A stretch of DNA of 64,000 nucleotides, taken from Macrostomum lignano. Its lineage: Eukaryota. This document shows positions 1 to 64,000 of this stretch, piece after piece. Positions within the stretch are counted from its first letter, which is position 1. Each line of letters opens with the position of its first letter. The position numbers and the translations under genes are program-made. A model generated the notes under the pieces. That model saw nothing but the letters and a program-made list of their open reading frames with translations, had not been told where the DNA came from and made no database searches. The stretch is from positions 773,179-837,178 of the forward strand of contig NIVC01000104.1 in NCBI GenBank assembly GCA_002269645.1, written 5' to 3'.

Positions 1-3000
1 TCATACTGACATGTTCGATCTGCATCTGATGGTTCAGGTGAGTCTAATATACCTTTACTACCTCTATCTGAAGGCGTGGCGATTCTAGAAAATAGACAAT
101 TATGTCGCCCAAAATATTTGACGACATTCTCACTGCAGCGTATCAATCCGAACCTTATACTGTACTAGAGATTAGCAATTCGATTCCGTAATGCATAAAA
201 ATTAATAGCCCCCACGTAATCATTGTACATAGACAACACCCCATTTAAATCAACCAACCCTCCCCATATAGTCTACATAAGACAGCACCCCATTCAAAAT
301 CAACCAACCCTCCCCATGTAGTCTACATAGACAACACCCAATTTAAGTCAACCAACCCTCCCCATGTATTGTACATAGACAACACCCAATTTAAGTCAAC
401 CAACCCTCCCCATGTATTGTACATAGACAACACCCAATTTAAGTCAACCAACCCTCCCCATGTAGTCCACATAGACAACACCCAATTTAAGTCAACCAAC
501 CCTCCCCATGTAGTCTACATAGACAACACCCCATTTAAATCAACCAACCCTCCCAATGTAGTCTACATAAGACAACACCCCATTCAAAATCAACCAACCC
601 TCCCCATGTAGTCTACATAGACAACACCCCATTTAAGTCAACCAACCCTCCCCATGTAGTCCACATAGACAACACCCAATTTAAGTCAACCAACCCTCCC
701 AATGTAGTCTACATAAGACAACACCCAATTTAAATCAACCAACCCTCCCAATGTAGTCTACATAAGACAACACCCCATTCAAAATCAACCAACCCTCCCC
801 ATGTAGTCTACATAGACAACACCCCATTTAAGTCAACCAACCCTCCCCATGTAGTCCACATAGACAACACCCAATTTAAGTCAACCAACCCTCCCCATGT
901 AGTCTACATAGACAACACCCCATTTAAATCAACCAACCCTCCCAATGTAGTCTACATAAGACAACACCCCATTTAAATCAACCAACCCTCCCCATGCAGT
1001 GTACATAGACAACAACCCATTTAAATCAACCAACCCTGCCCATGCAGTGTATATAGATAACACCCCACTTAAATCAACCAACCCTGCCCATGCAGTGTAC
1101 ATAGACAACACCCCATTTAAATCAACCAACCCTGCCCATGCAGTATACATAGACAACAACCCATTTAAATCAACCAACCCTGCCCATGCAGTATACATAG
1201 ACAACAACCCATTTAAATCAACCAACCCTGCCCATGCAGTGTATATAGATAACACCCCACTTAAATCAACCAACCCTGCTCATGCAGTGTACATAGATAG
1301 CACCCCACTTAAATCAACCAACCCTCCACATGCAGTGTATATAGACAACATCCCTTTAGAATCAAACAAGCCCCCATGAAGTGTACATAGACAACACCCC
1401 CTCTCATATTGTGCTCAAATACCACATGTTTGTACATAGTCAGCCTTTCTAGTCTAATTAACAAATAGCTCGCATAAATCAATAAGAGCACACAAATATT
1501 CTCCAATAGGACGCCATCCGCGGCCTCACCCGCAATTATCGCCTCTACCTGCCGCCCGGCATTGGCTATGACGTACTGACGCCGTTTCTTCGCGAGATGT
1601 GCCACCTGGCCTGGGGCATGTCGGCCCTGGCACATCCGGTCGACGCCGCAGTCGGCTACGACGGCGAATTATTCGACGAGTTCAGGTAAGAATTCAGCCG
1701 CAAAAAGTCCAGCTATGTTTCGTTTGCTGCTCAATAGGCCAACAGCTATACAAAAATGTCTCCTAAGCAACCCATATGTACTTGTAATTTGTAGTCTCAA
1801 AATATTAATTAAAAAAAAGTTTAAGTTCCTCAAATCCCCACTGAATCTCCAAAAATTCACATCTAGTCTCCTGAAATTCCAATCTAGTCTCTTAAAATTC
1901 CAACCTAATCTCCTGAAATCCCATCTAATCTCCTGAAATCCCATCTAATCTCCTGAACTCTCGTCTAATTTCCTAAAATCCCATCTAATCTCCTGCAATC
2001 CCATCTAATCTCCTGAACGCCCTATCTAATCTTCTGAAATCCCCATCAATCTCCTGAAATCCCATCTAATCTCTTGAAATCCCCATCTAATCACCTGCAT
2101 CCCATCTAATCTCCCGAACCCCCAACTAATCTCCTGCAATCCATATTCCGCATTGCAGGTACCGGCGAAGCTACGATTCGGAGTTCTCAGCCACGCTGGT
2201 GTCGCATCACATCTGGCCTGCGCTGGTGCAGGGCACGGCGGTGCTCGTGAAAGGCGAGGCATGCACCCGCCGAGGCGGATACGTGAGTGCCGACTGATCT
2301 GGTGGCTTGAAGGAGAGTATGGATGCTGAGAATTGAGCAGATGATGAAAGGATGCTGAGATTTGAGCAGATGATGAATGGATGCTGAGAAGGGAGGAGAT
2401 GATGAAGGGATGCTCAGAAGAGAGGAGATGATGAAGGGATGCAGAGAAGAGAGGAGATGATGAAGGGATGCTGAGAAGGGAGGAGATGATGAAGGGATGC
2501 TCAGAAGAGAGGAGATGATGAAGGGATTCTGAGAAGGGAGAAGATGATGAAGGGATGCTGAGAATTGAGCAGATGATGAAGGGGGATGCTCAGAAGAGAG
2601 GAGATAATGAAGGGATGCTGAGAATTGAGCAGATGATGAAGGGATGCTGAGAATTAAGCAGATGATGAAGGGATGCTGAGAATTGAGCAGATGATGAAGG
2701 GGGATGCTCAGAAGAGAGGAGATGATGAAGGGATGCTGAGAATTAAGCAGATGATGAAGGGATGCTGAGAATTGAGCAGATGATGAAGGGGGATGCTCAG
2801 AAGAGAGGAGATGATGAAGGGATGCTGAGAAGAGAGGAGATGATGAATGGATGCTGAGAAGGGAGGAGATGATGAAGGGATGCTGAGAAGGGAGGAGATG
2901 ATGAAGGGATGCAGAGAAGAGAGGAGATGATGAAGGGATGCTGAGAAGGGAGGAGATGATGAAGGGATGCTCAGAAGAGAGGAGATGATGAAGGGATGCA

Positions 3001-4800
3001 GAGAAGAGAGGAGATGATGAAGGGATGCTGAGAAGGGAGGAGATGATGAAGGGATTCTGAGAAGAGAGGAGATGATGAAGGGATGCTGAGAAGGGAGGAG
3101 ATGATGAAGGGATGCAGAGAAGGGAGGAGATGATGAAGGGATGCTCAGAAGAGAGGAGATGATGAAGGGATTCTGAAAAGAGAGGAGATGATGAAGGGAT
3201 GCTGAGAAGGGAGGAGATGATGAAGGGATGCAGAGAAGGGAGGAGATGATGAAGGGATGCTCAGAAGAGAGGAGATGATGAAGGGATGCTGAGAAGGGAG
3301 GAGATGATGAAGGGATGCTGAGAAGGGAGGAGATGAGCTTATCAAATGAAAATTTCTCAGACGAATTTTTTTCTCATAAATTTCTCATTTTTACAGTCAA
3401 GATGAATTACTGGCAGCCTTGAGCTGGCTGTCAGCATCACATAGCTAGCAACAAGATTTAATAAAATATAAACTACTGTATAAAAAAATTCCACTAAATT
3501 AAAATGAATGACACAAAGCAGTATAGTGGCTACATTTAAAGTCGTAAGTGTCCTTTCTGTTGCTGTGCCAACTACACGTAATATTTTTATATCAGATTTA
3601 ATAAGTTCTTGCGTGTTGGACTCTGATTCTACAACCAATTATATACATGCATTGACAATGTAATGTTTATTTCCCAATTCTATGTGCTTGCCATAGCTGA
3701 TTGATTTTTGAAATATTGTAGAGTAGCCCAAATTCTGTCTGTACAAAGCGTAGCATGTTTACATAGCTATTGTTTTCTATTATTAATTTATGTTATTTTA
3801 ACTTTTATTGTCTCATGCTGTTTTATAACTGAGTCGAAATGTAGTGCAGAAAAATGATTTATTAAATTTGCAGAGCTCGCGGTCAAGGAGTGCGTCCCGG
3901 TCTGCCTCGCCAGGTAAGTTAGCTAAACTTGTACGCCTCATAAATTAAAATCTATTATTGTAAAGTCTATGTTTGCAATAGTCTACTTACTAGAGCAGCT
4001 GAGTAAGCATATATAGGAATTGGAAACTTTGAATTTAGGTTAGGGTTTTAGTTCAGGTAAATGTTAGGTTTAGAGTTTAAGTTGGGTGAGTGTTAAAGTT
4101 TAGGTTGGGGGTTGAGTTTAGGTTGGGGGTTGAGTTTAGGTTGGGGTTGAGTTTAGGTTGGGGGTTGAGTTTAGGTTGGGGTTGAGTTTGGTTTGGGGGT
4201 TGAGTTTAGGTTGGGGGTTGAGTTTAGGTTGGGGTTGAGTTTAGGTTGGGGTTGAGTTTAGGTTGGGGGTTGAGTTTAGGTTGGGGGTTGAGTTTAGGTT
4301 GGGGGTTGAGTTTAGGTTGGGGTTAAGTTTAGGCTGGGGGTTGAGTTTAGGTTGGGGGTTGAGTTTAGGTTGGGGGTTGAGTTTAGGTTGGGGGTTGAGT
4401 TTAGGTTGGGGGTTGAGTTTAGGTTAAGTTAGGGGTTAGGGTTTAGCGTCGGGTTAGGGTTTATATTAGGGTAGGGATAGAGTTGTGGTTGGTTTAGGTT
4501 TTATTTTAGGTTACATGTAGAGTTAGGGTAGGGGCTAGCAGCCTATCTGCGTCAGTCAAACATCGTATACCCATAAGGATTTTAGCCTAAAGCGCATAAA
4601 TCTGAATCGAATAAAATTGACTTGCTCAACAATTCTTCGCAGCGCGAGTCAACGGCGCCGCCGGCACTGCCAGGTCTTCTGGGGCCGGCCGGACTCCGCG
4701 AGCTCCTTCTGGTGGCAACAAGCAGCAGCCGTCTGCTCGAGCCGATCTGGGAAGCACTGCTCGCACCGCCTCAACATCGCTGTCTCACTATATTGACTAA
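1..4800 (+). CDS. SPATA18: Mitochondria-eating protein (MIEAP/SPATA18) homologue, 5'-partial; join(<1..37,1510..1685,2159..2282,3874..3913,4643..4800)
   Basis: Exons join in frame across GT-AG introns (phases 0,2,0,1) to give HTDMFDLHLMVQ-DAIRGLTRNYRLYLPPGIGYDVLTPFLREMCHLAWGMSALAHPVDAAVGYDGELFDEFR-YRRSYDSEFSATLVSHHIWPALVQGTAVLVKGEACTRRGGY-SSRSRSASRSASP..., with TAA at 4798-4800. This matches the MIEAP C-terminal signature YRRSYDSDFTAPLV..HVWPAL....V..KGEAVTRRG and the SRSRSPSP tail. Confidence 0.9.
220..1400. repeat. 48-bp minisatellite (gtagtctacatagacaacacccaatttaagtcaaccaaccctccccat) in a MIEAP intron
   Basis: Visible tandem copies; the 16-aa periodicity in the ORF track equals 48 bp. Confidence 0.95.
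1835..2150. repeat. ~20-bp degenerate minisatellite (cccatctaatctcctgaaat)
   Basis: Tandem copies inside intron 1686-2158. Confidence 0.85.
2320..3335. repeat. 29-bp purine-rich minisatellite (gatgatgaagggatgctgagaagggagga)
   Basis: Tandem copies inside intron 2283-3873. Confidence 0.95.
4080..4500. repeat. 18-bp G-rich telomere-like minisatellite (ggttgggggttgagttta) grading into TTAGGG-like sequence
   Basis: Tandem copies at 4090-4425, followed by ttaggggttagggtttag...gggttaggg. Confidence 0.9.
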
Positions 4801-6040
4801 TTTTAGATCAATAGAAAAACTACGGTAGAAAGTGTAGCTTTTTATTTAAGCGACAAGAATCGCTAGGTTTAGTTTGTGTTTTCAGACATTTTAGTTCATT
4901 TTTTGTTTGTTTTGTTTTTTGTTGGTCATTTTCTGGTTTCCGCATTGACGCCATTGTTGCACTGCTGACTAACCCTTTGTTGATATTTTAAACAATTTCT
5001 ATTAATTGAATTTAAATACGATTTGCGCTTACTTAAAGTAGACAACCATGAATATGCTAACAGTACAGAATTTTTAGCCCTTTTCTTATTGAACTTTCTT
5101 TTCGCTGTCTTCTGCTCGTATTTCGCGCAGCTTTTATTCTGTTCGATGCGCTGATGAAATGAGAATTTCGTTTTTAGCCATTCTTCTGGGACCGTTGGGA
5201 AAGCATCTTTGCTTGGCTTTCGCTTAACCCAGGAAACGAGCAAAGATAACCTTCCCTGATGGACCTGCCGCCAACCGACGCTGGTATTACTGTGTACATA
5301 GCTTTCTACTCACATCTGGACAGCTCGATTGAGGGGAGAATCTCCCAGAGCGACAACAATAACCAGCGGGATCTGTCTTTTTAATTTCTACTTTTTTCTA
5401 AGAAAGTCTTTATACACTCATTAGTTTATTAGCTAAGAAATTTTGCGTTATTAGATATTTTTTACATACTGGTGCTGAATTTCAACTATTTTTGTTTTTC
5501 ATGTACGCTAATCCAGTTTTAAATTTGCACGCGTTTTTTGTTTAACACGGCGATTTGTTATATCATGTAGTTGCTATGTTCTCTTTCGCGGGTCCGTGTG
5601 ACCGTTGAAATTTCAACTTTGAAAAACTCATTTCAAACATTTCAAACATATCCATAGTAGCTATTTTTTGTTTTTTCCGCTTCATTTTTTGTTTTAGTTA
5701 TTGCTTGGGGCAACCAATTTTTTCATTAGAATGTGTTTGCACCACTGGCAAGGCAGTAAAGTGCATGCGAATGCGCATTATTTTATTTAGCAGCAATGAG
5801 CATTGAACTTTATACACGCTACTATATTTCCATCTAGATACGAATTAATTTGCTTTGAGAAGCTTTCTTAGTAAAATATATTCTATGGTAAAAACCAGCA
5901 CTGATCTGGCAAGCATGTGACTACTGCTAGTAGGATGCTAGTAGGAAATCATACATCAGTGTTTCGGAATTTTTTATTTTTTTGCATAGAACAAATAAAT
6001 TGTTTACCATGGTAAAATAGGGTGCTTTCACAAAGGGGAT

Positions 6041-6946
6041 GTCAACTTAAGCACCAGAATGGAGCCCGAAGTTCAGCTCCGGCCCAAACCGACTGCAATC
6101 GATAACTTGTCGGCCCAGACGACTAGAATCGCCGAGACATCCCATCCGGCTCCCTTCCTTGGGGTCCCAGGGATAAAGGGGATAAAATGGGGAACTCATG
6201 TCAACTTAAGGCTCTGGAATGGAGCCCGAAGTTCAGCTCCGGCCCAAACCGACTGCAATCGATAACTTGTCGGCCCAGACGACTAGAATCGCCGAGACAT
6301 CCCATCCGGCTCCCTTCCTTGGGGTCCCAGGGGATAAAGGGGATAAAATGGGGATCTCATGTCAACTTAAGGCTCTGGAATGGAGCCCGAAGTTCAGCTC
6401 CGGACCAAACCGACTGCAATCGATAACTTGTCGGCCCAGACGACTAGAATCGCCGAGACATCCCATCCGGCTCCCTTCCTTGGGGTCCCAGGGGATAAAG
6501 GGGATAAAATGGGGATCTCATGTCAACTTAAGGCTCTGGAATGGAGCCCGAAGTTCAGCTCCGGCCCAAACCGACTGCAATCGATAACTTGTCGGCCCAG
6601 ACGACTAGAATCGCCGAGACATCCCATCCGGCTCCCTTCCTTGGGGTCCCAGGGGATAAAGGGGATAAAATGGGGATCTCATGTCAACTTAAGGCTCTGG
6701 AATGGAGCCCGAAGTTCAGCTCCGGCCCAAACCGACTGCAATCGATAACTTGTCGGCCCAGACGACTAGAATCGCCGAGACATCCCATCCGGCTCCCTTC
6801 CTTGGGGTCCCAGGGGATAAAGGGGATAAAATGGGGATCTCATGTCAACTTAAGGCTCTGGAATGGAGCCCGAAGTTCAGCTCCGGCCCAAACCGACTGA
6901 AATCGATAACTTGTCGGCCCAGACGACTAGAATCGCCGAGACATCC
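6041..6946 (+). repeat. Left arm: ~5.6 tandem copies of a 161-bp unit
   Basis: Unit starts (gtcaacttaag) at 6041, 6200, 6361, 6522, 6683 and 6844; the last copy is truncated at 6946. Confidence 0.95.
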
Positions 6947-7950
6947 GCTGTGCCACTATGTTCCGCTATGTGCTGCTTTGCTGCCATTAAGCAGGACAAA
7001 TGTTTTAACGAGAGGCACAAACCGTATCAGTGGCTGCCGTCAGCCGGCTTCAGTGAGCCCAGCCGATTAGACGTTGTTATCGAGACCTCGATGGCAAAGT
7101 ACAACCGGGCGCATCCAGGTTTTGAATCATTTAAACAGCTCCACCGTCATGGACAGGGCTATCGTTGTTCGAATTCGGGCAGAATTTCATGCGCCGAGTG
7201 CTCTTGTCCAACGAACTTGACGAAATTGAGCAGCTGCACTTCAACTGTGATCTGAAACGTGCCCCCCTGCTAACACAAGGGCATGGATTGCTGTCAACCC
7301 GCTGGATCCAAAAAGCTCGGGGTTCCCCCGAATTCACACAGTGAATTTGTCAGAGGTTTCGGTGGATCCGTATCAACTAAATCAAGCCGATTATTACATT
7401 CAAAACATTCGTGTCAAGGAGGTTCTCGATAGCTACGAAGGTGACTCCTGGAGAGACTTTGAGTTACACATCCAAGCCGCCGGGAGTGTTGGAAGTTTCG
7501 GCAAGCGACGCCGCTAGAAAACTCGAGCAACCGATTCGGTCGGTGGCATCCGTCTTGATTTTTCTAGCTGTCGTTTTCTCGCGCCATAATTCAAAATCCT
7601 ACCGCGTGATTCTTAGAGTGTGTGACAGCAGCGGACAATCGCTTTGGTTTTAGAGATCCAGGATTGCAACTTCTTCCTGGCTTCTACTCGTCAGCAAAAG
7701 CAGGAAGTAGGACTGCAGGCTGCGATTGTCATGTACGAGCGTAATGGCAGTGCTCAAACTCCTGGGCTGCTACGCTTACCACCAAGATACATATGTAGCT
7801 ATCGAAGGTCTGGTGCCGGCCTTCGCTTTGTTGATTTCGCTCTTCCACGCAGCCTTGTTGCCAGACTTTATGCTAGAGAAAACGCTTTACCACAGCAGCG
7901 AAAGCCTACTGAGCAACAGTTTAGGGGCCAGCGAGAGGAGTTTCAGTCAG
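6947..7950 (+). pseudogene. Decayed C-terminal fragment of a DDE_Tnp_4 (PIF/Harbinger-ISL2EU-Spy group) transposase with a SWIM-like motif
   Basis: Frame-broken pieces SRLDVVIETSMAKYN, GFPRIHTVNLSEVSVDPYQLNQADYYIQNI, VFSRHNSKSYRVIL and GFYSSAKAGSRTAGCDCHV/VMAVLKLLGCY. These resemble, from memory, the FP.L...L..IT.G.YQL.QA.SY / SRH....Y / GWYC.CK.G.RTVGCCAHVASVLWYLG motifs. Not verified by HMM. Confidence 0.5.
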
Positions 7951-9518
7951 CCCAAGGAAGGGAGCCGGATGGGATGTCTCGGCGATTCTAGTCGTCTGGG
8001 CCGACAAGTTATCGATTGCAGTCGGTTTGGGCCGGAGCTGAACTTCGGGCTCCATTCCAGAGCCTTAAGTTGACATGAGATCCCCATTTTATCCCCTTTA
8101 TCCCCTGGGACCCCAAGGAAGGGAGCCGGATGGGATGTCTCGGCGATTCTAGTCGTCTGGGCCGACAAGTTATCGATTGCAGTCGGTTTGGGCCGGAGCT
8201 GAACTTCGGGCTCCATTCCAGAGCCTTAAGTTGACATGAGATCCCCATTTTATCCCCTTTATCCCCTGGGACCCCAAGGAAGGGAGCCGGATGGGATGTC
8301 TCGGCGATTCTAGTCGTCTGGGCCGACAAGTTATCGATTGCAGTCGGTTTGGGCCGGAGCTGAACTTCGGGCTCCATTCCAGAGCCTTAAGTTGACATGA
8401 GATCCCCATTTTATCCCCTTTATCCCCTGGGACCCCAAGGAAGGGAGCCGGATGGGATGTCTCGGCGATTCTAGTCGTCTGGGCCGACAAGTTATCGATT
8501 GCAGTCGGTTTGGGCCGGAGCTGAACTTCGGGCTCCATTCCAGAGCCTTAAGTTGACATGAGATCCCCATTTTATCCCCTTTATCCCCTGGGACCCCAAG
8601 GAAGGGAGCCGGATGGGATGTCTCGGCGATTCTAGTCGTCTGGGCCGACAAGTTATCGATTGCAGTCGGTTTGGTCCGGAGCTGAACTTCGGGCTCCATT
8701 CCAGAGCCTTAAGTTGACATGAGATCCCCATTTTATCCCCTTTATCCCTGGGACCCCAAGGAAGGGAGCCGGATGGGATGTCTCGGCGATTCTAGTCGTC
8801 TGGGCCGACAAGTTATCGATTGCAGTCGGTTTGGTCCGGAGCTGAACTTCGGGCTCCATTCCAGAGCCTTAAGTTGACATGAGATCCCCATTTTATCCCC
8901 TTTATCCCCTGGGACCCCAAGGAAGGGAGCCGGATGGGATGTCTCGGCGATTCTAGTCGTCTGGGCCGACAAGTTATCGATTGCAGTCGGTTTGGGCCGG
9001 AGCTGAACTTCGGGCTCCATTCCAGAGCCTTAAGTTGACATGAGATCCCCATTTTATCCCCTTTATCCCCTGGGACCCCAAGGAAGGGAGCCGGATGGGA
9101 TGTCTCGGCGATTCTAGTCGTCTGGGCGACAAGTTATCGATTGCAGTCGGTTTGGGCCGGAGCTGAACTTCGGGCTCCATTCCAGAGCCTTAAGTTGACA
9201 TGAGATCCCCATTTTATCCCCTTTATCCCCTGGGACCCCAAGGAAGGGAGCCGGATGGGATGTCTCGGCGATTCTAGTCGTCTGGGCCGACAAGTTATCG
9301 ATTGCAGTCGGTTTGGTCCGGAGCTGAACTTCGGGCTCCATTCCAGAGCCTTAAGTTGACATGAGATCCCCATTTTATCCCCTTTATCCCTGGGACCCAA
9401 GGAAGGGAGCCGGATGGGATGTCTCGGCGATTCTAGTCGTCTGGGCCGACAAGTTATCGATTGCAGTCGGTTTGGTCCGGAGCTGAACTTCGGGCTCCAT
9501 TCTGGTGCTTAAGTTGAC
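7951..9518 (-). repeat. Right arm: ~9.8 tandem copies of the same 161-bp unit, inverted
   Basis: Reverse complement of the left-arm unit; identical ORF translations appear on the minus strand. Confidence 0.95.
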
Positions 9519-9784
9519 ATCCCCTTTCAAAAGCTTTAAATTTCACAGCGTCAAAAACTTCATATAACAATAACTATGCAGTAGTTTTCTACGTTGTGAA
9601 ATTTCGATTTCACAAGGTCGATGTTGTGAAATTTCGACCTTGTGAAAGTTTAGACCTCGTAAAATATCGATCTTGTGAAAGAAGGTGCTTTCGACGCTGT
9701 GAAATTTCGAGTTTGTGAACCCCCCCCCCCCGGATGGGGAACGTAGAGAAGAGGGGGAGGGGTAGAGAGGAGGGTAGGGTGGGG

Positions 9785-11195
9785 AGACGAGGAGGAGAGA
9801 GGAGTGGAGAGGTGGGGGAGAGGAGGGGAGAGGAGGGAGCTGTGGGGAGAGGAGGGGAGCTGTGGGGAGAGGAGGGGAGCTGTGGGGAGAGGAGGGAGCT
9901 GTGGGGAGAGGAGGGGAGCTGTGGGGAGAGGAGGGGAGCTGTGGGGAGAGGAGGGGAGCTGTGGGGCGAGGAGGGGAGCTGTGGGAGAGGAGGGAGCTGT
10001 GGAGAGAGGAGGGGAGCTGTGGGGCGAGGAGGGGAGCTGTGGGGAGAGGAGGGAGCTGTGGAGAGAGGAGGGGAGCTGTGGGGAGAGGAGGGAGCTGTGG
10101 AGAGAGGAGGGGAGCTGTGGGGAGAGGAGGGGAGCTGTGGGGAGAGGAGGGAGCTGTGGGGCGAGGAGGGGAGCTGTGGGAGAGGAGGGGAGCTGTGGGG
10201 AGAGGAGGGGAGCTGTGGGGAGAGGAGGGAGCTGTGGGGCGAGGAGGGGAGCTGTGGGGAGAGGAGGGGAGCTGTGGGGAGAGGAGGGGAGCTGTGGGGA
10301 GAGGAGGGGAGCTGTGGGGAGAGGAGGGGAGCTGTGGGGAGAGGAGGAGAGCTGTGGGGAGAGGAGGGGAGCTGTGGGGAGAGGAGGGGAGCTGTGGGGA
10401 GAGGAGGGAGCTGTGGGGAGAGGAGGGAGCTGTGGGGAGAGGAGGGAGCTGTGGGGAGAGGAGGGAGCTGTGGGAGAGGAGGGAGCTGTGGGGAGAGGAG
10501 GGAGCTGTGGGGAGAGGAGGGAGCTGTGGGGAGAGGAGGGAGCTGTGGGGAGAGGAGGGGAGCTGTGGGGAGAGGAGGGAGCTGTGGGGAGAGGAGGGAG
10601 CTGTGGGGAGAGGAGGGGAGAGGTGGGGAGAGGAGGGAGCTGTGGGGAGAGGAGGGGAGCTGTGGGGAGAGGAGGGAGCTGTGGGGAGAGGAGGGGAGAG
10701 GTGGGGAGAGGAGGGAGCTGTGGGGAGAGGAGGGAGCTGTGGGGAGAGGAGGGAGCTGTGGGGAGAGGAGGGGAGAGGTGGGGAGAGGAGGGAGCTGTGG
10801 GGAGAGGAGTGGAGAGGTGGGGAGAGGAGGGAGCTGTGGGGAGAGGAGGGGAGAGGTGGGGAGAGGAGGGAGCTGTGGGGAGAGGAGTGGAGAGGTTGGG
10901 AGAGGAGGGAGCTGTGGGGAGAGGAGGGAGCTGTGGGGAGAGGAGGGAGCTGTGGGGAGAGGAGGGAGCTGTGGGGAGAGGAGGGAGCTGTGGGGAGAGG
11001 AGGGAGCTGTGGGGAGAGGAGGGGAGCTGTGGGGAGAGGAGGGGAGCTGTGGGGAGAGGAGGGGAGCTGTGGGGAGAGGAGGGGAGCTGTGGGGAGAGGA
11101 GGGGAGCTGTGGGGAGAGGAGGGGAGCTGTGGGGAGAGGAGGGGAGCTGTGGGGAGAGGAGGGGAGCTGTGGGAAGAGGAGGGGAGCTGTGGGGT
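9785..11195. repeat. 19-20-bp G-rich minisatellite (gggagctgtggggagagga)
   Basis: Long tandem array; the long ORFs over it are repeat artefacts. Confidence 0.95.
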
Positions 11196-11824
11196 AGATA
11201 TGGAGTTGATAGGAGCGGAAAGCTGAATTTACGGTGTTTGATATGCCAAGTAATAAATCCAGGACCCATTTAAAAGAAACATAGATAAGTGATGATTTAG
11301 ACAATTTAATTTTTAGTATATGGATAGCAATAATATACGTAAAAACGGGCAAGAACAATATCATTATATTATTTTTAGATAATCCAAACTCTAAAAAATG
11401 GATTCGCAACTACTCTGATTTGCACTTGTCGCCTGGGCCTCAGACGCAAAAAAAATCACAAAATTACAGGTCAAATTATTTGTTTTATTCGGTAAATATC
11501 ACGAATAGGGCAGATCACTACGCAAGGAATTATTGATATGATGAAGAGAAATCAAAAGTACAAAATTTGTAATCGCGACAGAAAGAAATCGAAAATGATT
11601 TTTTTCAGCACTCTGTGATTGAGAGCTGCTGGTGGCTTCATTCTTGTACTTCACTTCTAAATCGCAGCGGCAGCCGGAACCTTGAAACAACATCAAGTGT
11701 TAAGTTTTGTTGATCGTTAAATTAGCTCAGATGAATTCTAAACAACATTCAAATAAGATCGTTGCGTTTGAGTAGCTTAAACTGGCTTATAATTTTTCAA
11801 CTTTGAATTCTCCAGGCGTGCACA

Positions 11825-12130
11825 AGCTAACGAGGGGTTAGTGGTTAGAGCGTCGGACTCACGACTCGAAGGTCGGGGGTTCGATTCTCAAACTACTCGG
11901 AACAATTTGTATCTTTGAGCAAGACACTTAACTCTGCATTGCTTCAGTTCACCCAGCTGTAAAATGGGTGCCAGCATTAGCTGGGGTAATTGAGGGTGTG
12001 TGTGGCGACCCCCAGTCCTTGGACTGAACAGCCGTACGCAGCCTTCTGTTACTCGAGCTGTCGGTTACTCAGATGGCCATTGGGGCAAGTGTAATCAATT
12101 ATTGTTAATATTATTATAATTATAATTATT
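11825..12130 (+). mobile_element. tRNA-derived SINE with a CORE-like central domain
   Basis: Pol III A box tagtggttagagc (11839-11851) and B box ggttcgattc (11878-11887). Then tgtatctttgagcaagacacttaactctgcattgcttcagttcacccagctgtaaaatggg, similar to the MIR/CORE consensus tgtgaccttgggcaagttacttaacctctctgtgcctcagtttcctcatctgtaaaatggg. An (ATT)n-like tail lies at about 12100-12130. Confidence 0.75.
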
Positions 12131-13029
12131 ACTTGCTATCCATAAACGTCTTGAAAGCTCACGTCGCAAAATATGTTAGTATTCATAGACTAGTTCGTCT
12201 CAAAAATTATAAATTATAAAAATCAGGCATGCGCATTCAATAATAATAACAAAAATGAATGCTATCGTAATAGATTTCTTCAATCAAATATCTTAAATTA
12301 TAAGCTGGTCTATGCTACTCGAACGCTCACTTGACATAGTGTTTAGAATGCTTGAAAGTAGGAACACCAAGCCATCCCCTGACAATTTGTTTCAAATTTG
12401 GCTGCGCCAGAACGGCTGGTGCACACCGAAATTCAAAATTCAAGTAATTGGAAGGCACAAAAAGTTAGAGGGAACTTTTTGCTGTGCACCTTCTCAAACT
12501 AGACTCAAGTCGCCAGGTCTCTGGCCGTCGAGGTATTCAACGGTAGTCAACTGGTGCCATTGATTGAAGATGCTTGGGAGGCCAGCTGAGGATGTCCAGC
12601 AGTTGAGGCTTGCCCACTGTCGAGGCTTGATTAGAGACAGAGGAATTCGCAACTGCGTCCATAGTCACCTGGTGCCACCTGCTGAAGGTCCAGAAGCTCC
12701 ACCAAGGTGAAGGTCAGTGACTAACGAAAGTCAGAGCTGATACAGACACATGTGCTCGACGTGCTGATGAAGTTTGGAGGCTTGGCAAGGCTACACTGAT
12801 GCGCAGTGCTGGTTGGCGCTTAAGGTTGTATTGAACACACTGGAGCATATGGGAAAAATCCGACCTACTGGCAGAATCGTTGAATATCTCGACGGTCTGG
12901 AAGGCTGGCGACTTGATTCTTAGTTTAGAAGGTGCGTAACTAAAAGTTAGCCAGCGCTCGGGAATTTCTTGTGCATGCGTTGCTCATCGAACAAACAAAA
13001 CTTACAGTGCCGCCGAATGGAGTCTGGCG

Positions 13030-13563
13030 TCACTCGCTACCAGCGCTGCCAACGTCGTTACTCTGACTTGTGTCGGTTTTGTCGGACAGTGGCGAATTGT
13101 CCGACTTTGCACTTTCGGCTTGCGCTTCGATCGTTGTCGGCATCTCGACCGCAGTCTGTGGCGACTGAGTCGACAAGAAACTGTCCGACAACTCCGATAG
13201 AACCCGTTTGTTATCCTGGCGCCACTTCACAATTTCCATGTGCTTCAACATGCGAAGCTCCCATGTGATGTCTTTCGACTGGTCTGCTTCTGCGGTCTTC
13301 GTCTCGGTCTTCTTCTTCTTGGCCTTCTTAGTTTTAAAACGCGACGGCTGCAACTGTAGAGTTGATGTCGAGCTGCCCGAGATGCGGGAATCTGGCCAGA
13401 GGCCCAGCTTCCGGGACTCTTTGACGGCCATGGAGCTGAAGCTCTCTTCGTCACCAAGCCTCGGCGATCGCATCGGCTGGAGAATGTAGAACACCAGAGC
13501 CACAGTGGCCAGCAGCGATGCTGTTGCCAAGCTGAACAAAAGAGCCGTAAGGATCTCGTACAT
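13030..13563 (-). CDS. Orphan intronless 177-aa protein with an N-terminal hydrophobic anchor and a Lys/Ser-rich body
   Basis: ATG to TGA open frame in GC-rich, coding-like sequence; hydrophobic stretch ILTALLFSLATASLLATVALVFYIL; basic patch KTKKAKKKK. No family recognised. Confidence 0.5.
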   Translation of the reverse strand: MYEILTALLFSLATASLLATVALVFYILQPMRSPRLGDEESFSSMAVKESRKLGLWPDSRISGSSTSTLQLQPSRFKTKKAKKKKTETKTAEADQSKDITWELRMLKHMEIVKWRQDNKRVLSELSDSFLSTQSPQTAVEMPTTIEAQAESAKSDNSPLSDKTDTSQSNDVGSAGSE

Positions 13564-13770
13564 TGCTTTTCTATCTATAGCTTTTTAATCTCTACTTGGT
13601 AAAATTTGCATTTTTCTTAAGTGGCGCTCGCGCAAACCGAGAAGACGTCAATCAAAAAACGCACCGAAACGCCATAGACAATATTTGAGATGCAATTTAA
13701 ATTTGGTGTGAACTCAGAGTTCGATTCTTAGTGAATATAGGGCCGTATGTATAAAGCCTAGTCCAGATTA

Positions 13771-13889
13771 GCTAGTCCGGACTTGGATGGTTCAGTCTAT
13801 AGTCTATGGTCTAGCTACCTTTGGTTCTGTCTATAGTAGACCGGTCTAACTTTGTGTTTCTGCATACCAAATCCAAGTCCAGACTAGCT
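13771..13889. mobile_element. MITE-like remnant with an inverted repeat
   Basis: agctagtccggacttggat (~13771) versus atccaagtccagactagct (13871-13889), 18/19 complementary. Confidence 0.4.
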
Positions 13890-14398
13890 TTTCAAGACCG
13901 GACTACCCTGGACCATAGATAATAAAAATACTAGATGGGTCACTCGCCTATTTCATGAATATAAGCTACTTTCAATTGGGCGTCTGTATAGAGTTTTTTG
14001 GATATATTTGTGCACCAAGTAAAATTTTAATATTATGTTTAGATTATGATGTAGACAAAAAAGTTTTGACATTTCAGACCCTCATTTTTCAATCGTTGAA
14101 GTTTATTTACACCGACGGAAAATGAAAAAAATTTAACAAAAATGTGGGCTTGGTTTAAACTTGTTACAATAGAGGCATGCGCATTGCACTTACATGCATA
14201 TATATTTTGATGCACAGGGTCGTATCAACTTATCATGTACACACAGATTGAAAGAAGATTTCACAAAAGTAAATATCATACTCGTACATATAAAGCATTT
14301 GGGCAAGACAAAAGCATTCTGAAAACAAAATTTTACTTTATAGTTTAAGCTAGCTACTTACCCGGTAGTTGAAGCAAATGTTCATGAACAAATTGAAG

Positions 14399-16065
14399 TT
14401 AACGAATGTGACAAAGAACGAAATAAATTAAATGTTTAATACAAACACGAAGGTTAATTAAGTTTACTCTCATCTTTCTGCTTGCTGAGCATCGCGCTGT
14501 CCTATCTTTCAGCGGCTTGGCCTCACAGCGGCACCAGTGATGCAGTCTGAGACGAGCGAACTTGCACAGTTGCTGCCAGACGATCTCCGTGTGCACGGAG
14601 CACGAGGGGAAGGTCACATTTGCGTGTCGGAAGCATCTCAAAACTGAATGGCTCACGTGATTCTGAAGCAATGTAGTCTTTGATAATGAGCCAAATAAAG
14701 ATTCCAACAGCATAAAACTTTCCAGAACTGTGTTAGCCTCCTAGTGCAGATGTATTGAAAATCGCCGTTTTGCAGCAGCGATCTGGCCAGACTTTTGATC
14801 GATGAGATAGACAGCAGCCACGCTTCCTTGAACTTCATTGTAGCCTTTTGCTTCCTTCCGCTGTGAGGTCTAAATTTCCAACTGTGTAAGAAGCTTTCAG
14901 CTGCCTCCAATTCTGTGATCTGCTCTTCAAGAATATCTCGAGAAAGGGGGCGCTTTAGACCCCTATCGAATAAGTGAGCTGAGTTAAGAATGTCAAATAT
15001 GCCATTAATTCTATCTAAAAACTCTGCTGTTTGCTCTCCATCGGACTCTATTATTTTGTGATACACCGAAGTTCGGATTCCACTGGCGACTGAATGGCTG
15101 AAAATCTGCGCCGCGAGAGATACTTTCATTTTGTTTCCAACCTGTAGGTTGAAGTGACTGTCGCTTAACCTTGGTGCCAATTTAAGCTTGTTGCGACTAT
15201 CGGCCTGATAGAAGTCCGTAACATGCTTCCATTTTGCTGTTTTGCAATTGTCGAGCACAATTTCGTTCTTGAACAAAGCATTTCGCGCATTTTTCAGGCA
15301 GTGAGGGATATCAATGATGACAAAAACAGGCTCGTTTGTCACTGGGTGGTGCAGAAACGGCTTGGAAGAGCTTGGTAGCTCCACTGGCTTGTCTCTTGGT
15401 CTGCAACCAAAGCTACAACGATAATTCCTGCATGATGACACGCCGTCAGACAACTTTCAATCGCGTTACGAAAACCTTCCTGTCCGAGACTCCGATGCGC
15501 AGGGTAATATGCAATCGATTGCTTCCAGTTGTGCAAAATACCGCGAACTACGCCTGCTACCGCTTCGTCTACAACTTTTGGTGCATCCGCTTGAGCAGGA
15601 TCAGTCTCAAAGCCAATTATCTTGTCCTTGTACTGGCTGTAACGCACACATCCTGACAAGCTCATTCCATCAAAGCAAAGAGTGGCCACTCGCTCTTTCT
15701 CTGTGCAGTCTTGCAACTTTTTTCTCATCAGCTTCATGGTAACTTCACAAACGCCTTCTTCCTGAAAAAACAATCTGATGCGCCGCTTAATTGACGTCTC
15801 TGATGGAAATGGCATCTTCCACTGATCTCGCAGAAGTCGGTACGCGGCAGGACTTTTGTGATGCACTTGAATAGCAGAGCAGATGTCTTCGACAGCCCAA
15901 TGCATGCCACGGTGGCGAGACTTTGTTTGCTTCATAGAGCTCTGCACTAGACGGTGGAGGGCGCTGCTGCTGCTGCTGCTGAACTTTCCAACCTGCGAGT
16001 CTTCGATTTTGCGCCGCAGCTTATCGATCGTCTTCTCCTGCCGACACAGCTTTCGTCGCTGTGTC
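14399..16065 (-). mobile_element. P-element/THAP9-like transposase pseudogene
   Basis: ORF 15339..15947 has SPAAYRLLR..W.MPFPSETSIKR, LCFDGMSL, GVVRGILHNWKQSIAY and VALVADQE. ORF 14653..15453 has DIPHCLKNARNAL, KLKLAPRLSDSHF, KMKVSLAAQIFSHSVA, TAEFLDRINGIFDILNS and YICTRRLTQ. Frameshifting deletions lie near 15370 and 14730. A possible CATAGATAATA... terminus is at 13914. Confidence 0.9.
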
Positions 16066-16327
16066 TAAAGAAATTGTCTAAATGCTAGTACTTTAGGATG
16101 CCTAGGCATTTTTCAGTTGACTTCTTTAACTTGCACTCTCTCCCTCAAGTTACATGTAGCTAGAAATTTCTAGGTAGAAATTCTAGAAAAGTCTGATTGC
16201 TTTAGCTATGGCAGTTGAAGCCTTTTCACTAACATTCTTTAGACAAACGAATCAAAATCTTTTTCATCAAAATGCCAATGAAGTGCTGCGTCCAAGGATG
16301 CCGAAACAATTCAGGATTGCGTTCACT

Positions 16328-17035
16328 GACGTCTCTGCTCTGCCAAAAACTACGAGCTCATGGTGTCCGGCGACCTCAACGCCCACCATACTCACTGGGG
16401 CAGCACTGGCATCAATCAGAGAGGCGAAGACCTCATAGCCTACGTTGCCTCTACGATCCTCGAGTTTTGCAACTCTGGGTCCACCCCTACATTTGACAAC
16501 GGACGGTGGTCGGAGGTGATCGACGCCACACTCGCAACACACAAGCTCTACTAGAGTATTGGGGCGTGGCGGGTGCTTCCAGCGTCCTCACTCCCCGATC
16601 ACAAGTTCATTTCCTTCAACCTGATGGCCGCGCGTAGCGCAAATCGTGTTACGTGGAGACCAGAACGCCAGAAACACTGATTGGGAAACCTTCGGGCTCG
16701 CCCTGAAGGAGTTCCATCGGCCAACCATTCACCATCACGTCATGCCAATAAGCAAATGAGTGGGCGACTGTGCTGACAGAAACGCTAACCGCCGCCTTTG
16801 AGGCATCCTGCCCTTTAAAAGCCTATAAAGGGAAAAATCCGCGCCGTGGTGGAATCTAAGCGACTCCACCGCAGAGCAACTAAAACTAAGAGCCCATCGG
16901 ACCAAACCGCCTATCATGAAGTAGTCCATGAGTTTAAAAGGCAGGTTAGGAACGCGACAGCTCAGAATTGCGTCAATACTACGAGGAGCTAGAGGGCTCA
17001 CGCCCGACCTTCAGAACTGTGAAAGCCCTTAAACT
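16328..17035 (+). mobile_element. Decayed non-LTR retrotransposon fragment (APE endonuclease plus linker; LOA/R1-like)
   Basis: LMVSGDLNAHHTHWGS...NQRGEDL...NSGSTPTF...IDATLAT...W.V...PDHKFISF, then TDWETF, FEASCP, PWWN and EFKRQVRNA, with stops and frameshifts. Confidence 0.8.
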
Positions 17036-17044
17036 GGACAAAAT

Positions 17045-17245
17045 GTCTTAGAGCTTTCTGTTCATCCCTTGAGACAGGTTCTTCAGAAAGGTTACTCGCT
17101 GTCTTCCACGATCTCTTTTTCCTTCAATCTTCCCAGTCTCTGACAGCTGCTCGATTCCTCCCTTCCTCACAATATGACCAGAGAACTTCGCCTGCCGTCT
17201 CCGAATGTTCGCCATCAACCTCCTTTTACAGTCAGCTCTTAGTAG
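17045..17245 (-). mobile_element. 3' fragment of an RTE-clade LINE ORF
   Basis: Reverse strand reads LMANIRRRQAKFSGHIVRKGGIEQLSETGKIEGKRDRGRQRVTFLKNL, the typical RTE C-terminal GH..R...GKIEGKR.RGRQR motif. Confidence 0.8.
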
Positions 17246-17586
17246 AACAACTTCATTCGCTGCGTGAAGATGTCAAGCCTGCAGTGGCATTATTTAGATT
17301 TTGAATTGCCCGATCGAATTACGAACGAATCGAGCTTGGGAAGTCACGCCCCATAGACTACACGCGCGTCTGAAGCCTTACACGAAGCGCGCAGACTTTC
17401 TACTTTGAATCCTAATATCTAGGAATGGGAGCTGGAACTGACCAAAAAGATTGAATTTCAAAATCAATCAAAATCGCTGAGGTCACGCAAAATCGGTCAG
17501 GTTAGCCTACTTTTATCTACCTAAGGTATTTAAGGATTTGTTTGGCCATAGTAACTAGCCCTATAGTTGACGATCAAGCTGCATCA

Positions 17587-20208
17587 ATGGCTCATTATGT
17601 CGCTGGAAGCTCAGATAATGTTCAGCAGGAGACGATTCTGCTTGAGCAGTTTAAACAGCAGATTGTTACTCACCTGCTGATTACCTCGACAGAAGATTCC
17701 AGGGTCCATGGAGTGCGGGACTATCAAGACAATGACACGGATGAAGAGGACTGCGATGCGACAGTTGAATCAGCCAGACGCTTTGCTCAAACTGATGACA
17801 ATCTGCGCAGGTGATCTACTCAGCTATCTACTCATCTAAGTGCTGACGTACTCAGCTATCTACTCATCTAGATACTGACATACTCAGCTATCTACTCATC
17901 TAGATACTGACATACTCAGCTATCTACTCATCTAGCTACTAATCTAGCTGCTCATCTACTCATCTAAGTGCTGACGTACTCAGCTATCTACTCATCTAGA
18001 TGCTGACATACTCAGCTATCTACTTATCTAGCTACTAGCTGCTCATCTACTCATATATTTTTTATTACAGTAGGGGCTGTGTGCACCCTGGGCGCACTTT
18101 AAGCGACACTGCCACACAACCCATTCCGCCGACTCCCCTGAGCAGGCACACAAGCGCACGGATACGTACGCAGTCATACGCACAGGCACACACTCACACA
18201 GGAGTGTACAGCGGCCCTAACTTTATTTATCGTTAGGCATGTACACTTCACTGTGCCTTGGGGGTTGGTCCTCAAGGCCGTTAATTGCACGAGCAGAGCC
18301 AAGCCGGGATTCCAATTTAGCCCCACATCTGAGCCGCTGGCACATTAGAGTGCCGCACTAGACTAGGATTCGGCCCCCCTTACTCATCTGTCTAGTCGTC
18401 TGTTTACATAGCTGCAGTACAAACAAATCTAACAGATGGCTAGTCGCCCGCAACTGGGACCTGGATTCGGCGGTCGCAATGTACAATACCGCTGCCGACT
18501 TCCGTCTGCGTCATCGGCCGGAACGGCTGCTCACTCCGCAGGCTGAGCAGCGCCTGCCGGAGGTCCTTCGCCGCCATCTGTCCGGCGGTTTTGTCGGCTT
18601 CGATCGCTCGGGTCGGCCAGTTCGAGTCGAACTATTCGGCGCCCTGGATCTGCCCGGACTATTGCGCGCCAGTCGATGGCGCCATCTGCGCCGAGCCAAA
18701 CTGCGCGAGTGCGAATTGGCGCTGCGCCTTTGCCGGCGCCAGACCCGGCGCCTTGGCCGGCCGGTGATCGGTATGACAGTGATTTTCGACATGGCTGGTG
18801 CTACGGCGCGTTTTCTATGGCCGCCGGGAGTGACCGCCTACCTGCGGCTGGTCCGAATGCTGGAGGATAATTATCCCGAACTTGTCAGCCAGCTGCTGGT
18901 GGTCAATAGTCCCACAGTAGGCAAACCTCGATTTGGGAATGATTAGTCACAGATATGTTTGAATTGGATCTAGTCAGATTGGTGACTAGATTAGTCAGAT
19001 TGGTGACTAGATTAGTCAGATTAGTGACTAGATTAGTCAGATTGGTGACTAGATTAGTCAGATTGGTGACTAGATTAGTCAGATTAGTGACTAGATTAGT
19101 CAGATTAGTGACTAGATTAGTCAGATTGGTGATTAGATTAGTCAGATTGGTGACTAGATTAGTCAGATTGGTGACTAGATTAGTCAGATTGGTGACTAGA
19201 TTAGTCAGATTAGTGACTAGATTAGTCAGATTGGTGACTAGATTAGTCAGATTAGTGACTAGATTAGTCAGATTGGTGACTAGATTAGTCAGATTGGTGA
19301 CTAGACTAGTCAGATTGGTGACTAGACTAGTCAGATTGGTGACTAGATTTGTTAGGTTGGTGACTAGATTAGTCAGATTGGTGACTAGATTAGTCAGATT
19401 GGTGACTAGATTAGTCAGATTAGTGACTAGATTAGTCAGATTAGTGACTAGATTAGTCAGATTAGTGACTAGATTAGTCAGATTGGTGATTAGATTAGTC
19501 AGATTGGTGACTAGATTAGTCAGATTGGTGACTAGATTAGTCAGATTGGTGACTAGATTAGTCAGATTGGTGACTAGATTAGTCAGATTGGTGACTAGAT
19601 TAGTCAGATTAGTGACTAGATTAGTCAGATTGGTGACTAGATTAGTCAGATTGGTGACTAGATTAGTCAGATTAGTGACTAGATTAGTCAGATTAGTGAC
19701 TAGATTAGTCAGATTGGTGACTAGATTAGTCAGATTGGTGACTAGATTAGTCAGATTAGTGACTAGATTAGTCAGATTGGTGATTAGATTAGTCAGATTG
19801 GTGACTAGATTAGTCAGATTGGTGACTAGACTAGTCAGATTGGTGATTAGATTTGTTAGGTTGGTTCCTACACTAGTGATATCGGTTGGACTGCATCAAT
19901 AAAATATGAACTCCCAATCCGCACAGGTGTTTCCGTTACTGTACCGCCTTTGCCAGCCGTTGCTATCCACAGCTATGCGCAACAAAATCCACGTGCTCAG
20001 CAGCGACCCGCGGCAGGCTACGATGGAGCTACTGGATCGAGTCGCGTCCGACCAGCTGCCCGCTTATTTAGGCGGCGAATTGCGAGATGAAAACGGCGAT
20101 CCGCGTTGTTCGTCGAAAATCTGTCAGGGAGGACGCGTGGCGGCTGGTTACTATGGCAACGAGAGCGCCGACGGTGCTAGCGGCAGCGGAGACAGCGATA
20201 TTGATTGA
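17587..20208 (+). CDS. SEC14L: SEC14-like (CRAL-TRIO) lipid-binding protein, 328 aa; join(17587..17810,18436..18916,19927..20208)
   Basis: In-frame splicing (phase 2, phase 0) gives DDNLRRWLVARNWDL...LSGGFVGFDRSGRPV...RECEL...TVIFDMAG...[32 protein letters not shown]...DQLPAYLGGELRDENGDPRCSSKICQGG. This is collinear with SEC14L2/3/4. Confidence 0.9.
17815..18055. repeat. ~32-bp minisatellite (tactcagctatctactcatctagatactgaca) in SEC14 intron 1
   Basis: Visible degenerate tandem copies. Confidence 0.8.
18968..19860. repeat. 21-bp minisatellite (gattagtcagattggtgacta) in SEC14 intron 2
   Basis: About 42 tandem copies; the LVRLVTR ORF is an artefact. Confidence 0.95.
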
Positions 20209-20852
20209 TTGAGTCGTTTTTAGTTGCTAGAGGGTTAAGTGTATCGTTCTGCTTGAGAGTTAGTGAGTTCATTGTTTGCAGCTTGTTTGCAGACTTGCGT
20301 TTCGGTCCCCATGAAGAGAATTACACGGCAAATATCACAGGCAAATTTTAATGCACTGGCCCGAAACGAATGACGTCGTGCACGGAATCAAAGCTTGGGT
20401 ACTTTGTTGGAAAAGTCGTCGCCACCAGCTCGTTTTAATCTTGAAGGTGGCTCTCAGCGTGAAACGCATCAACAAGGACTACTCAAACTACTCCTAGGTG
20501 CTCAAGGGAGTTTGTCAGAGCTTCCCTGTGTTTCAGCGTTATGCTGCTTGACGGTGTCGACCACTGCCTGACGCAATGCCACATCGAATTTAGGCTTAAA
20601 AAAATGAGTTACAATAATCAATTATCTGCAAACAAGCCCAAGTGATTGATGAAATTAAAATTGTTTAAATTAAAAGAAGCTTAATTTCTGATGAGATGTA
20701 AAACAAAACGTTCAAGCGATGTTATATTTAGTTAAACTGATCAGTCTGGAGTCAGAAGTTCAGAGTCCGGTCGTCTGTGAGTTGTCGTCAGTGCCAGCGA
20801 GTCTCAAGCTCCGATGAAGTGAGCTGGATGTCAGGTGTGGCTGCGGTAGCAT

Positions 20853-21047
20853 TTAACCAAGCCTAATCCTAGCCCTGACCCTGACAAACTTCTTGGCGTT
20901 GTCGACGGCCTCCTCCGACATGCTGGACTCGTCCACGTTGGACAGAGCCTCCAGAACGGCCATGGCCTCAGCCTTCTCCTCCTGGGTGGGCACGGCGACA
21001 GCCAGGGCTGCGCACAGCAAAAGTCCGAGAGCGAGTTGCCACTTCAT
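20853..21047 (-). CDS. Secreted peptide precursor A (signal + acidic pro-piece + KK + FVRVRARIRL-G); candidate amidated cationic peptide
   Basis: 64-aa intronless ORF MKWQLALGLLLCAALAVA|VPTQEEKAEAMAVLEALSNVDESSMSEEAVDNA|KK|FVRVRARIRLG*; a near-identical paralogue lies 2810 bp away. Confidence 0.8.
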   Translation of the reverse strand: MKWQLALGLLLCAALAVAVPTQEEKAEAMAVLEALSNVDESSMSEEAVDNAKKFVRVRARIRLG

Positions 21048-21127
21048 GATTGCTTGAGTAGGATCGATTCGAGTGTTTGAGCTGAGTCGAGTCTGAGCTT
21101 GTTATCTTGAGCAGTCGGCAGATGCGA

Positions 21128-21153
21128 ATTTATGCACATCGGATTGGCACGTG
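21128..21153 (-). promoter_or_regulatory. Putative core promoter of precursor A (E-box CACGTG, CCAAT, TATA-like CATAAAT)
   Basis: Minus strand reads CACGTG-CCAAT-ccgatgtg-CATAAAT about 80-105 bp upstream of the ATG; conserved in copy B (23938-23963). Confidence 0.4.
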
Positions 21154-21699
21154 TTTCCGGTCGGAGCGGCGACGTTGGTTGAGTTGAAAGCCTTCATGTG
21201 AGCAGGGCGGAGCAGATACTGCATGGCTTGCTTGTCTGTGAAGATTAGACAGCATTGTTTGCTTCATGACAGCTCAGCAATCAAAAGTGTGTTTAACAGA
21301 GTTTTCTCAGTGCAAGTGTATGCAGCTGAACAGTCTATTTGACTCTTATGACCTTTTTATGATTTTGATTGACACTTTATTGACTCTGAAGTGCTCATCG
21401 TTTTGGGCCATTGGCGAGAATTACACGAAAAGCCACAGTTCGGTCAGCTGCGAGCTGTCAAGTTCAGTCAGCCTCAGTCTTTGATTAAGCGACTTCGATA
21501 TCAGATCTAGCCAATATAATCCCTGTTAGCCGCCTCATACGAATATATAGATTGTGTGCTTACAGGAAAGCTGTTTAAGTTATTCCCCTGACCTAGTTAG
21601 TCTTCGATTGCCAAAAACGTGTGAGCCACAGGGCTCAAAATAGAACAAGCGTAACAGTGATGAACTGCTCAACAGGAGGATTTATTTTGTAGCTGCTTG

Positions 21700-22745
21700 C
21701 TACATCGCCAATGAAGCTGCTTGTCGCCTTCCGTTCCAACGGAAAACAGCACCGCCGACGATTGCGATCAAACCCTGGAGATAGACGTCTCGGCTGAAGA
21801 GAGCCGATGCCTTCAACCATTGGAGGCAATCGCGAAAGTCAATAAGTGGGAGGAGGACGTCCTGAAGACACGCATTCATCGATCAGCTCGGTAAAAAAGC
21901 TTTTAACCTGCTGGCCTTACTCCCTCACAAACCACAAGACAAGACTTTCGACGAGCTGAAGGAACTTCTAAAGAATCAAAGGCGATAAAGGTCAGGACTG
22001 GTCTATCGGTACGTCTTTCACTATCTGAAGCAAGAGGATAGCGAAGACACACCTGCTGCTTACTCCAGAAGGCTTCATCAGGCGGTCGAGAGCTTCGAAT
22101 TGACAGGCCTGAACGATAGGCTCCGCCACCAGTTTTTATTTGGCTTGGCCATCAAGTAGATTGTCAGAAAGCTCCTTAAGGAAAAATTGAAGGACATCAC
22201 TTGGGAGAAGGTGAAGTCTGGTCAGTGCATGTGAAGCTGTCCCGTGCGGCGAAGGAGAAATGAAAGGGAGTGACGCTTTGTTAATCAATAAGACAGCCCC
22301 ACAATGCAAGCTGGATGCGCGACACAAGGATCACAAAGCATTCCAGTCTCATGGGAAGTGAAATCAATGGAACTGTGGCAGGGACGGAAGAGAACGGGAA
22401 GTGGTGCCTAGTGCACCCAGACTACTACGCTGGACCTTTCAAGGGACAAGCACCTACTTTTACTCGTTGACGCCTAAAGTAAATTGGCCGAGGGACATGT
22501 TACATGCTGCGCAGTCGACTACATCGGCAGAAACCCTCCGGCAGTAAATGGGCCGATGGGCATGTTACATGCTGCGCAGTCGACTACATCCGCAGAAACA
22601 CTCCGGCGCTTCTGGAGAACATTTTACTATTATGAATTCTTGGACGGCACCAAGGACTACTGGGTAGGAGTGTTAGGCGTCTCATAAAATATCTATCTCA
22701 TAAATAAAGCTGCTTGTCACCTTCCGTTCATTGCAAAACTGACAA
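21700..22745 (+). mobile_element. Internally deleted Ty3/Gypsy-like LTR retrotransposon remnant
   Basis: Decayed gag at 21820-22220 (LGKKAFNLL..LP.KP.DKTFDELKELLK...F...KQ...E....Y..RL......F...LNDRLRHQFLFGL...I..KLL.E...ITWEK). A direct repeat aat(g/a)aagctgcttgtc(g/a)ccttccgttc...aaaac occurs at 21710-21748 and 22703-22740 (LTR 3' ends). Confidence 0.65.
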
Positions 22746-23266
22746 TCCCCAATCTAAAAGGTCTTACTCGGGTCCAAAACACGCTGGGAAACTTCCGGCC
22801 GCACAAAATACAGATAATGAAGCTCAGAGCCCGGGCTGTCGATGAACCGTAGAATCGTGCCTGTTCTTGCAGGTATGGCACCATACCTCAGCGTGAAATG
22901 CGTCAACTACTCGTAGGTTCTCCAGGGAGTTAGTCAGAGCTTCCTGTGTCTTAGCGCAATACTGCTTGACGGTGTCGACCACTGCCTTACGCAATGCCAC
23001 CATTTTGCTTTCGGGAGCACTAGACTTGCCCGCGACGCATTTTTCCTGCATTGCACTTTTTCCCCAATGCTTTGTAGCCGTTGATAAAGAGATTTAGCAA
23101 ATCAAAACCTTCCAGTAGTAACTATCAAGTTACAATCAATGATTATCTTCAAATAATTTCAAGTACCAGTTCACTACGCAAAGACTGGACTGGCGACTAG
23201 GCGAAATTCAAAATGTTCAATAAGACGAAGCTTAATGTTCTGCTGAGATCTTAAACAATAACCTAG

Positions 23267-23650
23267 CTCTTGATGTTATATTTTGTTAAACTGATCAGTC
23301 AATAATTATGCCGTCAGGAGTCAGAGTTCAGAGTGAATTCGTCAGTGCCAGCGAGTCTCAAGCTCCGATAAAGCGAGCTGGATGTCAGGTGTGGCTCTTG
23401 ATGTTATATTTTGTTAAACTGATCAGTCAATAATTATGCCGTCAGGAGTCAGAGTTCAGAGTGAATTCGTCAGTGCCAGCGAGTCTCAAGCTCCGATAAA
23501 GCGAGCTGGATGTCAGGTGTGGCTCTTGATGTTATATTTTGTTAAACTGATCAGTCAATAATTATGCCGTCAGAAGTCAGAGTTCAGAGTGAATTCGTCA
23601 GTGCCAGCGAGTCTCAAGCTCCGATGAAGTGAGCTGGATGTCAGGTGTGG
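23267..23650. repeat. Three tandem 128-bp copies downstream of precursor B (putative 3' UTR)
   Basis: ctcttgatgttata starts at 23267, 23395 and 23523; there is a single related copy in unit A (~20720-20840). Confidence 0.9.
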
Positions 23651-23662
23651 CTGCGGTAGCAT

Positions 23663-23857
23663 TTAACCAAGCCTAACCCTGACCCTAGCCCTGACAAACT
23701 TCTTGGCGTGGTCGACGGCCTCCTCCGACATGCTGGACTCGTCCACGTTGGACAGAGCCTCCAGAACGGCCATGGCCTCAGCCTTCTCCTCCTGGGTAGG
23801 CACGGCGACAGCCAGGGCTGCGCACAGCAAAAGTCCGAGAGCGAGTTGCCACTTCAT
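23663..23857 (-). CDS. Secreted peptide precursor B (signal + acidic pro-piece + KK + FVRARVRVRL-G)
   Basis: 64-aa ORF identical to copy A except for N>H in the pro-piece and three hydrophobic positions of the mature decapeptide. Confidence 0.8.
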   Translation of the reverse strand: MKWQLALGLLLCAALAVAVPTQEEKAEAMAVLEALSNVDESSMSEEAVDHAKKFVRARVRVRLG

Positions 23858-25131
23858 GATTGCTTGAGTAGGATCGATTCGAGTGTTTGAGCTGAGTCGA
23901 GTCTGAGCTTGTTATCTTGAGCAGTCGGCAGATGCGAATTTATGCACATCGGATTGGCACGTGTTTCCGGTCGGAGCGGCGACGTTGGTTGAGTTGAAAG
24001 CCTTCATGTGAGCAGGGCGGAGCAGAGACTGCATGGCTTGCTTGTCTGTGAAGATTAGGCAGAATTGGTTTGCTCGATGACAGCTCTGCAATCAAAAGAG
24101 TGTTTAACAGTTTCGTCAGTGCAAGTGTATGCAGCTGAATAGTCTATTTGACTCTTATGACTCTTTATGACTTTGATTGACGTTCGCTTGCATAGTAAAG
24201 CGTAATGACAGTCTAAGTTTAGTTAAGTTTAAATGACAGTTCAGTGCAACCGAGTTGCTAAGGCACTAAGCAGGCACATATTTAGACTCCTTAGACACTT
24301 TACTCCTTAAGAATTGGCTTGAGAAGTACAGAGTGCAGTCTATTTGTGTTCCGTGCTGCTATAGCCTTCCGGATGCTCTGGGACGCCTTGGAGACCAATT
24401 TTCATGTACTAGCCCCAATTTAATGATGTCGAGCACGGAATTGAGTCGAGCACGGAACTGCACTTACAGTTCGAGAGTCGGACACTGAGCTACAATAAGT
24501 ACAACCGAATGAGCTGCAATCGTATTGGTCTACGTTAAATAAATGTTCATGTTTATGTGGCGCAGTAGGCTTACGAATATTCTTGGTAGCTCGTACATCT
24601 AAACCGCGGGATGTGTAGCCATGCCATTGAAATCTAGTGGCGGCTTCACTATACCGGTCATTAATATTTGTTATTTTTGAACTCTTCTCCTTTAGTTCAG
24701 TTACAAATTTTTCACTAGACAAAAACTGCACCAACTAAAAATACAATCTAATAATTACCGGGTTCGGATCCGCTGAGCTCTGTTTGAGTAAGAACACCGC
24801 TCAATTCAAATTTCGTGTTTGGATTATTAAAAAGTAAGACATAGAGAAAGCTTCTCATTTCTTCATTTAAAAGGTTATTTGCATATTAGCTGTATGTTTT
24901 TTTTAAAATATTGTATATTATTCTTTATTGTAGATGTTTACAGGTGAAGTAGTAGTTATTTGCGGCAAAAGGTACCGTTTATACCAATAACCCGCCAGGT
25001 GTAAAATAGCTTTAGATGCATTAAATTGTTTTTGTTGCCAGATCGACCGTAGTGGAACCGTATTACACATCAACGGTGAAAATGAATTGGAGAAACTGAG
25101 GCGCCCCTGTGTTGGGACATTGTGGGAATCA

Positions 25132-26567
25132 TCAGGACTCAGCAGAGGCTGAAGGAGCTCCCGACGCGGTGCTCAAAGTGCTGCTTTGGCCGACACCCTT
25201 AACGCTGTTGTTTCCGCAGCCATCGCCCTGAGCTACTTCGCCTCCGCCGCCGCCGCCGCTACTGCTGGAGAACATCTGGAGAACTCCGCAGGTTGTCGAT
25301 GGGGAAGATTCTCGATCAGCTTTGTCTTTCTCTTTGCCCTGCTTGCTTTTATTGCTGCCAGCAGTGTTGCTTTTTCTACCGCTGCTAGATGAGCCGTCCA
25401 GTTGTTGGCTGAGTCGCAGCATCAGCTTCAAGCGTCGCTGCTTGCTCTCCGACGACTGTTGATTGTTCAGCGAATCTTCCTGGCTAGCTGACTGCTGGGC
25501 CAACGGAGTCGGCGGATGTGGCAGCGGCGAAGGCGTCTGCAGCGACCCGTTTTGCGCGGACCTGGTGACCGGAGTCCACGACGGCCGACGAACCTGACTG
25601 CCGGCTAAAGCCTCGGCCAGCTTCGACGGGTGCAACCTCGTCTTTTGATGGTAGCGACGTCGGCAGTTTCCATGCCCAGAACTTTGACATGCATAATGTC
25701 GCTTACGGAACGATGCCGAGACCTTTTATCAAGCAAAGATGAAGTTGTGAAGCTGACGTTTATCATGTACTGTACTGGTACATAAACTTGTACGAGCAAA
25801 TATAGTGTCCACAGTAGGGGCGAAGCCAACATGAGTAGGGGTGGGGTGCGACCGCATCGCCGATAAAAGTACACGTATGTCGCCAGATCATAGATGGAGA
25901 TAACTTGATAAAGCGAAATCAATTATGATATGATAGTACAATAACTTACTTTAGCCACTCCAGCACGTTGCGCTACAAACATCTTCGCTGACTTTTCGCC
26001 GCAGTTCGCAAATCGCAAGCGGCCCGGCTGCCTCACCAACAATGACGCTTTCCTCGATCTGCCGCTCAGTTGGTCGTCGCCGTGCTCGTCCGCAGCTGTC
26101 GCAGCAAAGCTGGCAGCTTCGGCCAGCTCCAGAATGGCCGGCAAGTTCCACTGGCTTGGCTGAACCCTGCTGGTGAACTGACGACGCAGCCGATGGCACA
26201 GCTGCTCGTTGTAACGCTTGAGCTGCTTCTCGGACGTCGCCTTGCTACCAACTTCGCCAAGACCGCAAAGCTCTTCAATGGCTCGCGCGGCAGCAGCCGG
26301 ATCGAGGCCCGCGCACTTTTTAGACGCCTCCTCACGAAGCGTCGAATTCGTATTGTTCCAAACTGTAGTATTTCGACGACGCTTCTCGACGTCCTCGATG
26401 TTGCTGACGCTGTCGGCTTTGGCATCGACGAGGGAGAATGCGTAGAAGGCCAGGCCGCCAGCGATACAGGCGAGTAGAGCTGCGCCGCTTGTAGCCAGCA
26501 GGATTGCCAGGCCAGGAGAGTCGTAAAGCACGGATGAGTCGACAAGCGGTTCGAGTATGGGCGCCAT
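25132..26567 (-). CDS. Orphan protein with an N-terminal transmembrane segment and a Ser/Gln/Gly-rich tail; probable 2 exons (26567..25950 and ~25718..25132)
   Basis: The 214-aa ORF has a hydrophobic stretch GLAILLATSGAALLACIAGGLAFYAF and ends at a strong donor AAA|gtaagt (25950). A phase-0 acceptor near 25718 joins in frame to the 167-aa low-complexity ORF. No family recognised. Confidence 0.45.
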
Positions 26568-28217
26568 TATCTTATTGGTGCGCGCGGATTGCGCTGTTCG
26601 ATGATTTTTTCACGTACGCCAACTCTATAAAATGCTTGGATGATTGCATTTATCGCCATAGACGCTTTCCATTCGAGCATTGAAAGATTTAAATAATTAG
26701 ATTTTTCACACACGGACTTTAGACGGTTAAGGAATAGACAAAAAAGCATATTGCAGAGATGAGAAAATTATGAGCTTATTATGTCTGTAGGGTTTCGCTC
26801 GCAAAAATTAGACATTAGCAATAAAGAATAAATACGACAATAAGTTTTTTAAGCAGCTTAAAATGATTGCATTAATCCCAAAAGTACTTATTTACTCTTA
26901 AGCTGTTTATGATTGTGAAAACGGTTTTGATAGGCGTAGCAATTGTATAACGACATCTGTTTTGGAGCGAATTTGAATTCGATTTAATTCACCTAAATAA
27001 CATCAAGGGTGCATGGAGGCTGTGCAGATTTCAAAATGTTGAAATGACGCTGCATCGACGTCATAGTCACAGAAATAATTAATAAAGGAGCTCAACTTTG
27101 CGGCATCCCTTTGAGTTTTTTATTTGTTAGATATTGACTTTGTTCTGCTGGTGCGTTCTGCTGGTGGCTTAGTAGAATCACTGAAAATAACTTTTTAAAT
27201 AATTATTTTTAAGTGCCATTAAAACGTACTCAGTAATGTACGCAGTAAAGCGAAACAAGTTATATGATATTAATGCAAATTAAAATGGCACTTTATAGTT
27301 CGATAAGTGAGAAATAATAACAAAAATTATGATTTTTAGTAACTTATTTTCGGCTAGTACTAATCGTATGGGGTGAAGAAGCATTTTAAGCATGCCAAAT
27401 ACCGGTTTAAATCATAGTTGATATATACTGAAGTAGTCGCGTCTACATGGACATTGAAGCGCAGAAATTCAAAATTTTCGTTGGCTTTCAATTTTATCGA
27501 ACCTGTCTGTGCACAACAACATGTGCTTCAATACGGGTTTCCACTCAAACTTGTGCATGAAAGTCCAATCTGCAGCCAGAGAGTGCGGATGTGCTGAGAG
27601 CAGCTGTGCACTTCTCCTGACAAGCCGACCGACACCGAGCCCAGAACCCAGACGATGTCATCCTCGGGCAACAACGGTGGGGCCAGAAGCTTCAACGGCC
27701 ATGACCTACCTCTCTCTTGGTTCGAAGCACTGCGGCTGATGAACGGCTGAAGACCAAATGTCTTCAACTTGCTGACGGCGGCAGCCTCGCGAACTTCGGC
27801 ATACCCTGTCGGCCAGAGAGTACGTGTCAAGCTCGACGTAACCCTATTATGGGGAATTGCTGGGATGTCAAGGCTTATGGGGAATTTCTAAGATGTCAAG
27901 GCTTGTGGGATTGTTGAGATGTCAAGGCTTACTGGGAGCATTGCTAAGATGTTATTGTCAAGGCTTACAGCTGGTGGAATCGCTGAGATGCCGAGGCTTA
28001 CTGGAAGCATCGCATGGGTCTATTCTTTAATATATTAGCAATATTTTCATTTTCCTTTTTGCACTCCCCGAACAGGCTGGATTGCTAGTATTTTCTAACT
28101 TCAACTTTGCGCCTGTGCTACGAGTAGTACGCGCTTGGTCAGCCAATTCTGTGCAAGTATTCACTCGCAATGCGCCTGGTCAGCCAATTATTCTCCATCA
28201 GCATGTCAAGAGTCGAT

Positions 28218-28733
28218 CAAGGACTACTTAAGAACACAAGGGTTTAGTAAGAAAGGAATCTGAAACTGAGAGACATCAAAGCGGTGTTGGTGCAAGACGG
28301 TTACGAAAATTAAACTCCGATTAACTTTGTGACGAATTTATTACTATTTTCACTGTCATCTTTGCTACCATCGTGTTGCTTCTACATTTTAAACAAGTCC
28401 ATGAATCGGGAAATGAGCGAATAAGTATTATTATTGTTGATTAAGTGTAGTTCCTATCATTCAATATTGTCATTATTGTTATTTTTGGGTATTTCTTCGT
28501 TTTTTGTTAAACTTCTACACCCTGTTCACGATCACCTTTTGGAGAAAATATAAATATTTTGTCGGTATACATGCATATAAAAAGCTTTATTCACTAGGCT
28601 TTAATTTCTATTCATGTATTATACACATTGTTTCAAATGGCAAAAAGGCCACTAAAACCATAGACACATGCATTCAAAGCGAATTCTGCCAATATTTGCA
28701 AGTGTAACGTCCTGTGTTCTTAAGTAGTCCTTG
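28218..28733. mobile_element. 516-bp MITE with 21-bp perfect TIRs and an 8-bp TSD (P or hAT type)
   Basis: TIR caaggactacttaagaacaca (28218-28238) and its reverse complement (28713-28733); TSD gagtcgat at 28210-28217 and 28734-28741. Confidence 0.9.
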
Positions 28734-29590
28734 GAGTCGATTAGGATCATATATTATCCTGATAAAGGGTTAGTCCAAAAACACTCAACTAGGCCAGTTA
28801 CTAAGGAGATCCGCTCTGGCCTCGCCGACACCTGAATGAGAAACCTCTTTGTAGGCTCGTACCAACTGCGAGGCCTAGCCTATAAGCGTAAAAGACTTGG
28901 TTGACCCAGTCTGAGACTGTGATAAACTAACTGCAGAGCTTCTTTTCGATCTTGCGTCTGTTGCTTCCTGAAGCAGACTCTGCTTAAATAGTCAGCTCTT
29001 TTACAAATTCATGTTGATGTAGAATGCTAGCAGGTGCACACAACATCTTGTGACGAAGATCCAGGCGCGTTCATACCAATAGCAATGAAAGCGCAGATTT
29101 CATTGGCCTAACCAGCTCATTTCTGCCGATACCATCAAGGAAACTAGATGGACGCAAGACTGGGTTGTTGGTCGTTGCTGTCTCCTCTCTCCTTGGTGCA
29201 CACAAGCAGCTCTTTGAAGGACTCAAAGCGGGTCGCAGAAATACTTGAGTCGGCCTTCCTCAGATGATTGTGCTGTGCACACGGCTTCCAGGTATCCCTG
29301 CCTGCCCGCAGCACTGCTAGCCGCACTCCAACAGTTTCGCAGCCCCGCGCCACCAGCATGCGGAACGGCGACCCGCCTTCGCCCCATTTCTCAAATTTCA
29401 TAATTCATACTCAGCGCTGGGCATCAGAGGGGATGAAGGGCTGTATTCTGATCCTGACGGCTTGGACAACTGGTTGCTAGGGGCGATGAAGCTCAACAAC
29501 GGGAGCAGGATAAATTTTAATGCATGCAGGATTTCTTCCGTCTGCCCCACTCCCGAAACATCGCATCCGCAATATCACACTGCAGCCAGC

Positions 29591-30616
29591 ATGGCAACCA
29601 GCTTCATTGCTACTTCAGCCTCCGTTCTGCTCGCAGCGGCCTGCCTGGCCCAGCTGGTCCACTGCGAGAGCCTGCCGGGCTTCTGGCACCGCCTGAGCAG
29701 CCCGCAGTGCCTGCCTGAGAATCTGACAGTGCGGGCTGCTCAGAACCTGAGAGGAACCATCGAGTGCCTATACGAGGCTGGCTCGAGCGGCCTGCAGGTG
29801 GCCCAGTTCGACTCGGACACTCGCCAGTGCTCGCTCTTCCAATACACCGCAGTGTGTCACCTCATCGATGGATTCGCTGCTGCAGGGATCTCGCAGCCCC
29901 GCCGCTGTGCCGCATTCGCCAATGCCAGAGCCGCCAAGTTCCTCACCTTGAGCAGGAAGCGCATGCTGAGTGTGGGCTCGAAGCTGAGGGCGGCCTAGGT
30001 GATGAGCGACGATGCGGACGCCAGCAGGAGCAACTTGGTGTGCGGCCAGACGCAACAGTGGATGTCGGAGAGTGTGGAGTGGAGCAGCGAGGGAGCCAAA
30101 TTCGACGGAGTGTCGTCCAAGATGCGGCTGGAGAACGCGGAGCTCGCAAACTATCAACAGGCATTCACGTGGCTGGTCAGGTTTAAGCGGTAGATCAAGG
30201 AAGCACCAATTCTGGAGAGCTACGACTGCACCACTAGGAACTATGGAGCCGCCTTCTGGGACGGCTTGCCAACTATAAAAGGGCTGTTTGCCGTCAGGAT
30301 CGCTTCGAGCTATTCTTCCTACAAAACCGCACAGGAAACGAACTCGTTTGACCCGAATTCGTTCGTGGAAGTCGGCCTGACGTCGGCGTCTCTCTCCAGC
30401 CGAAATTTTTTCTCCTACGGAGGCTTCGTGCCGCCAGCGCAGGTGACTCAAATAGGCTCATTATCTGCATTTTGCATTCCCAACTGCACCTGCCTGAGAC
30501 TGGGATTTCAACATGGCAACTCGAAAATGCTGAACGGCACGGTGAAGGCGGTGGCCATCATAAGCGACACAATGACCGAGGCTGAAATCCGCAGCTTCTT
30601 CGATCTGGTGCGCTGA
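29591..30616 (+). pseudogene. Secreted PAN/apple-like plus LamG/concanavalin-like protein frame with two in-frame TAG codons
   Basis: A single frame runs from the signal peptide MATSFIATSASVLLAAACLAQLVHC through C..C..QFDSDTRQCSLF (PAN-like), then LRAA*VMS, AKFDGVSSKMRL, FTWLVRFKR*, LGFQHGNSKMLNGTVKAVAIISDTMTEAEI (LamG-like). Stops are at 29996-29998 and 30191-30193; there is no frameshift. Confidence 0.6.
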
Positions 30617-30668
30617 ACTGCTGGTGAAAACAGGACTAGACTCGAAACTAAGAAGGGTATGAATAAAT

Positions 30669-31560
30669 CCCAGTTGATTTAATCCGAGTTGCTTTAATCC
30701 CAGTTGCTTTAATCCCAGTTGCTTTAATCCCAGTTGCTTTAATCCCAGTTGCTTTAATCCCAGTTGCTTTAATCCCAGTTGCTTTAATCCCAGTTGCTTT
30801 AATTCCAGTTGCTTTAATCCCAGTTGATTTAATCCCAGTTGCTTTAATCCCAGTTGCTTTAATCCCAGTTGCTTTAATCCCAGTTGCTTTAATCCCAGTT
30901 GCTTTAATCCCAGTTGCTTTAATCCCAGTTGCTTTAATCCCAGTTGCTTTAATCCCAGTTGCTTTAATCCCAATTGCTTTAATCCCAGTTGCTTTAATCC
31001 CAATTGCTTTAATCCCAGTTGCTTTAATCCCAGTTGCTTTAATCCCAGTTGCTTTAATCCCAGTTGCTTTAATCCCAGTTGCTTTAATCCCAGTTGCTTT
31101 AATCCCAGTTGCTTTAATCCCAGTTGCTTTAATCCCAGTTGCTTTAATCCCAGTTGCTTTAATCCCAGTTGCTTTAATCCCAGTTGCTTTAATCCCAGTT
31201 GCTTTAATCCGAGTTGCTTTAATCCGAGTTGCTTTAATCCCAGTTGCTTTAATCCCAGTTGCTTTAATCCCAGTTGCTTTAATCCCAGTTGCTTTAATCC
31301 CAGTTGCTTTAATCCCAGTTGCTTTAATCCCAGTTGCTTTAATCCCAGTTGCTTTAATCCCAGTTGCTTTAATCCCAGTTGCTTTAATCCCAGTTGCTTT
31401 AATCCCAGTTGCTTTAATCCCAGTTGCTTTAATCCCAGTTGCTTCAATCCCAGTTGCTTTAATCCGAGTTGCTTTAATCCCAGTTGCTTTAATCCCAGTT
31501 GCTTTAATTCTAGTTGCTTTAATCCCAGTTGCTTTAATCCCAGTTGCTTCAATCCCAGTT
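30669..31560. repeat. 15-bp minisatellite (cccagttgctttaat)
   Basis: About 59 near-perfect tandem copies. Confidence 0.97.
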
Positions 31561-33153
31561 AGTCAGTCAGCCAGTCAATCATGAGTCAATATTCTTAGTT
31601 ACTGAGTAGGCTCGTACGTTTCAATGTCAGTTAAAAATGATTTAAAGTTATTTTAAGTCATTTACGGACATTTAAAGCTACTCGAACGCACCCTAAAAAT
31701 CAGTTAGATGTAAATAACAGACGTGTTACATTTATCTCATAAATCAACAAAGAAAATTAATGATATTTTATCGTAAATTTAAAATGCACTGACAGACTTA
31801 GGTGGCACGTTACAGACTTGTCCATACAGAATATCCTGCATATAATTTGTATGTAAAGTACATACAGTACTGATATAAAATTACGTAACCAAGTGAAAAG
31901 TACGAATAACTTAATTTTTAAAGGCTTCTAGCGCATACTTTAACTATACATACTATTGAATACATACGACACTTTTGGTAAGAAAATGACCGTATAATAT
32001 TGCTATAACAAGAGACAAACAGAAAACTACATGTCACATGTATAGTTTTAAAATAACTCTAAAATATTTTAAATCTTACGCAGGGCAAAAAATTGTTCAC
32101 AAAAAGTTCTTTCTTAATATACGAATACATTTTATTGAAGACATCCAAAAGACAGTGGCCTCTGTAAGAAAATCAAAGAAAACAGAAATTATTAATGCAA
32201 AAATTAGGCATAAATTTTGACACGCGAAAATCAATTATGAATGTTCGGTAAGGTAAGAAATAAGCAAACACTATGAAATTACAATATGAGGCGTGTATTA
32301 GATCAGTTGGTGTGCGATTTTCATATGCATATAATGGTAAGAAAAGTCTTTGTTGCCGTTAATGAGGATTTTTAGACGCAATAAATCGAAAGAATTCGAA
32401 TTAATTAAAAGTAATGAAGTCTACAAGATCGTGGACATGACTAAGGTTTCATTTACAACTTACTCCTATTGGTTAACTTTACGTACTGCCCTACTATCGC
32501 GAGTAGGGAGGGAAGGCTCGCTACCTAGCCAATCAGCGAGCGAGAAGGAACGAGGGGAAAAAGAGAACGGACTGCATATCAATTAGCTGGAGAAATGTAC
32601 GCAGTCAGGGGAGGGGCGGGTGGTCATGGGAATGAGGGACTTTATCGATCGGACACACGCACACACATGCAACCGGGAAGAAGCGACGTTTGATGTTATT
32701 GTTGGACGATGGGTTATGACGGGTGGCTAATTTTCTGGTTTTTGCAATCAATAATATTTTATAGTCAGTTATTAACTAAACGAAACTCGGCAAAAGATAA
32801 AACTGCCCTTAATTTAAATCGCGAAGTTCAGCTATGTCAGTTGACGAGTTCTTGAACCTCAGGATGGCGACCAGTCAAATAGAATAGAATTTATATCGTG
32901 GTTACGTCCCTGATGTCACGACAGGTGGCAATTTGGCAGTTCCGGTTTGTTTGTGCATTAATATCACCGACATTGCCTAATTTCTTTTTCAAGTATGAAA
33001 TTAATAGCTGTTGCTAACTATTTTAGCTCAGCAGGATTATATTTAGGTACACGCTGTACTTTAATCATTCATCGTTTTTCCCACTCGTCTAAGCATCCAG
33101 CAATTGAGTGTCGGCAGTTCGTCGTTTCCTATTAGTCCTGGCCGCAATGTGAG

Positions 33154-33405
33154 CAGTGGCGGCGCAGGGGGGGCAGAGGGGGGCCGAGGCTGCTACCCCC
33201 CCCCCCCCCGGTGACCACCCTCTCATCCATCCATGGGGTGACCCACCATAATTTTTCAAGTACGAGCTCGTAATATGCGTTTTTGTGAGATTTTAGCGTA
33301 ATGCGCTGGCGCTGCTGTAATTCTATAAAAATTCGCTGGGAGAGGGGGTTGACCACCCATACCACTGCCCCCCCCCCCCTAATAGGAGGTGCTGCGCTGC
33401 CACTG
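33154..33405. mobile_element. 252-bp hAT-type MITE inserted in the last exon of the zinc-finger gene
   Basis: TIR cagtggcggcgcag / ctgcgctgccactg; perfect 8-bp TSD aatgtgag at 33146-33153 and 33406-33413. Confidence 0.9.
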
Positions 33406-34628
33406 AATGTGAGTCCGATTGAGGTGCCTAGTCATGCTGCCAGACTGGGAGAACTTCTTGCCGCACAGGTTGCATTTGAACGGTTTAGAGCCGGCGTGGA
33501 CTCGCATATGAGTCGCTAAGTTGGATTGGCGAGAGAAGCCTCGACCGCAGACGCTGCACTTGTGCGGCTTGTCCCCCGTGTGGCCAAGTGCGTGCACCTT
33601 CAGTGCCCAACGTCTGGAGAAAGTGCGGCCGCAGTATTCGCAACTGAAGTGATGTAAATTTCAAAGGGTATTTTAACTTAAAGGGCAACGTATGCACTGT
33701 GACCGGATATCGACCGACCGTTTTTGGCGCACATGCGTACTATACACAGCAACATTGAAAGCCGCCACATCAGACGCCTGCCTTTACCCTGCCCTACCCC
33801 ACCTCCGCCTGTCCTACCCCACCTCCGCCTGCCCTACCCCACCTCCGCCTGCCCTACCCCACCTCCGCCTGCCCTACCCCACCTCCGCCTGCCCTACGCC
33901 ACCTCCGCCTGCCCTACCCCACCTCCGCCTGCCCTACCCAACCTCCGCCTGCCCTACCCCACCTCCGCCTGCCCTACCCCACCTCCGCCTGCCCTACCCC
34001 ACCCCCGCCTGCCCTACCCCACCTCCGCCTGCCCTACCCCACCTCCGCCTGCCCTACCCCACCTCCGCCTGCCCTACCCAACCTCCGCCTGCCCCACTCC
34101 ACCTCCACCTGCCGCACCCGCACTTCCGGTTCGTCCCAACCGCAGCCACTCCTTTTTTAATAAATAAAGTTTGTTTTTAAGTAATTTGATTTAGCTTTTG
34201 GGCACTTAATCGAGATGGCCATAATTTGTCAGCTTTTTTATCCACTTAAAATCCATTCCACCTGGACTGACATTCCACCTGGAACCTGACTGATAAAATT
34301 ACCACCAGTTTATGGTTCCTGTAGGTCCTTACCGATGCTCCCGCAGATGCTCCGCACGATGCTTTCGCTTGCCTGGAGTTTTACTAGGAGGCCGGCCTGG
34401 CGGCCTGTGGCCAGTCGGTTTTATAAGGCCACCACTGAGTTTTGGGGCGGCTGTAGGCGCTGGGATCTGTTTTAATAATGCTGCTTTTTGTTTCGGTTGC
34501 TGTTGTTGCTGCTCAACCTCAGGCGAGTAGATAATAAAATTGCGCAAGTCAACCTGCTCAGGCCGACCATCTTCTAAGCTGGCACTGTTCTCTTCCTCTT
34601 CATCGCTGCTATCCTCGCTGTCGGTCAT
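33379..34628 (-). CDS. C2H2 zinc-finger protein (3 fingers, acidic N-terminus, RPPGRPP AT-hook-like motif); complement(join(33379..33643,34333..34628))
   Basis: Donor CG|gtaagg (34333) and acceptor cttcag|T (33643) join in phase 2 to give HRCEYCGRTFSRRWALKVHALGHTGDKP-HKCSVCGRGFSRQSNLATHMRVHAGSKP-FKCNLCGKKFSQSGSMTRHLNRTH. The start could lie further upstream. Confidence 0.8.
33790..34100. repeat. 20-bp C-rich minisatellite (cctaccccacctccgcctgc) in the zinc-finger intron
   Basis: Tandem copies. Confidence 0.95.
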
Positions 34629-35425
34629 AAACAAAGCGGCGCATGAAACTGCAGGCCAACTATTGATTGATGATGACACGGGACACGACTGCAGTTGGGC
34701 CATTGTGCGGAGCCTAGCTGAAATTCGTAATGTCATTTGTTCACTGTTCGTCGTTATTACCCTAGAGAATTTTACAAAAAGTACATATACAACTTTATGG
34801 CTCATGTCAGGTTGTCAGACAAGAATAAGCAATAAAAAACCGCGTCTGTAATTGAACTTAAAGTGCCGCGGTCAATTAACCATCGTCTTATCTTATCTCA
34901 TCTGCACCCTTTGGCGCGTAAGATGAAAACATGCATATTATAAGCCCATTCCAAATAAGCTCACGTTAGCAATCACGTTAGCTAATTGCCTCGACTTCAA
35001 CCCCCCAGTCAACCCTAATTTACTGTGTTGTCCAGTTCCTCTCTGATTGGCTAGTTCATACCTTTCCTGCCACGCTGATTGGTTGGCTTCACGGCTTTAT
35101 GTTTGAATAATCCGCCCAATCATCAAGACGATCCCGAACCCGATTTCTAGCCAAAGCATTCCGTAGCTTTTATTTAGCTCAGTTCTACACAACTAGCTCT
35201 ATTGTAGTAGAAAAAAAATGCTCAATTTTCAGCGCAAGCGATTTTAATTCGAGCTAAAATGACAACTATTCTGCTGCTCTGCTCCAATTAGCAATCAATA
35301 AAAATTACATTTGCAAAGAAGATCATTTGGCATTTATAAACCAAAAAGTATAGTGTAAGTTTCGTCAAAAATATTTTACTTTTGCTGAACCTGAACGCTT
35401 TTCGCTCCATGTTGGATGTAACTAT

Positions 35426-35694
35426 TATATATACTCAGCAACATCGAAAAGTCGCCATCACAGAACATTCCGTTTGTGGTCGCCACTTTTGAGAGAGCAA
35501 GTAAAGTCTCAATCATTGAGAGTGACGCAACTCAGCTACGCCGTGGCAGACTTGAGTTCAGGAATGAAGTGGGGGGAGCGCAGTGTGCGAGGGTTGGGCG
35601 GATTAAAGCTATTAAACATATTTCAGAATAGTTTATGAGTAAGCGCTCACTGGCGCATAGAGTGGCGTATTTTCAATGTTGCTGAGTATATATA
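35426..35694. mobile_element. ~270-bp MITE with ~25-32-bp TIRs in a (TA)n context
   Basis: tatatatactcagcaacatcgaaaa versus the reverse complement of ttttcaatgttgctgagtatatata (24/25 match). Confidence 0.7.
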
Positions 35695-37476
35695 ATTATA
35701 AGCAGCGCAATAGCTACAATTTTTGGATTAAGGCAAAGAAGCTAAACGACCCATATGCTCAGAAATACTGAAAAGTCGCCATATTGCAAAATGGAGAGTG
35801 AATTCACTTTCTTCAATGGAGAGTGATGTTCGACTAATGTTCTATTGAAGACTCAATTGTTTGACTTTTTCTTATTTCTTAGCTTAGCAAAGAGTATATT
35901 TTAAGCGGAGGTGAACTAACAAAATAAAAGCACAGATACTAGCTATATAATACTATATAATGTTATATACAAAGTAGTATCTGTGAGTAAAAGCAATAGT
36001 CCATCAGACTTTCTTACTATTTTCCATTATTCAGGTCTTAAAATATCTGGGGAATGCTGAATCGAAATAAATAGTCTAAATCAGTAAGTCAGGAAAAATG
36101 GTGACAATATTCTAAAACATTTCATTAAAACAATTTCAGACTATTCTTTCCTATCTCTAAGCAAAGATCTGAACCAAAAGCATTAATGAAAAGGAACTTA
36201 ATATCCCATCATATCCGCCTATACTAAATAATACATACTAAAAACATAAAAACATATTCCGATTCCACGGCTCTATTAAACCTAACTAAGTATTAATATT
36301 AAGTAATAACCCTAGGCCCCTACCAATAAAATAAATGATTCTGATCAACTTCGAATGAGCTACCATGTATACTCCAATAATCATCAAAAACTAAAGTATC
36401 GAAGCAATTAAGGCTAGGATTTAAGGGCAACAGCTAAAAGTTTATAGTTTGGAGACCATGAATAAATCTCTGGGTGACATACGACAGAAAACATTGTCGA
36501 ATAAATTGTTTTATTCGAATGCTTGAATTTTGGTAAGCAGAAAATTAAGGAAAAGGTTTTAAACTTAAAAAAATACTGTTGATATGAAAAATATTTTTGT
36601 AAAACATTGAAACAAAACTATCGACTGCATTACTGGCTTTGAGTGTTAAATAACATGTTTTGCAAGATTTTTTAATATTTTATTTAGTGTTTAGCTAGTT
36701 AAACTCAGTTTTTGAGCAAACTCAGGTTTGAAAGCCGGACAGACTAAACAAAAAATACAACACGTCGACGACGTCAACCACAACAGCTTTACATTTTGAC
36801 GTTGCTTCATAGTCTTCTTAAGACATGTTAAGTCTGACTAAAACATAGCACATATGTCTGACTAAGACATACTTTAATAATAGAATAGGCTCCTTAGTTA
36901 TCATGACTATGGGCCTATGAGTAGGCCTATGACTAGATAAACTTATCTGGCTATGGATATAATCATAATATTAAAAATTAAAAATAAATACCAATAGCTA
37001 TGCTCAATTTAAATTCAACCATAGAGTTCCACTTCCATTATAGGCCTAGCTATTGATATGGCTACAGAAAGTTACAGATATGGAGGTTTTTTGGCAAAGC
37101 ATATAGATATGCAACAATGGATAGGCCCTAATGGTTATAGGAACACATATTCCCATATCTAGTTCCTATATATCTAGTAATAATACTCAACTGAGAATTG
37201 AAAGACCATTGGAACTGTTGATTTGATAGGGTTAAGATAGTAGAAATAAATGAATGTTGCCAGTTTCTAAGAGAGAAGAACTTAAGTCTTGGAATTTAAG
37301 ACTTAAGTGGGCAGCGCATGACCAAGACCGCCACACACCAAGACCGCCACAGTTCTTACTGGCTACTGGAATTGAGGGGGAGCTACCAATCTTCCAGCAT
37401 TGCTATTGGTTGTGATGGGTTGTGGAGTTAGATGAGGAAGAAGCGTCCCAAGATTGGTCAGGAATAAGATGAATAA

Positions 37477-38436
37477 TTAAGTGAACATGAAGACAAAGTG
37501 CCGTCCATTTGTCTCTGGCACAGTAACGTCCTGCAAATGGAACTCTGGGGGCACGTGCTCGGGATCAACCTGAAAATAGATGTTAGCTGGCTCCGCGGGG
37601 CGGCTTTTTTTACGAGAATAATTAGCATTGCGACTTAAGGAATCTATATTAATCACTGCTTGCACTTCTTAGGGGAGGTCTCTTACTTTCTCCTCAGCGA
37701 TGATGCAAGCAGATTTGAATGGCGCTCGCTTTGCTTCCGCTTTTACCTGAGCTGCAATACGTCGTTTTTTAACTGGCTGATCAACTGGATCGCAGGTGTG
37801 CTCTTTCAAGGCTTCAATGGTTCCGTCTTGTCGCTTGACGGCTGAGCCCAGGCATTTCGGTGCAGTTTTGTTGCAACGGTAGTAAGTGTTGCCGTTTCGC
37901 CGGCTCTTGACATGCATCAAGCGGCCAAGATCACGCCTGACGTACTGCACCAGCAAGTCTTTGCCGTGGCTGAATCCAGCACTTGGAAAATGCTCAAAAG
38001 CCTGCGGAGGTGGGCTACGAGGCGGCGCCAACTCTGCTGGAGGCTGGTGAATGGATTCTTCGAGCACAGGTTCAGCGTCAGCAAAATCGGGATACTGAAA
38101 TAAAAACCTATCTTCCACTTCTAGATGAGGGACTGGAAGCAATGGCTCCTCTTGGTCAATAGGCTCACCACCTGGTCCTGATCCTGAAAAGGTTGGCGGC
38201 ACAGTAGCTGCTGGGGCAGCTGATTGTGCAGATGAAGGCGCACCTGTAGTTGGCCTAAGGCATCGGTTGCACAGCCAGAAAAACTCGCCTAGACGTTTCA
38301 TCGCAGCGTACTGCTCTGGCGTTATACGACTGTTACACGCACGATGCTGCCATTCGCTACACTGCGAGCACTCAATAGCTTCCTCTCCATTGACAACAGG
38401 CTGCACACACACTACACATGGGTATGCACCTGCCAT
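37477..38436 (-). pseudogene. PHD finger-FLYWCH-MULE transposase, with one in-frame stop and truncated before the DDE domain
   Basis: PHD: CVVC...ECSQCSEWQHRAC...FWLCNRC. FLYWCH-like: TYYRCNKTAPKCLGSAV...EHTC. After TAA (37669-37671) the same frame continues NANYSRKKSRPAEP..IYFQVDPEHVPPEFHLQDV....RHFVF, the region that precedes the MULE DDE. Confidence 0.8.
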
Positions 38437-38689
38437 TTTAATGCTATATTTCTTGATCAAAAACTATTTAAGCTCCGATATCAGAAAACCAGTTTTTATT
38501 ATATAGATATGCTAATCTAATACAGTTATACATAAACAGAAAATTCAAAATTCGGGGCCCGTATCAGTGGGGGGGGGGATAACTGCTATTTGATGAGCGC
38601 CCAGCCAATGAGAGTTCTGGAATTTTTGGAAGAGCGATCAATCCACTGCCAAAAATAAATTTTATGGTAAAAAATCACTGTTTCTTACC

Positions 38690-38990
38690 CACTGTTTCAC
38701 CCAATGTTTCACCCACTGTTTCACCCACTGTTTCACCCACTGTTTCACCACTGTTTCACCCACTGTTTCACCCACTGTTTCACCCAATGTTTCACCCACT
38801 GTTTCACCCACTGTTTCACCCACTGTTTCACCCACTGTTTCACCCAATGTTTCACCCACTGTTTCACCCACTGTTTCACCCACTGCTTCACCCAATGTTT
38901 CACCCACTGTTTCACCCACTGTTTCACCCAATGTTTCACCCACTGTTTCACCCACTGTTTCACCCACTGTTTCACCCAATGTTTCACCTA
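38690..38990. repeat. 12-bp minisatellite (cccactgtttca) inside the MULE
   Basis: Tandem copies. Confidence 0.95.
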
Positions 38991-39014
38991 CTGTTTCTCA
39001 CCCATTGTTTCTCG

Positions 39015-39905
39015 GAGAGTGGAGAGAGGGTGAGAGTGGAGAGAGGGTGAGAGTGGAGAGAGGGTAAGAGTGGAGAGAGGGTGAGAGTTGAAAGAGACTG
39101 AGAGTAGAGGGTGAGAGTAAAGAGAGGCTGAGAGTTGAAAGAGACTGAGAGTAGAGGGTGAGAGTGGAGAGAGGGTGAGAGTTGAAAGAGACTGAGAGTG
39201 AAGAGAGGCCGAAAGTGGAGAGAGGGTGAGAGTAAAGAGAGGCTGAAAGTGGAGAGAGGTTGAGAGTTGAAAGAGACTGAGAGTAGAGGGTGAGAGTGGA
39301 GAGAGGGTGAGAGTTGAAAGAGACTGAGAGTAGAGGGTGAGAGTGGAGAGAGGCTGAGAGTTGAAAGAGACTGAGAGTAGAGGGTGAGAGTGGAGAGAGG
39401 GTGAGAGTTGAAAGAGACTGAGAGTGAAGAGAGGCCGAAAGTGGAGAGAGGTTGAGAGTAGCCGTAGAGGGTAAGAGTGGACAGATGCTGAGAGTTGAAA
39501 GAGACTGAGTGAAGAGAGGATGAGAGTGGAGAGAGGGTGAGAGTTGAAAGAGACTGAGAGTAGAGGCTGAGAGTAAAGAGAGGCTGAGAGTTGAAAGAGA
39601 CTGAGAGTAGAGGGTGAGAGTGGAGAGAGGGTGAGAGTTGAAAGAGACTGAGAGTGAAGAGAGGCCGAAAATGGAGAGAGGTTGAGAGTAGCCGTAGAGG
39701 GTAAGAGTGGACAGATGCTGAGAGTTGAAAGAGACTGAGTGAAGAGAGGATGAGAGTGGAGAGAGGGTGAGAGTTGAAAGAGACTGAGAGTAGAGGGTGA
39801 GAGTAAAGAGAGGCTGAAAGTGGAGAGAGGCTGAAAGTAAAGAGAGACTGAAAGTGGAGAGAGGCTGAGAGTGGAGAGAGGGTGAGAGTGGAGGGAGGGT
39901 GAGAG
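39015..39905. repeat. Purine-rich compound minisatellite (gagagtggagagagggt / gagagttgaaagagact) inside the MULE
   Basis: Tandem degenerate units of ~15-17 bp with higher-order repetition. Confidence 0.9.
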
Positions 39906-42900
39906 GAGACAGTGTGAGATAATTAAAGAGAGACCTCGAGAGATTATTTCCTAATCCAATTTAGCTGTACAGAGCATGGATATACATGTACCTGTATCTA
40001 TCACACAATGCGCATACTGTATACCAGGTCGATCATTGCCAATTGATTGCATGGTAAATTAAAAGCAAGTAGTGTAGCGACATACTGTCCGGCTGTTGTA
40101 TGGTCAGAACGGCGTACAAGCACGAGTATACTACTGGTACCCAATGTGATGTACAAATGTACATTTATAGCTATTATACGTTCAAATAGTTTTAGAACGT
40201 ATTTTTTAATGAACAGGGAGAACATCCGAAATCAAAGTAAACGATTACATGTACATGTGATGTACATGCATTTTCGTGCCATACATTTTGATTGTATTAA
40301 GAGCGATCACAGTAACTTTTGAGTGAGTGATCATGTGTGCGAGTGAGTGAGCGAGTGAGCTAAATGAGAGGGTGAGAGAGTGAGTGAGTTATATAGTGAT
40401 TGAGTGATTCAAAAGTGAGTATATGAAAGCTGCTTACCAGGCCTCGGTACAACTCGATCGAGGCCCAGCTAGTACATATCACGGACTACTTGAGTGTCGT
40501 TTTATAGGAAGCCTGTACATGTACACGTAATAAAAACGGTATGGCTGCACAACTCACCAATGGCACATTGGCAATCGAACATGCTCGAATCACACATGAA
40601 AACTAACATTATAACAAATTATAACAATGACAACCAACTCAAGGACCACATTCAAAACTGCGAATTAAGAATGTAGTTAAGTCAAGAGCCTTTTTTCACA
40701 GCTTTCTACTAAAAGTAGCTGTTTATTTAGGATTGATAGTTCCTTTACAATTCAAATTGAATGAAAAAAACAAGGGCTCACTCACAGTCTCGCACCCACC
40801 CGGCCCGCTCACTCACCGGTTCCTCTCTCGCGGCCTTGTCGTCCCCATCTCACCCCTCCCCAGCACCATCCAATAACATGACGAGCCAAATTCCTCCCCC
40901 TAGCTCCCCCAAGTGTGGCGGTCTTGGTGTGTGGCGGTCTTGGTCCTACACCAAGTGGGCCTATCAACATATATTGTAAATGCCATATCCACATTATGGC
41001 TAAGAGGTAAGGGCTAAAATTAAGATAAATGTTTTCACTTTCTAAGGAGAGTTCTTAAGTCCTTGCATAGATTTAGAGACTTAGCAACAGAGTTTCGATG
41101 CCATATATATGTAATATATTTGGTTGGTAGGGGGCTAATATTAAGATGAATATTTTCCCTTTCAATGCAGGAAGAGCTCTTAAGTCTACAGGGTTAGGGA
41201 CTTAAACAACAGTCTAAGTTTCAACACCATATGCACATTAGGATTGGGTAGGCCTAGTGGAGCTAAATTTAAGATAAATGTTTTCACATTCAATTTAAGG
41301 GTCAAAAGAAGCTTAAAGTCCTTAGAATTAGGGACTCAAGCAACAAAGAACCTTATTGCAGCATATGGCTTAGGTGTGCCAGATGCCTACTCTAACTATG
41401 CCATGGTAGCACCCAAAAATAATGGATAGACCAGAGGAGCTGTCGGGAGCATGTCTCTTACCACCTCCTATTTTGGCTATTGCTTTGCTACGCCATGTTG
41501 CATATTTGATTAAGGGCTGATTAAGTGTTCCTATTGCCTCTTGCCATTTTGCCATGCTGCACCTCCTACTGCTTCACCATGCCACGCTGCACTTCTTGCT
41601 GCTTTGTCACGCTGTGCCGCACTATGCCATGCCATGCCATACCATGTGTTATACCACACTATGCACCAAGCTGATCTACACCAAACACCATCTGCCAAAA
41701 TGTCTATACATTGCAATGAGGACAAAGAAAGAAAGGCTTAACACTATATACACATTAAGGTCAGAATAAGAAGGTTTAAAGTTAAGATGTTTTTACTTTT
41801 AACGTAAAAAAGCTCTTAAGTCCCTAGGGTCAGGTACTCAAAACAAAATTTTTGACACCACATGCACATTGTAGTTGGAGTGGTAAAGGCTTAAGTTAAA
41901 AAGAATTAAGCCAATGGGGAAGCTACCTAGTATCTGCCACTATCAAAAAAGCTATATTGCAAGAGGCTTCTTGGAAACCAACTGATGAGTAGGCCATTGC
42001 CCTTGCAAAAGATCTTGGTAAGAATTGGAGATTATTACTTTAATTACTTAAACAATATGAAAAAAAGAGTGAGGAGAAAGAAAAGAAGGAGAAAGGAGAA
42101 AGAAAGGAAAAAAGGGAGAGAAAAGAGTTGTAAAGGGGAGGAAAGAAGAAAGAGAGAAGAAAAAAGGGAGCAGAAAAGAAAGGGGGAAGAAGAGAGAAGA
42201 GGTGTTAGTGTCTGAGGCTGAGACATAAGATTGTGAAGCCCAATGCAGTATTGGTGAAGCTAGCCTTAGCCTTTAGTTAGATTGAGTCCTCTAGTTGAGT
42301 GGAGTGGCTCAAGTTAACTTTTTCTATTATTTGATCCTGCACAAGCTTAGCTATATAAAATAGGTATACTGTACTTCTACAATGGTTAGGACCATAGACG
42401 ACTTTTTGTAAAGCTAATAGCACAGAATAAAAGTTCCTTTGAATCAAATCAAACATTACTATGGCATCTAACTAGAGGGAAGAGGGGATAGAAGAGAGAA
42501 TGTTTGCCCTTAGCCTCGCCTGTGTGATCCATACATGCCCAATTTCAAAATTTCACCTGGTTGTGCAACTTACTTTTTTATCAAAAATGTGACTTACTTA
42601 TAAAAGAAACCCTAAATAAAAAATCAATGTAATTTTGGGTAAATGGCAAGAATACCTATAACTATATTATTAAGGCTAATTCCTCGTCATCTAATTAGTA
42701 CTTTGCCTGTATTTTTTGGGTTGGCATCTTTGCAACTTACCTTGGCAGACCTCTTCCTACCTGGCTGAATTGTCTGGGTTGGCCAGGTGTTAGGCATATA
42801 TGGTATAGTCCCTACAGGCTGATCAAGCAATAGCACTTTGTGTAGCAGCTCAGGGCAGCAGGCCTTTGACTTGATGACATGGCCAGCATCATGTGCACCT

Positions 42901-44427
42901 TTGTGTAGAGCTTGGCATTGGTCTCACTGTCTAGACTGCTACATGCTCTAAACACTGCACACAGCATGGCTGCATGCCTCCAGCTGCCTCTTCAAGGCAT
43001 CTATCAGGGTCTAGGTCTTGGCATTGTATAATAGTTATGGAAAGTTTAATAGCTATAGATATAGATATGGATATTGAAAAAAGTGTCTATGGTAGAACTC
43101 TATTAGAGATTAGACTGTATATTAATATAATGACAATGTTTAGTCAATTCTAGCTCCTAGTTATGCTTTTAAAAGTATATATGTTATATTATATATTATA
43201 TTATATTGACAATTTTTATATTCTGAATTTTTGATAAATATATTATTTTCTAAGCCTAATCCATTCCTAATATTGCTTAAAGACATACTAAATACTACAT
43301 GGTTCTATATTACCATGGTATATTCCTAATTATAGGCCATATATGCCAAGTTTTGTTATAATATGAATAAACAGATACTTTTTCTGAACTTAATTATGTG
43401 TATACAGTATACCTAGATAGATAAATAAATATAGAACACTTCTTATTTTAGTACATAAGAGGTTAGATTATATTCATACTATGCATATACTAAAATAGAT
43501 TAAGAAATAGGTCTAATAGGCTAGGCCCTACCCAGGGAAACAGTTAATTTAAGTAATAAATTGATGATTGTTTTTTGTTCTTATTGTCATTGTGACTTGT
43601 TAGATTAAGCTAAGGCTAAAAAATCCCTATGTGGCACAATGGCACTAACAATATTGCATATGATTGTCTTCTTTTATGAGCAACCTCCGTGCAACCATGC
43701 AGCCATGCAACTTGTTTTAATCAAAATATAGCTTAGTTTTGTGATTTACATAAGACAGAATAATAAATGTTCAATTTATTACCAAATTTTATCAAAAGAG
43801 TAAAAATTGTCAAATACAGTGTAAATTTTGTGACTTACCCTTGGTCTACCTCAATTTATGCTGGCCACATTAGCTGGGTCAACTAGAAGTTGTGCATATA
43901 TGACTATGACTGCCTACAACCTTGCTACAATAAGAATTTTCCCTTATAAATAGCATTTTCAAGAATAAAGGTCTATTGAGCTCTGAGTTTTTATTTCATA
44001 GTGTGTCTGAAAGCAACTTAATGTTTGCATCCTAAATTTTGACCCTATATGCCATTTAATTTGTTTCATATTTTCTAATTCATATTTCATTACAAGTATC
44101 AATACTTTTTATAGTTATTGACATTCTTGGGATTTCAAGACTTCTGCAACTTCTGTGAGTCGGAGAGGCACTGTGTAATTTAGATTTCAGTTCTTAAAGA
44201 AGCCAGATATAGCTCCAGTTCATAAGTTCTTAAATTATCTTAATTTAGCCAAATTTTCATCTATCTATAGCCTAATAAACTATAGGTTAAGACTACCATT
44301 TACTTTTTTGAGATGATAAACTATAATGTTTTCTGCAATTCTTCTGCTTAGCAAAGTCATCCAGCTAGCAACTGGTGCAACCTCATCTTGCCAATAGATA
44401 TCATATCAATAAGAGACATCTATAAGA

Positions 44428-47400
44428 ATGTCTAGCAAATCTGGAACTACTAAGCGCAAGTCTGAGCGAGTGCGCACCACCAGCACTACTGAGTCTGAGG
44501 CTTCAAGCGCTGCCGCCGCTGCCCAGAGTGAAGTCTCGGCCACGACTGTTTCTCCACAGAAGGTGTCTGGAAGCACTGTTACTACTACCACTACCTCTAG
44601 TCGAAAGGTAAATTTGAAAGTATCCATTTTACTGTAGGAAGGAATTTAATACCGAATTTATTGTAATAAACAAGTCGTAATTAATCTTAAGCTAGCACCC
44701 TAGGATACCCTGAAGCACCACTGGTCTTCTGACTACTGTAGTTCCAGATGGAGGTAACAGAATGGTCCCCTGAAGCTCCTTGGTGTGAGTCTCTGAAGCT
44801 CCTTGGTGTGAGTCCCTGAAGCTTCTTCCTGTGGGTATCAGGCTCCCCTGAAGCTTCTTCCTGTGAGTATCAGGCTCCCCTGAAGCTTCTTCCTGTGGGT
44901 ATCATGGTCCCTGAAGCTTCTTCCTGTGGGTATCAGGGACCCCTGAAGCTTCTTCCTGTGGGTATCAGGCTCCCCTGAAGCTTCTTCCTGTGAGTATCAG
45001 GCTCCCCTGAAGCTTCTTCCTGTGGGTATCATGGTCCCTGAAGCTTCTTCCTGTGGGTATCAGGGACCCCTGAAGCTTCTTCCTGTGGGTATCAGGCTCC
45101 CCTGAAGCTTCTTCCTGTGGGTATCAGGCTCCCCTGAAGCTTCTTCCTGTGGGTATCAGGCTCCCCTGAAGCTTCTTCCTGTGGGTATCAGGCTCCCCTG
45201 AAGCTTCTTCCTGTGAGTATCATGGTCCCTGAAGCTTCTTCCTGTGGGTATCATGGTCCCTGAAGCTTCTTCCTGTGGGTATCAGGCTGGCTCCCCTGAA
45301 GCTTCTTCCTGTGGATATCAGGCTCCCCTGAAGCTTCTTTCTGTGAGTATCAGGCTCCCCTGAAGCTTCTTCCTGTGGGTATCAGGCTCCCCTGAAGCTT
45401 CTTCCTGTGGATATCAGGCTCCCCTGAAGCTTCTTCCTGTGGATATCAGGCTCCCCTGAAGCTTCTTCCTGTGAGTATCAGGCTCCCCTGAAGCTTCTTC
45501 CTGTGGGTATCAGGCTCCCCTGAAGCTTCTTTCTGTGAGTATCATGGTCCCTGAAGCTTCTTCCTGTGGGTATCAGGCTCCCCTGAAGCTTCTTCCTGTG
45601 GGTATCAGGCTCTCCTGAAGCTTCTTCCTGTGAGTATCATGGTCCCTGAAGCTTCTTCCGGTGGGTATCAGGCTCCCCTGAAGCTTCTTACTGTGGATAT
45701 CAGGCTCCCCTGAAGCTTCTTTCTGTGAGTATCATGGTCCCTGAAGCTTCTTCCTGTGAGTATCAGGCTCCCCTGAAGCTTCTTCCTGTGAGTATCATGG
45801 TCCCCTGAAGCTCCATGCTGTGTGTCATGGTCCCCTGAAGACCCTGCAATAGATTCCCCTGACTACTATTTAACTAAAATAAACAAGTATCTAATGAAGT
45901 CAAGCACTAAAACTCCAGGTGACCAAGTCTTCTCTAACTGGCGCCCCAACTGTTGGCGCCGCCTCAGGCGAGCCGTCAACCTCGGGCGGCGCCGCTGGCG
46001 CCAGGCGTCGCTCCCGCAGCCCGTTAGCGATCTCTCGCGAACAAGAAAAAGAAGAATTGGCTCATTTGAACACGCAGCTGGCCTGCTACATTGAATTTGT
46101 CCGGTCGCAGCAGCAGTCTGCCGATACAGTCCGGCGTCAATATGAAACCTTGAGCGAATCGATGACTCACGAACGGGAAGAATCTAGCGGCTTATACGAA
46201 CGAGAGATTAACGGCCTTCGTCATCAGTTGGATAAGCTGGCCGGAGAGAGGGCGGCGCTGCAGTTGGCCTTGGACAAAGCCAATGGAGAACGAGCCGAGG
46301 CTGACAAGTTTGTTTAGCTTTTGTTGTTGCTGTTGTTGTTTTGCTAACTGTAGTGAAAGTTTATTACGAGCTAATTTATATCCTACGAAGTATCCCTTCC
46401 AAAACTCCGAAAGTTGTTCTAGCAATGTCCAACACTATTTTGGTTTTCGGAGTTATGATATTTCGGTTTTGTGATATTTCGGTTTTGGGTCCATGAGAAT
46501 TGCCCACCGAGGTTTGCCCGCAATGCTTTTTTTCCTGCAGCGCATTTATCCACACGGCAGATTTTGTCCGCATTGCCTCCCCAATGCTTAGTAAGTTTTA
46601 ATAGAGATTACCCGATCAAAACGTCTTGATAGTAACTGCATATCAAATGCATATATTCTTTTGGGGGGAGGCAATGCAGACAGAATCTAGCTGCCAAATG
46701 CGTTGCAGGAAAAAAGCATTGCGGGCAAACCTCGGCGGGCAATTCGTCTGTGGGAATTTCTCGTGCTCCCTTCGGTTTTATGATACTTCGGATTTGTGAT
46801 GGGTGTTGCTAGCAAGTTCGGAGTTATTATATTTCGGGCTTGTGATGCCATCCACTCAAATGCACTTAAGACGCTACTCAGTGATTCTACAGCTACTCTA
46901 GAACGCCTTAAATACTGCCTGAGACCTCTTTCGCCTAGATCACCTTCGCCGAAACCTCTTTCGCCTAGATCACCTTCGCCGAAACCTCTTTCGCCTAGAT
47001 CACCTTCGCCGAAACCTCTTTCGCCTAGATCACCTTCGCCGAAACCTCTTTCGCCTAGATCACCTTCGCCGAAACCTCTTTCGCCTAGATCACCTTCGCC
47101 GAAACCTCTTTCGCCTAAATCACCTTCGCCGAAACCTCTTTTGCCTAGATCACCTTCGCCGAAACCTCTTTTGCCTAGATCACCTTCGCCGAAACCTCTT
47201 TCGCCTAGATCACCTTCGCCGAAACCTCTTTCGCCTAGATCACCTTCGCCGAAACCTCTTGTTCCCTTTATAACTCCCGACCAGGTAAAGCTGTATTGCA
47301 CCAAAAACTCGCACAAACCTGATTACTTATTCCTTCCGCGCGGACAGACGCGCCGCAGGCCTGGAGCGCACTCTGAAAGAGCAGGAGCGCCAGCTGGATC

Positions 47401-48289
47401 GCCTAGCCGAAGCCGATACTGAAGCGCGCAACGCTCGCGCCGATGCTGATCGGCTGCGCAGTCAGCTGGCCGCCGCCGAGAAAGAGGCCGCCTCAGTAGC
47501 CAAGGAGCTGGCCGCCGCTCGTAAAGGCCTGGCCAATGCTGAGCGCAACGAACGCGACGCTAAACGACTGCAGGCTGAGCTAAACGATAGCCAGGCCCAG
47601 CTGAAAGCGATGCGGGACCAGCTGGAGACTGAGGTAAGCTTATGCGATAATATTAAGCTTACGATAATAAGCATATACAAGATCTTGATCAGGAGTCTGA
47701 TACCCAGCAATCAGATCTCAGATCTCAGCTATCAGATTTTGGAGCACGAGAATTTCCTGCAGGAATTTTTCCCGCCGAGCTTTCCCCGCACTAGTTTTTC
47801 CCGCCGAGTTTTTTCCCGCACGAGTTTTTCCCGCCGAGCTTTCCCCGCAGCGAGTTTTTCCCGCCGAGTTTTTTCCCGCACGAGATTTTCCCGCCAAGCT
47901 TTCCCCGCAGCGAGTTTTTCCCGCCGAGTTTTTTCCCGCACGAGATTTTCCCGCCGAGCTTTCCCCGCAGCGAGTTTTTCCCGCCGAGTTTTTTCCCGCA
48001 CGAGATTTTCCCGCCGAGTTTTTTCCCGCACGAGATTTTCCCGCAGCGAGTTTTTCCCGCCGAGTTTTTTCCTGCACGAGATTTTCCCGCTGAGCTTTCC
48101 CCGCAGCGAGTTTTTCCCGCCGAGTTTTTTCCCGCACGAGATTTTCCCGCCGAGTTTTTTCCCGCAGCGAGTTTTTCCCGCCGAGTTTTTTCCCGCAGCG
48201 AGTTTTTCCCGCACAGACTTTTTCCAGCAGAAAGATTTTCCCGCAAGAAATTTCTCGTGATTGTCTGTTTACCTTCCTACCTTCCTACC

Positions 48290-48387
<98 letters not shown>

Positions 48388-51300
48388 CCTGCCTGGCTGG
48401 CTGCCTGTGTCGAATTTATCAAAGAAAATCGCGTCTCTGCTAATGGCTTTCCTTTTTATAATTTCTTTCTTAAGGTAAACAGGCAATCACGAGAAATTTC
48501 TTGCGGGAAAATCTTTCTGCTGGAAAAGTCTGTGCGGGGAAAATTCGTGTGGGAAAATCTCGGCGGTAGAAGCTCGGCAGGAAAATCTCGACGGGGAAAT
48601 TTCCTGCGGGAAACTCTCGCTGCGGGAGAATCTCGTGCGGGAAACTCTCGCTGCGGGAGAATCTCGTGCGGGAAAAACTCGCTGCGGGAAAATCTCGTGC
48701 GGGAAAAACTCGTGCGGGAAATTCTCATAGACCCATCAGATTTCAGAAATCAGTTCTCAGTTACTGGATCTCAACCATCATATCTCAGCTATTAAATCTC
48801 AGCTACCAAATCTCAGCTATCAGATCTCAGCTGTTAGATCTCAGCTATCAGATCTCAGCTGTCAGATCTCAGCTGTCAGATCTCAGCTATCAGATCTCAG
48901 CTGTCAGATCTCAGCTATCAGATCTCAGCTGTCAGATCTCAGCTATCAGATCTCAGCTGTCAGATCTCAGCTATCAGATCTCAGCTATCAGATCTCAGCT
49001 GTCAGATCTCAGCTGTCAGATCTCAGCTATCAGATCTCAGCTGTCAGATCTCAGCTATCAGATCTCAGCTATCAGATCTCAGCTGTCAGATCTCAGCTGT
49101 CAGATCTCAGCTGTCAGATCTCAGCTATCAGATCTCAGCTGTCAGATCTCAGCTGTCAGATCTCAGCTGTCAGATCTCAGCTATCAGATCTCAGCTGTTA
49201 GATCTCAGCTATCAGATCTCAGCTATCAGATCTCAGCTGTCAGATCTCAGCTATCAGATCTCAGCTGTTAGATCTCAGCTATCAGATCTCAGCTGTCAGA
49301 TCTCAGCTGTCAGATCTCAGCTATCAGATCTCAGCTATCAGATCTCAGCTGTCAGATTTCAGCTATCAGCTTTCAGCTATTAAATCTCAGCTATCAGATC
49401 TCAGCTAATAAATCTCAGCTATCAAATCTCAGCTATCAGCTTTCAGCTATTAAATCTCAGCTATCAGATCTCAGCTAATAAATCTCAGCTATCAAATCTC
49501 AGTTATCAGCTCTCAGCTATCAGATCTCAGCTGTCAGATCTCAGCTATCAGATCTCAGCTGTCAGATCTCAGCTGTCAGATCTCAGCTATCAGATCTCAG
49601 CTGTCAGATCTCAGCTGTCAGATTTCAGCTATCAGCTTTCAGCTATTAAATCTCAGCTATCAGATCTCAGCTAATAAATCTCAGCTATCAAATCTCAGCT
49701 ATCAGCTTTCAGCTATTAAATCTCAGCTATCAGATCTCAGCTAATAAATCTCAGCTATCAAATCTCAGTTATCAGCTCTCAGCTATCAGATCTCAGCTGT
49801 CAGATCTCAGCTATCAGATCTCAGCTGTCAGATCTCAGCTGTCAGATCTCAGCTATCAGATCTCAGCTGTCAGATCTCAGCTGTCAGATTTCAGCTATCA
49901 GCTTTCAGCTATTAAATCTCAGCTATCAGATCTCAGCTAATAAATCTCAGCTATCAAATCTCAGCTATCAGCTTTCAGCTATTAAATCTCAGCTATCAGA
50001 TCTCAGCTAATAAATCTCAGCTATCAAATCTCAGTTATCAGCTCTCAGCTATCAGATCTCAGCTATCAAAGAATTCAAAAAGGTTGCGTAAATGAGATTC
50101 TGTCAAAAAGAAATAAAAATACGTCTCCTCAACTTCCTATTTAACTGAAAGTCGCTTAATTGCAAGTATGAAATATAGAACTAACGAAATGTAAGCATAG
50201 TGAAATAACTGTTGGATACTACTGGATTTATGAGTAGCTTAAAATGGTTTTTACTGCAAAGCAGTTGTTACAACAGTGCTTTCAATAGTATAATAGTACT
50301 CTTCGTTGAGCTACTATGTCATTAAATATGAATTAGATACTACTGATCAGCAGTAGTTGGCCCTCGCGACTGCTCAACTTTCAATTATAGTGTATTTTAA
50401 TTTTTGCATTTGAAAACCAGGTGAAACTGAAAACCGAGCTAGAGAATCGGGTCCAGACAGCTACAGAGGACGCCGCATTCAAGGAGAGCCTGCTCAAAGA
50501 GGAGCGCAGCCGTTATCAAGAGCGCAGCGTCCTAATCGAAGAGGTCAGCCGAGTTCGCGAGGCCGACTTCGAATCGCGCCTGTGCGAAGAGCTGCGCCAC
50601 GCCAGGGAGGAGGCCGACCAGGCCGCTGCCGCGTTCAGACTGGATTTGGAGGCCACTTTCCGGGTGAAGATGGACGAGCTCAGGTCCGCTTCGGAGCGCT
50701 ATTCGCAGGTTTGTTGCTTCTAGTCTGTCTTACCTTTGTCTCTATTCTAATCTCTGACATACGTCATATTCTATAACTTAAAGTTTCGCCATAGCTATGA
50801 ATATGGTTACGGGAAAGCATATTCCCATATCTACTGGTAGTTCCTGTATCTACATCTACGATATATCTACAATGTAGTAATATTGGCAACTCAAAATTTG
50901 AGACTTACAAGACTTAAAAAATCATTGTAGCTCCTTCTTGATTTCATGGGTGGCAGGTAGAGCAATAGAAATGAATGAATATTGCCGGTTTCAAAGCTTT
51001 TATGAGGTGACCTCTTAAGTCCCTGGAGAATATCTGATCTCTCTCCTATATCTAATCTCTAATCTCCTATATCTAGTCTCTCTTTTCCTATATCTAATCT
51101 CTCATCTCCCATATCTAATCTCTAATCTCCTATATCTAGTCTCTCTTTTCCTATATCTAATCTCTCATCTCCTATATCTAATCTCTCATCTCCGGTAATC
51201 TCCTATATCCTATATCTAATCTCATCTTCTATGTCTAATCTCTTTCCCTGTATCTAACTAATATCTCTGCATGTATGTCAATATCAAACTTCCACTTCTT

Positions 51301-53824
51301 GATATAAAATCTCTCATTTTTCATATCTAATCTCACAAATGCCCAGGACGCTCGAGCCAGTCGCGACGAAATCGTTGAGCTGCGCCGCCGTCTGCACGAC
51401 TCCGGCCTTGAGCTGGAGAAGGCGCGCAAAGAGGCCGACCTGTTGCGCGCTAGCAATGCTCGCTTGGAATCCGCCTTGGCCCAAGAGCGCGACGCGTTTG
51501 AGCAGCAATTAGACTACCTGCGCCAGGAGGAGAAGCGCAATAGGGAGCGCCTAGCCGAGCAGCTTGAGGAATACAATAATCTATTGACTAGCAAGCTGGC
51601 CCTCGACCAGGAGATCCTGGCCTATCGCCAGCTGCTCGACGAGGAGCAGCGTCGTACGAATTATTCGCCGCACAAGCATTCCAATCCGTCCGACGCGTCG
51701 TCTCCGTTCGCGCGCGGATCCAAGCGTAGAACCGCCGATTTTGATGACGAAGAATTGTACTCTTCTATGGCTTATACGGTGCGTGTTATGCGTAATTCTT
51801 ATTCATGCGGTATAATATACCTTTTCAACTTTGGATTCGTCAAAAGTGAGTTTAAATTCGTCAGCGAATGCAAAACTATATAGCGCTCAAGGGGAAGAGA
51901 ATAAGGGGTCGTACTATAAAGCTGTCGTAGCCCTGTTACTTGCGAGAGGAAGCTACACGCGTTTCTGAAGCTCGATTTGAACCATAGACTATGCGCTTTG
52001 ACTCTTCTGAGTGAGTTGATTTTTCTTCTAGTTAAAGTGTTGCGTTTTAAATGTTGCTGAGTGTAAGTTCGATCGTACGTCGGAACTTTTACACTGCAGA
52101 GATAGGAGCTAAGAATGATCTTATCTTACGATGGCTTTATAGAACGGGCCCTGAGTGTCTATGGTAAATTTTTAGAGAAAGTGACTTCGAATTCTTCACT
52201 TTAATTCGAATTCGCAGGAGCAGCAGGAAAATCTGCAACAAGCTTTTGCTGCATTTCTTTGAGGGTCACAGTCGGCTTGGCTTCTCTTCCACATACCTCG
52301 TCAACACCCCGAGCATCTCCTCAGAAAACCTTGGTCTCACTGCACCGCCACGCGCGTTAAGATCGATCCTACCCTCATCAACATATCTCCTGATGATGTC
52401 ACTGGCAGTTGTCCTCTTGATATCCTGTTCAATTGCGAGTTGTCTCCAGTCTCGTCCTTTTTAAAAACATCGCACGAGTCTAGAGCGATCCACAGACGAA
52501 ATTCTCATGTAGAGCATCTCTGACAACAATCAAAGCATGAAATGAAGATTTCAAGAAATTGGGCTACTTTTCCACAGACGAACTTCACTCACTTTCTTAC
52601 TTAAACTTACCATAGACACCTTCTTTTCTTACCATGGACAAAGCAGACACTTTTTCTGATCAGGCTGCATTTGCACTGACGAATCACAATTCCCATTCTA
52701 AGAATCACAATCCCAGTTCTAAGAATCACAATCCCCATTCTAAGAATCGCAATCCCCATTCTAAGAATCACAATCCCCGTTCTAATAATCGCAATCCCCG
52801 TTCTAAGAATCACAATCCCCATTCTAAGAATCACAATCCCCATTCTAAGAACCACAATCCCCATTTTAAGAATCACAATCTCCATTCTAAGAATCACAAT
52901 CCCAGTTCTAAGAATTACATCAGTCAAAGAATTACATATTATTATTCTTCAGGCCTCCATATCACTGTTCTTTAAAATCATATTTCGGAGCTTCTCAGCG
53001 GTAGATTTTTGAGCCACGGCCTCCGGTTCGATTCGTGCGCGGCCCCATTTATTTGGGGCTTGCACACGAAAAATTGGCCGATGGATTTTCGTGCAATTCA
53101 CAGCTGTAAGCGCAGCTGTACACCCTGTGTGAGTGTGTGTACGGAGTACGAGTGCGTGCCTGCGTACAGTATTGGCGCGTTTGTAAGTGCTCACGGAATG
53201 AGCAGAATTGCCGTCAGCGATGGCGTTGTGCCAGGGTGCCCGCAGCCCTCCTACATTATTCTTATTATTAATCCATATTCATATTCCAAGAATATCCCTA
53301 TCCTAACCCCCATCGTCTCCACAACATCTCAGGTGCACCAGGAGCAGTGCGGCGCAATCCACGTGCACGAATTGGACCCGGAGCGCGGCCAATTTGTCCG
53401 ATTGCGCAACACTTCGCCGGACTCCGAAGTCGCCATCGGCGGTTGGACGCTGCGTTTAGAATGCGACGGCGTCACCAGCGCCTTCAAGTTCCCGGCTAAG
53501 ACAGTTTTGGCGCCACTAGCTGAGGCTACCGTAAGTAACAGCCTGGGCATTGTTTGTTTATAACAGTCTGTTGTTTGTTGGTTATTCTCCTTACTTGACC
53601 CTACCATTAGTCTCCACCTGATTCTGTACAGCCTCTACTTCATTCTACTATCTGACTTATCTCTATTGTTCTCCAGCCAATTTCTACCTTCATTTTCACT
53701 GACACAGGTGTGGAGCTCCGACGCCGGCGTAGCTCATAATCCGCCAGCGGATTATGTTAGCAAAACCAAAGCCTGCGGTCAGGGCGAAAATATTCGCGTC
53801 CGATTGGTTGACGGCAGTGATAAG
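44428..53824 (+). CDS. LMN: Nuclear lamin, exons 1-7: join(44428..44607,45919..46307,47348..47633,50421..50708,51347..51778,53333..53530,53708..53824)
   Basis: Phases are consistent (0,2,0,0,0,0). Motifs: CDK1-type SP site plus coil 1[30 protein letters not shown]; ENRVQT; FESRL; IF consensus [26 protein letters not shown]; NLS-like GSKRR; lamin tail Ig domain [14 protein letters not shown]...IGGWTL...FKFP...[18 protein letters not shown]. Confidence 0.93.
44770..45840. repeat. 31-32-bp minisatellite (ctcccctgaagcttcttcctgtgggtatcagg) in lamin intron 1
   Basis: Tandem copies, each with a HindIII site (aagctt). Confidence 0.95.
46923..47258. repeat. 30-bp minisatellite (aaacctctttcgcctagatcaccttcgccg) in lamin intron 2
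   Basis: About 11 near-perfect copies. Confidence 0.95.
47745..48728. mobile_element. Inverted pair of repeat-built MITE-like elements (ttttcccgc arrays) around a (TGTC)n spacer, in lamin intron 3
   Basis: The left arm 47745-48273 ends cccgcaagaaatttctcgtgattgtctgtttacctt. The right arm starts with its reverse complement aaggtaaacaggcaatcacgagaaatttcttgcggg (~48472) and continues as an inverted array to ~48728. Confidence 0.7.
48775..50068. repeat. 14-bp minisatellite (gatctcagct(g/a)tca) with higher-order variants, in lamin intron 3
   Basis: Tandem copies; a few units also occur at 47712-47737, before the inserted element. Confidence 0.95.
51035..51335. repeat. Pyrimidine-rich degenerate repeat (tatctaatctct) in lamin intron 4
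   Basis: Visible tandem motif. Confidence 0.75.
52680..52915. repeat. 21-bp minisatellite (cacaatccccattctaagaat) in lamin intron 5
   Basis: About 11 copies. Confidence 0.9.
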
Positions 53825-54431
53825 GTAAAATTAGTGCATAAAATTTTCAATATGCAAATCACCCCACTTTTAGTAAAAATTTAAGTAAAAATCCATTTTT
53901 AGGCCAAAAAAAGAATTTTTACTGAAATTTACAACTCACTAAGTATAGTAAACATATGGGTAGAAAACAACTATTGAACAGAAAACAAAAAAATTCTTCT
54001 GAAATTTGCAGCTCACTCTACTTATACAAAAAACATAAGTAGCCCTCTGGTGAATAAACCAGATAACATCACAAGATAACTTTCGCTCAAACGAGATAAC
54101 ATGCCCTATTACGGTTATGTAAAATGTTATCTTGTATAAATCCCGTTTGCGTGACGAAATCTTACGTTTCCTTGTTTCAAACAAGATACAAATAGGATTC
54201 ACTGTCCAGGTAACAGTCGGGTAATTCGTGCGAATCCTGCAGGGAAACATTGTGTTATCCTGTTTGTTATCTTGTTTGTTATCCTGTCTGACAAACAGGA
54301 TTCGCTGTCCAGGTAACAGTCTGGTAATTCGTGCGAAAAAAATCCAGAAGGCATTGACATCAAATTTCGCAGTAAAGAAGCGTATAAAAAGTTGGTGCTT
54401 CAAGATTTTATGAGTAGCATCTATTTAACAG

Positions 54432-54768
54432 CGGGGTGTCATTTGTAAGCGCCTTATACAAACTACAGGGTAGCTCAACAGGAACGGAAACTTCTGGAGA
54501 ACAGCGTGGCATCCGTCTGAGTTGCGGGAATCCAGTTATAAGTAGACCTACTTATACTGTGGATACCAATTGATACTACAGAATAGGTGATCTGGTGCGA
54601 TCTGGTGCTGAGTCGCAGGTCGGACCTGCTGTACTCGGACGCGAATCTGACGGCAGTCGAGGCGTGAGCCAGACATTTGAAAAGATCGGGTCGCGCGCGC
54701 GGACGGCGATTAATGAGACCACTGACACCGGCGCAATGGAACGACTCTGCATTATAAAGTTAAATTAA
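54432..54768 (+). CDS. Probable lamin C-terminal exons, join(54432..54469,54582..54768), ending MERLCIIKLN*
   Basis: Acceptor tttaacag|, donor GG|gtagct and acceptor actacag|A keep the frame open to TAA at 54766-54768. Alternative splice choices exist. Confidence 0.4.
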
Positions 54769-57700
54769 ATGGCGATGGAAGGCAGTTTCTCAAAAAAATA
54801 CACAGTTATAAGGAAGCAGTAATAACACATTCGATCTTCTAGCTCTAACAGACAGCGATGGTTTCTTCGACAGGCATTGCCAGATTGCACGACTGTTCAC
54901 TAGTAATATCAGCTGCGTCGATAGAATTGTCATTCGTAGCATAGTCGTCATCCGGAAACAATTGACTTTCGTTGATCGGCTGCTCGTAGACCGGAGACGA
55001 AGTGAATGGCGTATTATCTTATGCACCGGCTCGCGCGGCGATGGCTTCATCGTGCAGTTGCGTCCACGAAATGCCGACTGCGCTGGAAACTCTTATCTGA
55101 TTGTCTTCGCAATCCCGTGTGCCAACGGTAATATCCAACCGACTTGGCGTTGCAGATGTAACAATATCGAACTCCTGTTTGTTAAGGCACAAATGTGGCC
55201 GACCGTACAGAACTCCGACAGCTTCGTGCACAATTCGATGCCGATGTCGCCGACGGCGGATCTCCAAACAGGTGTATTCTATATGGACTCCGCAAACGCA
55301 TACTTTGCGTCGTCGGTACTCAGTCGCAGTGTGCTTAGTGGACCAACCGTGCGATTTGAAGCGCCGGACATCTGTAACAGAGAGAAGTGGATGTTGTGCA
55401 GCGTGGCCGGAAAAGAGTCGGACACCAGCGATCGTGAGATGGGAGAAAGGATTGAAAGGCCGTTGGGCATTTGTTTTTATAAAATAACTTAGCACGATTC
55501 AGCATATACAACTAACTTTACTCCGCACCCCGGCACAAGCCGGTTGGGGTAGACTGCAAAATCTCTAGCAAATCAAAACGGACTGTGCAATAGAACTCAA
55601 GGCGGCGTACAAACGCGTATAGTGTTGTATGATTTGTAGCAGAGATGTTCAAATCTTTTTCCAAATTTAATACGTTACTATGTAGAGGCACACAAATTTA
55701 TGGTAACAAGGCGGTAAATATTAAATGACGTTCAGTACATTTCATTTTTTTTCGTGCTAAAAATGCTCGACAATGAAGATATTGAAAACTGTTTGGAAAA
55801 AGGCTGGAAAAAGTGTATGTAGTATAAATGATACTTTTGAATATTAATAGTAACATTAAAGCATGTGGAGTGTGGACATTGTAGACGATACTGACGTGCG
55901 TTCTGCACTCGTTGGTCCATGTTTACGGGGGAATCACGTGCCCGATGGCCCCTCCTGGTACTGTAGGAGGTGAATTCTGGTTCTAAAAGTAGGTTCTAGT
56001 TCCCAAAGTAGAACAAAGTCACGCAGTCTTACGTGCCTTGGGGCAAAGGGGATTCCCACATATAAGTAAGACCCCTTACATCGTTGTTTCCGTCAAGGAG
56101 TTGTGGCTGGCCTTTCTAAGTTTAGTCCTACTTCGAATCTTAACTCACATTGAGCGTGAAACAGTAAACATTAAAACTTAAACAAACAACAAAAAAACTA
56201 AAACAAGCACACAATAATAAATAGCAAAATACCGGACTAACTTTAAAAAGATTAGCGTCCCCTAATAAATTAGCAGATCTGGTATGGGACGAAGCGTGCC
56301 AAACAGGACGAAGTACTGTGTAAAAAAACAGACAAAAACAGTAAAACAGTTCAGCAGCTCCCTCGATGGCTTCCTCGGCGGTGCCGGCCAGCTGCATCCT
56401 CTTTGCGGCGCGCCATCTTTTCACACAGCTTCCGATTTTTTGGTCTTCTCCTCGGGAGCCATCCGGCATTTAATGGCAGTCTCGCGGCACTGATAGTGCT
56501 GGCGCCGAAATTCCTTTTCACCTACGTTCACGCCGACCTGCTTGGCGTATGCTATCGCCACAGTTCGCCGTCGTCGCATCGCTGGCCACCTACCTGACCC
56601 TTGACGCGGCCCGAGCAGGTCTCCCGCAAGAATTGGTCCTCGCTGAATAAAGCGCGAAGGACCGCGCGCATAAACGCGCTCTTAGTGGTGGCACATTTTT
56701 TTGGCATCTGGCAAAAATGTCACCGATCAGTTGATGAATGGCTTTTGTTCGCTGCTTGAGTTCACGCTTGTCATTCGACTCTATCAGTAAAGCCGTCGTC
56801 GTTTGACAGGCTAACCAATGCGTTAGGATTGGCCTCGCGTGGCCGCATTGTAACAATAGCGTCGGCAGCCTGCACAGCACTCATAGTCTGCTTCATTTGC
56901 GCCGACTGATCAATGGACCAATGACTGTGGGTATAAATACCAACTTCTCGAGGTTCGTCATCGATTAATGCCTGACCAGTTTCGTCTCTGCGTCGACACT
57001 ATCAGAGCCTCCAATTGTGCGTCTGGCAACATGTAATGCACTGAGTAATCGTTCACACCGGCGCTCAACCACGCTCATAGTCTGCTGCATCCTGGCGTCT
57101 CGACTGGAATCAGAGTTTCCGTTTTGCGCCATTTGTTCCTCAAGTGATTGCAGTTGAGCGCAAAGTTGATGCACTTGGTTCAACAACTGCGTATTACTTT
57201 GCGCCAGGTGTGCCGAACGTTTCCTCTCGTCTTCTATATCCTTCTCGAGTGCCCGAATGCGATAGATAGAGTGAGTTCATATAAATCTCGAGGGGCACTT
57301 TTTAAAGAATTTAATGACCACCTATTAAATACAATGATAATGACATCAAAAACAATAGTTTCTTGATAATCACACTGTCATCATTCGGTGTAGAAAAGGA
57401 TTGATCGTTGATGTAGCGATCGTATGAACTCTTGCCTTATTTCGATTTCGACGTGAATAAACGTTCATACAAAAGTTAAAAGGTTTATAAACAGAGCGGC
57501 AACATAAAGTGGAACATATATCTCTCAGTAAGGAGCGGTACATTACTTGACAGTACGAAGACTGCTTAATAAGTTCGTAGAAATTAAAAGTATTAAAATG
57601 CAAGCATCAAATGCCGAACTGGCAAGTATTTAGTTATTACAATGAAATGAAAGCAAGCAATGCAACAACTTGCAAGTTAACAGAAATACGCACTTACGTA

Positions 57701-60114
57701 AACTTGCAAACAGCACAACGGCAACAAGAGATAGTAGTTATTTCTTTTCAAATGAAGGATATTCAACAGATGGACGCAATGCGACAAGGAAATTTGCACA
57801 TTTTAAGAGGTGGCATCTGCAAGATCTTACAAGGGACAAGCATGAAGGGTGATGAATAGGATATAGAAACGACAAATTAACGAACTGACGAATAGACGAA
57901 CGATAGACAGAGAAGCAAAATAGCACGTGTATAAAGGAAAAAATACTCTACTAGGCACTTGGGTACGCGGCTTTGGCGTCGGAAACTCAGGCACGACCGA
58001 AACTCTATACTTTGGCTGGAAGATCTACCGGCCTCCGCACAGACACCGGAGTGGCCACATTTGCCCTGCTAGACTGTTCACTCGCTGCGATACCGTTTTT
58101 CTGCATTTATCGTTTCACCGATGCAACAGCTTTCCAAAGTAACTCCCAGCACTGTCATCTAGAAACCCCCGCGGTCACGGTGGACATCGGCTAATTCTAA
58201 TTACTTATACTCGTACCTGCGAATGGAACACGCCTTCGAGTGAACAGGCTAGTAGAACAGAAAAATGCAAAACGGGGAGGGGTATCGGCGAATAACAATG
58301 CTAATATCAAAAGCCTAACTGGCGAATACAAGTCCGTTCTGACAGTTCCTGTGCACGCCTATTTAGTTGCAACCGATCACAATTCGCAGCTCAATTTATG
58401 CAAGGCAGCAACATGCACAGAAACTGTCTGACTGAACTATACATAATTAGACGCTTCTTCACAGATCACAAATGAGTTCGTGAACGGGGCAATCGCCGTC
58501 TCTGTGCATACATTTGGGAATAAAGTCCTCCGGTAAGGAGCACAGCAACTCTTCCATCGACAGGTTGTCCGTGCTGCACGCGGCATGGGCATGCCGAGTG
58601 GCCAGCACTCGCGGGACGTTGACCCGGTCAGGCAGTAGTTCCATGCTGGCGAAAGCGTCTCTGCGACGTGTCGCCTCGTCGCCGGCGCACTTTTTAGTAC
58701 GACACTGGCCTCGCTAGCATCAAAATTTAAATAGTGGCCTTCTATGACAAGCATAACGCTGTAGCATAGTACAATATGAGGCAGACACTTGCGTTGGTTG
58801 GGCCCAGCTTTAATCAGTCTGGCGCAGGCGTCACCAAGCAGTGCGTCAGTTATTCGGCGCCGACCGCCGCCGCTGCTTCCTTGACCGCCAAGTTGCTCAT
58901 ATCCAAAGCCCAGGAACATCGCCTGCGATTCCATGCACAGCAGTGCATCGCAATCGGCACTGTCCTGCATACTGTGGTACGCAGGCTTGGACTTTGCAGG
59001 TAGTTTTAAATGCTTTCAGCGTATGCCGTAGCATATATTGGGCCGCGTCAAAGCTAGAACCTCGGTGTGGATGGTCTAGTCATCCACATGAGTCTGATGC
59101 AGACCCAATATAAGCACGGCCAGACGCCGTGCTTCAAGAGGCGGTTGGCCTCAGACTGCTAGGCATGTTTTGTTGGCGTCCTTCAAGCTCTTTCGCATAT
59201 TTTTCTGGTCAAATGCTTGCTGTGGCCGAGGCACGCGTACCATCATTAGAAGCTGCTCGCGCAGCTGCGTGACCGAGCGGTCTAAAGCACTTTTTCGATG
59301 GTGGATTGCTTTTTGCAGTATAATGCAAGGTCTGAAATTGCAGGATACATTTATCGCCGAATTGAACGCACGGTACATGTTCTATCTCAGTGAATATTTT
59401 TGACAACTGTAATTAATGCTAAACATTTGAACGGAACTACTTTGGTACGATTGTTGACCTGATCTAAGAATATATACGAGCTATCCATATGGCATATATA
59501 GCTTCGCCGGTATCGAATTGGATCTCGGCGGTTTTATGGACAAAATAAATGATTATGTGCAACTGGATGATGAATCAGGCTATCAGTGATAAATAACATA
59601 TAAATAACTATTTAAAGTTTCTTGCCAAATTTTTATATAGTAAATTCCTATAAATTAAAATTGAGTTATCTGTAACTCAGTTATCTGTACGATATGCGCT
59701 CCGTTACCCTTTGATATACGCGCTAGTGTACTAAAACTACCAATATTAAAATGATAAGAAAGAAATGAATGCAAAACTGACAAAATTTATATTCATAGTT
59801 TTATTTGCGCCAGCTGTACAGGATTTGTAGGAAAGTATCACCAGTTTCGCACCCAAACAAGGAAATCCGTAGAGATTCACAAATTATTTTGTGGTGTTAT
59901 CTGGTTTAATTTTCTCGCGGCTTAAAATTAAAATTCAACGCCGCGAGAACAAGCAATTTTACCTCAAGGCGAGGCCTAAAAAGGCACAGAACACAACCAC
60001 CCACCCCAACGCCGCAAACCCGCCCCCACGGATGGAGCCAAACAACCCCCCCCTAGCCAATCGCAAACGCCGGTTAGCCCACGCCGTACAAGCTGGCTAG
60101 GCAAACTGGTCAAA

Positions 60115-60445
60115 GAAAACAACTATTGAACAAAAAACAAAACAATCTACTGAGAATTTACCGCTCACTCTACTGATAGTAAAAATATAAGTAGAAAACT
60201 ACTATCAAACAGAAAACGGAAAAATCCTGCTGAAACTTACAACTTACTCGACTGATAGTAAAATTTAATTAGAAAAAACTATTAAAAGAAAAAAAGAAAA
60301 AAGTATTCTGCAATTTACAGCTCACTTTACTTATAGTAAAAATGTAAGTTGGTACGTGAAAAGCAACTATTGAACCGAAAGAATATATAAAATTACAAAA
60401 AAATAAATAACTCACCCTATTGATAGTAAAAATACAAGTAAAAAG
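60115..60445. repeat. ~80-bp AT-rich degenerate tandem repeat (4 units); related units at ~53900-54045
   Basis: aactattgaa...ctcactctact(g/t)ata recurs at about 60121, 60200, 60278 and 60365, and at about 53968. Confidence 0.65.
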
Positions 60446-61997
60446 CAACCAAAACCGCGCGGCCCACAGGAGATGGCCTCGCGCCACATGCAGCTGGACC
60501 GGACTAAGCTGGCCGCCGTTCGCGCTGGCAAACGTATGCGCCGAGGCGGCGCCGAATCTAGCGATCGTTGCAGCGTTATGTGAGACAGCGCTGATGACCT
60601 TGAATAAAACTCTTGTAAGACGTTTGATCAATCTTTGGACAAATTTTCTTGTGTTGTATTGTCGTGGCTCTCCCATTTTTTCCATTATCCAACGTTTTTA
60701 TTATTATTCAGATAAACTCCCGAGTGTGCGATATATTTGTCGTATTAAACAATTTCAATTTTTTCTAATTTGATTTGACTTTTTTACCGCGATTCAGCGA
60801 CGCCATGGTTGGACAATGCAAGCTTTGTCGTAACTGTTTAGTTAAACACGATAGATTAAAAATTAGTTGTCAATTGTTTAATGACACAAGTTATTCTACA
60901 AGTTTTTTTATAACAGCAAAATTTTCTATCCGTTACAACTGAAATATGCTTTTTGTTTGTTTGTGTTGTGCGCTAACCGGAGATACTTACATAACTAGAT
61001 GGACCAGTCGGGCATATATACTTAGTAAAACAGCTTTCTACTTTCAGTTCAGTAGCAAAGAAGAATACGTAAGCTATTTTATAAAAATTAAGGCAGCTGA
61101 GATAACTTTGATAACTTTAGAAGCCCACAAGCTTGCAGATGTAAACAACTTGCTAAATGGTTCATTAGCCAGTTCACTGAAATGTACATGGGCGGGGGTA
61201 GTGTAGAAAGGCGGTTGTGAGAGCCAATAAATGAGTCTTGGCTTTAAAAATACAATAAAATGCTTCAGTTTAACTTACTACTGAACTGAAAGTAGTTTAC
61301 ACGAAAATGTGCTGAGTGGCCCACCTAGTTATTTTAGTATGTGTAGCTAGCTGAAGCTAGGTAAGGTGTTTAACAATTAGCAAGAATCTCTCAATAATAA
61401 TTAATACCTAATCATTGTTCAGCACTTTTCCACGGAATTTGTCTCTGTGTGTTTTTTATCGAGTCAGTTGATAGTCGCATTTTTAATAATCATTTATGCG
61501 TAACTCAACTGACAATAAAGGTCAAGGCTGCAGTGCTTTGTGTAATCTCGCGTGTTCATCCAAGTTAGCTGCTTTTTTAATTTATCCAATTGTGTTTTGC
61601 CGGTTTTATTGGTATTATTAGTTAATATTTATAGTGTTGATACTATTTATTAGTTAATTAAAAATTTTTAGTCATCAAAATTAATTGTTTGCTTCTAATT
61701 GTGTGAGTATTCATAATGTTTAGCAACTATGTCAATCAAATATTATATAGGACAATATTTTCAGTCATAGAAAAAAGCTAGGCTTCTCTCGCGCCCATTA
61801 ATATTTTGTGGTTTCCATATTTTCCGTCAGTCTGCCGCATTCAGCACGATTAGAATGTATGTATTCGAAAAAGCCACTTTAAATAAACCAAACAATTGTT
61901 AACTAAATATTTTTGGACGACTTTTGTGGAGAAAATTGACCTTTGTTTCTCTGTTGTTTTTGATAGAATTCTCAGTTCGTAGCAGAGTTAATGTCCT

Positions 61998-62440
61998 TTT
62001 AAAGGGTATCTTAGTTGTGGTATCTTAGTTAGGGTATCTTAGTTGTGGTATCTTAGTTAGGGTATCTTAGTTGTGGTATCTTAGTTAGGGTATCTTAGTT
62101 GTGGTATCTTAGTTAGGGTATCTTAGTTGTGGTATCTTAGTTAGGGTATCTTAGTTGTGGTATCTTAGTTAGGGTATCTTAGTTGTGGTATCTTAGTTAG
62201 GGTATCTTAGTTGTGGTATCTTAGTTAGGGTATCTTAGTTGTGGTATCTTAGTTAGGGTATCTTAGTTGTGGTATCTTAGTTAGGGTATCTTAGTCGTGG
62301 TATCTTAGGGTATCTTAGTTGTGGTATCTTAGGGTATCTTAGTCGTGGTATCTTAGTTGGAATGTCTTACTTGTGGTATCTTAGTCGTGGTATCTTAGGA
62401 TATCTTAGTCGTGGTATCTTAGTTGGGGTATCTTAGTTGG
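61998..62440. repeat. 28-bp minisatellite (gggtatcttagttgtggtatcttagtta)
   Basis: Tandem copies. Confidence 0.95.
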
Positions 62441-62539
62441 GTAGCTTAGTTGCTGAATGTATAGAAAACTTTTGTTTGAAAACTTTCGAAAATTTTTGTG
62501 ACTATAGTGACCAGTTGGATAGCAAATATGTAATTAGGG

Positions 62540-62815
62540 TGTCTCAGTTGCAGTTTTGTATGTCACTTTGGGTATCTCAGTTGCAGTTGGGTATGTCACT
62601 TTGGGTATCTCAGTTGCAGTTGGGTATGTCACTTTGGGTATCTCAGTTGCAGTTGGGTATGTCACTTTGGGTATCTCAGTTGCAGTTGGGTATGTCACTT
62701 TGGGTATCTCAGTTGCAGTTGGGTATGTCACTTTATGTATCTCAGTTGCAGTTGTGTATGTCACTTTATGTATCTCAGTTGCAGTTGGGTATGTCCCTTC
62801 GGGTATCTCAGTTAC
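62540..62815. repeat. 33-bp minisatellite (gggtatctcagttgcagttgggtatgtcacttt)
   Basis: About 8 copies. Confidence 0.9.
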
Positions 62816-62955
62816 GCAGATAAATTAAGGCGTGTTTAATTCAATTCTAAATTAATGTGTTTCTGTATTTTGTCTAGTGGATGCTACTAATAAACTACTG
62901 ATTAACTCGTGACCGTGACTGATTCATTAATAAGTTCGATAATCCAGCGTCAAGC

Positions 62956-63225
62956 ATGAACATATTTCGCCTAATCGGTGACCTCAGCCACCTGGCTGCA
63001 ATTCTTCTGCTTCTGCTGAAAATCTGGCGCAGCCGATCCGTGTCCGGAATTTCCGGCAAGTCTCAGCTGCTGTTTGCCGGCGTGTTTCTCACCCGCTATC
63101 TGGACCTGTTCTTCGTCTTCGTGTCGCTCTATAACACCGTGATGAAGCTGGTGTTTATCGCTACCAGCTGCCTCACCTGCTACCTTATTTATCGGCGCTT
63201 CCCCGCCACTCGGGATTCCAATCAG
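62956..63225 (+). CDS. KDELR: ER lumen protein-retaining (KDEL) receptor, exon 1 (3'-partial; absent from the ORF track)
   Basis: [90 protein letters not shown]|gttggc, the canonical ERD2/KDELR N-terminus. Confidence 0.95.
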
Positions 63226-63240
63226 GTTGGCTTATTGGCT

Positions 63241-64000
<760 letters not shown>

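What the first reader, a model, noticed from the sequence alone, without database searches (positions are those of the whole stretch)
6035..9524. Foldback-like transposon whose arms are tandemly amplified TIR units, inserted at AAA|TTT with no TSD (Spy signature)
Seen: ~5.6 copies (+) and ~9.8 copies (-) of a 161-bp unit flank a 1-kb core. Only the two outermost units carry the variant GGGGATGTCAACTTAAGCACCAGAAT; inner units read GGGGATCTCATGTCAACTTAAGGCTCTGGAAT. So the true termini are distinct and mutually complementary. Removing the element restores ...ttcacAAATTTcaaaag. Known: Spy elements of the PHIS group insert between AAA and TTT and make no TSD; long inverted arms built from tandem repeats are described for FB/Galileo-type foldback elements. 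Inference: a Spy-like element with foldback architecture, able to form ~0.9-kb hairpins or dsRNA and to seed a 161-bp satellite.
Basis: partly seen in the sequence, partly recalled or inferred. Interest (0 to 1): 0.76.

Follow-up and report, generated by a model that had tools for sequence, protein, structure and literature searches.

The report
Spy-type foldback transposon in flatworm
A 3.5-kb non-coding jumping gene in the flatworm Macrostomum lignano has arms made of repeated 161-bp units and sits exactly between AAA and TTT with no duplicated target, which a second genome copy lacking it confirms; this joins two known transposon designs not previously reported together.

Summary
A 3,490-bp element (6035-9524) has a 912-bp left arm (5.7 x 161 bp) and an inverted 1,574-bp right arm (9.8 x 161 bp) around a 1,004-bp non-coding core. 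A 26-bp terminal variant occurs only at the two ends.

The window is Macrostomum lignano contig NIVC01000104.1. A second, duplicated contig of the same assembly (NIVC01002867.1) is collinear on both sides but lacks the element. It reads ...CACAAGGTCGAAA|TTTCAAAAG..., with AAATTT intact.

So the element lies exactly between AAA and TTT, and nothing was duplicated. The two similar 9-mers flanking it looked like a degenerate 9-bp TSD of a Mutator/FB-type foldback. Both pre-exist in the empty copy as neighbouring units of a 16-bp host repeat, so that rival is rejected. The filled copy also lacks 7 ancestral bp, 1-3 nt left of the junction.

Best reading (about 0.7): a recently mobile, non-autonomous Spy-type (PHIS) element with foldback-type tandem-repeat arms.

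Not shown: a Spy transposase in this genome, other copies, any satellite seeded by the unit, or small RNAs. The terminus GGGGATGT fits the Spy GGANNNNG consensus only partly.

Verdict: a new variant of a known kind, of moderate interest.

The parts
6035..9524 (.). Whole element, 3,490 bp (GGGGATGTC...GACATCCCC). Equals NIVC01000104.1:779213-782702.
   Evidence: The boundaries are set by the empty-site comparison: the second contig is collinear up to AAA and from TTT onward. The terminal 26-mers are perfect inverted copies.
6035..6060 (+). Left terminal 26-bp variant, GGGGATGTCAACTTAAGCACCAGAAT. This is the true terminus and the presumed transposase recognition and cleavage end.
   Evidence: It occurs only here and at the other end. 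Inner units carry GGGGATCTCATGTCAACTTAAGGCTCTGGAAT instead.
9499..9524 (-). Right terminal 26-bp variant, the exact reverse complement of the left one.
6035..6946 (+). Left arm, 912 bp: 5 full 161-bp units plus a 103-nt partial unit (L1-L6).
6947..7950 (.). Unique core, 1,004 bp, with no recognisable coding capacity.
   Evidence: No long ORF. No Pfam match at E<=1 apart from one chance-level hit. No other copy in the window.
7951..9524 (-). Right arm, 1,574 bp: 9 full units plus a 124-nt partial unit (R1-R10, counted from the outside).
   Evidence: The variant order R1-R2 resembles R5-R6, which suggests block duplication within the arm.
6032..6034 (+). Host AAA, the left half of the AAATTT target.
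   Evidence: It is present in the empty copy as part of GTCGAAATTTCAAAAG.
9525..9527 (+). Host TTT, the right half of the target.
9525..9720 (.). Host 16-bp repeat (TTTCACAAGGTCGAAA-like units in both orientations) that provided the target. Every unit boundary is an AAATTT.
   Evidence: TRF period 16 at 9624-9680. Empty-copy sequence. AAATTT density is 1-2% per position within +-100 bp, against 0.09% in the whole window.

Best explanation
This is a non-autonomous cut-and-paste DNA transposon of Macrostomum lignano. It combines Spy-type integration with foldback architecture.

Shown:
- It is a discrete 3,490-bp insertion with perfect 26-bp termini.
- It is present in one of two duplicated genome blocks and absent from the other.
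- It lies exactly between AAA and TTT of an AAATTT that is intact in the empty block, and no target duplication was made.
- Its arms are inverted arrays of a 161-bp unit. Each unit repeats a mutated copy of the terminus, with a 5-bp insertion and a 6/7-bp substitution cluster.
- The core encodes nothing recognisable.

Inferred:
- It is mobilised in trans by a Spy-clade (PHIS superfamily) DDE transposase that binds the terminal motif, cuts flush at GGGG/CCCC, and joins both ends at the same phosphodiester position of AAA|TTT (zero stagger, hence no TSD).
- The inner units act as extra, non-cleavable transposase-binding sites, as proposed for Galileo.
- The arrays grow and shrink by unequal exchange or replication slippage. 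This explains the unequal arms (5.7 vs 9.8 units) and the repeated variant pattern R1-R2 / R5-R6.
- The outermost 26 bp are kept identical because only they work as ends.
- The insertion is recent, because the flanks of the two blocks are 99.8% identical over 7.7 kb on the right side.
For: Architecture and termini.

Genome identity: L003 equals window 7587-30208 at 100%.

Empty site: contig NIVC01002867.1 is collinear with window 4029-6014 (96.4%) and 9618-17367 (99.8%), with about 100 bp in place of 3.6 kb. It reads GGGTGCTTTCACAAGGTCGAAA|TTTCAAAAGCTTGAAATTTCACAGCG. The filled copy reads GGGTGCTTTCACAAA[element]TTTCAAAAGCTTTAAATTTCACAGCG.

Chance of an AAA|TTT junction: 0.12% of non-tandem positions in the window, and 1-2% even within the local repeat.

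Published Spy properties (PMC4122938): insertion between AAA and TTT, no TSD, and TIRs of 9-1,474 bp that start with GG. The experimentally active cgSpy starts AAA|GGGCCTGG, as seen in primer sequences in the supplement of PMC11304231. A GGG start is therefore compatible with Spy.

Non-autonomy.

Foldback potential.

Extra binding sites in Galileo arms: cited in PMC4079207.
Against: - Only one insertion event was seen. No other copy could be retrieved.
- No PHIS/DDE_Tnp_4-type ORF lies in the window, and the rest of the genome could not be searched.
- The terminus GGGGATGT departs from GGANNNNG at positions 3 and 8.
- The filled copy lacks 7 ancestral bp (AAGGTCG, AGGTCGA or GGTCGAA) 1-3 nt from the left junction. 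So the event was either not perfectly clean or was followed by an unrelated indel. Indels are frequent here: 5 in about 300 bp.
- Spy has been reported from arthropods, molluscs, cnidarians and a rotifer, not from flatworms.
- Published long Spy TIRs show 'no apparent subrepeat structure'.
Confidence: 0.7

Rival explanations
1. A TSD-less insertion made by something other than a Spy transposase. One option is an undescribed transposase family that happens to target AAATTT. The other is end-joining capture of an excised or extrachromosomal foldback fragment at a double-strand break. In both cases the AAA|TTT position is coincidental, and in the second the 7-bp loss is a repair scar.
For: A 7-bp deletion lies 1-3 nt from the left junction. 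No Spy transposase was found. The terminal consensus is only partly met. There is only one event. The local region is AAATTT-rich, so a chance hit there is 1-2% rather than 0.1%.
Against: Both ends are cut at exactly symmetrical positions of a perfect 26-bp TIR. The right junction is exact and AAA is retained on the left. Random capture would rarely give flush symmetric ends and also land on AAA|TTT. No TSD-less cut-and-paste family other than Spy is described in the papers read.
Confidence: 0.17
2. A classical Mutator/FB-type foldback element (like FB, Tetris or Tm1) that made a 9-bp TSD, now degenerate: TTTCACAAA on the left and TTTCAAAAG on the right (7 of 9 identical). A TSD of the form TTT...AAA would mimic the AAA|TTT flanks.
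For: The architecture is the classical one, and most foldbacks are assigned to Mutator with 8-10-bp TSDs (PMC4079207; PMC3169594). The flanking 9-mers match 7 of 9, against a background of 0.35-0.54% of sites. With one 9-mer removed, the site aligns without gaps, 28 of 31, to an inverted partner at 9689-9720.
Against: The empty copy contains both 9-mers already, 16 bp apart, as successive units of a host repeat: TTTCACAAGGTCGAAA / TTTCAAAAGCTTGAAA. Nothing was duplicated by the insertion. To rescue the TSD reading one would need a 16-bp deletion plus two substitutions.
Confidence: 0.02
3. A Helitron-like rolling-circle element, which also inserts between A and T without a TSD.
For: The insertion is between A and T with no TSD.
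Against: The ends are perfect terminal inverted repeats, GGGG.../...CCCC, not 5'-TC...CTRR-3' with a 3' subterminal hairpin (Helitron features from established knowledge). There is no Rep/helicase remnant.
Confidence: 0.02
4. Not a mobile element at all: either a local inverted duplication of a satellite array or an assembly artefact of a repeat-rich, partly duplicated genome.
For: The Mlig_3_7 assembly is repeat-rich and redundant (PMC5730564). Unit numbers in long arrays are hard to assemble.
Against: The presence/absence difference begins and ends exactly at the symmetric termini. The inverted repeat does not continue into the flanks beyond the host AAA/TTT. A unique 1-kb core separates the arms. 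The outermost units share private variants.
Confidence: 0.04

Closest known systems
Spy transposons (PHIS superfamily; Han et al. 2014, PMC4122938; active cgSpy/cvSpy, PMC11304231)
   Same: Insertion exactly between AAA and TTT of an intact AAATTT. No TSD. TIRs start with GG (cgSpy with GGG). Very variable and sometimes very long TIRs (9-1,474 bp). Abundant non-autonomous derivatives.
   Different: The arms are tandem arrays of a 161-bp unit, whereas published long Spy TIRs show no subrepeats. Terminal positions 3 and 8 differ from GGANNNNG. The host is a flatworm, a phylum not listed for Spy. No transposase has been identified. A 7-bp loss lies next to the junction.
Mutator-type foldback elements: Drosophila FB, Tetris (PMC4079207), Meloidogyne Tm1 (PMC3169594)
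   Same: Long inverted arms built from tandem subrepeats. Arms of unequal length. A non-coding middle. In Tetris the subrepeats share sequence with the terminal domain, and the subrepeats can seed satellite arrays.
   Different: Those make 8-10-bp TSDs; this element makes none (tested against an empty site). The unit here is 161 bp and begins in phase with the very terminus.
Galileo (P superfamily foldback-like element of Drosophila)
   Same: Internally repetitive long TIRs. Its tandem repeats carry secondary transposase-binding sites (as cited in PMC4079207), which is the model adopted here for the inner units.
   Different: Galileo makes 7-bp TSDs (established knowledge) and is mobilised by a P-like THAP transposase. 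The P-like ORF remnants 5 kb away in this window are present in both the filled and the empty genome copy, so they are unrelated to this insertion.
Helitrons
   Same: A|T insertion without a TSD.
   Different: Helitrons have no terminal inverted repeats, have TC/CTRR ends, and move by a rolling-circle mechanism.

Membership tests
Spy (PHIS) | [quoted passage not shown] | tested here: met
   The empty copy reads GTCGAAATTTCAAAAG. The filled copy reads ...AAA[GGGG...CCCC]TTTCAAAAG. This is one event only. The chance level is 0.12% of sites.
Spy (PHIS) | No target site duplication and no alteration of the target | tested here: met
   No duplication: both flanking 9-mers pre-exist in the empty copy. 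Caveat: 7 ancestral bp are missing 1-3 nt left of the junction in the filled copy, so 'no alteration' is met for the AAATTT itself but not for its immediate left neighbourhood.
Spy (PHIS) | TIRs with the terminal 5'-GGANNNNG-3' consensus | tested here: inconclusive
   The terminus is GGGGATGT. It matches GG but has G rather than A at position 3 and T rather than G at position 8. The active cgSpy starts GGGCCTGG, so position 3 is variable within Spy.
Spy (PHIS) | An autonomous partner encoding a Spy-clade DDE transposase (D79-80, D44-62, E; N-terminal HTH) | not testable with these tools
   No such ORF lies in the element or elsewhere in the window among ORFs of 85 aa or more. The M. lignano genome could not be searched by similarity.
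Spy (PHIS) | Family of dispersed copies sharing termini and target | not testable with these tools
   No second copy in the window or in the fetched loci. Public-collection scans gave 0 hits, but they do not cover this genome.
Foldback elements (FB / MULE-NOF, Tetris, Tm1) | Long inverted arms composed of tandem subrepeats, variable arm length, a non-coding or optional middle | tested here: met
Foldback elements (FB / MULE-NOF, Tetris, Tm1) | 8-10-bp (typically 9-bp) target site duplication | tested here: not met
   The apparent 7-of-9 direct repeat is two pre-existing host repeat units.
Galileo / P superfamily | 7-8-bp TSD and mobilisation by a P-like THAP transposase | tested here: not met
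   Flank matches are 5 of 7 and 5 of 8, and the empty site shows no duplication. The nearby P-like ORFs are shared by the filled and empty copies.
Helitron | 5'-TC...CTRR-3' ends, a 3' hairpin, no TIRs, A|T insertion | tested here: not met
   A|T insertion is met. The ends are GGGG.../...CCCC perfect TIRs.

The most novel reading that the evidence does not exclude
M. lignano harbours a live, flatworm-specific Spy lineage. Its non-autonomous derivatives have independently evolved FB-type arms in which every 161-bp unit is a disabled copy of the element end. Each inner unit contains AAAGGGGAT, the same 9-mer as host AAA plus the terminus. The arrays may therefore have started from duplications spanning an element/host junction, and may grow through transposase-linked events rather than only by unequal crossing-over. 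If so, this would be the first TSD-less foldback family, the first Spy in Platyhelminthes, and a candidate seamless integration vector for this regeneration model.
Probability: 0.2. Interest if true: 0.65.

Novelty: new variant of a known kind. Interest (0 to 1): 0.5.

Why it matters
Foldback elements are usually assigned to Mutator, or in Galileo's case to P. Spy is the only eukaryotic cut-and-paste group without TSDs, and it is described as having structurally plain TIRs and a narrow host range.

A Spy-type insertion signature on a foldback body, in a flatworm, supports the idea that foldback architecture arises repeatedly in unrelated superfamilies. It would widen the known range of Spy-type integration. 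The insertion is polymorphic between duplicated blocks whose right flanks are 99.8% identical over 7.7 kb, which points to recent DNA-transposon activity in a regeneration and transgenesis model.

It also gives a concrete locus, with filled and empty states side by side, for studying how TIR-derived tandem units expand.

Tried and rejected
- Protein search with the 122-aa ORF that runs through the 161-bp units: no hit.
- Exact look-ups of that ORF, of an arm-core ORF and of another window ORF: not on record.
- DNA pattern scans for the unit in metagenome, prokaryote-genome and viral collections: 0 hits. These collections do not hold this genome.
- Search for a paralogous empty site or other copies inside the window: none. 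A scan for other AAA|GG...CC|TTT inverted-repeat elements in the window also found none.
- Taxon identification from the P-like ORF gave only 48-57% hits, and the IF/lamin exon query gave nothing. Identification succeeded only with the CRAL-TRIO exon in the exhaustive search.
- The 9-bp TSD idea looked good against an inverted partner in the flank. It was rejected once the real empty site was read.
- AAA/TTT as part of the TIR: rejected, because both triplets are present in the empty copy.
- P-like transposase as the mobiliser: rejected (no 7-8-bp TSD, and the ORFs are shared by filled and empty copies).
- Pfam on core ORFs, Rfam and ARAGORN: nothing.
- Folding the single unit: not more stable than shuffles (z = -0.84).
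- A third genome copy (L004, NIVC01002033.1) starts only 3.3 kb upstream of the CRAL-TRIO gene, so it does not reach the site.
Full report
**1. What is in the sequence**

Tandem Repeats Finder reports a 161-bp period at 6039-6946 (5.7 copies, 98% matches) and at 7951-9520 (9.8 copies, 99%). The two arrays are inverted relative to each other, and the longest inverted pair is 890 nt at 99% complementarity. Between them lies a unique 1,004-bp stretch (6947-7950).

The 26-mer GGGGATGTCAACTTAAGCACCAGAAT occurs only at 6035-6060 (+) and 9499-9524 (-), even with three mismatches allowed, against zero expected. The inner form ...ATGTCAACTTAAGGCTCTGGAATGGAGCC occurs 14 times.

Cutting the arms into units shows the following:
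- The outermost units L1 and R1 differ from all inner units by lacking CTCAT after GGGGAT and by CACCAG in place of GCTCTGG.
- L1 and R1 also share a further private variant, CAGGGATAAAG.
- The arms end at different positions inside a unit: 103 nt on the left and 124 nt on the right.
- The variant order is not mirrored between the arms. In the right arm, R1-R2 resemble R5-R6, which points to block duplication within that arm.

The core has no long ORF and no Pfam match. A single-strand fold of the whole 3,490 nt pairs 909 of 912 left-arm bases with the right arm. The energy is -2,617 kcal/mol, against -1,232 for one shuffle, using RNA parameters.

**2. Boundary problem and a serious rival**

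From the window alone the inverted repeat runs 3 nt further, to AAA at 6032-6034 and TTT at 9525-9527. AAA/TTT could therefore have been host or element.

The 9 nt directly outside GGGG...CCCC are TTTCACAAA and TTTCAAAAG, which is 7 of 9 identical. Most foldback elements are assigned to Mutator and make 8-10-bp TSDs: Tetris (PMC4079207) and Tm1 (PMC3169594). A TSD of the form TTT...AAA would automatically mimic AAA|TTT flanks.

Background rates in the non-tandem part of the window were:

| Feature | Rate |
|---|---|
| AAA\|TTT junctions | 0.12% of sites |
| Adjacent 9-mers at least 7 of 9 identical | 0.35-0.54% of sites |
| TTTNNNAAA 9-mers | 0.07% |

An inverted partner of the right flank at 9689-9720 aligned best, 28 of 31 without gaps, to a reconstruction containing only one 9-mer. 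That seemed to favour a 9-bp TSD. With one copy and no empty site, the question was open.

**3. Identifying the genome and finding an empty site**

No other copy or paralogous empty site exists in the window. Searches of the available public collections with the unit found nothing.

An exhaustive protein search with the CRAL-TRIO exon (18362-18943) gave a 98% match. That protein is PAA90757.1 of Macrostomum lignano. Its locus (L003, NIVC01000104.1:780765-803386) is 100% identical to window 7587-30208. The window is therefore NIVC01000104.1:773179-837178 of assembly GCA_002269645.1 (Mlig_3_7).

This assembly is known to contain large duplicated blocks, because the DV1 line carries extra copies of the large chromosome (PMC5730564). 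The 177-aa protein encoded at 13030-13563 (-) is encoded identically on a second contig, NIVC01002867.1 (L006). That contig is collinear with window 4029-6014 (96.4%) and 9618-17367 (99.8%), but it has about 100 bp where the window has 3.6 kb.

**4. The empty site**

Read in window orientation, the two copies are:

| Copy | Sequence |
|---|---|
| Empty | ...AAAATAGGGTGCTTTCACAAGGTCGAAA\|TTTCAAAAGCTTGAAATTTCACAGCGGCGAAAACTT... |
| Filled | ...AAAATAGGGTGCTTTCACAAA[GGGGATGTC...GACATCCCC]TTTCAAAAGCTTTAAATTTCACAGCGTCAAAAACTT... |

In the record's own coordinates the junction lies between 126120 and 126121.

Three things follow:
- AAA and TTT are host bases, and AAATTT is intact in the empty copy, so the element is exactly 6035-9524.
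- The right junction is exact.
- Both 9-mers already exist in the empty copy, 16 bp apart, as successive units of a host 16-bp repeat (TTTCACAAGGTCGAAA / TTTCAAAAGCTTGAAA / TTTCACAGCGGCGAAA).

Nothing was duplicated by the insertion, and the 9-bp TSD rival fails.

The filled copy lacks 7 bp (AAGGTCG, AGGTCGA or GGTCGAA) that are ancestral. The same CTTTCACAAGGTCGAAATTTCA string occurs elsewhere in the host repeat, as the reverse complement of 9629-9654. The deletion cannot be placed directly at the junction, because at least one A lies between. This 300-bp region has five indels between the two copies, including a 30-bp change in host-repeat number. The loss may therefore be unrelated, but a link with the insertion cannot be excluded.

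**5. What it most likely is and how it works**

Insertion between AAA and TTT without a TSD is the defining signature of Spy elements of the PHIS superfamily (PMC4122938). That signature has been confirmed experimentally for cgSpy (PMC11304231).

Spy TIRs range from 9 to 1,474 bp and start with GG. The consensus is GGANNNNG. The active cgSpy starts GGGCCTGG, and crSpy and ldSpy start GGACCCCG and GGACAATG, as read from primer sequences in the supplement. The terminus here, GGGGATGT, fits at GG, has G at position 3 as cgSpy does, and differs at position 8.

I therefore read the element as a non-autonomous Spy-type transposon mobilised in trans.
- Shown: it is discrete, has symmetric perfect ends, is polymorphic between two near-identical genome blocks, sits at AAA|TTT, and made no TSD.
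- Inferred: a Spy-clade DDE enzyme with zero-stagger strand transfer mobilises it.
- Inferred: the inner units act as extra binding sites that cannot be cleaved because the terminal motif is disrupted. The analogy is Galileo, as cited in PMC4079207.
- Inferred: the arms change length by unequal exchange or slippage. The evidence is the unequal arms and the R1-R2 / R5-R6 variant pattern.

Confidence is about 0.7. The main alternative (about 0.17) is a TSD-less insertion by another route, with AAATTT hit by chance. That chance is 0.1% genome-wide and 1-2% within the local repeat. The Helitron, artefact and Mutator-TSD readings are each a few per cent or less.

**6. Comparison with what is known**

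In body plan this is a classical foldback element (FB, Tetris, Tm1, Galileo). In integration chemistry it behaves like Spy. It fails the TSD criterion of the Mutator- and P-type foldbacks. It meets two of the defining Spy criteria, is inconclusive on the TIR consensus, and cannot be tested here for a Spy transposase or for family-wide target preference.

[quoted passage not shown] Spy has been reported from arthropods, a bivalve, a hydrozoan and a rotifer, and in a later survey from three phyla, but not from flatworms. No paper in the searchable library combines Spy with foldback. I therefore rate it a new variant of a known kind.

**7. What remains open**

Still unknown are the copy number and flanks of other copies, the autonomous partner, whether independent 161-bp satellite arrays exist, whether the arms are transcribed and processed into small RNAs, and whether filled and empty are alleles or duplicated-chromosome copies.

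The P-like transposase remnants at 14.4-16.1 kb are present in both the filled and the empty contig and have nothing to do with this insertion.

Noticed in passing
window 14402-16064 (-): Unannotated remnants of a P-element-like transposase (Pfam TNP-like_RNaseH_N and TNP-like_GBD; best relatives are 57% in metagenomes and 48% to M. lignano BOX15_Mlig006180). They are present in both the filled and the empty genome copy. No convincing TIRs were found around them.
   Followed up: partly
window 6026-6034 and 9525-9720; L006 about 7640-7835: A host 16-bp repeat, TTTCACAAGGTCGAAA, in both orientations, forming an imperfect inverted structure. Every unit boundary is an AAATTT. Unit number differs between the two genome copies (a 30-bp indel).
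   Followed up: partly
window 6026-6034 vs L006 7821-7830: A 7-bp ancestral stretch (AAGGTCG/AGGTCGA/GGTCGAA) is missing in the filled copy, 1-3 nt left of the insertion junction. It is either an unrelated indel or a scar of the insertion.
   Followed up: partly
each inner 161-bp unit, e.g. window 6336-6344: Every inner unit contains AAAGGGGAT, the same 9-mer as host AAA plus the element terminus GGGGAT, within three short GGGGAT(A)AA(AT) sub-repeats. The chance of this is about 6%. It could be a fossil of a duplication that spanned an element/host junction.
   Followed up: no
whole window, e.g. 226-1400, 2321-3336, 9765-11194, 18971-19865, 30666-31560, 48735-50068, 63241-63999: Very dense minisatellites (70 TRF rows). 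They include a 20-bp unit x73 that begins about 240 bp to the right of the element, and a (TGTC)n run of about 190 copies at the window end. This is consistent with the published 15% simple and tandem repeats in this genome.
   Followed up: no
window 20718-21373 and 23528-24181: Two direct copies (93%) of a dispersed repeat of about 655 bp. The second copy overlaps a 128-bp x3 tandem array (23266-23652). There are no TG...CA ends, so it is not an obvious LTR pair.
   Followed up: partly
window about 11815-11990: A tRNA-like/SINE-like stretch (ggttagtggttagagcgtcggactc...gggggttcgattc). ARAGORN and Rfam report nothing.
   Followed up: partly
window 17587-20208, about 51300-53600, 37669-38460, up to about 4800: Host genes: CRAL-TRIO (PAA90757.1), which has a 21-bp x43 array inside its span; an intermediate-filament/lamin-like gene (Filament plus lamin-tail domain); a PHD-finger ORF; and a MIEAP-domain gene ending about 1.2 kb left of the element. 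The insertion lies between the MIEAP gene and the 177-aa gene, in an intergenic position.
   Followed up: no
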